Part shown: piece after piece, positions 1 through 48,826 of the stretch
Numbering within the stretch: position 1 is the first letter of the stretch
How the letters are laid out: the number at the start of each line of letters is the position of its first letter
Assembly: GCA_011524675.1 (NCBI GenBank)
Contig: WTJX01000555.1
Location: 3,034 to 51,859 of the forward strand
DNA length: 48,826 nt
Direction: 5' to 3'
From: Cytophagales bacterium
Lineage (GTDB): Bacteria > Bacteroidota > Bacteroidia > Cytophagales > JAAEPT01
Notes under the pieces: model-generated
Database searches by the model: none
Told to the model about the DNA's origin: nothing
What the model saw: the letters and a program-made list of their open reading frames with translations, nothing else
Made by a program: the position numbers and the translations under genes

Positions 1-41
1 AAAAAAAAGGTAATGAAACCTAAATACAACAGCAAAAAGAA

Positions 42-176
42 ATGAGCAAGTTAAGTAAAGCACAAAGGAAAATTGCGAGAGCTGCTATGCCTTTTGATAA
101 AATCACAGGCGCGGATTTTGCTGCTTTGAGAAAAAGAAATAAAAAAGGTAATGGGAGAGCTAAAAAAATGGCGTGA
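42..176 (+). CDS. small basic ORF, 44 aa (below ORF-track cutoff)
   Basis: ATG 42-44, TGA 174-176. Translates to MSKLSKAQRKIARAAMPFDKITGADFAALRKRNKKGNGRAKKMA. Overlaps the next ORF by 26 nt. No family recognised. Confidence 0.3.
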   Translation: MSKLSKAQRKIARAAMPFDKITGADFAALRKRNKKGNGRAKKMA

Positions 177-393
177 ACAAAAATGGGTTCGTATAGGCAC
201 TGATGGTACAATCAAAGGCCCTTGCGGTACAAGCAAGAACAAAAAGAATCCTGACAGATGTTTACCTTTAGCAAAAGCTCGAAGATTATCAAAAAAACAA
301 TTGGCAGCTACTGCTAAAAAGAAAAAACGTCAAGGCGGAAGTAGAAGGCAGTTTGTCTCTAACACTTCGTCTGCCAGAGTTAGAAACGCGTAG
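151..393 (+). CDS. small Lys/Arg-rich protein, unknown function
   Basis: 80-aa ORF from the track. N-terminal 'LKKWREQKWVRIGTDGTIKGPCG...PDRCLP' resembles small basic proteins I associate with marine phages, but I cannot name the family. Confidence 0.55.
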   Translation: MGELKKWREQKWVRIGTDGTIKGPCGTSKNKKNPDRCLPLAKARRLSKKQLAATAKKKKRQGGSRRQFVSNTSSARVRNA

Positions 394-395
394 AT

Positions 396-686
396 ATGGC
401 AAATAAAGCAAAAATGAAATGCAATGTCGTTATGAGAAGCGACAGAGCAGGAAAAAAGAAGATGGTAAAAGCTTGCCAAGGTGGGCGAGAAAAGCTTATA
501 CACTTTGGAGCTAAAGGTTATGGCCATAACTATTCTTCGGCTGCACGCAAATCATTTAGAGCAAGACATAAATGTTCAACAGCCAAAGATAAAATGACTG
601 CAAGATACTGGGCGTGTAAACATTTGTGGGCAGGAAAAGGAGGCTCAACTAAGTCTTCACCAAAAAGCCGTAAAGGAAAATATTAG
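396..686 (+). CDS. small basic Cys-containing protein, unknown function
   Basis: 96-aa ORF starting 3 nt after the previous stop. Very basic (K/R-rich) with scattered Cys and His (KCNV..., ACQGG, RHKCS, WACKHLW). Confidence 0.55.
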   Translation: MANKAKMKCNVVMRSDRAGKKKMVKACQGGREKLIHFGAKGYGHNYSSAARKSFRARHKCSTAKDKMTARYWACKHLWAGKGGSTKSSPKSRKGKY

Positions 687-694
687 TATCTTTG
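687..694 (+). promoter_or_regulatory. Bacteroidota-type -7 promoter box (TATCTTTG, fits TAnnTTTG)
   Basis: TATCTTTG lies immediately after the stop at 684-686 and 4 nt before ATG 699. The flanking 'tatctttgtaaaat' is shared with the box at 3711. Confidence 0.45.
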
Positions 695-698
695 TAAA

Positions 699-857
699 AT
701 GAGTAAGTTTAAAGCTTTAGTAAAAAAATTAATGGCTGATGGGAAGTCTCGCACAGCTGCACAAAAAATTGCATATAGCATTGGCGTAAATAAATACGGC
801 AAAAAAGGTATGGCAAGAAAAGCAGCAGCTGGTGCAAAACGAGCCAGACGCTCCTAA
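699..857 (+). CDS. small basic ORF, 52 aa (below ORF-track cutoff)
   Basis: Hand-translated: MSKFKALVKKLMADGKSRTAAQKIAYSIGVNKYGKKGMARKAAAGAKRARRS, stop TAA 855-857. Fills an otherwise empty gap and is preceded by a TATCTTTG box. Confidence 0.4.
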   Translation: MSKFKALVKKLMADGKSRTAAQKIAYSIGVNKYGKKGMARKAAAGAKRARRS

Positions 858-866
858 ATATATATT

Positions 867-1088
867 ATGAAACATCAAGGATACAACGCTCGTTTAGACG
901 AGTCACTCGGAAACAAGCACAAAGGACATCACTCTCAGTCAATGAAAGACAGACGTGATGAGTCTAAAGGTATGTCAAAAAAAATGTACGGACACGCTTA
1001 TGGTGGAGACCACTCTATGAGCTATGAGCATCAGTGCATCAAAGACGGAAAAGTACACGAGCACTTAGGTGCTATTATCCGTAAGTAA
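867..1088 (+). CDS. small His/Lys-rich protein, unknown function
   Basis: 73-aa ORF with many His (KHKGHHSQ, YGHAYGGDH, KVHEH). Confidence 0.5.
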   Translation: MKHQGYNARLDESLGNKHKGHHSQSMKDRRDESKGMSKKMYGHAYGGDHSMSYEHQCIKDGKVHEHLGAIIRK

Positions 1089-1228
1089 TGGGTAAATTAT
1101 TTATAAAAATAGGACACTGGATGCAGAGCGTTTGGTGTCAATTTCAATGTAAATGGAATTGGATGGTGTCTAAGCTAATGTTTTCAGTAGACTCATGTCC
1201 AAACAAACTTTGTACATGCAAAAAATGA
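1088..1228 (+). CDS. Cys/Trp-rich mini-ORF, 46 aa (below ORF-track cutoff)
   Basis: Its ATG overlaps the upstream stop (TAATG at 1086-1090). Its stop forms ATGA with an in-frame ATG of the next ORF (1225-1228). Translates to MGKLFIKIGHWMQSVWCQFQCKWNWMVSKLMFSVDSCPNKLCTCKK. Confidence 0.3.
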   Translation: MGKLFIKIGHWMQSVWCQFQCKWNWMVSKLMFSVDSCPNKLCTCKK

Positions 1229-1380
1229 AATCAAGAGGATTAGGAGATACCATCGAAAAAATAACTACCGCAACTGGAATTAAGAAAGTTGTAGACACTG
1301 TAAGCAAGGCAACAGGGAAGCCTTGTGGATGTGGCGAGCGTAGGGATAGTTTAAATAGAAAATTCCCTTACAGTAAATAA
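1195..1380 (+). CDS. small conserved-looking phage protein (GLGDTIEKIT...CGCGERR), unknown function
   Basis: 61-aa ORF. The in-frame ATG at 1225 (MKSRGLGD...) is an equally plausible start, coupled by ATGA to the 1088..1228 mini-ORF. Confidence 0.55.
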   Translation: MSKQTLYMQKMKSRGLGDTIEKITTATGIKKVVDTVSKATGKPCGCGERRDSLNRKFPYSK

Positions 1381-1382
1381 AA

Positions 1383-1646
1383 ATGGGTTATCAAAAATTA
1401 CAAGCAAATAGAGCTGCAGTAGTTACACCAAGTGACACTGCCAATATCCCAAACATTTCTGACCCAACCATTCCAAATAATGGGTGTGTCATTTTTGTAG
1501 GCGTAGGCGGTGATTTAAGAGTTTCAACAACTGGAGGAGATGATGTTGTGTTTAAGAACGTACCAACTGGTTCATTTGTTCCAGTGCAAGTGGTTAAAGT
1601 GTTTGCAACCAACACAACTGCAACAGATATTGTAGCTCTGTGGTAA
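1383..1646 (+). CDS. hypothetical protein
   Basis: 87-aa ORF starting 3 nt after the previous stop. The antisense 1391..1723 ORF is judged a shadow. Confidence 0.6.
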   Translation: MGYQKLQANRAAVVTPSDTANIPNISDPTIPNNGCVIFVGVGGDLRVSTTGGDDVVFKNVPTGSFVPVQVVKVFATNTTATDIVALW

Positions 1647-1656
1647 TAACAAAGTA

Positions 1657-2169
1657 ATGGCTTTAGCAGTTGCAATAGGAAACAGAATCGACATGGATGT
1701 TCGAGGGTTTGGTAATCCTCCACCTCCTCAATGCCCTGACAAAGTATTTGTTCTCCAGGTGTGTAATTCTAATTCTTTAATAGATGATAACTTTGATGTT
1801 TTTTTAAATGGAACACTGATTGGCGCTTTAGATTTAAATCAAAATGCACAAGTAGGTTCTGTTTTTATAGGCTCAACCGACACAAACAAAACTATTGTTT
1901 CAGCTGACTTTACCTGTCCTTTGAATAACATGGTGGTTTACTATTTTAATCCTTTAATTTTAACCACAGGACAGAACACTATTTTCATGGATAATACTCA
2001 AAATAACGGCAATGGTAATCGTGGTACTTTTGAGATTAGAAATTATGAAATAGACCCCAATAATCCAAATGAACTTTCTAACCCTTGTGTTATTGACGAC
2101 CAAGAATATATAGGAGGAAGTGGAGTCGACTTTACTTTGACATTTGATTATACCGAATGTTGCCCATAA
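1657..2169 (+). CDS. hypothetical protein with Cys-containing C-terminus (..DYTECCP)
   Basis: 170-aa ORF, Asn/Thr-rich and beta-rich in composition, like the virion proteins further downstream. Confidence 0.6.
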   Translation: MALAVAIGNRIDMDVRGFGNPPPPQCPDKVFVLQVCNSNSLIDDNFDVFLNGTLIGALDLNQNAQVGSVFIGSTDTNKTIVSADFTCPLNNMVVYYFNPLILTTGQNTIFMDNTQNNGNGNRGTFEIRNYEIDPNNPNELSNPCVIDDQEYIGGSGVDFTLTFDYTECCP

Positions 2170-2189
2170 AAATTCTCTAATTATTTCAT

Positions 2190-2197
2190 TATATTTG
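2190..2197 (+). promoter_or_regulatory. Bacteroidota-type -7 promoter box (TATATTTG)
   Basis: Lies in the gap between 2169 and the lysis-cassette ORFs and matches TAnnTTTG. Confidence 0.4.
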
Positions 2198-2271
2198 TAA
2201 CATGGAATTTCATCAAACCACTACGCTATTGTTAGAAGATATTCAAGTAATATACGAAATAGTTGATAGTG

Positions 2272-2568
2272 ATGGCAACAGAAGTTAGCGAGAACACTAA
2301 ATTTACGCTTGATTTAAAAACAATAAGTCTCATTGTGGGATTTAGTGTTAGCTTGGCAACGACTTATTTTAGTCTTAAATCAGACATAGCATTAGCTATG
2401 GAAAAGCCTGAGCCAGTAATCACCCAACAAGAGTATCAATACAAAGACGAGATTGTTCGTCAAACCATTATGCTTACTCAGCAAGATGTTGATGGCATCA
2501 AAGATGACGTGCAAGAAATTAAAGAATCTCTAAAAGTACTTGAAGAAAGACTGTATGAAATAAATTAA
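2272..2568 (+). CDS. membrane-anchored coiled-coil protein (spanin- or holin-like, lysis cassette)
   Basis: The track ORF starts at TTG 2263; ATG 2272 (MATEV...) is the more likely start. One TM segment (ISLIVGFSVSLATTYFSL) precedes a charged helical C-terminus (IKDDVQEIKESLKVLEERLYEIN). Confidence 0.5.
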   Translation: MATEVSENTKFTLDLKTISLIVGFSVSLATTYFSLKSDIALAMEKPEPVITQQEYQYKDEIVRQTIMLTQQDVDGIKDDVQEIKESLKVLEERLYEIN

Positions 2569-2569
2569 A

Positions 2570-2908
2570 ATGAGAACTTCGTTTGTTATTGTAAGCCTAA
2601 TGATTGGATTGCTTTTTGCAAAGCCAGCTGAAAGCACAAATGACAAAACTTATGATATAACTGTCATGCAAATCAATGCAAGATGGAATAAAAAAAATGA
2701 AGTTAAGATTAGTAAGCTCAAATACTGTAATGTTGAGTGGGCATACCTTGAAGACCAAAACACAAGGCTTCAGAAAAAATTTAGCAAGATTCCATTTATC
2801 GTTATAAAAAAAGGAAATACACCGCTCTTGACTTGGGAGGGGAATATATTGTTTGAACCTACTGTTACTTTAGAAGAGATTCAACAACACGTAAATAATC
2901 ATCGTTGA
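2570..2908 (+). CDS. secreted or membrane-anchored protein (N-terminal signal-like segment)
   Basis: 112 aa. The N-terminus MRTSFVIVSLMIGLLFAKPAEST looks like a signal peptide with no lipobox Cys. Sits directly upstream of the amidase. Confidence 0.5.
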   Translation: MRTSFVIVSLMIGLLFAKPAESTNDKTYDITVMQINARWNKKNEVKISKLKYCNVEWAYLEDQNTRLQKKFSKIPFIVIKKGNTPLLTWEGNILFEPTVTLEEIQQHVNNHR

Positions 2909-3312
2909 GACATATAGATAAAATAATTGTACATTGCTCAGCCACTCCTCCTGGTATGAAAGTGGACGCTAAGTTGGTTGATGAATGGCATAAGGCAAGA
3001 GGGTGGTCAGGAATAGGCTACCATTTTTTTATTAAGAGAGATGGGCAAATTGAATTAGGTAGACCCATGGAAAAAATTGGAGCTCATTGTAAGGGATTTA
3101 ATAAATCTTCAATTGGCGTTTGTTACGCAGGAGGTGTAGATGCTGACATGATAGAAGAAGATAATCGTTCCAGTGAACAGATTGCAAGCTTGTTAATGTT
3201 ACTTCGATTTTTAAAAAACTTATTTCCTATCGCTACAATTCATGGGCACAATGAATTTTCAGAAAAGTTTTGCCCAAGCTTTGATGCTAAAAAAGAATAC
3301 GCTACGTTATGA
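2905..3312 (+). CDS. N-acetylmuramoyl-L-alanine amidase (T7-lysozyme / PGRP, Amidase_2 type) endolysin
   Basis: Motifs IIVHCSATP, GWSGIGYHFFI, AHCKGFNKSSIGVCYAGG and IHGHNEF..KFCPSFD match the Zn-binding and catalytic His/Tyr/His/Lys/Cys pattern of T7 gp3.5-type amidases. The TTG start overlaps the upstream TGA. Confidence 0.9.
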   Translation: MRHIDKIIVHCSATPPGMKVDAKLVDEWHKARGWSGIGYHFFIKRDGQIELGRPMEKIGAHCKGFNKSSIGVCYAGGVDADMIEEDNRSSEQIASLLMLLRFLKNLFPIATIHGHNEFSEKFCPSFDAKKEYATL

Positions 3313-3704
3313 AAAAAATTTTACAGCTTATTACTGGCGGTTTAATCAAAGATATCGGTAATGTTATTGATTCAGTTACAACAACCGATGAAGAAAGATT
3401 AGCTGCAAAACAAAAAATACAAGAGCTTTTAGAAAAAGCTGACAATGACGCTCAACAACAAGTTACAGAAAGATGGAAACTTGACATGCAAAGCGACAGC
3501 TTTTTGTCGAAAAATATAAGACCTCTTGTTTTAATTTACTTAACCATTGTGTTTACCATACTTTCTTTTTTTGATGGAAACATTGGCGGTTTTAAAGTTG
3601 CAGAGCAATACGTTCCCATTTTTCAGTCTTTACTTATAACTGTGTATGGCGCTTATTTTGTAGGCCGTACGTGGGAAAAAAACAAAAAACAGAAGCAAGA
3701 ATAA
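3309..3704 (+). CDS. putative holin (resembles the GTA-type '3TM' holin family)
   Basis: ATGA-coupled to the amidase. A charged N-terminal helix (ERLAAKQKIQELLEKADNDAQQQV..W) is followed by hydrophobic segments IRPLVLIYLTIVFTILSFF and VPIFQSLLITVYGAYFVG and a basic tail. Confidence 0.5.
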   Translation: MKKILQLITGGLIKDIGNVIDSVTTTDEERLAAKQKIQELLEKADNDAQQQVTERWKLDMQSDSFLSKNIRPLVLIYLTIVFTILSFFDGNIGGFKVAEQYVPIFQSLLITVYGAYFVGRTWEKNKKQKQE

Positions 3705-3710
3705 AATTCT

Positions 3711-3718
3711 TATCTTTG
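3711..3718 (+). promoter_or_regulatory. Bacteroidota-type -7 promoter box (TATCTTTG) within a 19-nt cassette repeated at 28149
   Basis: TAAAATTCTTATCTTTGTA at 3702-3720 is identical to 28149-28167. In both copies the leading TAA is the upstream gene's stop codon. Confidence 0.55.
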
Positions 3719-3744
3719 TAAAATAAATCTAATAATTTTTAATC

Positions 3745-3975
3745 ATGTCAAAACTAAGTGAAAAGGAGTTAGAAACTCTACAGTCATTAAACAATGAATT
3801 TAATAAAACAAAAGCTGCAATAGCTGATTTAGAAATTCAGAAACACAGTCTAATAGGTTCTTTAGCGGAACTTAAAGACAAGTTTGCTAAAGAAGAGCAA
3901 AAGTTAATTAAAAAATATGGCGAAAATTCTGTTGTTAATATTCAAACAGGAGAAGTAACCGAAAAAAAAGAGTAG
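3745..3975 (+). CDS. small coiled-coil protein, unknown function
   Basis: 76 aa with a heptad-like charged sequence (LETLQSLNNEFNKTKAAIADLEIQKHSLIGSLAELKDKFAKEEQKL). Sits immediately upstream of the fibre gene. Confidence 0.5.
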   Translation: MSKLSEKELETLQSLNNEFNKTKAAIADLEIQKHSLIGSLAELKDKFAKEEQKLIKKYGENSVVNIQTGEVTEKKE

Positions 3976-3980
3976 TATAA

Positions 3981-6900
3981 ATGGCCAAAATCAGTAATAA
4001 AATTGCTTATCCAGGAGCTAATCCTATTGAGGGTGAAGATTATTTAATTGGAACAGACGCAAACTCATCACCTATTGAGCTGCAAACCAAAACCTTTTTA
4101 ATATCTGACCTTAAAAGTTTTATTATTGATGACCTTTTTGATGGCGTTGCCTATCGTTTGCCTGTTTTTACAGCAGCTGCTGAAGGAGAGGATTCTGAAA
4201 AAATTGTTCCTTCTATTGTAAAACAAGACGTAGCTCAAGTTTCAGGCACATCTATTTTAGGCACTACTATTACAATTGATAATAATGCAGGGGGTGGAAG
4301 CTTAGTTGTTACCGATGCTTTTACCCCTTTTGGCCTTTCAACCTTTGAAGGCGATGTTATTTTAAAGAAAACCAATACACTTGTAGGTGACGCTGAATTG
4401 TATTTGCTTGGTAAAATATATGACGCTAATTCTAATCTTGGAAACAATGAGCAAGTTTTAGTTTCAGATGGATTAGGAAATGTAACATGGCAAAATTTTC
4501 AAGGCTCTGGTCTTGAGTTTCAAGGAGCGTGGGATGCCAGAACAGTTGCTGAAGGTGGGTTAACCGATGGAGGTAATCCTGACCTTCAAAACATACAACT
4601 TATTCCAGGTAATACAGGTAAATACTGGGTTGTATCACAAGCAGGCTCAGCATCATTACAAGGACAAACAGGTACAATTACTCAATGGAGTCCAGGCGAC
4701 TGGGCAATTGTATCCGAAGACGATGCTGGAAATGTATTTTGGGATAAGATAGACAACTCATCTGTTGATGGAGCAGGTACAGAAAACAACATTGCTATGT
4801 GGACTTCAGCCAAAACTCTTGGCAATGCAGCTCCAGTCACAATGATACAAGACCCTGACCCTAATGTGAGTACTCTTACTTTTTCTGGCGGAAATAAAGT
4901 TGTTTTTGACACAGCTATAGAGCTTCAGCAAGAAGTGTTTGATAATGGAGCTAACGCAGGAACATCAAATGATATCCTTGTGTCAGACTCTTCCAGCCAA
5001 CTTTCTTATCAAAACCTCAGCACAATCCACGTTAATAGTGCGGAAAAACTTACACAACAAGTTATATTTAGAGAAGCTGTTACTGTTGGTGACCCAGTTT
5101 ATATAGTAGGTTATAATAATGGTCAAAGTCTTACAGAGGTTGAAAAAGCTGACGCATCAGATGTTAATAAAATGGCTGCCATTGGTTTAGCTAAACAAAC
5201 AAAATTAGCAAATGAAATAGGCGATATAGTTATTTCAGGAGACTTTCCTGATATTGATACTTCCTCTTACACTGTAGGTGACTCTTTGTATGTTGCTGTA
5301 GGTGGAGGGTTGACAAATACAAAGCCAATCGTACCTAACTTAATACAAAAAATTGCTATTGTTTCACGCTCTAATGCGAACAATGGCGACATTGAAGTTT
5401 TTGCTGTAGGTCGTACAAACGATGTTCCAAACCTAACTGAAGGTAGAATATTTGTAGGAAGCGCAGCAAACACTATTGAATCAGACACTGTATTTTTAAA
5501 TGAAAGTAAACATTCCGCTACTATAGGAGCAAATACTAATTCAGCCACTGCAGATTTTTCTATAGCTATGGGAAGTGGTACATCGGCAACTGAAATAGCT
5601 GCAACTGCAATGGGAACTGGTACAACAGCAAGCGGAGCAGCTTCAGTCGCAATGGGAGATACTTCAACAGCTATTGGAGATTATTCTTTTGTTGTTGGGT
5701 TGTCTTCAAATGCAACCGCACAACACGCTGTTGCTATTGGAGAATCAAATACCGCTGGTTCTCCTAATTCAGTTGCAATAGGTGACAACAATACTATCTC
5801 AACACAACAAGGAGGTATAGCTATTGGCACACAAAATACAGTAAATGGTGGCAATGCCTTTGCATTAGGCTCACAAGTAACCGCTTCAGGAAACACATCT
5901 TTAGCTACAGGATATCAAACATCGGTTCTTGGAAACTACAGTATTTCCTCTGGACTTTCAACAGAAACAAAAGGGCAGCAATCTATTGCTGGAGGCATAG
6001 GCTCAGTAGTTAGGTCAAGTTCTGACAACTCAATAGCTTTTGGAAACAAGGTTATAGCTGGATTAGGAATAACTGACTATAAAGAAAACGCAGCTTTTGG
6101 GTTTGAAACTTTAGCTGGAGGCTCATTCGGTTCTTTCGCGATGGGCTGGAGGTCTTTTAATGTGGGTTCTGAAGGTCTCGCATCAGGACATGGAAGCTTT
6201 GTTTCAGGCCATGGTTCAGGCGCGCTTGGAGAAGGTTCAAGTGTTACAGACGTAGCTGCTGGAGTTTTAAATACATCATCAGGTGTAAACACCACACAGT
6301 TTCAACTTATAAATGTAGTAGGCGGAGCAAACATACAAGTTGGAGATACAATATATAATAACGGCTCAGGCTCACAGGATTGGACAGAAAGCAATGATTT
6401 TAGAATAAATACAATTGTTTCAGCAAATCAGCAAGCAACCACACCTGCTGGTGATGTATATTTTATTACTGTAAACGCACCAGGATTTAAAACAAATCAA
6501 GGAGAAACTGTTTCTATTGTCAGAACAGTAAATGCCACAGAAGGTTCTTTTGCTATTGGAGCGCATAGTATTACATTAGGAAACAGAAGTACGTCTATAG
6601 GATATTTTGCCAAAGCAGAGTCTGACCAATCAGTAGCTATAGGCGAACATGCTTGGACAAAAAACACAGGCAGCGTTTCTATTGGCAAGTATGCTATTGA
6701 TGATGCAGCCGAACAAGTTGCTATTGGAGGTACGACAGTTCGTTTAAACGCTTATGGAACAGGTACCCCAATTACAGGAACTGTTGTGGCTAATTTAGGT
6801 GTAGATTCTACTGGAAAAGTTATTGAAACAGACCCATCTGTTGATGGTTCTGGCACAGTAGACTTCGTTCCAAAATGGACACCTGACGGCAACACTTTAG

Positions 6901-8933
6901 GTGATTCGATAATTTTTGAAGACCCAAATAATCCATTTATAGGAATTGCAACCAGTAACCCAAGCTATCCTCTTGATGTAGATGGTGATAATGCTATAGC
7001 CATTAATGGCACTGCTATTGCGCACCAATCAAGCGGGCCTATTCCTGGCGCACCTAACGCAAGTGGTATTATACAGCTTGGAGATGTAGATGGTGGCGCA
7101 AATGTTTTAGGCTTGATGGATGATGCTTCTACAGAAGTAGTAAGAATACAGAGAGACTCTAACAGTGTCAGCGAAGTAATCTTTTATGATACAGTTCGAG
7201 CGCAGTTTGGGGATTCAATTACTGGTAGCGGTGCACAAGGAGAAATATATTCAGATGGTAATAATTTCCGTATAGCAGAAATTGGCGGTGGAAATTTATA
7301 TCTATCAGGTTCAGAAGTAATTATAAATGACACTACAACTGGCCTACAATACTTTCATGGTACGAATGGTACAACTGTAAAGCTTTATGGAAATGACCCT
7401 CTTGCTGGTTCTACTATTCAGTTAGAAACAGCTTCCACTGGCGTTACTATTAATAATGACTTAACGCTTGCTGATTATGGTCAAGCTGGTAAAGGAGGAA
7501 CTGTTGCGTTTAATTTGGCTGTAGATTCTACTGGAAAAGTTATTCAGACTACTGATGGGGGTGGAACAGTTACAGGAACTGGAACTACTAACAAACTTCC
7601 TATATGGACTGATGGCCCTGCTGGAGAATTAGGAGATAGCGGTTTAACACAAGATAATGCTGGACTAACATTTACTATTAATGGCAACAATTCTGTTTTA
7701 GGAAATGCAGGAAATTTATCATTAGCTGGTCAAATAACTACTGGTTCAGTAACTCAAGGAACTTCTACATTTAGTAACGTAGTTGCTGTAGCAACAAGGT
7801 TGGACGCTGGTACAACCGCTGCAGCTGGAGCTACAGCTTTAGATGTAAAACAAAAAGCTTTCGTAAGAGCAGGTCTTGTAGTAAGCGAGTTCCCAGGAAA
7901 TGTCACAGTTGATAACACAGCCATTGTAGTTGGTGCTGGTAATAATGATATTGTTACTGGCTCTGACCATTGTATAGCTGTTGGTAATGGTAATCAAATT
8001 AATAATAACTCTGATAATTCAGCTGTATTTGGCCAGGGTAACACAATTGATGAAGCTGACGCATGTTTGGTAGCTGGACTAACTAATAGTATTACAGGAA
8101 CTCAAGGAATAACTGAAAGGTCTGCAGTAGTAGGTTTTAACAATTCATTACAAGGATATGCTTCAGCAGTTTATGGAGGGTCAAGCACAGTTGTAGTTGA
8201 TAACAATGCTTTTGTATTAGGATTTGACCACGATGTTAATGCTCCAAACTCTGATTCTATATTTGTATTTGGAGAACAAAATGACTTTGCAGATGGTGGA
8301 ACTAATGCTGCTAACGTCTTTATGATAGGAGCTGACCTTGCTGGAAACGATGGCACAATGGTTCTTGGATATAGAAACGATAACACACAATATCCAGCTG
8401 AGAATAACATAAATGGTCTTGGTGAAACTAAATTTGTAGTAGCTGTAGGTTCTGCGCCAAATAACACAAATCAAGTAAATGCACTTTTAATTACAGAAGG
8501 TGGGGTTAACAAATCAAATACACCTCAAATACCTCGCGTAATAATGCCATCTGTAACTAATTTTGAGTTTGATGATGACCCTGACGCAACCGCCAATGCT
8601 ATACCGCAAGGTGGGTTATATCACAAAAATGGTAATTTATATATTAACACTGGTAGCTCAACAATAACTCGTGGAACATGGACACCAAGTTTGGGTAGTA
8701 TAGGAGCTTCAAATTTTAATTTTACACCTACAGTTCAAGGTGGTGAATTTAAACGCATAGAAGATATGATGTTTTGTTACTTCACTTTAGCTGGAACAGT
8801 AACTTACAATACAAGTAATGGCGGTTTCCCTTTACTAACTGGACTTCCAGCCAGTTACACTGTTCGCACAAATCCGTTTCAAGAACTGCTATCAGGAACG
8901 ATAACACACAATATCCAGCTGAGAATAACATAA
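3981..8933 (+). CDS. tail fibre / adhesin-like protein, C-terminally truncated by a 521-bp tandem duplication
   Basis: 1650 aa, Gly/Ser/Thr/Asn/Ala-rich. Contains long runs of YadA-head/Hep_Hag-like repeats (SIAMGSGTSA, AVAIGESNTAG, SVAIGDNNTIS ...) and repeated 'VDSTGKVI' modules. The frame is broken at the duplication junction (8896/8897) and ends in ...SGTI-THNIQLRIT*. Confidence 0.8.
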   Translation: MAKISNKIAYPGANPIEGEDYLIGTDANSSPIELQTKTFLISDLKSFIIDDLFDGVAYRLPVFTAAAEGEDSEKIVPSIVKQDVAQVSGTSILGTTITIDNNAGGGSLVVTDAFTPFGLSTFEGDVILKKTNTLVGDAELYLLGKIYDANSNLGNNEQVLVSDGLGNVTWQNFQGSGLEFQGAWDARTVAEGGLTDGGNPDLQNIQLIPGNTGKYWVVSQAGSASLQGQTGTITQWSPGDWAIVSEDDAGNVFWDKIDNSSVDGAGTENNIAMWTSAKTLGNAAPVTMIQDPDPNVSTLTFSGGNKVVFDTAIELQQEVFDNGANAGTSNDILVSDSSSQLSYQNLSTIHVNSAEKLTQQVIFREAVTVGDPVYIVGYNNGQSLTEVEKADASDVNKMAAIGLAKQTKLANEIGDIVISGDFPDIDTSSYTVGDSLYVAVGGGLTNTKPIVPNLIQKIAIVSRSNANNGDIEVFAVGRTNDVPNLTEGRIFVGSAANTIESDTVFLNESKHSATIGANTNSATADFSIAMGSGTSATEIAATAMGTGTTASGAASVAMGDTSTAIGDYSFVVGLSSNATAQHAVAIGESNTAGSPNSVAIGDNNTISTQQGGIAIGTQNTVNGGNAFALGSQVTASGNTSLATGYQTSVLGNYSISSGLSTETKGQQSIAGGIGSVVRSSSDNSIAFGNKVIAGLGITDYKENAAFGFETLAGGSFGSFAMGWRSFNVGSEGLASGHGSFVSGHGSGALGEGSSVTDVAAGVLNTSSGVNTTQFQLINVVGGANIQVGDTIYNNGSGSQDWTESNDFRINTIVSANQQATTPAGDVYFITVNAPGFKTNQGETVSIVRTVNATEGSFAIGAHSITLGNRSTSIGYFAKAESDQSVAIGEHAWTKNTGSVSIGKYAIDDAAEQVAIGGTTVRLNAYGTGTPITGTVVANLGVDSTGKVIETDPSVDGSGTVDFVPKWTPDGNTLGDSIIFEDPNNPFIGIATSNPSYPLDVDGDNAIAINGTAIAHQSSGPIPGAPNASGIIQLGDVDGGANVLGLMDDASTEVVRIQRDSNSVSEVIFYDTVRAQFGDSITGSGAQGEIYSDGNNFRIAEIGGGNLYLSGSEVIINDTTTGLQYFHGTNGTTVKLYGNDPLAGSTIQLETASTGVTINNDLTLADYGQAGKGGTVAFNLAVDSTGKVIQTTDGGGTVTGTGTTNKLPIWTDGPAGELGDSGLTQDNAGLTFTINGNNSVLGNAGNLSLAGQITTGSVTQGTSTFSNVVAVATRLDAGTTAAAGATALDVKQKAFVRAGLVVSEFPGNVTVDNTAIVVGAGNNDIVTGSDHCIAVGNGNQINNNSDNSAVFGQGNTIDEADACLVAGLTNSITGTQGITERSAVVGFNNSLQGYASAVYGGSSTVVVDNNAFVLGFDHDVNAPNSDSIFVFGEQNDFADGGTNAANVFMIGADLAGNDGTMVLGYRNDNTQYPAENNINGLGETKFVVAVGSAPNNTNQVNALLITEGGVNKSNTPQIPRVIMPSVTNFEFDDDPDATANAIPQGGLYHKNGNLYINTGSSTITRGTWTPSLGSIGASNFNFTPTVQGGEFKRIEDMMFCYFTLAGTVTYNTSNGGFPLLTGLPASYTVRTNPFQELLSGTITHNIQLRIT
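8376..8896. repeat. tandem direct repeat, copy 1 (521 bp)
   Basis: Identical by eye, base for base, to 8897-9417. AACGAT microhomology at 8376-8381. Confidence 0.9.
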
Positions 8934-9417
8934 ATGGTCTTGGTGAAACTAAATTTGTAGTAGCTGTAGGTTCTGCGCCAAATAACACAAATCAAGTAAA
9001 TGCACTTTTAATTACAGAAGGTGGGGTTAACAAATCAAATACACCTCAAATACCTCGCGTAATAATGCCATCTGTAACTAATTTTGAGTTTGATGATGAC
9101 CCTGACGCAACCGCCAATGCTATACCGCAAGGTGGGTTATATCACAAAAATGGTAATTTATATATTAACACTGGTAGCTCAACAATAACTCGTGGAACAT
9201 GGACACCAAGTTTGGGTAGTATAGGAGCTTCAAATTTTAATTTTACACCTACAGTTCAAGGTGGTGAATTTAAACGCATAGAAGATATGATGTTTTGTTA
9301 CTTCACTTTAGCTGGAACAGTAACTTACAATACAAGTAATGGCGGTTTCCCTTTACTAACTGGACTTCCAGCCAGTTACACTGTTCGCACAAATCCGTTT
9401 CAAGAACTGCTATCAGG
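8897..9417. repeat. tandem direct repeat, copy 2 (521 bp)
   Basis: Identical to 8376-8896. AACGAT occurs at 8897-8902 and again just past the repeat at 9418-9423. Confidence 0.9.
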
Positions 9418-9604
9418 AACGATTAAAAAGGCTTCAGGCTTGAGCGCTTTGATTACAGGATTTACTAATGGGCCTGGTAGTCAGGACGTTTCGTTTGAGG
9501 TAATAAGTGGCAATAATACTATACAAATGGCAACCAATAATACAGGAATACAAAGCGGAGTTGCCTTTTCTATACGAGGAAGCTTAACGTATATCATACA
9601 ATAA
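9065..9604 (+). CDS. detached C-terminal fragment of the tail fibre (179 aa), carrying the authentic C-terminus
   Basis: Its first 120 aa (MPSVTNFEF...QELLSGTI) are identical to residues inside the 3981..8933 product. Its last 59 aa (KKASGLSAL...GSLTYIIQ) occur nowhere else. Whether it is translated independently is unknown. Confidence 0.5.
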   Translation: MPSVTNFEFDDDPDATANAIPQGGLYHKNGNLYINTGSSTITRGTWTPSLGSIGASNFNFTPTVQGGEFKRIEDMMFCYFTLAGTVTYNTSNGGFPLLTGLPASYTVRTNPFQELLSGTIKKASGLSALITGFTNGPGSQDVSFEVISGNNTIQMATNNTGIQSGVAFSIRGSLTYIIQ

Positions 9605-9612
9605 CTGATAAC

Positions 9613-9831
9613 ATGGAAAAAACATTACAAAATATTGAAGTTAATGAAGATAAGTCTTTACTGGTTATTTCCAAATGGGATGACGGAACTTTTGATGTAA
9701 CAAGCTATGAGCCTTTTACTGCTATTGAAGACTTGCCTTCTGATGTTCAATCAAAAGCCACTGAAGAGTGGACGCAAGAAGTTATAGATGAGTGGCAGTC
9801 GAAAGCTAACGACTGGATAAATGCTCAATAA
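9613..9831 (+). CDS. small acidic protein, unknown function
   Basis: 72-aa ORF, Asp/Glu-rich with several Trp. Confidence 0.5.
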   Translation: MEKTLQNIEVNEDKSLLVISKWDDGTFDVTSYEPFTAIEDLPSDVQSKATEEWTQEVIDEWQSKANDWINAQ

Positions 9832-9851
9832 ATAAATTAAAATAAAATTAA

Positions 9852-10076
9852 ATGGATATAAGAAAAATATCAGTTGGCCCTGATTATAAGTCAGGCGCAA
9901 TGCACTACTTGGTAGGTCAAGAAGTTTTAGGTGGTAACTACGTTATTCATTTAATTAAGTATGATGACCTAAAAGAATCTTTCAAAATTTATATTCAAGA
10001 TAATGAGGTCGTGATGCTGTGGAAAGAGTTTACTTCCACAATGCCAATATCAATTGAATATAATATAAACTTTTGA
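9852..10076 (+). CDS. hypothetical protein
   Basis: 74-aa ORF. Its stop overlaps the next ORF's TTG start (TTGA). Confidence 0.5.
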   Translation: MDIRKISVGPDYKSGAMHYLVGQEVLGGNYVIHLIKYDDLKESFKIYIQDNEVVMLWKEFTSTMPISIEYNINF

Positions 10077-10636
10077 AATCACCATTTAACTTTATAGTAC
10101 AGCCTTTTGAAGAGAAAAGATACAACAATACAAAAAGTATTGGCGGTATAGATTTTGTTGTAAGCACATCAGAAGAAGACGTAAAACACTCAAACAGAGA
10201 AGCTGTTGTAATATCTACTCCTATTAATTACTGTGGAGATATAGAGCCTGGAGACATACTTTTAGTACATCATAATGTATTTAAGTTCTATAATGATATG
10301 TATGGACGAAGAAAAAGCGGTAAAAGCTTTTTAAAAGATAATCTGTTTTTGGTAGATAATGACCAGTTTTTTATGTACAAAAAAATACACAACTGGTATG
10401 CGCACGACAGATATTGTTTTGTTGAACCTCTTCCAACTGAGGAGTCGATTATTTTTAAAAATACAAAAGAAGAACCATTGGTTGGTAAAATGGTTTATCC
10501 AAACCGAGCTTTGACTCGCCAAGGCGTAAAGAAAGGAGACAAAGTTTCTTTCAAGCCTGATAGCGAGTATGAGTTTGAAGTAGACGGAAGAAAGCTTTAC
10601 AGAATGTATGACCATCAAATAACAATGGTGCTATGA
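10073..10636 (+). CDS. hypothetical protein; tentative GroES/gp31-like beta-barrel(s)
   Basis: 187 aa. 'FNFIVQPFEE..TKSIGGIDFVV....EAVVIS.......IEPGDILLVHHNVF' and a second 'LVGKMVY.......VKKGDKVSF' resemble the GroES pattern (I.P..drvlv....e.t.gGI.l......g.Vvav....v..GD.V.f). This is pattern recognition only. Confidence 0.45.
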   Translation: MKSPFNFIVQPFEEKRYNNTKSIGGIDFVVSTSEEDVKHSNREAVVISTPINYCGDIEPGDILLVHHNVFKFYNDMYGRRKSGKSFLKDNLFLVDNDQFFMYKKIHNWYAHDRYCFVEPLPTEESIIFKNTKEEPLVGKMVYPNRALTRQGVKKGDKVSFKPDSEYEFEVDGRKLYRMYDHQITMVL

Positions 10637-10914
10637 AATCTACAGAAGAAATTAAATTGCAGATTATAGACGCAGGACGTAGAGCTGTTGAACAGTTAAT
10701 AAAAGTCGCAAAAGAAGATATCATCAAACCTGACCCTGAAGACGACTTAGCTGCTGACAGATTAAAAAACGCAGCAGCTACAAAAAAGTTAGCAATCTTT
10801 GACGCATTTGAGATTTTAAACAGAATTGAAAGTGAAAAAGAAGCATTATCTTTAGGTAACACTAATACTAAATTAGATTCAAAACAAGGGTTTGCAGAAA
10901 GAAGGTCAAAATAA
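10633..10914 (+). CDS. small helical protein; candidate small terminase subunit by position only
   Basis: 93 aa, ATGA-coupled upstream, overlaps the terL start. Charged helical composition. No motif evidence. Confidence 0.35.
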   Translation: MKSTEEIKLQIIDAGRRAVEQLIKVAKEDIIKPDPEDDLAADRLKNAAATKKLAIFDAFEILNRIESEKEALSLGNTNTKLDSKQGFAERRSK

Positions 10915-13138
10915 TTTATATTCAGTAGCACATGATTATGTGCGTAAGTCTGTTATAACCAACAAAAATAGAAATAGAAGTTGGGTGTATGGCTATAACC
11001 CAAAGTATGATATGGTGGTCATATCTAAAACAGGTCAAATCGGAGATGTAATAAATATAAACGGATTATTTATTGCTCTACCAAAAACTCCAAAACAGTG
11101 TCTTCAAAGACACTCTTCTTCTGATAAACAATATTGGGAACGAGAAGAACTTCCAAAACCATTATCCAGAATACAATCTATATTTCAGTGGAATGAAATG
11201 TCATCTGATTTCAAAAACAGATGGGTTGATTATATAGAAAGTGAATTTGATAAAAGAGAACAAGGATTGTGGTTTATGAATGGTGGCAAGCCTACTTATA
11301 TAACTGGAGCTCATTATATGTATTTGCAATGGACTAATATAGACGTGGGGTATCCAGAGTATCGCGAAGCTAATCGTTTGTTCTACATATACTGGGAAGC
11401 TTGCAAAGCAGACAAAAGATGTTTTGGAATGATATACTTAAAAATCAGACGTTCAGGGTTTTCTTTTATGGGGTCTTCAGAATGTATTAACACAGGAACA
11501 TTAGCAAAAGATTCAAGGGTTGGCATATTGTCTAAAACTGGTGCTGATGCTAAAAAAATGTTTACTGACAAAGTAGTTCCTATATCAAATCGACTACCAT
11601 TCTTTTTTAAACCTATTCAAGATGGTATGGATAAACCGAAAACTGAATTAGCTTTTAGAATACCAGCATCAAAGATTACGAAAAAAAATATGTATGATGT
11701 AGAGTCTGAAGAGCTGTACGGCCTTGACACTACAATAGATTGGAAAAATACAGACGACAACAGTTACGATGGTGAAAAGCTTTTACTACTTGTACACGAT
11801 GAAAGCGGTAAGTGGGTAAAGCCAAACAACATTCTAAACAACTGGCGAGTAACCAAAACTTGTTTGCGTTTAGGTAGCAGAATAATTGGCAAATGTATGA
11901 TGGGGTCTACTTCAAATGCTTTAGACAAAGGAGGAGATAATTTTAAAAAGCTATATTACGATTCAGATGTTACTAATCGAAACGCAAACGGCCAAACTAA
12001 AAGCGGACTATATTCTTTGTTTATACCTATGGAGTGGAACATGGAAGGTTTTATTGATAGGTATGGCATGCCTGTTTTCAAAACTCCTCAATCACCCAAA
12101 GTAGACTCTTATGGTGAGTATATTGACCAAGGCGCTTTGAATTATTGGGAAAATGAAGTCTCATCTTTAAAATCTGACCCTGACGCTCTCAACGAGTTTT
12201 ACAGGCAGTTCCCTCGCACAGAGTCGCATGCGTTTAGAGATGAAAGCAAACAGTCTTTATTTAATCTAACTCGCATATATCAACAAATTGATTACAATGA
12301 TTCCATGATAAAAGAGCATTATTTAACAAGAGGTTCTTTTTCGTGGAAGGATGGAATAAAAGACACGACTGTTATATGGTCACCAGATAAGCGAGGTAGG
12401 TTTTTAGTTTCCTGGTTGCCGAGTGCAAATTTACAAAATAGAATTGTAAAAAAGAATGGTAAAATGTATCCAGGCAATGAGCACTTAGGAGCGTTTGGAT
12501 GTGACAGCTATGACATTTCAGGAACAGTTGGCGGTAAAGGTTCAAACGGAGCTCTTCATGGACTAACAAAGTTTAATATGGATAATGCGCCCAGCAATGA
12601 GTTTTTTTTAGAATATATAGCCAGACCACAAACAGCTGAAATATTCTTTGAGGACGTGCTTATGGCGTGTGTATTTTATGGGATGCCTATCCTGGTGGAA
12701 AACAACAAGCCACGTTTGTTGTATCATTTTAAAAACAGAGGATACAGAGGGTATAGTATGAATCGTCCTGACAAACAATTTAACAGACTTTCTAAAACAG
12801 AAAGAGAACTGGGGGGTATACCCAACAGTAGTGAAGATATTAAACAAGCTCACGCATCAGCAATCGAGTCTTACATAGAAAAATATGTAGGTATAGATTT
12901 AGATGGCACTTTTAGAGACTCAGATGCAATGGGAACTATGCCTTTTATTAGGACTTTAGAGGATTGGGCAAAGTTTGATATTAGCAACAGAACGCGCTTT
13001 GATGCGTCTATTAGCTCTGGTTTAGCTATTATGGCGTGTCAAAAGCACTTATATATGCCTGAAAGAAAAGAATCAAAAATAAAACTTAACTTTGCAAGGT
13101 ATACTAACAAGGGAGTATTAAGTGAACTAATAAGATAG
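10892..13138 (+). CDS. terL: terminase large subunit
   Basis: 748 aa directly upstream of the portal gene. Deviant Walker-A-like 'LKIRRSGFSF', Walker-B-like 'LLLVHDESG', and acidic nuclease-half motifs ('AFGCDSYD'). The start is uncertain: TTG at 10892, and the first in-frame ATG is codon 41 (nt 11012). Confidence 0.75.
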   Translation: MQKEGQNNLYSVAHDYVRKSVITNKNRNRSWVYGYNPKYDMVVISKTGQIGDVININGLFIALPKTPKQCLQRHSSSDKQYWEREELPKPLSRIQSIFQWNEMSSDFKNRWVDYIESEFDKREQGLWFMNGGKPTYITGAHYMYLQWTNIDVGYPEYREANRLFYIYWEACKADKRCFGMIYLKIRRSGFSFMGSSECINTGTLAKDSRVGILSKTGADAKKMFTDKVVPISNRLPFFFKPIQDGMDKPKTELAFRIPASKITKKNMYDVESEELYGLDTTIDWKNTDDNSYDGEKLLLLVHDESGKWVKPNNILNNWRVTKTCLRLGSRIIGKCMMGSTSNALDKGGDNFKKLYYDSDVTNRNANGQTKSGLYSLFIPMEWNMEGFIDRYGMPVFKTPQSPKVDSYGEYIDQGALNYWENEVSSLKSDPDALNEFYRQFPRTESHAFRDESKQSLFNLTRIYQQIDYNDSMIKEHYLTRGSFSWKDGIKDTTVIWSPDKRGRFLVSWLPSANLQNRIVKKNGKMYPGNEHLGAFGCDSYDISGTVGGKGSNGALHGLTKFNMDNAPSNEFFLEYIARPQTAEIFFEDVLMACVFYGMPILVENNKPRLLYHFKNRGYRGYSMNRPDKQFNRLSKTERELGGIPNSSEDIKQAHASAIESYIEKYVGIDLDGTFRDSDAMGTMPFIRTLEDWAKFDISNRTRFDASISSGLAIMACQKHLYMPERKESKIKLNFARYTNKGVLSELIR

Positions 13139-15574
13139 ATGAAAGACGTTAAAGTAGATATTTCATCTGTAGGTTTTCCAAGCCAGTTTGTGTCTGATGC
13201 AGAAAAAGCAACAGACCAATTTGGTCTACAAATTGGACAAGCAATACAGTATGAGTGGTTTAAAAAAGATGGTAACGGATGTCGTTACTATGACCAATGG
13301 AGAAACTTTCATAGACTAAGGTTATACGCAAGAGGAGAACAATCAGTTGGTAAGTACAAAAACGAATTAGCTGTTGATGGAGACTTGTCGTATCTAAATT
13401 TAGACTGGACACCTGTACCTATTCTACCTAAGTTTGTAGACATTGTTGTAAATGGAATGTCGGATAGACTATTCAAAGTAAGTGCTTACGCACAAGACGC
13501 AATGTCGCAAGCTAAACGTAGTAAATATCAAGACCAGATAGAAGGTCAAATGGCTGCTAAAGATATTTTACTTGATATACAAAAAGCCACAGGAGCTGAC
13601 CCTTTTACCACAGACCCAGACACGCTACCAAACAATGACGAAGAGCTTTCGTTATACATGCAGCTTAACTACAAGCCAGCAATTGAAATAGCCGAAGAAG
13701 AAGCTATTAGCACCATTTTAGAAGAGAACCATTATGTTGATATACGCAAACGATTAGACTATGACTTGACTGTATTGGGTATTGCTTGTGCGAAACATGA
13801 GTTTTTGCCTGGCGCTGGTGTAGAGGTTGAGTACGTAGACCCTGCTAATATTGTATATAGTTATACAGAAGACCCACATTTCAAAGATTGTTTTTATTGG
13901 GGTGAAATAAAAACCCTACCTATTGCTGAGCTTTTAAAAATAGACCCTAACCTTACAAGAGAAGATTTAGAAGAAATAAGTAAATACTCACAAAGCTGGT
14001 ATGACTACTACAATGTAGCTCAGTTTTATGAGAATGATATTTTTTATAGAGACACTTGTACACTTATGTATTTTAATTACAAGACCACAAAAAAGATGGT
14101 CTATAAGAAAAAGATATTAGAGGGTGGTGGCAGTAAAATTATTGAGAAAGACGACCAGTTCAATCCGCCAGTCGAAATGATGGAGGAAGGAAAGTTTGAA
14201 AAGTTAGAAAAAACTATTGACGTATGGTATGATGGAATCATGGTTATGGGAACAAACATTTTATTAAAATGGGAAGTTGCCGAAAACATGGTTCGACCTA
14301 AATCAAGTAGCCAGCACGCTTTACCTAATTACGTAGCTGTTGCTCCACGTATGTACAAAGGTGTTATTGAGTCGTTAGTTAGACGAATGATACCTTTTGC
14401 TGATTTAATACAAATCACTCATTTGAAACTACAACAAGTAATTTCAAGGGTTGTTCCAGATGGGGTATTTATTGATGCAGATGGATTAAATGAAGTAGAC
14501 TTAGGAACAGGCAACGCTTATAATCCTGAGGACGCTTTACGATTGTACTTCCAAACAGGTAGCGTTATAGGCAGAAGTTATACTCAAGATGGCGACTTTA
14601 ATCAAGCAAGAGTGCCAGTTCAGCAATTAACTTCAAATAGCGGCCTTAGCAAGACTCAAATGCTTATTGCTAACTACAATCATTATTTAGACATGATACG
14701 CGCTGTAACAGGCTTAAATGAAGCGAGAGATGGCTCTACGCCAGACCCTAACTCTTTAGTTGGTTTACAGAAGCTTGCAGCTCTTAATTCTAATACCGCT
14801 ACAAGACACATATTAGATGGTAGTCTATACATATATCGAACCATTGCTGAAGCTCTTACATATAGAGTTGCAGACATATTAGAATATGCAGACTTCAAAG
14901 ATGACTTTGCTAACAAGATAGGCAAATACAATGTCAGCATACTCAATGATATATCTGATTTATATATATACGACTTTGGTATATTTATAGATGTAGCGCC
15001 TGATGAAGAAGAGAAAGCTCAGCTTGAAGCTAACATACAGATGGCTTTATCCAAACAAGATATTAATTTAGAAGACGCTATTGATATTAGGGAGATAAAA
15101 AATATTAAACTTGCAAACCAACTTCTGAAAGTTAAAAGACAACAGAAGCAAGAGCAAGATGAAAAAGCTGCAATGTTAAAACAGCAGATGCAAGCTGCGC
15201 AACAATTAAAGTCGCAACAAATGGCTGCACAAGCAGCAATGCAAAAAACACAGGCAGAGTCTCAAGCTAAGATGCAAATCAAACAAGCAGAAATTGCTTT
15301 TGAGATTGAAAAAATGAAAAATGAAGCTCAACTTAAAAGTCAATTGATGGCTCAAGAATTTGAGTACAACAAACAATTAAGAGACGTATCAGAGCAAGCC
15401 TTAGCGAGTCGTGAGCTTCAAAGAGAAAGCGCTAAGTCTAAAAGAATTAGTCAACAAAACCAGGAGCAGTCTATGCTAATTAACCAACGAAAAAACAATT
15501 TACCTCCTCAAAAGTTTGAGTCAAATGAGGACAGTTTAGATGGGTTTGATTTAGCAGAGTTTGGCCCTCGATAG
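13139..15574 (+). CDS. portal protein (by position and size)
   Basis: 811 aa. Its ATG abuts the terL stop. Gln/Ala/Lys-rich coiled-coil C-terminal tail (QQMQAAQQLKSQQMAAQAAMQKTQ...). No catalytic motifs are expected for a portal. Confidence 0.65.
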   Translation: MKDVKVDISSVGFPSQFVSDAEKATDQFGLQIGQAIQYEWFKKDGNGCRYYDQWRNFHRLRLYARGEQSVGKYKNELAVDGDLSYLNLDWTPVPILPKFVDIVVNGMSDRLFKVSAYAQDAMSQAKRSKYQDQIEGQMAAKDILLDIQKATGADPFTTDPDTLPNNDEELSLYMQLNYKPAIEIAEEEAISTILEENHYVDIRKRLDYDLTVLGIACAKHEFLPGAGVEVEYVDPANIVYSYTEDPHFKDCFYWGEIKTLPIAELLKIDPNLTREDLEEISKYSQSWYDYYNVAQFYENDIFYRDTCTLMYFNYKTTKKMVYKKKILEGGGSKIIEKDDQFNPPVEMMEEGKFEKLEKTIDVWYDGIMVMGTNILLKWEVAENMVRPKSSSQHALPNYVAVAPRMYKGVIESLVRRMIPFADLIQITHLKLQQVISRVVPDGVFIDADGLNEVDLGTGNAYNPEDALRLYFQTGSVIGRSYTQDGDFNQARVPVQQLTSNSGLSKTQMLIANYNHYLDMIRAVTGLNEARDGSTPDPNSLVGLQKLAALNSNTATRHILDGSLYIYRTIAEALTYRVADILEYADFKDDFANKIGKYNVSILNDISDLYIYDFGIFIDVAPDEEEKAQLEANIQMALSKQDINLEDAIDIREIKNIKLANQLLKVKRQQKQEQDEKAAMLKQQMQAAQQLKSQQMAAQAAMQKTQAESQAKMQIKQAEIAFEIEKMKNEAQLKSQLMAQEFEYNKQLRDVSEQALASRELQRESAKSKRISQQNQEQSMLINQRKNNLPPQKFESNEDSLDGFDLAEFGPR

Positions 15575-15601
15575 TTGAATAATTTGTAATGTTTAATGTA
15601 C

Positions 15602-15609
15602 TATATTTG
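15602..15609 (+). promoter_or_regulatory. Bacteroidota-type -7 promoter box (TATATTTG) ahead of scaffold and MCP
   Basis: Lies in the 52-nt gap between portal and scaffold and matches TAnnTTTG, 17 nt before ATG 15627. Confidence 0.45.
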
Positions 15610-15626
15610 TACTAAATTTAAATTAA

Positions 15627-16787
15627 ATGGAATTAAAAGTTAGAGAGGTATCAAATACCGAAGAAAAATCTGCAATTGAAGTCGAAGAAAAATTACTTCA
15701 AGAGGCAGAAGAAAAAAATAATCAAGATGCCAAAGTTGAAAATGAGGCAACTGAAGTGGAGCGAGTGGTTATCGGCAATGAGAGTGCCACCTCCACAGAA
15801 ACCGAAGACAGTGTACAGTCGGAAGACCAAGCACAAGAAGAAACAACTCAATCCTCAGAGTTAAGCGAGGAAGACGTTCTTTCATTTATTAAGAATAGAT
15901 ACGATAAGCAGATTAACTCTGTGTCAGATTTATTAGAAGAAACTTCTAAGTCTGAAGAATTACCAGAAGATGTAGCTGCTTATTTTGAGTATAAAAAGAA
16001 AACAGGAAGAGGAATTGAAGACTATGTTAAATTAAACAGAGACTTTGACTCCCTTACTGAAGACCAACTTTTGACTGAGTACATCTTAGCAACCGAAGAA
16101 GGATTTGATAGAGAAGACGCGGAGCTAATGATGGAAGATTACAAGTTTGATGAAGATGAAGATTCAGAGCTTGATATCAAAAAAATAAAGTTGGCAAAGA
16201 AAAAAGCAATTGTTAAAGCTAAGAAGTTCTTTAACGAACAGAAAGAGATGTACAAACAACCCCTTGAGTCAAGTTCGGTTGGGTCTTTTGAAGAGAGTGA
16301 AGAGTATCAAGGCTATAAACAATATGTAGAGCAAGCTAAAACTTTCGAGCAAGAACAAGCGCGAAAGGTCGCTTGGTTTAACCAGGAGACGGACAAAGTC
16401 CTAAATAGTGAGTTTAAAGGTTTTAACTTTACTATTGGAGACAATAAAATTGTTTACAATCCAGGTGGAACTGCAGCTGAAATTAAAAAGGCACAAGAAA
16501 CCCCAATGAATTTTATTGGGAAATATTTAGATGACAAAGGCCTTATTAAAGACGCTGCAAACTACCATAAAGCTTTAGCTGCTGCGCTCAACCCTGACAG
16601 ACTTGCTAAGTTCTTTTACGAACAAGGCAAAGCTGATGCAACTGAGGACGTAAATCGTAAGATGAAAAATATTAATATGACTACGAGAAACGCACCAGAA
16701 GTAGCTAAAAAGGGAGGAACACAGTATCGCTCAATTAGTCAATCCTCAGGGAGAGGACTAAAAATTAGAAGTTTAAAGAAAAGTTAA
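15627..16787 (+). CDS. scaffolding protein (by position and composition)
   Basis: 386 aa, strongly acidic and helical (E/D/K-rich), located between portal and capsid genes. Confidence 0.55.
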   Translation: MELKVREVSNTEEKSAIEVEEKLLQEAEEKNNQDAKVENEATEVERVVIGNESATSTETEDSVQSEDQAQEETTQSSELSEEDVLSFIKNRYDKQINSVSDLLEETSKSEELPEDVAAYFEYKKKTGRGIEDYVKLNRDFDSLTEDQLLTEYILATEEGFDREDAELMMEDYKFDEDEDSELDIKKIKLAKKKAIVKAKKFFNEQKEMYKQPLESSSVGSFEESEEYQGYKQYVEQAKTFEQEQARKVAWFNQETDKVLNSEFKGFNFTIGDNKIVYNPGGTAAEIKKAQETPMNFIGKYLDDKGLIKDAANYHKALAAALNPDRLAKFFYEQGKADATEDVNRKMKNINMTTRNAPEVAKKGGTQYRSISQSSGRGLKIRSLKKS

Positions 16788-16810
16788 AAATTTTAAAAAA
16801 GTAAAAAATT

Positions 16811-18265
16811 ATGAGTGTACAAGCAACCCCAGGGTTTCAGTTACAACCAGCGCCACAACAAGTGCCGTTGGCTACAAACTACATTACTGATTTTAATTTT
16901 CTAAATCAGTATCTACCAGACACGTACGAAAAAGAGTTCGAGCGTTATGGTAACAGAACAATTTCCTCTTTCTTACGTTTGGTAGGAGCAGAGCTACCTT
17001 CAAACTCTGACCTCGTTAAGTGGGCAGAGCAAGGACGACTTCACACAAAATATGTTAAGTGTGGTGCAGGTACTGTTGTTGCAGGCGGAGAAGTTGTTTT
17101 CCAAATCAACGACACATTAGTTCCTGATAGAGCTGCTACTGGCCTTACTGCAGGACAGATTGCAATTCGAGTTGGTCAAACTGTTGTTGTTGCTAACAAT
17201 GACGGAAGTGGCGAATTTAAAGGTCTTGTTATTGCTGTTGATTTAGCAAACAAACAAGTAACAATTGCTTTCTATGACGCGCAAGGTTATACAGGAGGTA
17301 CAGGATTAGGTAATGATGACGCAACTATTTTCATCTATGGTTCAGAATTTAAGAAAGGTACTACTGGAATGGTAGGTTCTTTGGAAGCTGAAGATGAAAT
17401 CTTTGACAATTCTCCTATTATCCTAAAAGACAAATATGCGGTATCTGGTTCAGATATGGCTCAAATCGGATGGATTGAAGTTACTACTGAAAATGGAGCA
17501 ACTGGATATCTATGGTATCTAAAATCAGAGCACGAAACAAGACTTCGTTTTGACGACTATCTTGAAACTGCTATGATTGAAGCTGTTCCAGCTGAAGCAG
17601 GTTCTGGTGTAAAAGCGCAGACTTCCTCTGATATAGTAGGTGATAAAGGTTCTGAAGGTGTATTCCACGCGGTAGAAACACGAGGAAACTTGTGGTCAGG
17701 AGCTTTCCCAAGCGCTCTTTCAGATTTTGACTCTATCATTTCTCGACTTGATAAGCAAGGAGCTATTGAGGAAAATGTAATTTTCCTAAACAGAGACTCA
17801 AGCTTTGACATCGACAATATGTTAGCTGCTCAAAATTCTTATGGTAATCCAGGTGGTACTTCTTACGGATTGTTTGACAATGACGAAGAAATGGCCCTTA
17901 ATCTTGGATTCACAGGATTCCGCAGAGGTTATGATTTCTATAAGTCTGACTGGAAATATCTAAACGACCCCACAATGCGTGGTGGACTTACAGCTGGTAC
18001 TGGTTCTGATGTTGTAAATGGACTATTAGTTCCTGCTGGTTCGACTACTGTTTATGACCAAATCCTTGGTAAAAACGCTAAGAGACCATTCTTGCATGTT
18101 AGATACCGAGCTTCAGAAACTGAAGACAGACGTTACAAAACTTGGATTACAGGTTCTGCTGGTGGCGCTGCTACAAGCGACCTTGATGCGATGGAAGTTA
18201 ACTTCCTATCAGAAAGATGTGTTTGCGTTATGGGCGCGAACAACTTCTTCATGTTCAAGGAGTAA
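16811..18265 (+). CDS. major capsid protein (by position)
   Basis: 484 aa following the scaffold and followed by a strong intrinsic terminator. Ordinary globular composition. Confidence 0.65.
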   Translation: MSVQATPGFQLQPAPQQVPLATNYITDFNFLNQYLPDTYEKEFERYGNRTISSFLRLVGAELPSNSDLVKWAEQGRLHTKYVKCGAGTVVAGGEVVFQINDTLVPDRAATGLTAGQIAIRVGQTVVVANNDGSGEFKGLVIAVDLANKQVTIAFYDAQGYTGGTGLGNDDATIFIYGSEFKKGTTGMVGSLEAEDEIFDNSPIILKDKYAVSGSDMAQIGWIEVTTENGATGYLWYLKSEHETRLRFDDYLETAMIEAVPAEAGSGVKAQTSSDIVGDKGSEGVFHAVETRGNLWSGAFPSALSDFDSIISRLDKQGAIEENVIFLNRDSSFDIDNMLAAQNSYGNPGGTSYGLFDNDEEMALNLGFTGFRRGYDFYKSDWKYLNDPTMRGGLTAGTGSDVVNGLLVPAGSTTVYDQILGKNAKRPFLHVRYRASETEDRRYKTWITGSAGGAATSDLDAMEVNFLSERCVCVMGANNFFMFKE

Positions 18266-18275
18266 TATTAGTTAT

Positions 18276-18314
18276 AAGGAGGGGAGTCGCCTATCGTCTC
18301 CCTTCCTTTTTTTT
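18276..18314 (+). terminator. rho-independent terminator after the capsid gene
   Basis: AAGGAGGGGAG-tcgcctatcgt-CTCCCTTCCTT forms a stem with one mismatch, followed by T8. Confidence 0.75.
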
Positions 18315-18337
18315 AAATTAAATTAAATTATAATAAA

Positions 18338-19093
18338 ATGAAACAACGAAAAAACCTTGTAGACAAGGTCTACAAACTCACACGCAACGCAGCACCACTT
18401 TCTTTTATGCTGCAAACCAGAAGCTCAAGTAAACGACCTTTACTTTATTTTGATAATACTAAAGGTGTAAACCGAGCTTTACGATATGCACGAAATCAAA
18501 ACTCACCATTTGAAGACGAACAAGACGGCAACGCTATAGTTGAGCCAGTTATATTTGAAGATGGATTTTTACGTGTTCCACGAACCAATCCAGTTCTGCA
18601 GGAATTTTTACATTACCATCCATACAATGGTAAAAAATTTATAGAAGTAAATCAGGAACAAGACGCACAAACTGAAGTTAATAAACTAAACTCCAGAGTT
18701 GATGCTCTTATAGAAGCCAGAAATCTTGATATTGACCAGGTTGAAAATTTGTCAAGTGTATTGTTTGGGATAGACCCTGCTAAAATAACTTCATCAGAAT
18801 TACGCAGAGATTTATTAGTATTTGCAGAAAGCCATCCTGATGATTTCTTAGAAGCGATTAACGACCCAATGATGAAGCTACAGGCAACTATCACTCAACT
18901 ATTCAACAAGAAGATTTTGATTTACAAAAATTCTAAAAAAGATGTGTACTTCAACACGTCTTCAAACAAAAAAAGAATGTTGACTTTGCCATTTGGCGAA
19001 GACCCATTGTATGTTATAGCATCTTATTTACAATCTGATGAAGGGATAGATATATTAAAGTTTTTAGAAAAAAAGCTAAAAGCTGAAAAATAA
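18338..19093 (+). CDS. hypothetical virion-module protein (bracketed by two terminators)
   Basis: 251-aa ORF. No motif recognised. Confidence 0.55.
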   Translation: MKQRKNLVDKVYKLTRNAAPLSFMLQTRSSSKRPLLYFDNTKGVNRALRYARNQNSPFEDEQDGNAIVEPVIFEDGFLRVPRTNPVLQEFLHYHPYNGKKFIEVNQEQDAQTEVNKLNSRVDALIEARNLDIDQVENLSSVLFGIDPAKITSSELRRDLLVFAESHPDDFLEAINDPMMKLQATITQLFNKKILIYKNSKKDVYFNTSSNKKRMLTLPFGEDPLYVIASYLQSDEGIDILKFLEKKLKAEK

Positions 19094-19148
19094 TACATAC
19101 ATTTGCAGTGTTCTTCTTTCATGAAGAGCATGGTTCAAATTACTCATA

Positions 19149-19179
19149 GAGGGTGCGGAAACGCATCCTCTTTTTTTTT
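19149..19179 (+). terminator. rho-independent terminator
   Basis: GAGGGTGCG-gaaa-CGCATCCTC (one G:T pair) followed by T9. Confidence 0.75.
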
Positions 19180-19182
19180 ACT

Positions 19183-19190
19183 TATCTTTG
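19183..19190 (+). promoter_or_regulatory. Bacteroidota-type -7 promoter box (TATCTTTG)
   Basis: Immediately follows the terminator T-run. 'cttatctttgta' is shared with the 3711 and 28158 boxes. Lies 18 nt before ATG 19209. Confidence 0.5.
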
Positions 19191-19208
19191 TAGTAAAGAA
19201 ATTAACCG

Positions 19209-20258
19209 ATGAGCATGATTAATTCAGTGCGAGAAACTGTGCTGTCTTTGTTGAATAAAAACAACTACGGATACATTACTCCAAACGATTTTAACTTGTA
19301 TGCTAAGCAAGCTCAATTAGATATATTTGAAGACTACTTTTATCAATACAATTATCAAATCAATAAGGAAAATGTACGCCAGTCAGGCACTGGTTTGGCT
19401 GACATAACAAAAGGTTACGAGGAAGTAATTAATATGTTTTCTCGTTTTGACCCACTTACTAATGTTACGACAACAGACCAAACTCAAGGTGGAGGAGGAG
19501 CTGGGTTACCGCAGATTAATAATTGGCGAGTGCCGACAACTAATACAACTGGATTTGATTATTATTTAATCAATAAGGTTTTATACAACACAAAAGTTTT
19601 GGTCAGCAGTATAGCCACAAATGGTAGTGCTGGTACAATATTGGAAGATACCAATGTTGATTTTTTTGCATCTGGAGTAAGACCAGGGGATTATGTTCAA
19701 ATAGGAGGAAGTGGAGGCTTTGTTGATGTCCTTGACCCAGCAAGCCGAAATATTATATATATAAGTGAAAACTTAGCAGGGTTAGGTATGTCATACACTA
19801 TTTACAATATGCGAGATGGTGTAAAAGATGTCGATAAAGTTACACAAGCAAAGGCAACTATGCTTAGTCAATCTAATTTAACTAAGCCTACCGAGATGTT
19901 TCCTGTGTATACTCAAAATGAAGACGTATTGCAGATATACCCTCAAAACCCTTCGTGGACTCAATACTATTTAGGCGTTGGGGTCAATCCTGATTTTAGC
20001 TCGAATAATTTTGGTAGAGTATTTTGTCAGTATATAAGATATCCCAAAGACCCAAAGTGGACGTATTTTAATTTAGTGGGTAGCGAACCTACGTTTAACC
20101 AAAGCGCTTCAGACTATCAGGATTTTGAATTACCACAAGATGAAGAGCCAACATTGGTCATGAAAATATTACAATTTGCTGGTATGTCCATAAGAGAAGC
20201 TGAAGCAGTTCAATTTGGACAATCGCAAGAATTGGTAGAAAATCAAAATGAGAAATAA
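19209..20258 (+). CDS. virion structural protein (adaptor or tail component, by position)
   Basis: 349-aa ORF, first gene of the post-capsid unit. Confidence 0.5.
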   Translation: MSMINSVRETVLSLLNKNNYGYITPNDFNLYAKQAQLDIFEDYFYQYNYQINKENVRQSGTGLADITKGYEEVINMFSRFDPLTNVTTTDQTQGGGGAGLPQINNWRVPTTNTTGFDYYLINKVLYNTKVLVSSIATNGSAGTILEDTNVDFFASGVRPGDYVQIGGSGGFVDVLDPASRNIIYISENLAGLGMSYTIYNMRDGVKDVDKVTQAKATMLSQSNLTKPTEMFPVYTQNEDVLQIYPQNPSWTQYYLGVGVNPDFSSNNFGRVFCQYIRYPKDPKWTYFNLVGSEPTFNQSASDYQDFELPQDEEPTLVMKILQFAGMSIREAEAVQFGQSQELVENQNEK

Positions 20259-21181
20259 TGGCATATATTAGTGCATGGCAATATTACGAAAATGGAGGCG
20301 GAACACCAGAAAATGAAAACTGGGGGTCATACCAGTATGTAAGCTTGGAAGATATTGTCAACAATTTTATGTTGATGTATGCAGGCAATCATTCTCTTGT
20401 AAATAATGAAGAGCGTTTCAAAGTTTTGTTTCACGCAAAAAGAGCTATTCAGGAACTTAATTACGATGCCTTCAAGGAAATAAAAGTATTAGAACTTCAG
20501 GTGTGTGATAATTTAAGATTTGTACTTCCACCTGATTATGTCAACTGGGTTAGAATATCTATATATAAAGATGGTGTTCTTAGACCTCTTACTGAAAATA
20601 TACAAACTAATTACAGTGATGCTTACTTGCAAGACCACGATTGTAAAATTTTATTTGATGACCAGGGGAATGTTCTCAAGCCATCTTCATCATTGATAGA
20701 CCTGCAAAGAATTGAAGGAACTAAAAAGAGTATATACTTAAATGAAAATAGTCCTTATCATAATATGGAAGGTTACTGCTGTGATGGTTACTGGTATTTC
20801 GATTACGCCATAGGCGCTCGATATGGTTTGAATACAGAAACAGCTAATTCTAATCCTACTTTCCGTATAGACCAAAAAGCTGGAGTAATTAATTTTAGTT
20901 CTGGCATGGCAAAAGAATTTTGTATACTGGAATATGTGTCTGATGGAATGGAATCTGGAGATGATTCTAAAGTAAGTGTAAATAAATTATTTGAAGAATA
21001 TGTGTACGCATACGTCCAGTTTGCAATTCTAAATAGTAAGCAAGGAACGCAAGAGTTTATTGTTAATAGAGCTCGTAAGCGTAGTTCAGCTTTGCTCAGA
21101 AATGCTAAAATTAGAATTAGTAATATACACCCTGGCCGACTATTAATGAATTTAAGAGGTCAGGATAAATGGATAAAGTAA
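20258..21181 (+). CDS. virion structural protein (tail component, by position)
   Basis: 307 aa. Its ATG overlaps the upstream TAA (TAATG). Confidence 0.5.
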   Translation: MAYISAWQYYENGGGTPENENWGSYQYVSLEDIVNNFMLMYAGNHSLVNNEERFKVLFHAKRAIQELNYDAFKEIKVLELQVCDNLRFVLPPDYVNWVRISIYKDGVLRPLTENIQTNYSDAYLQDHDCKILFDDQGNVLKPSSSLIDLQRIEGTKKSIYLNENSPYHNMEGYCCDGYWYFDYAIGARYGLNTETANSNPTFRIDQKAGVINFSSGMAKEFCILEYVSDGMESGDDSKVSVNKLFEEYVYAYVQFAILNSKQGTQEFIVNRARKRSSALLRNAKIRISNIHPGRLLMNLRGQDKWIK

Positions 21182-21182
21182 T

Positions 21183-24100
21183 ATGCCAACTACGCAAAGA
21201 AATTTTATAGCTGGACGAATGAACAAGAGCGTTGATGAACGCCTTGTGCCTAACGGAGAATATATAGACGGACTCAACGTCAGATTAGGTTCTACCGAAC
21301 AGTCGGAGATTGGCTCAGTAGAAAACTCTAAGGGAAACGAAAAGATTACTTCATTAGAGTTTAACAATGTGCCACTTAGTAATCAAGCCAAATGTATTGG
21401 TTCGTTTGAAGATGGACAAAGAGAAACCATAATATGGTTTGTTCATGACCCAGCTTTTCCAGGTTCACCATCAAATATATTAGACTTAATAGTTTCATTC
21501 AATGTTGTTGAGAATGTAACTACATATCATGCTGTTAGTGTAAATGATGGAAGTCAAACTAAAACTACATTAGATTTTAATCCTCAGTTTTTAATTACAG
21601 GTGTTAATCGAGTTGAAGATTTATTATTTTTTACAGATAATATAAATCCACCCAGATTCATAAACCTTGTAACAGGGAAAACATTACCCAACGGAGTTCC
21701 TTTAGTCGACAGTTTTACTGCTGAAGAACTGCTGGTAATTAAAAAACCACCAAGCTCATCTCCAAAGATTACACTTCAAAACGTAAGTGGAGAAGAAAAT
21801 TTTTTGGAAGAAAGATATTTATCTTTTGCGTACAGATATCAATATGCTGATGGAGAATATTCGGCTCTATCTCAATTTTCGGACATAGCTTTTCAGCCAA
21901 GTAATTTTAGTCTTGAAACTGACTCAGGATTAAATGAAGGCATGAAAAATGTTTTTAATTCTGTAAAAATTGAATATAACACAGGCAGTGAATTAGTAAA
22001 AGACGTTGAAGTTGTTTTCAAAGAATCTACAAGTGGTGTCATCAAGTCTATAGAAAAATTCAACAAATTTGAATTAGGTTTAGCAAACAATACTGATTAC
22101 GAAATTAATTTTACTAATAGTAAAATATTTACTGTTTTACCAAATACAGAACTTGTGCGCCTTTACGATAATGTGCCGATAAGAGCAAAAGCACAAACCA
22201 TTATGGGTAATCGTCTTGTTTATGGAAACTATGTTGATGGTTTTGATTTACTTGATAAAAACACCAACCCTGTTAAATTTGAATATAGTGCAACTTTAAT
22301 CTCGGAAGAGATAGGTTTAAATGAGTTGGAAGACGAAGCAGCAGAGCAAATTTATACAGTAGACGCTCCAATAAATATATTGAATGGAAGAGTTAATTTT
22401 GATTTAGATGGGTTAGAACTCAAACAAGGAGCAACTCTAAATTTAGAAGTAAGATTTGGGCACTCTACTTTTGGCGGACAAACTCCATTCCCAGCTGAGC
22501 AAACAGACCAAATAGATATAGCGCTTACCTTTATATTGCCTCAAGATTTCAATAGTGTTTATGAATTAGCTACTGACCCAGCTTTTGCGGAGCTTGTGGG
22601 AACTTCATCAAATATAAAACCAGTGTTTGACCCAGTTCCAGGTAACCCAACTTCGTGTGATGGTTTTACTTTTACTGACCAGTTTAATTGTGCTGTGCCA
22701 AATAACCTGGATAGTTTAACAAAATTTGCCAGTGGCGTTACTTCTACAGGTCAAGCTATACAAGTATATACATCCCCTGGTAGCAACGAAATAGGATTTA
22801 GTTTGTTAGCTATGGAGTTTGTTGATGATACAACAACTCCTACTCAAAGAGTGTACGAATACTATGACATTGTAACTGCAGATGGTACTTATACCGAGTT
22901 AGGAAACCCCAAAAGTTTGCATAGCAATAGAGATTATGAGATTGGGATTGTGTATATGGACGAATTTAATAGGTCAACCACTGCGCTTGTCAGTCCTTTG
23001 AATACCATTCATGTTCCCTGTTCACTATCAAGCCTGGTTAACAAAGTACAAATAAGCATACCGCCTACTCAATTAGCTCCAGTTTGGGCATCAAAATATA
23101 AATTCGTAATAAAACCAGATATGGAAGATTACGAAACTATTTTTACTAATGTATTTTTTAACGACCCAACAACTAACGAAACTTTGTTTTTATTACAAGG
23201 AGAAAACGCCAGAAAAGTAGAAGAGGGCGATAGACTTATAGTTAAAAGAGATACTGATGGCCCAACAGAAAGGTGTAATTATGCTACTGTTTTGGAAAAA
23301 TCAGCTCAGACTAAAGACTTTTTAGACCCAGCTCCGACTGATGCAGATGGTAACGATTTGTTTGTTCCTGCAGGAACTTACATGAGAATTAAAGCAAATG
23401 ACTTTAATGTTATTCAAGGTGACCTTCCAACTATAGCTCCAGGCGTAAAAAAAGACACAGCAAAAGACGATGATGCACATCCTATAGTTAGGTATCCTGT
23501 AAACATTGAAGACCCAAACAATGCAGGAGCTTTCATAGATTACACTATACCAGCTGGCTCAAGGGTTAACATGTCATGGTATTTTAATAGACCTGGTATA
23601 CGTACTAAGTGTGAAAGAAGAAGGTACACGCTTGAAATAGACCACGTTTCTGCACAAAACTATGATAATTTTGTAGATTTTTTTAATGGAGAAAATATTG
23701 CGCCACGATTAAATACAGGAACAGCTGAAACAAAAGGTGAGGCTGATTGTCCACCTCCATACTTCAGAACTCAATACATTCAGCAAATAGCGACAAATAA
23801 AAACGATATACCTACAGCATCATGTACGTATTATTTTAAGTTCTTTAGAGATACCCAAACCAATGAAACATTGTTTATGGTAACTGGAACAAATACTTGT
23901 CGCCACATAGGTAGTGGTTCACGTAAAAGAAGAGCGAGTGTAGAAATGGAGATTACTGTTATTAGAGCAGAATCTACTATAGTGTTTGAAACTTTACCTC
24001 AAGACGCAACGCCAGATTTATGGTATGAGTCTTCTCAGTCTTATGACATAGACACTACAACTGGACATCATTCAGGGAATGTACAATCGCAAACAGACGT

Positions 24101-25607
24101 TCAGTCAGCTATTATAGACACTGCATTTTTTAATTGCTATGCTTTTGGCAATGGTGTAGAGAGCTACAAAATTAGAGATTCTATAATAGGAAAAGAATTT
24201 GCACTTGGAGAAAGAACAGCGTCAACTTCAGAAGTTGATTTTAAAGAAGCTCATAGGTTTGCTGATTTAACTTATAGTGGTGTTTACAATGACGAGTCTA
24301 ATGTAAATAAACTCAACGAGTTTAATTTAGGTCTACTTAACTTCAAGCCATTAGAAGATACTTTTGGCTCAATACAAAAATTAGATGGACGAGAAACAGA
24401 TATATTAGTATTGCAAGAAGATAAAATATCTTACGTCTTAACAGGTAAAAACCTCCTATCTGATTCAACTGGCGGTGGGCAAGTGGCATCTGTTCCTGAA
24501 GTTTTAGGAACTCAGATTGCGCGTATTGAAGAATATGGTATTAGTAAAAACCCAGAAAGCTACGTACAATGGGGATTCGATAAATACTTTACTGACTCTA
24601 AAAGAGGAGTTGTTTTAAAACTTTCTGGCTCTGGTCAGAGCGAACAACTAACTGTTATTTCAGAGTTTGGATTGCGTTCTTATTTTAGAGATTTATTTAT
24701 AGCTTCTCCAGACACGCAGAAGTTGGGTGGGTATGACCCATATATGAACGAGTATGTTATTAGCTCAAACATGGAAGAATTACCAGACCTTCCATTGTGT
24801 TTTGATTGTGACCTTAAACGAACATTTAATTTAGAGGCCAACAATACAGTAGAATACTGTGTAGATGTAGGCCAGTTGGTTGGCAATGTAGCTGTCGATG
24901 TTATTATTGATGGTAGCGCTACAGTAACAGCTGAATACAACGGAACTACAAACAGCAGTAATTCTACAGGAACTATAAACATTGATAAGAATGTTGTAGA
25001 CAAAGAGGAGGTAAATATTACTATTGTGCCTTCTACTGACTCAATTGTTTCAGTTGTAGTTAATTGTCCTGTTGCTGATGTTATTACAATTGTTCAAGTG
25101 TGTTTAACAAATGCAACTGAAGCTGAACAGCTTATCCACAATGAATATAGATGGGTTGATGGAACATTTGTTTCACCATTACATTCGGAGCAAGTTCAAT
25201 TTATTGACGACACTGCATCCATAGTGGTATCACAATTTGAAAGTGTTACTGGCCCTCAAGGAGCAGGAGTAATCCCTGCCGATGGCGCAAGTGTTTCGAT
25301 TATATCCAGAAAAGATAATACAGATGACTTTGTTTTTGACCCAAGCCAAAATGAGTTTAGAGTTTTAAGAACAAACACTGTATATAACACAACTCCAGCA
25401 AGTATACTAAGTTTATTAAACGCTTCTGATTTGTTAACGACAGATACGTCACAAGCTCCAATAGCTTACAAATCATCGTTTATTATGCCAACTACTGGGG
25501 ATTACTTATATTTGATATACGATTACAGAAAATCAGTTGCAGAAGACTTGTGCTACTCAACAGTTGATTTAGATGACGTATGTTGTAATTGTACAGGAAC
25601 ACCATAA
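21183..25607 (+). CDS. large virion or tail protein (hub/nozzle-like, by size and position)
   Basis: 1474-aa uninterrupted ORF, beta-rich composition, Cys-rich C-terminus (...DLDDVCCNCTGTP). Confidence 0.55.
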   Translation: MPTTQRNFIAGRMNKSVDERLVPNGEYIDGLNVRLGSTEQSEIGSVENSKGNEKITSLEFNNVPLSNQAKCIGSFEDGQRETIIWFVHDPAFPGSPSNILDLIVSFNVVENVTTYHAVSVNDGSQTKTTLDFNPQFLITGVNRVEDLLFFTDNINPPRFINLVTGKTLPNGVPLVDSFTAEELLVIKKPPSSSPKITLQNVSGEENFLEERYLSFAYRYQYADGEYSALSQFSDIAFQPSNFSLETDSGLNEGMKNVFNSVKIEYNTGSELVKDVEVVFKESTSGVIKSIEKFNKFELGLANNTDYEINFTNSKIFTVLPNTELVRLYDNVPIRAKAQTIMGNRLVYGNYVDGFDLLDKNTNPVKFEYSATLISEEIGLNELEDEAAEQIYTVDAPINILNGRVNFDLDGLELKQGATLNLEVRFGHSTFGGQTPFPAEQTDQIDIALTFILPQDFNSVYELATDPAFAELVGTSSNIKPVFDPVPGNPTSCDGFTFTDQFNCAVPNNLDSLTKFASGVTSTGQAIQVYTSPGSNEIGFSLLAMEFVDDTTTPTQRVYEYYDIVTADGTYTELGNPKSLHSNRDYEIGIVYMDEFNRSTTALVSPLNTIHVPCSLSSLVNKVQISIPPTQLAPVWASKYKFVIKPDMEDYETIFTNVFFNDPTTNETLFLLQGENARKVEEGDRLIVKRDTDGPTERCNYATVLEKSAQTKDFLDPAPTDADGNDLFVPAGTYMRIKANDFNVIQGDLPTIAPGVKKDTAKDDDAHPIVRYPVNIEDPNNAGAFIDYTIPAGSRVNMSWYFNRPGIRTKCERRRYTLEIDHVSAQNYDNFVDFFNGENIAPRLNTGTAETKGEADCPPPYFRTQYIQQIATNKNDIPTASCTYYFKFFRDTQTNETLFMVTGTNTCRHIGSGSRKRRASVEMEITVIRAESTIVFETLPQDATPDLWYESSQSYDIDTTTGHHSGNVQSQTDVQSAIIDTAFFNCYAFGNGVESYKIRDSIIGKEFALGERTASTSEVDFKEAHRFADLTYSGVYNDESNVNKLNEFNLGLLNFKPLEDTFGSIQKLDGRETDILVLQEDKISYVLTGKNLLSDSTGGGQVASVPEVLGTQIARIEEYGISKNPESYVQWGFDKYFTDSKRGVVLKLSGSGQSEQLTVISEFGLRSYFRDLFIASPDTQKLGGYDPYMNEYVISSNMEELPDLPLCFDCDLKRTFNLEANNTVEYCVDVGQLVGNVAVDVIIDGSATVTAEYNGTTNSSNSTGTINIDKNVVDKEEVNITIVPSTDSIVSVVVNCPVADVITIVQVCLTNATEAEQLIHNEYRWVDGTFVSPLHSEQVQFIDDTASIVVSQFESVTGPQGAGVIPADGASVSIISRKDNTDDFVFDPSQNEFRVLRTNTVYNTTPASILSLLNASDLLTTDTSQAPIAYKSSFIMPTTGDYLYLIYDYRKSVAEDLCYSTVDLDDVCCNCTGTP

Positions 25608-25609
25608 AT

Positions 25610-27337
25610 ATGGCAACAGAAACTACATATTATTTAAATGGCCCTGATTTAAGCAGCTCAACAGCTGTTTATGCAGATGCTGATATGAATCAATGTGCAC
25701 CAGATGGATTTTATTCCAATGGCTCTATTGTTCGTGAACAAGTTAATTGCGTGCTTTTGCCTCAGCAAAATTGCCCATCGTGCGCTGTGCCTTGTGGGGA
25801 TATCGCAGGTTTTTCGGATACTGGTGTTAATGGTACTTTCTTAGCTCAAGTCGGTGTCGGAGCTGACCTTGGAGCTGTTATTATTTACTCTGTAGTTGGT
25901 AATTCAATTCCTGATGGAGTGTTGGTAACATTTGATGGACAGACATTTAATCAGCTAACTTTCCAAGGTAACAATGGAGACCCTATAGGTTTAAATAGCA
26001 CGCCTGGTGAGCCAACCTATTATGGGAGTAACATAAACACTCCTGTAACTACACCTGATTTACCTGTATATACTATACAAACTGATGGTAGTTACATACA
26101 AAGTAACCTGCCAAATCAAGCTGTTAATGTTAATTCAAATAACGTAGACTTGAGAGGTGGAGGAGGAGCAACTGTTTACACTCAGGTAATTCCAAAGGGC
26201 ACTGCTGTATCTACAATGAACATAGATTACTTTGGCCCAATACAAGGTACATTTTTTCAATATGAAGCTTTTTGTCCAGGCCCATTAGCTCCGTTTCAAG
26301 GTTCGGCTGTAAGAAACGATACTGATTGCGATAGTGTAGTAAACAATTATTTTTATGCGCCAAATGCAACTGCTACATTTGACCCTAATACTGGACTTGT
26401 CACTTCTTTTAATCCTGACACAAACACTTTACCTGAAGTCGGAAACTATGTTTTCTTTGATGATACTGGAGCAGGCGCAATCAACCCTTCAGCAACACCT
26501 CAGTTTGTTATTTTAAATAACAGCACATATATTGAAATAGTACATGGCATAGTCGTTAGCACAGGAGCTTGTACTAACCCACCTTTACCATGTGCTGGAA
26601 ATCTAAATCCGCCACAAGGTCAACAAGGTCATTATACGATTGAATTAGATGCTGGTTCTACAGTAAATGACACTGGTGCAGTTATTATATATTTTGACCC
26701 AATAGGAGTGCCTGATGGAATAAGAGTTGAATATGATGGCGTTTATTACAACACACTATCTACTCCAGGGTTAGGCTACCGAGAAAGCCAATCCAGTGAC
26801 CCTGCTGCGTTTACACTTTTAGGAGACCCCAATGACAATTGCTGGCAACCGCGAATAGGAACATTTAGTTACACCAGAAGTATTTTAACGCCACAAAATA
26901 CATGGGGGCCTAATACTCCAAACAGTGGAAACTACACTCTTAGCGGTGCAGACAATCAAACAAACGCATTGACTATGAGCGTAGATAATATGATGGTAAT
27001 ACCAAAGCCAAATGCTACGCCAAATATTGTTACTATTGAAGTTTTAGGGCCATGCCCAACTGGATGGAATATACAGGTAAATTGTCCTGCACACTTACCA
27101 TCATTTAACTCTACAGTAGGGCAAGGTGATAGTACGTGCTCAACAGATTTCACTCAGCAATTTTTCTTTGCTCAGTTTAATGGCGTTCAAAACACCTACC
27201 CTGAACTTCATAATTTTGTATTTGAAGACCAGGATGGTGTAACACCGCTGCCTCAAGGATTTTATATTATGGATAACAATGATTTCATTGAAGTGAGCTC
27301 AAATGGTATTGTAATAGCAACTGGAAACTGTACGTAA
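25610..27337 (+). CDS. Cys-rich virion protein with an internal two-fold domain duplication
   Basis: The track gives TTG 25589; ATG 25610 lies 2 nt after the upstream stop. Repeated modules: GAVIIYSVVGNSIPDGVLVTFDGQTFNQLT vs GAVIIYFDPIGVPDGIRVEYDGVYYNTLS, and PQFVILNNSTYIEIVHGIVVSTGACT vs PQGFYIMDNNDFIEVSSNGIVIATGNCT. Confidence 0.6.
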   Translation: MATETTYYLNGPDLSSSTAVYADADMNQCAPDGFYSNGSIVREQVNCVLLPQQNCPSCAVPCGDIAGFSDTGVNGTFLAQVGVGADLGAVIIYSVVGNSIPDGVLVTFDGQTFNQLTFQGNNGDPIGLNSTPGEPTYYGSNINTPVTTPDLPVYTIQTDGSYIQSNLPNQAVNVNSNNVDLRGGGGATVYTQVIPKGTAVSTMNIDYFGPIQGTFFQYEAFCPGPLAPFQGSAVRNDTDCDSVVNNYFYAPNATATFDPNTGLVTSFNPDTNTLPEVGNYVFFDDTGAGAINPSATPQFVILNNSTYIEIVHGIVVSTGACTNPPLPCAGNLNPPQGQQGHYTIELDAGSTVNDTGAVIIYFDPIGVPDGIRVEYDGVYYNTLSTPGLGYRESQSSDPAAFTLLGDPNDNCWQPRIGTFSYTRSILTPQNTWGPNTPNSGNYTLSGADNQTNALTMSVDNMMVIPKPNATPNIVTIEVLGPCPTGWNIQVNCPAHLPSFNSTVGQGDSTCSTDFTQQFFFAQFNGVQNTYPELHNFVFEDQDGVTPLPQGFYIMDNNDFIEVSSNGIVIATGNCT

Positions 27338-27347
27338 AAAATATAAT

Positions 27348-28151
27348 ATGTCAAATATAACCTTAACATACAGCGAAAACTCAAAAGGATGGCCTTCTTT
27401 TTATAGTTATTATCCTGATTACATTCAGGGTATGAACCAATTTTTGTATACATTTAAAGGTGGCAACTTGTATAAACACAACTCTGACAAAGTAGATAGA
27501 AATAACTTTTATGGAGTTCAATACAACTCTACAATAACCAGTGTGTTTAACGAGTCTCCTCTTGATAATAAAAAATTTAAGACTCTTGCTCTTGAAAGCG
27601 ATGATAGTTGGGCAGCTGAACTTGAAACTGATTTGCAAACAAACGGATTTATAGATAAAAATTATTTTGCTCAAAAAGAATCTGACTGGTTTGCGTTTGT
27701 AAGAAATAACAGCACAAATCCAGCTGGCGCTAATCAATTTGCTTTACGTTCTTTAACTGGTATTGGAAACAGTGCAAGCGCGCAAAACGATGCAACTACG
27801 GCTACAATAACTTTTAATTTAGATTTAGGTTCTATTATATCTGTTGGAGACCAATTATTTTTTGCAGACAACACACCTCCAGTAACCACATTAACACCTC
27901 AGTTTTGTGGACAAATTACTTCTGTTACATATAACAAAGCTACAAATGTTTCGACTGTAGTGGTTGACAACCAAGCTCAAGGTGCTATCCCTATACCAGC
28001 GCAAGATTTTTATTTTCTATATATTAAAAATCCAGTTGCCGAATCTCAAGGTGTGCTTGGTCACTACTGTTTATTTAAGCTTACTAATGACAATACTGCA
28101 GCCACAGAGCTGTTTGCAGTCAAATCAGAGGCTTTCAAAAGTTATCCTTAA
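27348..28151 (+). CDS. virion structural protein (by position)
   Basis: 267-aa ORF. The antisense 27381..27737 ORF is judged a shadow. Confidence 0.55.
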   Translation: MSNITLTYSENSKGWPSFYSYYPDYIQGMNQFLYTFKGGNLYKHNSDKVDRNNFYGVQYNSTITSVFNESPLDNKKFKTLALESDDSWAAELETDLQTNGFIDKNYFAQKESDWFAFVRNNSTNPAGANQFALRSLTGIGNSASAQNDATTATITFNLDLGSIISVGDQLFFADNTPPVTTLTPQFCGQITSVTYNKATNVSTVVVDNQAQGAIPIPAQDFYFLYIKNPVAESQGVLGHYCLFKLTNDNTAATELFAVKSEAFKSYP

Positions 28152-28157
28152 AATTCT

Positions 28158-28165
28158 TATCTTTG
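28158..28165 (+). promoter_or_regulatory. Bacteroidota-type -7 promoter box (TATCTTTG) within the 19-nt cassette repeated at 3702
   Basis: TAAAATTCTTATCTTTGTA at 28149-28167, 9 nt before ATG 28175. Confidence 0.55.
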
Positions 28166-28174
28166 TAGAAAAGT

Positions 28175-28699
28175 ATGGGTATATTAAGTATATTCAAAAG
28201 GAAAAAAGAAAAACCTGAAGATGTACTGCAATATGTTCACCAAAATAGAGGGGTGTTGTGGGAAAATATTAGTGTCTTCAAAGACACTATATTACAACAC
28301 AAAGAAGGTGTAAAGCATCACACCTCTGAAATGGAAGAGCTTATGCCTGTCAAGCATCATCTACAAGATGGTTTATATACCAGAGAGATATTGATGCCTA
28401 AAGGTGCTTTAGTGGTTAGTTATATTCATAAGCAAAACCACCCCTCATTTTTTCTAAAAGGAGAAATGTCGGTACTTTTAGATACAGGTGAGGTAAAAAG
28501 AATAAAAGCGCCTATGAAGGTGATGACTGAAATCGGCACACAAAGAGTAGCATATATGCACGAAGATTGCACTTGGGTTTGTGTTTACAGGACAGATGCA
28601 AAAAATATTAAAGATGCTGAAGTGGATGTTTATACGGAAGACTATAGAGATTTACCAGAGCATATAATTGTAAATAAAACATTATTATGTCAGGAGTAA
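28175..28699 (+). CDS. hypothetical protein; tentative cupin-like beta-barrel
   Basis: 174 aa. 'HHLQDGLYTREILMPKGALVVSYIHKQNHPSFFLKGEMSVLLDTGE...APMKVMTEIGTQRVAYMHEDCTWVCVY' resembles a small jelly-roll protein family I associate with marine podophages. Unverified. Confidence 0.5.
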   Translation: MGILSIFKRKKEKPEDVLQYVHQNRGVLWENISVFKDTILQHKEGVKHHTSEMEELMPVKHHLQDGLYTREILMPKGALVVSYIHKQNHPSFFLKGEMSVLLDTGEVKRIKAPMKVMTEIGTQRVAYMHEDCTWVCVYRTDAKNIKDAEVDVYTEDYRDLPEHIIVNKTLLCQE

Positions 28700-29604
28700 T
28701 AGCAGGCTTAGTGTTATCAGCAGGCGCAACAACTTTTAGCTTTATACAAGCAGGCAAACAAAGAAGGCTTGAAGAAGATGCCGCAAGAAAAGCTGAAGAT
28801 GCTATGCGAGACATTGAAAAAGAGCTTACAAAAAATGAGTATGAATCTATGGCTATCCAGAAAGAGCCATACGAAATAGCTCAGGATACTTTAAAAACAA
28901 ACGTACAATCTCAAATAAATGCACTTCAAGAGGGAGACCAGCGCGGAGTCATGGCAGGCGCAAACCGATTGAATCAAGCTGCTTTGCAAGCTGCAGCAGA
29001 ACAGCGAACATCAATGGGTAAAGATTTATTCGAGTTGGAAAAATTAACAGCAGATGAAGATACTCGGAAATCAGACATCAAATCTCAATTAGCTTTAGGT
29101 GAAATACAAGGCGCTCAGAAAGCCATGGCTGATGCAGAACAAAGACGTAGTCAATATTTACAGCAAGGAGCAATGGGAGTTGCTAATTTAGCTGTGCAAG
29201 GAGTGAGCGCAATACCTGACTTTAAAAAATCAGCAGCTGCAAGAGATGTTAGTCAAATGGAAAGAAATTTCCGCCAGCAACAAAGGCAAGATTTCTTAGC
29301 TGGAGGAGGTACAAGAAAAGAATTTAGACAAACCTATGACCCAGCATCTTTTGGTCAACAAATTGGTAAAATGACATTTACACCAGAAATGTTTGATGAA
29401 TTTGGAATGATTGGTCAATCAGGTGGTTTAGGAGTTGGGCAATTTAGTGATTTAGATTTGGCAGCTTTTTCTTCTATGACACCACAACAAGTTCAATTGG
29501 CTCTTCTACAAATGACTCCTTCTCAAAGAAATATGATTCAGCAATCTTTATCGGCAGGAACAAACTTGTATGGAGTTCCTCGTATAAATGAATTTAAAAG
29601 ATAA
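28687..29604 (+). CDS. internal virion / ejection-type protein (N-terminal TM segment, Gln-rich coiled coil)
   Basis: 305 aa. N-terminal VIAGLVLSAGATTFSFIQAG, then a Q/A/E-rich helical region. Position is analogous to T7 gp14. Confidence 0.5.
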   Translation: MSGVIAGLVLSAGATTFSFIQAGKQRRLEEDAARKAEDAMRDIEKELTKNEYESMAIQKEPYEIAQDTLKTNVQSQINALQEGDQRGVMAGANRLNQAALQAAAEQRTSMGKDLFELEKLTADEDTRKSDIKSQLALGEIQGAQKAMADAEQRRSQYLQQGAMGVANLAVQGVSAIPDFKKSAAARDVSQMERNFRQQQRQDFLAGGGTRKEFRQTYDPASFGQQIGKMTFTPEMFDEFGMIGQSGGLGVGQFSDLDLAAFSSMTPQQVQLALLQMTPSQRNMIQQSLSAGTNLYGVPRINEFKR

Positions 29605-31526
29605 TGTCTACATATTACGGATACATAGAGAGAGATGCGGATACTGGAATAAACTGGCAAGAGATTAGTGAAAATGTAACTACTAAACTCAAAGAAGCTG
29701 GAGAGGCCAGAGAAGCTCGTAAGAAAAAATTTTTTGATGCGTCTTCTGAATATCAGAAAGTACTAAATAACGCACCATCAGGAGACTATGCAAGTGCTAA
29801 TCAGTTTGCTTTGGAACACGCAGAGCAGGCACAGCAAGCCAGACTTTTACAAGATAGACTTTTACAAGAAGGTTTATTATCAACTAAAGCCTATACAGTA
29901 CAGCGTCAAAACCTTACTGACGGAACAAAACAACTCTTTGACTTATCAAAAGAGTATCAAGAAGAATATTCTGCTAAAATTGAAAGGTCTAAAAACGGAG
30001 AGGCTCAAGAGTTAGAAGGTTGGCTAATGAGTCAGATTGAAGGATTAGCTAATTTAAGAAACACAGGCTCTTATATTAACCCAGAAACTGGCGCTGTGAG
30101 CATAGGTAAAATGGTAGAGGTCGATGGCATAAGGCAGTTAAGTAAAGACCCTAACGACTTTCTTACAGTAAATCAATTAAGAAATAGACAGAAACAACAA
30201 TATGATGTTTTCAAAGTAGGAGCGACTATGGAAGCTGAAGCTGATAGATTAGGTAGCTTTATCACTTCTGTTAGACAAGCTGGAGGGCCAGAATATGCTG
30301 GTCAAATTACAAAGATGCTTGACGCTACGTTAAGAGGTAAATTAACAGAAGACCAAAAAAACGCAGTTGATAACTTTGAGAAGATGGAACAAGATATGAT
30401 TAATTCATATATTGAAGCTAATCCATTGAACGCTTTATCTGTTCTTACTAACTACGTAACTATAAATCCTGACACTGGAAAGCGTTACGAATTAACTTTT
30501 GATAAGAACAAAGCGTACACAGATGACAATTTTATACTTGTTCAAGATGATGGTTCAGGAAGTATAACTCCAGACCTTTCGCCTAAGCAAAAGGAAGTTG
30601 CCTTCAAAGCAGTTCAAACCAATTTTAGAAACCAGATAGACAAGGAGGAAACAGTATCAACTTACAATGAGCCACAGAAATCTGCAACAACTGAAGCGTC
30701 TGACAAAGCTAAAAAGCTTGAAGAAACATCACTAAGCTCTTGGAATGATATTGCATACGGAACACCTGAGGAAAAGGTTACAGCCATTAATAACTTGCTT
30801 GGTAGTGAAAAAGCTCAACAAAGTGGACTAATTGCTATTGACACTACATCTCCAGGGGTTATTGATTTTGTTTATTCGGATGAAACTAAAAACCGAACGA
30901 TTAACTATGACCCTAACAATATAACAATTACTGAATGGGCACAGCTTGGAAACGAAGTGCATGGTATTGACGATGTAAGCACAGTGTTACAGCGTGCAGG
31001 TGGTGTAAGATTTGTAGAGGATGCAAATGGCAACAGAGTTCCAGCTCCATTAGATTTCTCAGCTGAATCAATGCAAGACGTGTTTGCGACTCGTACAGGT
31101 AAAATAGAAACAGAAACATCTACCGCTGCTTACACCAGAATGTTAGAAGAGGGCATACCAGATGTTGATTTCTCACAAGAGGCAGAGCCATCTGAAGCAG
31201 TTGAAACGTATTTTAAAAATAATCCTCCACCATTTGGAGTTGAAATTAATGACGTTGCAGATATGGCAAACAGTACAGTTAAAGTATTTGTAACTAATAA
31301 AGACGGAAGACGAGTGTCCAAAAAGTTTGATGTTACCGCTCCAGGAGCTATGCAAGAAATAAGAGATTATATATTGTCAACACAAGATAAAGAGTCTATT
31401 GCTTTGAATCCAGCTCTTCAAAGACAAAACATTTCATTCACACCTCGTTCACGCCAACAAGTGAGCCAAGGAGGGGGAGTAAATGCAAATCCAAATGTCG
31501 TAGACACATCTCGTTATAACAAATAA
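29604..31526 (+). CDS. internal virion / ejection-type protein (by position)
   Basis: 640 aa. Its ATG overlaps the upstream TAA. Charged helical N-half. Position is analogous to T7 gp15. Confidence 0.5.
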   Translation: MSTYYGYIERDADTGINWQEISENVTTKLKEAGEAREARKKKFFDASSEYQKVLNNAPSGDYASANQFALEHAEQAQQARLLQDRLLQEGLLSTKAYTVQRQNLTDGTKQLFDLSKEYQEEYSAKIERSKNGEAQELEGWLMSQIEGLANLRNTGSYINPETGAVSIGKMVEVDGIRQLSKDPNDFLTVNQLRNRQKQQYDVFKVGATMEAEADRLGSFITSVRQAGGPEYAGQITKMLDATLRGKLTEDQKNAVDNFEKMEQDMINSYIEANPLNALSVLTNYVTINPDTGKRYELTFDKNKAYTDDNFILVQDDGSGSITPDLSPKQKEVAFKAVQTNFRNQIDKEETVSTYNEPQKSATTEASDKAKKLEETSLSSWNDIAYGTPEEKVTAINNLLGSEKAQQSGLIAIDTTSPGVIDFVYSDETKNRTINYDPNNITITEWAQLGNEVHGIDDVSTVLQRAGGVRFVEDANGNRVPAPLDFSAESMQDVFATRTGKIETETSTAAYTRMLEEGIPDVDFSQEAEPSEAVETYFKNNPPPFGVEINDVADMANSTVKVFVTNKDGRRVSKKFDVTAPGAMQEIRDYILSTQDKESIALNPALQRQNISFTPRSRQQVSQGGGVNANPNVVDTSRYNK

Positions 31527-31528
31527 TT

Positions 31529-34500
31529 ATGAACGAACAAGCTTTTATTGATGCTTACAATATGTTTCTCCAAGGAGGATACAGAGGTTCTCGCGATGAG
31601 TTTAAAGAGCTCTTAGCTGGAAACCCTGATGCTCTAAATGACTCATTTGAAATGTTTAAACAAGGTGGCTTCAACGGAACAATTGAGGACTATCAAACCT
31701 TGATAGGCATTACCGCAGTAAAAAAAAAAGACGAACCAGATATGGTTTCAGGTTTGGAAACTGGTTTGTTGGACTCGTCAGAGCGTGAACAAATACTTCA
31801 AGCCGAACCACCCCAGGTTGCTATTGATGCCACAGAAGTAGGTCAACAAAAGTTTATATCTCCTATAGAAGCTGCGGAAGCGACTGCTCGAAGAGAAGAG
31901 TTTGAAGCTGACAGAGCTGTTAAAATGCAACAATTCCAGGAGCAAGAACAAGAAAAGGCTGAAGCTGCTGAACTGGAAAGAAAAAAACAATCTGAAATAC
32001 TTTTACAAGACCCTGAGTTTGCTTTAGCTGTTTCAAATTTAGATGCTAAACTTATAGCAAAGGAAGAAGAGGATGTTGTTCCTTTCATGATAGACAACTT
32101 TCAAAAGTATGGATTTACTTTTGAAGAGGCAGGTTTAGGAGACGCTATGCTTGTAACCACTTCGGATGGTAAGAACACTATAAGCATAGACCTTGACCCT
32201 TTTACATCAAAGACCGAAGTGCTTGAATCTCAAAAGCTAAAAGACTTCATAAGCGAGCACGCTTTATCTCCAAAAGAAAAAACAGCTGAGGAAAGTCTAA
32301 ATGAAAAAGCTATGCGTGCACAGCAAATGCGCAAGTTTGCTCGCGTTAATCCAGATGGTTCTCGGTCTACAGTTTTGTTTACTTCATTTGAAGAAGATGG
32401 TAAGTACAAAGTAATCCCTACATTGTTTCCTAAAGACCCAAACTTCTATGGCTCTGCTGCAAACACGTGGCAAGAGTTAGGGTTTGATGACGCTAAATTG
32501 TTAGCGGAAGAAAGAGGGGAAGTGTTTGAGTTTGATACGCAAGAAGAAGCAGAAGAGTTTGCTCAAGGTTCGTGGAAAGATAGACACTCATCGCATGCCT
32601 TAGGTCAAGTTATCTATGCAGAGGAAGGTTTAGATTTCGCAGAAGAGAATAAAATTTATCAAAACTATTTAAAGGTAAGAGATAAAATTGATTTTATTGA
32701 AGGGGAGTTGGCTGAGTTTGGAGCAGAGTATCTAAAAGACCTAACGGAAGAAGAGCGTAAAAAATACAGCAATCTCTATGTGGATGGTATCATGCGTGAT
32801 GACATACAACAAGTTCTTACTGACTTGAAACAGCAAGAGCAAAATCTTTTTGATGTTGTTATGGATGATGATAAGATTAGACTGAGAGAATCTTTGGACG
32901 TAGAGTTAGAAAAAGAATATCAAAAGGTAGCGCAAGTAGCCGCACAAACAAATGCTCAGGCAGAGTTCTTTTTAGATAATTTGCAATTGCAATCTCTTAC
33001 AACCTTTGGAGTTAAGCTTGAAGATTTAAACTCAATAAAACCTCAGACTGAAGCTGAAGCAGATTTAATTGATGGACTCAAGGTTGCGTACAGAGAGGCT
33101 CAAGCTACAAAAACTAATGCTGCTCAAAAGTATGAGCAAGCTTTAACATTTTATGATGCCAAGCATGACCAAACAATAACTGATGAGTTTACAGATAACT
33201 TTACATCGGTTATTCAAGAGTTTCAAAAAGGACTTAACAATGGAAATGCAGGTGAGGTTTTGTTGCAACTATCAACTGGTTTACCATTTGACTTTTCCAC
33301 TTTAGATGTCAATGACCCAGAAGATATAAAGAAAGCTGCACAAATGATAGCTACATTCAAGGGTAAGAATATAAACTACAAAGACTCTCGAATTATGTCC
33401 AGGTGGAATAGAGCTAAAGGTTTAAAAGAAACCATGAAAGTTTTTGCAGATGACCCTGCAGAGTTAGCACTTACACTTGCTGCTAACAGCATTGGTCAGA
33501 TGTTGCCGTATGGATTTGAAATAATAACTGGAAGCACTGTGGCTGGCGCTGGTATAGGAACAGCTATTGCACCAGGCCCAGGAACAGTAAAAGGAGCTAC
33601 TCGTGGATTTAGAGTTGGATTTGCTGCAACATCTTTAGCATTAGAATATACCAATGCTTTTTTTGAAGCTATGCAGAAAAAAGGACTTAATCCTTTAGAC
33701 CCTGAAGACAATGTGGCAGCCATTAATGACCCTGAGATATGGGAGATAGCTAAAGAGCGTGGAATGAAACGTGGTATCCCTATCGCTGTAGTAGATTACC
33801 TTAGCGCAGGACTCGCTGGTCGTGTCTTTAAAGTTAGCAGTATGGCTGGCAGAGGTACGCGTTTTACAGCATTTGCCGCTGAGCGTTCACTGATTGACCC
33901 TGTTACAGAAGGCTTAGGTGAAACATTAGCACAGGTAAACGTAGGTGATGAGATAAATGTAAAGGATATTTTAGCAGAATCAATAGGTGGGTTTGGAAAC
34001 AACACCTCTCACATGGCTGTTAATTTATTTGTAGATAGCAGAAAGCTTAGTAACATAGAGCTTGCAGATACATTCACCGACATACCATTGCTTTTGGAGG
34101 CAAGAGGAACTAACACACAGATATCAAAGTGGTCTAATAACATGGAGAGACTTGGTCAAATTGACCAAGATGTTAATCAAAGGATACAAAAAAACTTAGG
34201 TTTATCTAAAGACGCTGATAACTTACTACAGTTAGGAGTGGGCAAAAACACACCAGCAAACAAAGCTTTGAAGGCAAGAGTTATGCAACTATTAGCAGCC
34301 AAAGAAGAATACACTGCAACGCCAAACAGAAAAGCTGTATTTGGTAAAAAGGTAGCAGACATTAACTTTGAACTTGCTTTCATTACTGAAAACAAAAAAC
34401 AACTACCACCAGGTCAACGAACATTATTGGAAGGCTTAGTCGAGTCTACCCCTGAAGTTCGTCAGGATGTTGGAAGATACACAATAGATGGCAAGCGTGT

Positions 34501-37500
34501 AACACGTGCGCAGTTTATTAAATATATCAACGAAAAGAATCGCCCAACTCTTTTAGGTACGATGCTTACTGTTGATAATGACGATGAAACAACCAAACTT
34601 TTAGAAAATAAATTAGATGCCGTTCAAATCAGAGAAACAGAGGAGGTGGATGTACGCGAACAAACCAGAGATGGCCAAGAGGTGGGAACAGGAGTACCCC
34701 AACTCGAAACCGCGCAACCTCAGACCGCCCAAACGGAGGATAGTTCCGTAGGCCCAATAGTCGCAGTAGCTCCATTCTTTAACACCACAATAAATACAGT
34801 TGAAGAAGCAAACCAGTTACGTCAAGATAAAAACTATATTCAATACAAAGATAACCTTACAGGTATCGGTAATCAGCTTGGACTTACAGTTGAAGTGGAA
34901 GAAGGTATAGGTGGATACAAAAACGAAGCTGGACAAGAGATAATTGAAATCAGTAATCGTGTAGTTCTGCCTGACGCGACCTTGCAACAAGCAGAAGAAT
35001 ATGCAGCTATGGTCGCTGCATTAGCTCCTGAAACTCAAGAAAGCACTATCGCTGCACAATATGTACAGGACAATACTCAAGAGCAAAATGGCAATGAATA
35101 TGTCATACAAGTAAGTGACACACAAGCTGCTATGAACGCTCTGCAACAAGCAGGTATAACTGATTTTTCAATCAATGAATCTACTAATGAAGTTAGCTTC
35201 ATAGATATATTTGATTTTGCTGACCCTATGCTTCAGGATAAAATTGGTATATTTGCAGAGAACCTTAATAATAATAATGTTAATTATGAAATCAAAGACT
35301 ACCGACCAGTCCAGTCCAACTTCATCGACAAGGGAACTCGGAAAGAAATTATTGGACGAATTGCAAAAGAAAGGGCCGAGTCTCGACAGGGTGGGCAAGA
35401 CCTTTATAACTCGCTCGTCCAAGCGATAGAGAATGATGCTCGTTTCCAGGGCATTGATGTATCCGAGTACATAGACTTAGACCTTAACCAACTAAGGCAA
35501 ATATCAGAAGCTGCAAGTCAAGAGGTGCAAGACTTACAGCAAATCCTTGAGCCAGGCAGACCCATAGAAAGCACTCAAAGATTAACCTTAGAAATTGATG
35601 AAACAAAAGGTAGAAGAGGAATCAATCAGCGTGAGTTTTTTGTTGAAGCTGCTAACGAAAACTTAGATAACGCCAACAAGCTTAACTCATTTATCAACAA
35701 AGCTTTTCCTGGCGTTGTAATCAGCACAGACCAGCAAACATTTGATGAGATTGTTACATCACCGCAAGTACAAAAGTACAGCGTGGGAGAAGATATCGTT
35801 TATGGTATGACTGTGAATGGAGATATATATATTAATCCTCAAGTACACAATTCTCAATCACAACTATTTAACACGTCTATTCACGAGATGGGTCACGTGT
35901 GGATTAAGTTTTTAAAGACCACACCAAAAGGCCAGCAGATTTACAACCAAGGTAAAGAGCTGGTAAAACAAACCCCTTTATATCAAAGCCAGCTAAAAAA
36001 GTTTAAGAACAATGAGGAAAAAGCTGTAGACGAAACAATGGCTATTCTTATTGGAGACAAAGGGCAACAAATAGCAGACGCTTCATTAAAAAGCAAGTTC
36101 CAACAATGGCTTGCTGGTATGTGGAATTATATAAAAGCTCAGTTCAAAATGTCAAAAGATTTGACTGTGGATGAAATCCAAGACATGAATCTTGATGCGT
36201 TTGTGGGAACAGCTCTTGCCGATATCTTTTCAGGCAGAGAAATAAAATTGTCAGACCAACAACTTACACAATTAAAAGATGGGGATGTAGCTTTTAGCAC
36301 AGGCCAGTCTATGCAGTCTATCATAAACACAGGCAGAGAGAATGGAATAAGCGATGCGTCTATACGCGAAGTATTAATTGGAAGAGGGTTTAATCGTACC
36401 GACATCAATGAAGCCATGACAGTAAGAATTGATGAAGATATTACAATGCCATCTGAGTTTGGAAATGTGGAGGGTGGTGTAGAACAAGGCACTCAATTGT
36501 TCAATGAGGTTCGACAAGGTTTGACTGAGTTTACTACTGAAGAAACAACCATGGCAGACGTACGTCAAAAAGCTATGGACTTAATGAAAGAAAATGCAAT
36601 CTTTCAAGCACAGCCTGAACAGACTCAATTACAGCTTTTAAGCTCGTTTGACAGGACTTTAGGAACGCGAGCTAATCGAAACGTACAAAAAGAAATATCG
36701 TCCATTAGACAGTCTCTAAAAGACCGCAAAAAAGGCGAGACAAGTCTGCGTGATGCGCAAAATAGACTCAAAACATTTATTAGAAATAATTTACCACGTT
36801 CAAATACGTTTACCCAAGCGCAAATTAATAGATTAATTAATAGAGTCACTAACACCACAGAAGCAAAGCTATTAGCTGATGGTGAGTTTGTAATTAAAAT
36901 GGTTCAAGAACAGCAAGCTAAAATGAAAAAAGCTATGCTGAATGATATTTTAAAAGTGGTCAAGTCAAAAGCTCTCACAGGATTTACAAAGTCAGGGAAG
37001 AGAAGAGCTAAAGGATTGAGTAAAGAAGGCCAGTCTTATTTCAACTCTGCAAAGAAAGTCTTAAACGCTGCGCTTAAAAATGATGTGGAGGCAATGGAGG
37101 AGTTACGCAATAATATAGTGACGAATGAGCAAGTCATTACCGATATCCTTCAACGACAAAGAGCTGGAGAAACTATTACGACCAGAGAACAAAGTTTAGT
37201 GTTTGACGCATTGGCTTTTGATAATTTTGCAGACGTTATGAATATGGACTTGAATCAAGTTCAACAACTAATGAACAGGCTTCAACAAATAAGAGGCGAG
37301 TCTATCGCTACCTTCAAGTCCAGAAGAGCACAGCGTGTCGCTCAGTATGAAGCTCAAGCTAATGAAGTTACTGAGCAGATTAAAGAAACAAACCCTGAGC
37401 TTTTTGATGAGGACGGAAATGTTTTAGAGGCACAAGAGTTTAGTGCAAAAAGAAAACAATACTTGCAGAAGTTAAAAAAATTAGGCGTTGGTAAAGGTCT

Positions 37501-39595
37501 AATAGAGCTGGCTAAAACAATGAAGTATACCTCTGCAGGTAAATTTATCAGACAATCTAAAGATTGGTTTAAACACCTGGGCACGCTTACAAATCTATTA
37601 GATAGAATTACTGAAGGGAAAACTGTATTTAGAGACAAGGTTTATCGAAGACTTAATCGAATGGATAACCAGTATAACACTGGATTGTTTGAAACTAAAA
37701 CAAAATTAGATGAGCTCGCCAACAGCATTGAAGGAGTAAGAAAAGGATACAATGAAATAAAAAGATTACTCAACATCGGTGTTGTCAATATGGATGTTAG
37801 AAACAAAAGAACTGGAAGGATAAGAAAAGATGTATTCAGTGGTGACCAGCTTCTAAGAATGTATGCGCTTAGCAAGAACGAAATACAAAGAGATGTATTA
37901 CTTCAACAGATTGGCGAATCTGGTTTAGCCAAAGTAGAAGAAATGCTTGACCCAAAAGCAAAAGAGTTTGCAGACAAGGTTGTTGATTATTTAAGCAATG
38001 AGTACTATGAAAGCGTTAACGCAGTCTATTCTCAAATGAATGATGTTAACTTAGGTTTTATAGATAATTACTTCCCAACCATGAAAGCGCCAGAAACTGT
38101 AAACAAAGACGACATCACAGTTGATTTAAGGAACGCAAACTTTGAAGGTATATTTAATGCAGAGACCGCACCTGCATTGAAAGAACGTAGTGACAAAGCT
38201 TTAAACATTGAGCTCGATGCTGTTGACTTTACTTCTACTTTAGAAAATCATTTCCAAACAATGGAGAAGTACAAGGCTTATGCTGAGGGAACTAAAATGT
38301 TAAATGCGTTTTTTAATACGCCTTCAGTTGCAATGCTGATTGAGCAGATGGGAATGAGACAACCAATAAAACAAGCCGTAAACTTTGCCATCAACCCTAA
38401 CGCTGGCATGAAGTCGAATCTATCTAATAAATTTTTAGACGGCATGCAGGTTAGGTTTACTGGCTTTGCTCTTTCATTTAAAGCTATACAAATTTTAAAA
38501 CAAGCCACTTCGTTTATCAATGCTTACGAAGAATATAGTTTCTTTAACAAAGACTCTAAAGTTCCCAATGTGGTAAAATCTGCACTTGACCCTATAATGT
38601 TTATGGTTGATGGCGCTCAGGTTATGTTTGATTTAGCCAAAGATTTGGTTGGCGCAAAAGGAGCTATACGAGAAGCTATGGAAATCTCTCCCACTTTTAG
38701 AAAAAGGGTAGAGCAAGGTCTTGAAGGAGACATTTATGGATTAGAGTCTGGTTCTAAAACTTTTAAACGAGTAAGCAAAAGAACAGACAAAGTGGGTAGA
38801 GCTATACGTGCTTTCAAATCAGCAGCTGCATCCCCTACTATCATAGGTGATATACTCGGTGTTATGGGGTATATGATTAACTACAAAAGAAACATTAAGA
38901 ATGGCATGTCAAAAGCAGAAGCTGTTGAAGCTTTTAACAACTACAATGCCACTCAACAGTCCAGAAGAGGTGCTGACAAAATACCTTTACAGCAAAGCAA
39001 TAATGCTTTACAGCGTGGATTTACAATGTTTGGTAGTACGTTGTTTTTGCAGATGAATAAAGTTATGCAGACATCTACCAACATAATAAGAAGTGTACAA
39101 GCTGGCAAGATGCCACGCAAACAAGACATACGAGGGTTTTATTTAAACGCTGCTATAGCAAACGTATTGTTTGTAGGCGTTTCAAACATAGCTAAGTTTG
39201 TTAAAGGTGATGACGAGGATAGAATGGACGCTCTTAAAAAGATGGCAGAGGCCATGGCTGGTATGAACTTACTGTATCAAATACCCTATGCTGGAGCGAC
39301 AATCGAAGAGTATGATTTAGTTGGTAGAATGATTGAAGGTGAAGACTACAAAAAGAAGATAACGTATTCTGATAATGTAGTTAACCCTATAGAAAGCGTT
39401 GTGCGTAAAATTAGAAAAGGTTTGCGTAATGAAGAAGGAACTTTCAAGTCACAAATTTTACCCATCTTGGAGCTTGTGATAGGAGCGCAAGTCGACCCAT
39501 TCATAGGTTTAGGAAATACTTTTGGACAAGACTCCACAGAAGCAGAGTTTGAAGACAACATATATGATGTGCTTGGTATATCCCCCATCATATAG
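31529..39595 (+). CDS. giant (2688 aa) virion-associated multidomain protein with a zincin HEXXH motif
   Basis: A single uninterrupted 8.07-kb ORF. HEMGH lies at nt 35882-35896 in the context 'IYINPQV...NTSIHEMGHVWIKF'. Gly-rich hydrophobic stretch (GSTVAGAGIGTAIAPGPGTVKGA). Position is analogous to T7 gp16. Confidence 0.7.
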   Translation: MNEQAFIDAYNMFLQGGYRGSRDEFKELLAGNPDALNDSFEMFKQGGFNGTIEDYQTLIGITAVKKKDEPDMVSGLETGLLDSSEREQILQAEPPQVAIDATEVGQQKFISPIEAAEATARREEFEADRAVKMQQFQEQEQEKAEAAELERKKQSEILLQDPEFALAVSNLDAKLIAKEEEDVVPFMIDNFQKYGFTFEEAGLGDAMLVTTSDGKNTISIDLDPFTSKTEVLESQKLKDFISEHALSPKEKTAEESLNEKAMRAQQMRKFARVNPDGSRSTVLFTSFEEDGKYKVIPTLFPKDPNFYGSAANTWQELGFDDAKLLAEERGEVFEFDTQEEAEEFAQGSWKDRHSSHALGQVIYAEEGLDFAEENKIYQNYLKVRDKIDFIEGELAEFGAEYLKDLTEEERKKYSNLYVDGIMRDDIQQVLTDLKQQEQNLFDVVMDDDKIRLRESLDVELEKEYQKVAQVAAQTNAQAEFFLDNLQLQSLTTFGVKLEDLNSIKPQTEAEADLIDGLKVAYREAQATKTNAAQKYEQALTFYDAKHDQTITDEFTDNFTSVIQEFQKGLNNGNAGEVLLQLSTGLPFDFSTLDVNDPEDIKKAAQMIATFKGKNINYKDSRIMSRWNRAKGLKETMKVFADDPAELALTLAANSIGQMLPYGFEIITGSTVAGAGIGTAIAPGPGTVKGATRGFRVGFAATSLALEYTNAFFEAMQKKGLNPLDPEDNVAAINDPEIWEIAKERGMKRGIPIAVVDYLSAGLAGRVFKVSSMAGRGTRFTAFAAERSLIDPVTEGLGETLAQVNVGDEINVKDILAESIGGFGNNTSHMAVNLFVDSRKLSNIELADTFTDIPLLLEARGTNTQISKWSNNMERLGQIDQDVNQRIQKNLGLSKDADNLLQLGVGKNTPANKALKARVMQLLAAKEEYTATPNRKAVFGKKVADINFELAFITENKKQLPPGQRTLLEGLVESTPEVRQDVGRYTIDGKRVTRAQFIKYINEKNRPTLLGTMLTVDNDDETTKLLENKLDAVQIRETEEVDVREQTRDGQEVGTGVPQLETAQPQTAQTEDSSVGPIVAVAPFFNTTINTVEEANQLRQDKNYIQYKDNLTGIGNQLGLTVEVEEGIGGYKNEAGQEIIEISNRVVLPDATLQQAEEYAAMVAALAPETQESTIAAQYVQDNTQEQNGNEYVIQVSDTQAAMNALQQAGITDFSINESTNEVSFIDIFDFADPMLQDKIGIFAENLNNNNVNYEIKDYRPVQSNFIDKGTRKEIIGRIAKERAESRQGGQDLYNSLVQAIENDARFQGIDVSEYIDLDLNQLRQISEAASQEVQDLQQILEPGRPIESTQRLTLEIDETKGRRGINQREFFVEAANENLDNANKLNSFINKAFPGVVISTDQQTFDEIVTSPQVQKYSVGEDIVYGMTVNGDIYINPQVHNSQSQLFNTSIHEMGHVWIKFLKTTPKGQQIYNQGKELVKQTPLYQSQLKKFKNNEEKAVDETMAILIGDKGQQIADASLKSKFQQWLAGMWNYIKAQFKMSKDLTVDEIQDMNLDAFVGTALADIFSGREIKLSDQQLTQLKDGDVAFSTGQSMQSIINTGRENGISDASIREVLIGRGFNRTDINEAMTVRIDEDITMPSEFGNVEGGVEQGTQLFNEVRQGLTEFTTEETTMADVRQKAMDLMKENAIFQAQPEQTQLQLLSSFDRTLGTRANRNVQKEISSIRQSLKDRKKGETSLRDAQNRLKTFIRNNLPRSNTFTQAQINRLINRVTNTTEAKLLADGEFVIKMVQEQQAKMKKAMLNDILKVVKSKALTGFTKSGKRRAKGLSKEGQSYFNSAKKVLNAALKNDVEAMEELRNNIVTNEQVITDILQRQRAGETITTREQSLVFDALAFDNFADVMNMDLNQVQQLMNRLQQIRGESIATFKSRRAQRVAQYEAQANEVTEQIKETNPELFDEDGNVLEAQEFSAKRKQYLQKLKKLGVGKGLIELAKTMKYTSAGKFIRQSKDWFKHLGTLTNLLDRITEGKTVFRDKVYRRLNRMDNQYNTGLFETKTKLDELANSIEGVRKGYNEIKRLLNIGVVNMDVRNKRTGRIRKDVFSGDQLLRMYALSKNEIQRDVLLQQIGESGLAKVEEMLDPKAKEFADKVVDYLSNEYYESVNAVYSQMNDVNLGFIDNYFPTMKAPETVNKDDITVDLRNANFEGIFNAETAPALKERSDKALNIELDAVDFTSTLENHFQTMEKYKAYAEGTKMLNAFFNTPSVAMLIEQMGMRQPIKQAVNFAINPNAGMKSNLSNKFLDGMQVRFTGFALSFKAIQILKQATSFINAYEEYSFFNKDSKVPNVVKSALDPIMFMVDGAQVMFDLAKDLVGAKGAIREAMEISPTFRKRVEQGLEGDIYGLESGSKTFKRVSKRTDKVGRAIRAFKSAAASPTIIGDILGVMGYMINYKRNIKNGMSKAEAVEAFNNYNATQQSRRGADKIPLQQSNNALQRGFTMFGSTLFLQMNKVMQTSTNIIRSVQAGKMPRKQDIRGFYLNAAIANVLFVGVSNIAKFVKGDDEDRMDALKKMAEAMAGMNLLYQIPYAGATIEEYDLVGRMIEGEDYKKKITYSDNVVNPIESVVRKIRKGLRNEEGTFKSQILPILELVIGAQVDPFIGLGNTFGQDSTEAEFEDNIYDVLGISPII

Positions 39596-39626
39596 ACCCA
39601 GCAAGAGAGAGGTCAAGAGAGACAGG

Positions 39627-39785
39627 ATGAATAAGACTGACATGAAAAAGTTTTTCCCTGACTTATATGAAGACTTATATGGGCCTCAAGGTTCTATGCG
39701 TGAAATCGAAGATATCAAAAGAGAAATAGCTAAAGAGAAAAGACAGATAAGAGAAGAGTTGAAAGAAGAAATGTATGGCGATTAA
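39627..39785 (+). CDS. small charged ORF (52 aa) or frameshifted C-terminal extension of the giant ORF
   Basis: The track ORF 39522..39785 overlaps the giant ORF's end; its first ATG past that end is 39627 (MNKTDMKKFFPDLYEDLYGPQG...). The frame is open across the giant ORF's stop. Confidence 0.35.
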   Translation: MNKTDMKKFFPDLYEDLYGPQGSMREIEDIKREIAKEKRQIREELKEEMYGD

Positions 39786-40159
39786 TAATACCTCGCATAC
39801 TTAAATAACTTTTGCTTATCGTAAAACACAAACAGCTCTGCAGAGTATTCATTCTCTCCATGCCATTTTACTTTACCTTGCACTTCGTTTATTTTAGCAT
39901 ACATAATTCCATCTAAACACGACCATATAATAACTGGGTTTAATCTTTTGGCAGATAAGTGAGATAGCTTTCTTAAAGATATAGCCAGGGGGAAACAGTC
40001 TTTGATAGATTTATTACAGGGTATAACCTCTACGTAAGCTATGAGTTTTTTTTCTTTGTTGTATACCCTAAAGTCTACATCATTCTCATCCAGCTGTTTG
40101 TAGCTTCCTGAAAATCTATCTGTAAAAGTGCTGATTGCTTTGAGTCTTGTTTGCGTCAT
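39782..40159 (-). CDS. hypothetical protein (last gene of the minus arm)
   Basis: 125 aa, ATGA-coupled to the upstream gene. Its stop overlaps the plus-arm stop by 4 nt. Confidence 0.55.
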   Translation of the reverse strand: MTQTRLKAISTFTDRFSGSYKQLDENDVDFRVYNKEKKLIAYVEVIPCNKSIKDCFPLAISLRKLSHLSAKRLNPVIIWSCLDGIMYAKINEVQGKVKWHGENEYSAELFVFYDKQKLFKYARYY

Positions 40160-40875
40160 AGCTCCATAAGTCTATTGATAGCTGTGTGGCCACCAATAAC
40201 TACTCCACATCCAATAGCTTGTTTTTTAAAATGTTTTGCATACGCAGCTGCATAAGCTGAGCAGTCTATGCCACATCCTACCTGCATACCAAACACCCTG
40301 AAGTTTCTTCCAACCATCCATTCAGTATATGCTTGGGTGTGTATATGTCCTTGAACTGTAGACATCATGTCGTTCTTAGCTTTTGTTCGAGCTGTTCCTC
40401 CTTCTCCGTGTACGTATTGAACATTGTCATACACAATTCTCTCAACCCAATTCCATTCCGTTCCCAACACTTCGTTGTAAGATTTAATCCACCGCTTGGG
40501 TATCTGAGACTCAAATGCTTTACGCATAATCATTCTGTCGTGGTTTCCAATGAGCACATCTGCTTTTGGAAAAGCACTTACCCAATCTTGTATATGACTA
40601 ATTGCTAAGTCAAGTTCATCTCCACCGCCCATGCCGTCTGGGTCTGTAGTGTGAAAAGAGGAATAGTGATTATCAATGATGTCGCCAATAAAAATAACCT
40701 GGTTACAATTATATATAGCGTAAGTTTCTTTGCAGAAATCAAGATAGCCATGCAAAGTGAATGGAGCGTGTATGTCTCCAATTACAAGTATTCTTTTTTC
40801 TTTGCTGGTAATATGGTTAAAAGCAGCCAGTTTATTTCCTTTGAGCCGCGGACGAACGTCTTTATTATATGTCAT
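40156..40875 (-). CDS. calcineurin-like metallophosphoesterase
   Basis: Ordered motifs GDIHAP (DxH), GDIIDN (GDxxD), GNHD, VHGEGG and GHIH. Confidence 0.85.
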   Translation of the reverse strand: MTYNKDVRPRLKGNKLAAFNHITSKEKRILVIGDIHAPFTLHGYLDFCKETYAIYNCNQVIFIGDIIDNHYSSFHTTDPDGMGGGDELDLAISHIQDWVSAFPKADVLIGNHDRMIMRKAFESQIPKRWIKSYNEVLGTEWNWVERIVYDNVQYVHGEGGTARTKAKNDMMSTVQGHIHTQAYTEWMVGRNFRVFGMQVGCGIDCSAYAAAYAKHFKKQAIGCGVVIGGHTAINRLMEL

Positions 40876-41053
40876 CTTCTATAGAGTCAATTATATTTTT
40901 GAGTTGTAATATAAGTGATTTGGCTTGGGTCTTACAAGCAGAGTAATCTCTATCAATAAGCGACTCGTATATTTCGTCACAGGAGTCGTGGAGAGCGCCT
41001 GTGATAAGGTTCACATGCTTTATTCTCTCTTCCTCCAGTGCTGTTAGTGTCAT
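40865..41053 (-). CDS. hypothetical small protein
   Basis: 62-aa ORF, tightly packed between neighbouring genes. Confidence 0.45.
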   Translation of the reverse strand: MTLTALEEERIKHVNLITGALHDSCDEIYESLIDRDYSACKTQAKSLILQLKNIIDSIEDDI

Positions 41054-41056
41054 TAT

Positions 41057-41290
41057 TTATCTGTCCATAGCGACTAAAAAATCATTGCCTAACTTATTAT
41101 TTATACCCTTTATCAAGCGGTATATCTTTCGTGAATTTTTTTTGGCTGTTTCTTTTTCGGTCTTGGTTGAGTCCTTACCTAAGTTGGTGTATATATCACA
41201 ATCAATCCGTAGGAGCTCATCAATCTTTTGTCTGTCTGACCAAGACTTGAACTCTGCTATTTTCTCTACGTCATTTATGTTATATGCCAT
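41057..41290 (-). CDS. hypothetical small protein
   Basis: 77-aa ORF, tightly packed between neighbouring genes. Confidence 0.45.
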   Translation of the reverse strand: MAYNINDVEKIAEFKSWSDRQKIDELLRIDCDIYTNLGKDSTKTEKETAKKNSRKIYRLIKGINNKLGNDFLVAMDR

Positions 41291-41828
41291 TTAGATATGT
41301 GTTTAATCTTCTGGTTACTTGCTCTACTTGTTGAGGTTTTACTCTTTCTTTAATTAACTTGTAAAGAGGAGCGTATTCCTCATTCATAATGTTGAACTTT
41401 TCTTGCTCGTTTTTTAAACGATTTATATTCAAAGTTAATACATTTATTTTATTCTCCAAAGAATAGACATAATTTTTGCATTTTTGTAATTCCATGTCGT
41501 GCACTGGATGAGCCTTTTCTGTATAGGAATTGTAGCATTGTAGGTACTTATTCCACAGCTCGTTATCCATTTGGATGTAGTGAAAATGTTTTAGGTAATG
41601 TATAACTGTAGCGTGGTTTTTACCTAAAGTCTTTGCGATGGCAGATATAGTTAGGTTATTGACCTCGTGAAGTATGTTAGAGTAAGCTATCCTGGCTTCT
41701 ACTATTTCTCTTCTTCTGCTTTTGTCTAATAAATTAACGTCAAAAACTGTCTCAATTATTTTTTGGAGTTGTTTGGAATTGGTTGTATAAACTTTTGATT
41801 TCATTGTATTGTAGTGTTTTATTTTCAT
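41280..41828 (-). CDS. DnaA domain IV-like helix-turn-helix DNA-binding protein
   Basis: 'DKSRRREIVEARIAYSNILHEVNNLTISAIAKTLGKNHATVIHYLKHF' parallels the DnaA C-terminal domain pattern (R..i...R.iAMyL.relt..Sl..IG..FG.rDHTTV.ha..ki). The start is uncertain (ATG 41828 or 41804). Confidence 0.6.
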   Translation of the reverse strand: MKIKHYNTMKSKVYTTNSKQLQKIIETVFDVNLLDKSRRREIVEARIAYSNILHEVNNLTISAIAKTLGKNHATVIHYLKHFHYIQMDNELWNKYLQCYNSYTEKAHPVHDMELQKCKNYVYSLENKINVLTLNINRLKNEQEKFNIMNEEYAPLYKLIKERVKPQQVEQVTRRLNTYLNGI

Positions 41829-42123
41829 TATAGTAATCTAAATATGTATCCGAATCTATAAAATCTAAATCAAGATACACCGCATTTTCATTTGGTTGTT
41901 TTAAAAATTCAACTGTAAAAAATACTGCAGGGTCATGTTTTGTAACCACCCCTGCAAAGGTTTGTGACCATCCATGCTCTTCAGGAAGATACTCAGCGTT
42001 CCAGTCTATTTGCTTAGCAATCTCTAAGCCAACGCTGGACGGCAAGTCTCTGAGTTGTGAGATAAAATAATCATCTACCTCGTACTCCATCTCACCCTCT
42101 GTATATCTCAACCTTAATGCCAT
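41752..42123 (-). CDS. hypothetical protein
   Basis: 123-aa ORF. Overlaps the downstream gene by up to 77 nt. Confidence 0.5.
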   Translation of the reverse strand: MALRLRYTEGEMEYEVDDYFISQLRDLPSSVGLEIAKQIDWNAEYLPEEHGWSQTFAGVVTKHDPAVFFTVEFLKQPNENAVYLDLDFIDSDTYLDYYNENKTLQYNEIKSLYNQFQTTPKNN

Positions 42124-42331
42124 GGTTTTCTAATTCTTCTATTCTATATTGTTGTAGAGGTGACACCTTGCCACCTTCTTTTTTTATCTCGCTAAACAAC
42201 ACGTCTGCTCCTGGAGGTATTGCTATCAAATCTGGTATGCCGTTTTTATTAGTCTTGATTAGTTTGATAACATAATAACCTTCTGCTTGCAGTTCTTCTA
42301 TTCTTTTGGATTGAATTTGTTGTTCGGTCAT
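42092..42331 (-). CDS. VRR-NUC family nuclease
   Basis: 79 aa. 'GIPDLIAI....VLFSEIKKEGGKVSPLQ' matches the PD...(D/E)xK core and 'lsp.Q' signature of VRR-NUC. Adjacent to an SNF2 helicase, a common pairing. Confidence 0.75.
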   Translation of the reverse strand: MTEQQIQSKRIEELQAEGYYVIKLIKTNKNGIPDLIAIPPGADVLFSEIKKEGGKVSPLQQYRIEELENHGIKVEIYRG

Positions 42332-42334
42332 TCA

Positions 42335-43570
42335 TCACAAAGATAACAAATCCTTTTTGAAGTGTCTGAGCGTGTAATCTTTCTTCTTAATTACCATATC
42401 ATATATCTTCGTTTCAATACCTCTGTCTGCAAATATCCAGTAAACATCACTTTGCAACCTATCCTTGGTTGTCATCCTATCTCTTGACTGCCAATAACTT
42501 GTGGCGCTAAAATCTATATTGTAATACACCAGAGCTTCAGCTTGACGAAGGCTAATGCCTTCTCGCCCTGAAACAATTTGAAGCGCAATACTTTTGTCAG
42601 TGTCTTCAAAGACACTAAGCTCAGTTGTCAGCTCGTCTCCATATATTTGTTTCAATGCTTTCAGTTCCGCTTTGAACTTATAAAAGATGCCAATCTTCTT
42701 GTCTTTAAATGTACCCTTAATAAACTCCGCCTTAGTTAAATCAATTATGGATGAAGTTCCATCTTCAAATATAATTGTACCACTATATAGTTGATGCAAC
42801 TTTTGCATCAGCTTTGCAGGAGTATCAGCAAGTATAGTGTTACTGCTACCCTTTACCACTAAGTCCTTTTGCAGTTTTTTTGTTATGTAATATGTCGCGT
42901 CTTTCATTCTTACTTTTAAAACTCGCTCTGTTGTTTCCACTTTGAAGCCTGCGTTTTTTTGTGTAAATGAAATCATGTATGGTTGCATCGCATGAAGTAT
43001 GCTCTGCCTACCCCTGCTGTAGTCACGTATATACATGCTGTTTATCTTTCGCTCTCTTACATCCACGTGTTTCTTTGAAAACTTATAAAAGTTTACAAAC
43101 TCATTAAAAGGATTGTTTGGAATACCAAACACCTGGTGGTACATTTGGCTGTACGACTCAGGTGTTGGCGTTCCTGACAACAAGCAAACATAACAGTCTG
43201 CTTTCGATAAAATTGTTTTTACTTGTCGAGCTCTCTTGCTTGGTTTTGGAAACGCACCCATGCTGTGAGCCTCATCAAGTATTACCATATCCCAATCATG
43301 TGGTGGTTCTACCTTATGTAAAGACTCGTAGTTTATAACAAAAATGTTATATGATGGACTCAACATTTTGTAGTCTGATTGTATACTGGTGATAGCTTTT
43401 TTCTTAGTAACAAACAAAACATTTTTGCATCTCAGTTTCTCAGATATACCTAAGCTGGTTAAGGTCTTGCCTGTCCTAACTTCCATAGCCAGATACAAAA
43501 ACTTATGCTGTAAAAGAACTTCTGTTCCTTTGCGTATTATGTCTTCTTGGTATGGCCTAAACTTCATCAA
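42335..43570 (-). CDS. SNF2/DEAD-like superfamily-2 helicase
   Basis: RPYQ, Walker A 'EVRTGKT', 'VILDEAHSM' (DEAH), 'LLSGTP', and a C-terminal helicase lobe. Confidence 0.85.
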   Translation of the reverse strand: MMKFRPYQEDIIRKGTEVLLQHKFLYLAMEVRTGKTLTSLGISEKLRCKNVLFVTKKKAITSIQSDYKMLSPSYNIFVINYESLHKVEPPHDWDMVILDEAHSMGAFPKPSKRARQVKTILSKADCYVCLLSGTPTPESYSQMYHQVFGIPNNPFNEFVNFYKFSKKHVDVRERKINSMYIRDYSRGRQSILHAMQPYMISFTQKNAGFKVETTERVLKVRMKDATYYITKKLQKDLVVKGSSNTILADTPAKLMQKLHQLYSGTIIFEDGTSSIIDLTKAEFIKGTFKDKKIGIFYKFKAELKALKQIYGDELTTELSVFEDTDKSIALQIVSGREGISLRQAEALVYYNIDFSATSYWQSRDRMTTKDRLQSDVYWIFADRGIETKIYDMVIKKKDYTLRHFKKDLLSL

Positions 43571-43886
43571 AGTTGTGTTTAAAGTTTGTTCTCTCTACTT
43601 GCATCTTGAACCACTCAAAGGCTCTCATGCCAGTTATGTGTGTGTCCGTAGGCACAAAGTATCTCCAGCCTTTTGAGTATCCATTTGGAATGTAATAAAA
43701 AAAGAAAGCTGCAAGCTTGCCGCTGTCTTTTTTAAATATCACACAAGCCGTTTGGTCTGAAGTTGGTATGATTTCTTTTATGGTGAACGTCTCGTTCTGC
43801 CAATTCTGTTCTCTATTTGTTTTAGAAAATCTTTGAGCCACCTCTTTAGCAAACTCATTCAGTTCTCTTGCTGTTTCTTTTTTCAT
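43557..43886 (-). CDS. hypothetical protein
   Basis: 109-aa ORF. Confidence 0.5.
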   Translation of the reverse strand: MKKETARELNEFAKEVAQRFSKTNREQNWQNETFTIKEIIPTSDQTACVIFKKDSGKLAAFFFYYIPNGYSKGWRYFVPTDTHITGMRAFEWFKMQVERTNFKHNFDEV

Positions 43887-44106
43887 TTAGATATAATTTA
43901 ATTTTACTGCATCGTTCATAATCCTCAATCTCTTCAAAATAATCTAACATCTCCATTACATTTTCTTTGCGCGGAGGTATAGCAGGGTTGTGCACAAAGT
44001 AATTGAAGTCAGACTCTACGAAATCATCTGTATTTTTTTTATTAATTATTACATCGTATGAATTTAAAAAAGCAATGTGTTCGTCAAAGTCTTGTAGCTC
44101 CTCCAT
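43855..44106 (-). CDS. hypothetical acidic protein
   Basis: The track start at 44160 overlaps the primase gene by 55 nt. The in-frame ATG at 44106 (MEELQDFDEH...) forms TAATG with the primase stop, so it is the preferred start. Confidence 0.45.
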   Translation of the reverse strand: MEELQDFDEHIAFLNSYDVIINKKNTDDFVESDFNYFVHNPAIPPRKENVMEMLDYFEEIEDYERCSKIKLYLNEKRNSKRTE

Positions 44107-46523
44107 TATATTAGTGATGTTTGTTTGTTTATTTCGTCCTCTCTTTTTAATCTTATCCATCTACCACTTGCATCTCTGCCTTTGTCTGGTAGTGCATTAG
44201 TTTTAAATACTGCGTAAGCTGTAAGCCATTTATTAAATCTAACTTGTGATATACTTAGTCTTGACTTAGGCCCATAGTCTGGATAGTCTGTAATAAAATC
44301 TAAATACAAACTGTTCGTGTGTATCCTGGCATCTACTGGTATAGTTCTACTTGCATCAGTTCCAGATATAAGTCCAAGCCATTCGATAAAGTCATAAGAG
44401 CTTTCCGCTGAAAGCTGTCTGACTTTTAGGTTTACAAATTTACTTTTGACAAGTCCAGTATCTAAATATCCTTGCATACATTTAACCATGTAGTTGTCAA
44501 ACTGACACCAGTCTTCATCGTTCCAATCCCCAAACATTAGTTTACCAAATTCGTCAAGAGGAGTGAAGTTTTTGTTGTAGTGTTGATGCAGTTCAAGTTC
44601 CCACTTACGTCTCGCAAATGAGTTGCCAGCACCTTTGATTGCATAGTTTGTTGTTATAGATATCTTAGGTGATTTGCTAAACGGAATTTTTATAGCATCT
44701 TTATTTTTCTTTTCCAATGTCAATCCTTCCGTCACAACTGAAAATAATCTTTCAAAATCAAAATGTTTTTTTACATCATCGAACACAAGTATTTGAGTGT
44801 CTGCTGACACAAGCTGGTATGCAAACGACCTTTCAAAAGCAAACGCTTTGCCGTCAATGGTGACAACTTTTTTCATTTGTTGAAGCGCGTTCATAAACAA
44901 TCCTTTACCAGTTCCCCCCTCAGGGTTGTCTGAAATTACTTCATCATTTAAAATTACAGCTGGACAATAAGATAAGTTTTTGTATCCGTGCATAAGAAAT
45001 CCTATTGTGCTTTCCATTGAAGCTACTCTGTCGTCTTCATTACCACAGATGTTAGATACAAAAGTTTTGTAATCACACTTTTCAATTTCACATTTGTTAA
45101 AGTTCCTATCTATTACGTGGTCTTTCCAAACAAATCCATTGAGGTCTATATAATCAATTACCTCAACGTCTTTCTTAGTTATCTTGATAGCGCAATTTTT
45201 GTAGTACAAGTATGAAGTTGTTTTGTTGTCCTCTACAAAATATATATCTATGGTTGATAGTAAAGTCAAGAAGTCTTCTCTAAAGTATCTGACTTGGTCT
45301 GCAAAATGATTGTAAATTGAAATGTCGTCTAAGTCTATTAAGTTATTTAGAACAAAATCTTTTATAGACTTCTCGTCTGTGTGGTCTACTAAGTTATTAG
45401 TTACCTTCACAAACACGTAGTTCTTACTTCCCTCTGGGCAATACTTGTAAAAGCCATTGTCCTCCAGGAATTGTTTGAATAGTATATGTACAATTTTAAT
45501 TACGCCTTTGTCTGACTTAGTCCAAAATTGTTTCTGCTGGTTTTCCTCCTCCACTCTGTTCAGTACACTATCCACTACATTACTTTCAATGTCGCTCTCT
45601 ACGAGTTGTTCCCTTACTTCTTTCCTTGAAGCTCCTCGTCTGAGTTTTACACGTATGTTGTTTATCCTTTCCTCATCTTCATAATACTTAGTTCCAAAGT
45701 TTTGAGTCTGAGCGTAAGCGCTGTCTATCGTTTGGTTTATTTCCCTTTCCGTAAAGTCACTTGTCCGATAGTTCTGTAATACGTATCCTGCTAAAGATTT
45801 GTTTACACCAAAATCATTGAAGGCTGAGGCAAGAACATAGCAGTTGTTGTTTCGTTGTCCTTCCGTCATTGGATATTTTTTTGTCCACCACTTTACCAGT
45901 ATCTCTACAATTTTATTTTCGTCTGTAATAGGAATGGTTGGCTGGTCTAACTTTGCTCTTACTTCTGTGTATTCTTTTTCTTTAATCTCTTCCCAAACAC
46001 TGGAGTTCTCATTTACATAAATAAGAGGGTCGTAACTTTCGTAACATACCCTTGATAAATTTTTACACGTTGTATCAAAGTGCGGATTGTTAAAGTATAT
46101 TTCAAGTGAGTTAAAGTAGTTTACATGGTTGTCTATGTCTTGGGGAATTTTCACAAGAACCTTTAACCCTTTGCCTGATGGAGAAATAAATACAGAGTAT
46201 ACAAAGTTATTCTTTGTTAGCTTTTCTTTGTCATTAAGTAAAGACTTGTTGTTCTCGTATCCGTCAAAGTCCAAACATATCAAGCCTGAATGTTCTATAA
46301 TGCTGTTATCGTTTCTCTTATTAAACTTTCCTGAGAAACATATAGCTGGCAGATTTTTCTTTAGTTCATTACGCTGTGATTTGTTTTGCTCTACTCTAAT
46401 TTTTTTTACGAGCTCTTTGGTTGCTCCTGATTTTATCCTATCTAATATGAAGTCTACATCACGATAGAATGGAGTTGAAGTCTCCTTGATGTTTTGAAAG
46501 ATTGTTATTTTACTTGCTGTCAT
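44106..46523 (-). CDS. DNA primase / SF3 helicase fusion (VirE_N/BT4734-like N-domain, PriCT-like, P-loop NTPase)
   Basis: N-terminal 'LPAICFSGKF..R.....HSGLICLDFD...SPSGKGLKVLVKIP', PriCT-like 'GQRNNNCYVLASAF', Walker A 'PEGGTGKGLF', Walker B 'ILVFDDV'. Confidence 0.8.
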   Translation of the reverse strand: MTASKITIFQNIKETSTPFYRDVDFILDRIKSGATKELVKKIRVEQNKSQRNELKKNLPAICFSGKFNKRNDNSIIEHSGLICLDFDGYENNKSLLNDKEKLTKNNFVYSVFISPSGKGLKVLVKIPQDIDNHVNYFNSLEIYFNNPHFDTTCKNLSRVCYESYDPLIYVNENSSVWEEIKEKEYTEVRAKLDQPTIPITDENKIVEILVKWWTKKYPMTEGQRNNNCYVLASAFNDFGVNKSLAGYVLQNYRTSDFTEREINQTIDSAYAQTQNFGTKYYEDEERINNIRVKLRRGASRKEVREQLVESDIESNVVDSVLNRVEEENQQKQFWTKSDKGVIKIVHILFKQFLEDNGFYKYCPEGSKNYVFVKVTNNLVDHTDEKSIKDFVLNNLIDLDDISIYNHFADQVRYFREDFLTLLSTIDIYFVEDNKTTSYLYYKNCAIKITKKDVEVIDYIDLNGFVWKDHVIDRNFNKCEIEKCDYKTFVSNICGNEDDRVASMESTIGFLMHGYKNLSYCPAVILNDEVISDNPEGGTGKGLFMNALQQMKKVVTIDGKAFAFERSFAYQLVSADTQILVFDDVKKHFDFERLFSVVTEGLTLEKKNKDAIKIPFSKSPKISITTNYAIKGAGNSFARRKWELELHQHYNKNFTPLDEFGKLMFGDWNDEDWCQFDNYMVKCMQGYLDTGLVKSKFVNLKVRQLSAESSYDFIEWLGLISGTDASRTIPVDARIHTNSLYLDFITDYPDYGPKSRLSISQVRFNKWLTAYAVFKTNALPDKGRDASGRWIRLKREDEINKQTSLI

Positions 46524-46539
46524 GCTTGATTTAATTTAA

Positions 46540-46572
46540 TTGTGTCGAGTTTGTGTCGAGTTTGTGTCGTCT
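46540..46572. repeat. three tandem 11-bp iterons (TTGTGTCGAGT x2, TTGTGTCGTCT)
   Basis: Read directly at 46540-46550, 46551-46561 and 46562-46572, 17 nt upstream of the primase-helicase start codon. An inverted core copy CGACACAA lies at 46684-46691, beyond an AT-rich tract. Confidence 0.8.
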
Positions 46573-46697
46573 AACTTGCTGATTATCAGACTAAGTGTTA
46601 GAAATGTTATCTTTTTTAGTCTCGTATGTAAAAAAAATAATATATAAAATAAATAATAATAATTCTAATACGCAAAGAAAAGGCGACACAACAACAT

Positions 46698-46730
46698 AAA
46701 AAAAAGGGAGTGTCTTTGAAGACACCCCCC
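46698..46730 (-). terminator. rho-independent terminator (minus strand) ending the recombination operon
   Basis: Minus-strand RNA reads GGGGGGTGTCTTCAAAGACACTCCC followed by U8 (A8 at 46698-46705 on the plus strand), 19 nt past the 46749 gene end. Confidence 0.75.
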
Positions 46731-46748
46731 TAATACATAGTGTCTACT

Positions 46749-47048
46749 TTAGAAAGGTAAGTCTACTTCCTCTGTGGGAGCAGCCGCTCTTTCTGTTGTA
46801 GTCTTAGAGTTGTTGTTGTTTCCATTTGGTGTCCACTCATCTAATATCATGAATGGATTGCCAGCTTGTGAAACTTTTACTTGAATGTTTACCCATCCGT
46901 TCTTGTGGTTGTTTTTCAAGAACGTAATAGCATCGTCTACTTTGACAGAGATATTTCCCTTTACAAAGTCAGGTGCATTTGGATGGGGGTTTCTAAACTT
47001 AAAGCCATCCGCCCATACTGGGTCTTTAGTGTTTTGATTATTACTCAT
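46749..47048 (-). CDS. single-stranded DNA-binding protein (small, with an acidic C-terminal ...EEVDLPF tip)
   Basis: 99 aa. An Asn/Thr-rich linker is followed by a terminal 'PTEEVDLPF', resembling the bacterial SSB 'DDDIPF' protein-interaction tip. Sits in the recombination module. Confidence 0.55.
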   Translation of the reverse strand: MSNNQNTKDPVWADGFKFRNPHPNAPDFVKGNISVKVDDAITFLKNNHKNGWVNIQVKVSQAGNPFMILDEWTPNGNNNNSKTTTERAAAPTEEVDLPF

Positions 47049-47196
47049 ACTTAATTATTAAAGTTTGTTCCAAAAGTGTTATCGTTTCTCTAATTGCCTT
47101 TCGCTTTTTAGAAGGACTAACATAGCTCTTCGGAACTTGAAGCCATATAGTGTCCTTGTTAGTTGTACTTTTAGGTGTGAGTTTTGTTAATAGCAT
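47041..47196 (-). CDS. small basic ORF (51 aa)
   Basis: The track ORF 47041..47253 overlaps the exonuclease gene. The in-frame ATG at 47196 lies 1 nt after the exonuclease stop. Its stop overlaps the SSB start (ATGAGTAA). Confidence 0.4.
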   Translation of the reverse strand: MLLTKLTPKSTTNKDTIWLQVPKSYVSPSKKRKAIRETITLLEQTLIIKYE

Positions 47197-47197
47197 T

Positions 47198-47926
47198 TTA
47201 AACTTCCTCATAAAAATAGTATTGGTTAATATCGCTTGTAGGGTTTTTGCCAAAGAACTTATGATATTGTTCCACAGCTCGTTCCACTTTATCTCTCCCT
47301 TTGCTTAATGTTTCATCGCTAACTGGATACATTCCAGGCATCTTGCTTTGTTTGTCTATAACGATAAATGTCAAAGGTTTACCGAACAGCTCGCTATATA
47401 TGTAAGCTTGGCTGTCGTAGTTGTAACGGCTAACTTTCCATTTGAAGTCAGCAATGTCACGACTTGTCTTTAAATCAATGATGTGATTACTTCCTAATAT
47501 ATCTGCTTTACCTTTCCAGTCTAAGCCGAATAGTTTGCCAACAGCTGGCACTTCGTACTCTACGTCTTGCTCGTTAATTAACGAGGCAAAGTCTTTTATA
47601 CTAAGTAACCTATCTGCTAAGATTTCCATTTGAATTTTCTCATGAGTGAGTAACACAACATCTAAGTTATGCTCTGCTTTGAACTCATCGTAAGCTTTCC
47701 CTCGCCTGACTTTTACGTCAAGGTGAGGTACTTGCTTAGCTTTTTCAGGTTCTAAAATATATTGATGAAAGTATCTACCTAACATGAAGTCTTTGTTATC
47801 TTCACGCTTTACCCCAAAGTTGAGTGGGTCATACAATAAGTTTCCAATGTCTGAATTAGATAAATAATCTTTACCTACACCATTGTAATACTCGTTGTCG
47901 TCTCGTAGTTGTTCGATGATGTCCAT
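47198..47926 (-). CDS. PD-(D/E)xK exonuclease (RecE / exodeoxyribonuclease VIII-like domain)
   Basis: 'GRYFHQYILEP', 'WKGKADIL..NHIIDLKTS' (D...DxK) and 'YDSQAYIY'. Adjacent to a Sak-type annealing protein. Confidence 0.7.
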   Translation of the reverse strand: MDIIEQLRDDNEYYNGVGKDYLSNSDIGNLLYDPLNFGVKREDNKDFMLGRYFHQYILEPEKAKQVPHLDVKVRRGKAYDEFKAEHNLDVVLLTHEKIQMEILADRLLSIKDFASLINEQDVEYEVPAVGKLFGLDWKGKADILGSNHIIDLKTSRDIADFKWKVSRYNYDSQAYIYSELFGKPLTFIVIDKQSKMPGMYPVSDETLSKGRDKVERAVEQYHKFFGKNPTSDINQYYFYEEV

Positions 47927-47927
47927 A

Positions 47928-48536
47928 TTATATAGCTTTTGCTATTTCTTTTTTAACAGCTGGCTTCATGGTATATTTTTTACTAAGCTCTGCGCCTATT
48001 GTTTTAAGACCTTTGTCTTTGTTGGCTACAACATATCTTAAAACCTTATCCCAGTTGTCATCGCCTATGTTAAGCTCAATAGTTTGAATTGTTTTCGCTA
48101 CTGGCTTTTTTGGTGCTGGCTTTTCAGCTCCTTCAGGCAAGTCTTCCCCTGCGTAAATATACAAACCTAATCCATGTCTTGCGATTGCCTTAGTAAGACT
48201 ACGTTGAATTGAAGTGTTTACTGCAAACGAAGTGATGTCTGCAAGCGCGATAGACTTGTTGTAGTTATTCATTACTGGCAGATACTCGATGTGTTCCATC
48301 TCGTTTATAGTTACTCCAGTTTTAACCCACGCTGTAATTCCATCATGGTGGTAGTTAAGTCCGTCTGCGTTCTCATAAATTGTGTATGTAGCATTTGGGT
48401 ATAGTTTCTTTACTTCTGCCCACGCCCATGCCCATGATAAGTATGTTAGTCTGCGGTTGCCAGCTTTGATGTGCTCAACCTTGTCGTTTACATTGATAGA
48501 GTTCAATGTTTCAAAAACTGATTTAGTATTACTCAT
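47928..48536 (-). CDS. Sak / DUF1071-type (Rad52-like) single-strand annealing protein
   Basis: 'RRLTYLSWAWAWAEVKKLYP', 'YLPVMNNYNKS' and 'RHGLGLYIYAGEDLPE' are the hallmark blocks of this family. Confidence 0.8.
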   Translation of the reverse strand: MSNTKSVFETLNSINVNDKVEHIKAGNRRLTYLSWAWAWAEVKKLYPNATYTIYENADGLNYHHDGITAWVKTGVTINEMEHIEYLPVMNNYNKSIALADITSFAVNTSIQRSLTKAIARHGLGLYIYAGEDLPEGAEKPAPKKPVAKTIQTIELNIGDDNWDKVLRYVVANKDKGLKTIGAELSKKYTMKPAVKKEIAKAI

Positions 48537-48826
48537 AACTTTCTGATTTTAATTTATTATTTATATAATTATACTTTCCCATTATCCTTTCTCGATTCGA
48601 TTTTAGATACTGGATTTGTTTTGGATTTTGTTTGCTGTTCATCTCATCACGTATTCTTTCCTCAATCTTGTCGAGTTTTTTCTTATACGTTTTAAGACAC
48701 AGCTTGTATACTCCTATGCGCCAACCCTCTGATAAAAATACATACTCATCTTCTCCGTCAATATCTTTATAGTAGTCTCCGCCTAAAGATGTGTTTTGAA
48801 TAACGACAATGTCGCTCTCATCATCC
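48529..48826 (-). CDS. 5'-truncated ORF running off the window edge, unknown function
   Basis: Hand-translated open frame: DDESDIVVIQNTSLGGDYYKDIDGEDEYVFLSEGWRIGVYKLCLKTYKKKLDKIEERIRDEMNSKQNPKQIQYLKSNRERIMGKYNYINNKLKSESYE*. Its stop overlaps the Sak start (ATGAGTAA). Absent from the track because no start codon lies within the window. Confidence 0.5.
   Translation of the reverse strand, partial: DDESDIVVIQNTSLGGDYYKDIDGEDEYVFLSEGWRIGVYKLCLKTYKKKLDKIEERIRDEMNSKQNPKQIQYLKSNRERIMGKYNYINNKLKSESYE

Follow-up and report, generated by a model that had tools for sequence, protein, structure and literature searches.

A probable microhomology-mediated tandem duplication that truncates the predicted tip of a tail fibre gene in an uncultured marine podovirus

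The window, which is the whole stretch of 48,826 nt analysed here, represents an uncultured marine podovirus, the genome of which was assembled from a metagenome. The gene order (lysis genes, fibre, small genes, TerL, portal) is also that of Flavobacterium phage 'elemo', Cellulophaga podoviruses and Caudoviricetes sp. ctfjg026 (MW202828), and the likeness to these phages includes the terminase (45% and 76% aa identity), the portal and a GroES-like gene. A nucleotide search of GenBank phages with the fibre locus gave no match, and the phage is without a close cultured relative. In the nearest GenBank relative, MW202828, the syntenic fibre differs in being 648 aa long with a C-terminus unrelated to that of the window fibre; it was dropped as a comparator because of this lack of similarity. 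Relatives of the window phage infect Flavobacterium, Cellulophaga and Tenacibaculum, and its own host is probably a marine bacterium of the Flavobacteriia.

The fibre locus displays two open reading frames on the forward strand: ORF1 (positions 3981–8933), a disrupted tail fibre gene of 1650 aa, and ORF2 (positions 9065–9604), of 179 aa. Positions 8376–8896 and 8897–9417 are two copies of a 521-nt unit (no strand is assigned to the unit or to its boundary motifs), head to tail and with no spacer. Copy 1 encompasses fibre codons 1466–1639 plus 2 nt; copy 2 is out of frame in ORF1 and is in the authentic frame in ORF2. The identity at period 521 extends over 527 nt (positions 8376–8902 compared with 8897–9423). 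This shows a 6-nt microhomology, AACGAT, which is present at the left breakpoint (8376–8381), at the novel junction (8897–8902), where a single copy is kept between the units, and at the right breakpoint (9418–9423). An earlier note on this DNA had described the copies as base-for-base identical, with AACGAT at three sites; a recheck gave 0 mismatches in 521 nt, thus no difference between the copies had been overlooked. The duplication is missed by Tandem Repeats Finder solely because the longest period of that program is 500.

A microhomology of 6 nt or more was found in 0.26% of 200,000 simulated random duplication junctions in the window sequence. This low frequency, together with the occurrence of an exact 521-nt repeat in 49 kb, shows that the duplication and its junction are not due to chance. 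The surrounding sequence was scanned for other elements. Inverted repeats of 30 nt or more are absent from the window, and no short tandem or simple-sequence tract was found at the duplication locus. The 19 larger open reading frames scanned (a subset of all those in the window) gave no recombinase or reverse-transcriptase matches. Neither the 521-nt unit and ORF2 nor the opposite strand has a match in Pfam, PHROGs or Rfam. The minus-strand open reading frames at 8171–8467 and 8782–8988 are regarded as spurious. Promoter-like sites in the unit are no more common than in shuffled sequence and no RNA signal is found in it.

As 521 = 3 × 173 + 2, reading across the junction leaves the fibre frame. 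Residues 1–1641 of ORF1 are authentic; its C-terminus reads ...ELLSGTI followed by nine foreign residues, THNIQLRIT, and a TAA stop (positions 8904–8933, forward strand, with the foreign codons at 8904–8930 and the stop at 8931–8933). The unique 3′ end of the fibre gene (positions 9425–9604, forward strand), which consists of the last 59 codons (KKASG...YIIQ) and the stop, is beyond the reach of ORF1. The first 120 aa of ORF2 are ORF1 residues 1522–1641 over again, and its last 59 aa (KKASGLSAL...GSLTYIIQ) are found nowhere else. When recomputed from the sequence, the frameshift, the nine foreign residues and the restriction of the true C-terminus to ORF2 are all as previously noted. Removal of one copy in silico yields an open reading frame of 1700 aa. 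An exact look-up of the 1650-aa product of the window found no matching record.

The nt sequence of the locus was compared with that of related contigs. Thirteen contigs of the same phage population, in which identity is ~99.7%–99.9% in most assemblies, have one copy of the unit, with AACGAT at both sites and in the same places. Six of these (L007, L008, L009, L011, L012, which is the same contig as L018, and L016) have an intact 1700-aa open reading frame; in the other seven (L006, L010, L013, L014, L015, L017 and L021) the gene is interrupted on its upstream side by scaffold gaps or by the ends of contigs. L004 (97.3% identical) and L002 (43% aa identity in the region), which are more distant, are also single-copy and are contiguous there. 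Single-copy relatives with AACGAT at both future breakpoints display the pre-duplication state that is expected for a microhomology mechanism, and the comparative data settle the single copy as the ancestral state. The sequence at the locus and the single-copy ancestor thus support a microhomology-mediated tandem duplication, as the earlier note had proposed, and the 1700-aa open reading frame it had deduced for a single copy is a real one in six related assemblies.

One part of the earlier reading needs to be qualified. Zero divergence between the copies had been taken to imply a very recent event, a sub-population variant or an artefact. In 11 related contigs the 521-nt unit has the same nucleotides throughout, while these contigs differ in other places. 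Copies without a mismatch would be the expectation whatever the age of the duplication, up to the age of the population itself.

A second occurrence of the junction, with identical copies, was found in ENA ERZ23488323, scaffold_24 (51,858 nt, termed L005). The two assemblies show 11 differences in 19,604 sites, but they could stem from the same or linked samples and may represent one observation and not two. Among the related contigs compared, the 30-mer at the junction (positions 8882–8911) is present only in the window and L005. Private variants are also common to both, i.e. a G at position 12751 and a 7-nt block at positions 7102–7172; such sharing is consistent with the duplication having originated once, in one sublineage. 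The 179-aa product is on record from NCBI, JGI/IMG and ENA sources, the longest contig being 56,458 nt. The junction 31-mer CTGCTATCAGGAACGATAACACACAATATCC gave 0 hits in viral_contigs, and 0 hits in metagenome_contigs and genome_contigs, where a right-boundary control pattern, known to be present in the JGI contigs L010, L013 and L015, also gave 0. The failure of the control shows that the samples are absent from the latter two collections, thus those negatives are uninformative on allele frequency.

An artefact has to be considered first as an alternative. The phage DNA would then be single-copy, and the junction would have originated from chimeric molecules (template switching at AACGAT during PCR or MDA) or from overlapping contigs that were left unmerged in scaffolding. 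The two copies show no difference at all; the window and L005, which are metagenome scaffolds of one sublineage, are alone in having the duplication, with the other 13 contigs single-copy; the unit is longer than short reads so that copy number is not directly readable; and the scaffolds of this series have unresolved 100-N joins elsewhere. All of this would fit an artefact. A short-read graph assembler threads a loop once even when the junction is present in a minority of molecules, and the copies could number two or more. However, a de Bruijn graph cannot make a junction at a 6-nt identity, as de Bruijn assemblers require junction k-mers in the reads. An unmerged overlap has arbitrary ends, where a microhomology of this length is expected only at the simulated frequency. 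Joins in these scaffolds are marked by Ns, while the window junction is clean, is free of Ns and lies at the microhomology. The same junction is seen in two non-identical assemblies and its product in three source collections, and chimeric reads would seldom reach a coverage that survives graph cleaning. The features that would point to an artefact, i.e. an arbitrary or N-marked junction, copies that differ by strain SNPs, and presence in one assembly, are not those observed. An artefact made by the assembler therefore appears unlikely, and chimeric library molecules appear less likely than a real duplication. The earlier note gave an assembly artefact more weight than a second non-identical assembly and a microhomology too short for a graph mis-join would allow. 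Overall, an artefact of one kind or the other seems improbable.

The protein encoded by the gene was analyzed for predicted domains. ORF1 residues ~330–495 have a 34%–50% identity to annotated tail fibre proteins of cyanophages and Flavobacterium phages (tblastn), and residues ~520–660 resemble the YadA head/trimeric autotransporter adhesin beta-roll (PF05658, 5.4e-14). By homology the gene product appears to be a tail fibre, with matches that are at the level of annotation, none being an experimentally characterised fibre. The C-terminal 142 aa form a tip, predicted to be a beta-sandwich, of a family with the motif GTWTPxL...GLP...Y; the start of the tip was set from homologues whose end is ...GGLYHxxGxLxIxxx. 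The complete tip is encoded at positions 9176–9601 (forward strand), in ORF2, where it is preceded by 37 residues of the module that adjoins it. ORF1 encodes a truncated tip (positions 8655–8903, forward strand) with the first 83 of the 142 residues, without the conserved C-terminal strand. As the final conserved strand is missing, the ORF1 tip is most likely unfolded or non-functional.

In remote homologues of the tip the domain is always at the extreme C-terminus. An AF2 model of the tip from a 7-sequence alignment is of medium confidence (pLDDT 62.6, pTM 0.63), with residues 71–123 under pLDDT 50; a single-sequence AlphaFold model of the last 235 aa (pLDDT 30) was discarded. A Foldseek search of BFVD with the tip model yielded 50 viral models with an E-value of 1e-3 or less, many of them annotated as tail fibre, with TM scores of 0.5–0.65 (query-normalised). 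A predicted C-terminal beta-sandwich is likewise found in podovirus fibre tips (T7-like, cyanopodovirus and Cellulophaga phage structural proteins in BFVD). The window tip differs from these in that searches of solved structures (PDB sequence-profile and Foldseek) gave no significant match, the best E-value being 0.02, and in that no Pfam family matches ORF1, ORF2 or the tip alignment in this region; its model is of medium confidence and its receptor binding is putative. The top PDB rows, DDB2 and the Det7 tailspike (E-value 0.02), were set aside as not significant. The Pfam scan of the same three sequences also shows no Peptidase_S74 or other chaperone or peptidase domain at the C-terminus. 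The lost C-terminus had been described as a receptor-binding or trimerisation/chaperone part. Sequence and model agree with a tip of the kind found at the ends of tail fibres, with a putative function in receptor binding; the suggestion of a chaperone is not borne out by the Pfam scan.

The module that precedes the tip is itself a common end of such fibres: 45 of its 47 homologues stop 3 residues past ...GGLYHxxGxLxI and have no tip domain, thus tip-less fibres of this type are the norm. In L003, the closest tip-less homologue, the gene downstream was considered as a separate tip and rejected; it is another fibre gene, and its product has the same motif at the N-terminus.

The fibre gene displays a dN/dS of 0.96–1.03, compared with 0.01 for TerL and portal. 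Such rapid and diversifying change relative to core genes is a trait of tail fibres and receptor-binding proteins. There are 122 non-synonymous and 51 synonymous variant nucleotides in the fibre, and its open reading frame stays open. Between L016 and the window there are 167 differences in 5.1 kb, none of which brings in a stop codon, and the tip is 100% conserved at the protein level among 10 close relatives. Both point to selection for an intact tip, and this indicates that the intact fibre gene is kept by selection. In L004, from JGI sample 3300033143, there is an in-frame TGA within the tip domain. Recoding of TGA was rejected, as all other L004 open reading frames have the same length as in the window. 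The L004 stop codon and the fibre dN/dS of ~1 suggest that a fibre without the tip may be tolerated, or even favoured, instead of being deleterious.

These data bear on a second alternative, that the duplication is an adaptive change in host range or adsorption, and perhaps a switch that can be reversed. Truncation of the tip would be selected in some host environments, e.g. by exposing the upstream module, and recombination between the copies would restore the tip at high frequency. The upstream module as natural C-terminus in most homologous fibres, the second, independent truncation in L004, the contrast in dN/dS and the abundance of the duplication lineage, which is sufficient for contigs >50 kb, are all consistent with this. 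So is the coevolution of Enterococcus phage EfV12-phi1, where tail fibre tandem duplications of 1.8 kb, in frame and recurrent in all four replicates, were adaptive, being associated with increased infectivity; an isolate could have mixed copy numbers, with molecules of a single copy still present (Wandro et al. 2019, PMC6365445). As in EfV12-phi1, the duplication is inside a long putative tail fibre gene (6.6 kb there, 5.1 kb here) and near the distal receptor-binding end. Unlike that case, it shifts the frame, shortens the tip and is found in one sublineage only, among at least 14 assemblies. Conservation of the tip protein and an open reading frame that has stayed open across the L016 substitutions also argue against adaptation. 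The truncation is not a clean one, with 83 tip residues and nine foreign residues left, and the L004 stop codon is one observation that may stem from an error or from a defective genome. Nothing was found to support a programmed switch: the locus shows no inverted repeats of 30 nt or more and no simple-sequence tract, the 19 larger open reading frames scanned have no recombinase or reverse-transcriptase signature, and the duplicated state is confined to the window and L005. An adaptive variant is thus a rather unlikely reading. A related proposal appears quite doubtful, i.e. that the tip is a conditionally dispensable add-on, repeatedly knocked out (by the frameshifting duplication here and by the TGA in L004) with a change in receptor use, and that the duplication acts as a readily reversible but unprogrammed on/off toggle.

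It should be noted that gene callers predict ORF2 as a gene, and that in some phages the adhesin or the tip is a subunit of its own. In the 20 nt that precede the ORF2 ATG, the AT content is 0.60 and the A content 0.35. The means are 0.58 and 0.31 for fibre-internal ATGs and 0.82 and 0.51 for 17 real gene starts. The ORF2 start thus resembles an internal ATG and does not look like a real gene start. A separate ORF2 is absent in all single-copy relatives. This open reading frame appears to be a by-product of the duplication rather than an independent gene; most likely it is silent or poorly expressed, with an intact tip but without a shaft or an evolved start signal. A functional split, in which ORF1 is a shaft protein onto which the separately translated ORF2 tip assembles, would be in keeping with the whole tip and part of the preceding module in ORF2 and with its prediction by gene callers, but it is very hard to credit given an arrangement seen in no relative, the internal-type start context, a partial tip on ORF1 that would clash with a separate one, and undiverged copies with no sign of subfunctionalisation. 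The peptides that distinguish the possible virion products are ...SGTITHNIQLRIT and KKASGLSAL...

The most probable explanation, in which fair confidence seems justified, is that the duplication is real, is microhomology-mediated and truncates the tip; the allele would be recent or lineage-restricted, would probably have lost tip function, and would be revertible. Illegitimate recombination or replication slippage would have joined two AACGAT hexamers, separated by 521 nt and located distally in the fibre gene of 1700 aa, in one sublineage of a tight natural population, creating the head-to-tail duplication. The fibre from ORF1 would have its beta-sandwich tip cut after 83 residues, with the foreign residues added, and the intact tip in ORF2 would have no shaft. 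The loss-of-function phenotype rests on the medium-confidence tip model. The allele could persist in a sub-population, by borrowing intact fibres from co-infecting wild-type genomes, or if the tip is not strictly required. Homologous recombination between the 521-nt copies would lead to reversion, which is established behaviour of tandem duplications. As far as may be inferred for its reality at the read level, its frequency and its phenotype, the allele is probably a minority or lineage-restricted, probably defective and probably short-lived mutation.

A close parallel to this duplication is found in phage T4, where tandem amplifications are bounded by microhomologies of 6–10 bp, with one copy between the repeats (Srikant et al. 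2022, PMC9391042). In both, the copies are head to tail, and an ancestral flanking microhomology, here the 6-bp AACGAT, is left once between them. The T4 duplications differ in that they involve whole genes, dosage and laboratory selection, whereas the present one is intragenic, destroys the frame and is from a wild, uncultured phage.

For annotation the contig serves as a warning, as its 1650-aa and 179-aa genes are to be taken together as a single disrupted fibre gene of 1700 aa. The duplication does not represent a new mechanism, as microhomology-bounded tandem duplications, also within tail fibre genes, are known in cultured phages (PMC9391042, PMC6365445). Should the reads bear it out, it would be a clean natural example of the breakage and repair of a fibre gene, in which one wild population displays the ancestral allele, the two microhomology sites and the derived allele.

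The 521 nt segment at positions 8376–8896 is identical at 521 of 521 positions to the segment directly following it (positions 8897–9417), both by reading of the sequence and by scripted comparison, and a repeat finder outputs the same pair. (Tandem Repeats Finder missed the duplication solely because its longest period is 500.) The identity at a spacing of 521 extends for 527 bases, and therefore the hexamer AACGAT is found at the start of the first copy (8376), at the junction (8897) and directly past the second copy (9418). When 200,000 duplications were simulated at random positions in the window sequence, 0.26% displayed a microhomology of at least 6 nt. Thus the junction is not an arbitrary join.

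The disrupted fibre gene, ORF1 (positions 3981–8933, 1650 aa), reads to ...ELLSGTI, continues with THNIQLRIT and ends at a TAA codon. ORF2 (positions 9065–9604, 179 aa) consists of 120 residues duplicated from ORF1 followed by the 59 residues KKASGLSAL...GSLTYIIQ. Deletion of one copy gives a single open reading frame of 1700 aa. The figures that an earlier note gave for the duplication, the AACGAT sites, the frameshift and the two open reading frames, from the sequence alone, are all correct.

The window covers most of an uncultured podovirus genome. A group of phages infecting Flavobacterium, Cellulophaga, Tenacibaculum and Maribacter has matches to the large terminase (phrog_6681), portal, capsid-region proteins, amidase, holin and GroES-like gene. 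In GenBank the closest record is MW202828, a metagenomic phage from spring water (terminase identity 76%); a nucleotide-level search of GenBank phages gave no match. Contigs near-identical to the window are present in many metagenomes, including Tara samples. The GroES-like co-chaperonin gene (10073–10636; phrog_13932, 5e-25) is directly upstream of the terminase, and MW202828 has a GroEL gene as well as a GroES gene. A 1474 aa protein (21183–25607) has an N-terminal match to PF25731, the muzzle protein family of crAss-like phages (32.5 bits, cutoff 27), and the downstream 2688 aa open reading frame (31529–39595) shows no Pfam or PHROG match.

Contigs encoding either an identical terminase or an identical 72 aa downstream protein were retrieved as relatives: 16 distinct ones, from different samples. 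Two further loci were retrieved outside this count, and L018 and L012 are one contig. The region is covered in 13 of the 16, and all 13 have the unit once, with AACGAT at each normal boundary; the junction is present in none of them. Six of the 13 carry the fibre gene as a complete 1700 aa open reading frame (L007, L008, L009, L011, L012/L018 and L016). Five of these genes show 99.6%–99.8% identity to that of the collapsed window (one copy removed), and L016 differs at 167 of 5103 sites. In the remaining seven, a scaffold gap or a contig end truncates the gene upstream. Both L004 (an IMG/VR contig, 97.3% identical) and the more distant L002 (43% aa identity in the region) are single-copy and contiguous across the unit region. 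The single copy is therefore ancestral and the duplicated state derived, and the 1700 aa open reading frame that the earlier note restored by removing one copy is the natural gene. The note's observation is confirmed, and the existence of single-copy alleles in nature supports the core of its interpretation.

Assemblies of several relatives break midway through the fibre gene (about 6620–7040): L006, L010 and L013 have 100-N gaps there, and the contigs of L004, L014 and L015 start there. A 54 nt internal direct repeat (6776–6829 and 7496–7549, 87% identical, 720 nt apart) lies next to the breaks, which points to hypervariability among strains or to assembly failure caused by the repeat.

The junction 30-mer was found in one other sequence, L005 (ENA ERZ23488323, BPAM22-1_SAMN08953401 scaffold_24, 51,858 nt), which was retrieved separately through the ORF2 product. 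Its two unit copies are identical to each other. L005 is not the window: 11 differences separate them over 19,604 compared positions. Both carry G at 12751 and seven changes in a block at 7102–7172, none of which occurs in any single-copy relative. They are sister genomes, and this fits a single origin of the duplication. The block lies in the fibre shaft, where its 7 nucleotide differences give 5 amino acid differences, and the divergent L016 has the other allele too. Possibly this block is a short recombination tract that marks the sublineage. One sample, or linked samples, may have given both assemblies. Window position 1 (AAAAAAAAGGTAATG...) coincides exactly with the end of a 100-N scaffold gap in L005, and gaps occur at the matching distance from the downstream genes in the other scaffolded relatives that were checked (L007, L009, L012). 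This assembly break seems to be conserved and may mark a genome terminus or a repeat.

Look-up of the 1650 aa ORF1 product gave no record. The 179 aa ORF2 product, which exists only with the duplication, has entries from NCBI, JGI/IMG and ENA (longest contig 56,458 nt). The junction was not found in the large contig collections scanned; a control pattern known from JGI contigs was also missed in metagenome_contigs and genome_contigs, where the scan is hence uninformative. This control 30-mer is present in JGI contigs L010, L013 and L015 and was missed by the metagenome_contigs pattern scan, so that metagenome_contigs does not hold all JGI samples and negatives there do not mean absence.

That the duplication is purely an artefact is unlikely. 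A graph assembler is unable to create a join from a 6-base identity, and therefore the junction must be present in the reads. Two overlapping contigs left unmerged would not be expected to end at a microhomology, and unmerged joins in this scaffold series are shown as N runs, of which there are none at the junction. Given reads across the junction, an assembler of short reads threads the loop even with most genomes single-copy. The duplication may therefore be carried by anything from a minority to all of the molecules, in two or more copies, which reads shorter than 521 nt cannot count.

A very recent event was among the three readings that the earlier note gave of the zero divergence between the copies. 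The unit, however, is nucleotide-identical in 11 of 11 close relatives that elsewhere differ from the window by 0.1%–0.3%; identical copies are therefore expected at any age up to that of the population. The duplication is young in evolutionary terms, and an origin within the sample is not required.

The fibre gene has lysis genes on one side and, on the other, the small genes preceding the terminase. It encodes a YadA-head-like beta-roll and has a segment in common with proteins annotated as tail fibres in cyanophages and Flavobacterium phages. Between the collapsed window and L004, dN/dS in the fibre gene (3981–9604) is about 1.0 (1.03) for the shaft and 0.96 for the tip (the C-terminal 142 aa), and 0.01 for the terminase and portal (10892–15574). 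Fibre variants in the close population comprise 122 non-synonymous and 51 synonymous nucleotides, often with two or three bases altered in a single codon. The 5.1-kb open reading frame is open throughout this population, even in L016. Such fast evolution of a gene that stays open is what one expects of a functional fibre interacting with its host.

With the last 317 fibre residues as query, 45 of 47 database homologues stop 3 residues past ...GGLYHxxGxLxI, at about residue 1558 of the restored protein. The last 142 residues are thus a separate C-terminal module, a clade add-on found in this clade and L002 only. The module before the tip corresponds to positions 8376–8654. In the closest tip-less relative (L003, 1092–1457) a second fibre gene begins 1 nt past the stop, with the same N-terminal motif MA+IS...LGTD. 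An exhaustive HMMER search with the tip gave eight weak relatives; in four the alignment spans essentially the entire tip and is placed at the extreme C-terminus of the protein. The HMMER-derived sequences in the alignment of tip homologues have the common pattern GTWTPxL...G.Y.RIG...GLP...Y. The AlphaFold model, from a small alignment, is a beta-sandwich (pLDDT 62.6, pTM 0.63), confident over residues 1–70 and in the last strand (130–141) but not over 71–123. It has no significant match in the PDB; 50 predicted viral structures match at E ≤ 1e-3, many of them tail-fibre proteins of T7-like, cyano- and Cellulophaga phages. A domain search of the fibre C-terminus found no chaperone or peptidase domain. 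ORF1 retains tip residues 1–83 and lacks 84–142, which contain the conserved last strand with its invariant tyrosine; a folded tip in ORF1 is therefore unlikely.

A tip knockout that is adaptive or acts like a switch would agree with the mostly tip-less homologues and the fibre dN/dS near 1. It would also agree with an in-frame TGA in the tip of L004 (L004 1944–1946, equivalent to codon N1613, about 8817–8819 in copy 1), which is either a second, independent truncation or a sequencing error. (L004 is IMGVR_UViG_3300033143_000073; the TGA sits among clustered amino acid changes, and recoding was rejected, as every other L004 open reading frame is of normal length.) However, the duplicated state is limited to one sublineage, the tip protein is 100% conserved in 10 close relatives, and the locus displays no feature resembling programmed variation. 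We regard such a knockout as quite unlikely. A deliberately split, two-subunit fibre is very improbable. ORF2 contains the tip in full, but its start resembles an internal ATG, with AT and A fractions of 0.60 and 0.35 in the 20 nt upstream of 9065 (0.58 and 0.31 for 13 internal in-frame fibre-gene ATGs; 0.82 and 0.51 for 17 genuine window gene starts), no promoter or RNA signal was found within the unit, and none of the relatives retrieved has a separate tip gene.

We consider it probable that the window carries a frameshifting duplication mediated by AACGAT, a revertible sublineage allele with a truncated tip. Two AACGAT hexamers in replicating phage DNA would have been joined by illegitimate recombination or slippage, breaking the reading frame in one sublineage and giving a fibre whose truncated tip is probably non-functional. 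The allele may persist in a sub-population, by complementation from wild-type phages in the same cell, or because the phage does not strictly need the tip, and recombination between the copies could revert it. Tandem amplifications in T4 have 6–10 bp microhomologies at their ends, with one copy remaining between repeats (PMC9391042). Enterococcus phage EfV12-phi1 acquired 1.8-kb in-frame tandem duplications within its tail-fibre gene, with copy numbers mixed in a single isolate (PMC6365445). The mechanism is thus already well documented in phages, and the event is a known kind of mutation, of which this locus would be a clean natural example. For annotation, the two genes should be replaced by a single 1700 aa fibre gene.
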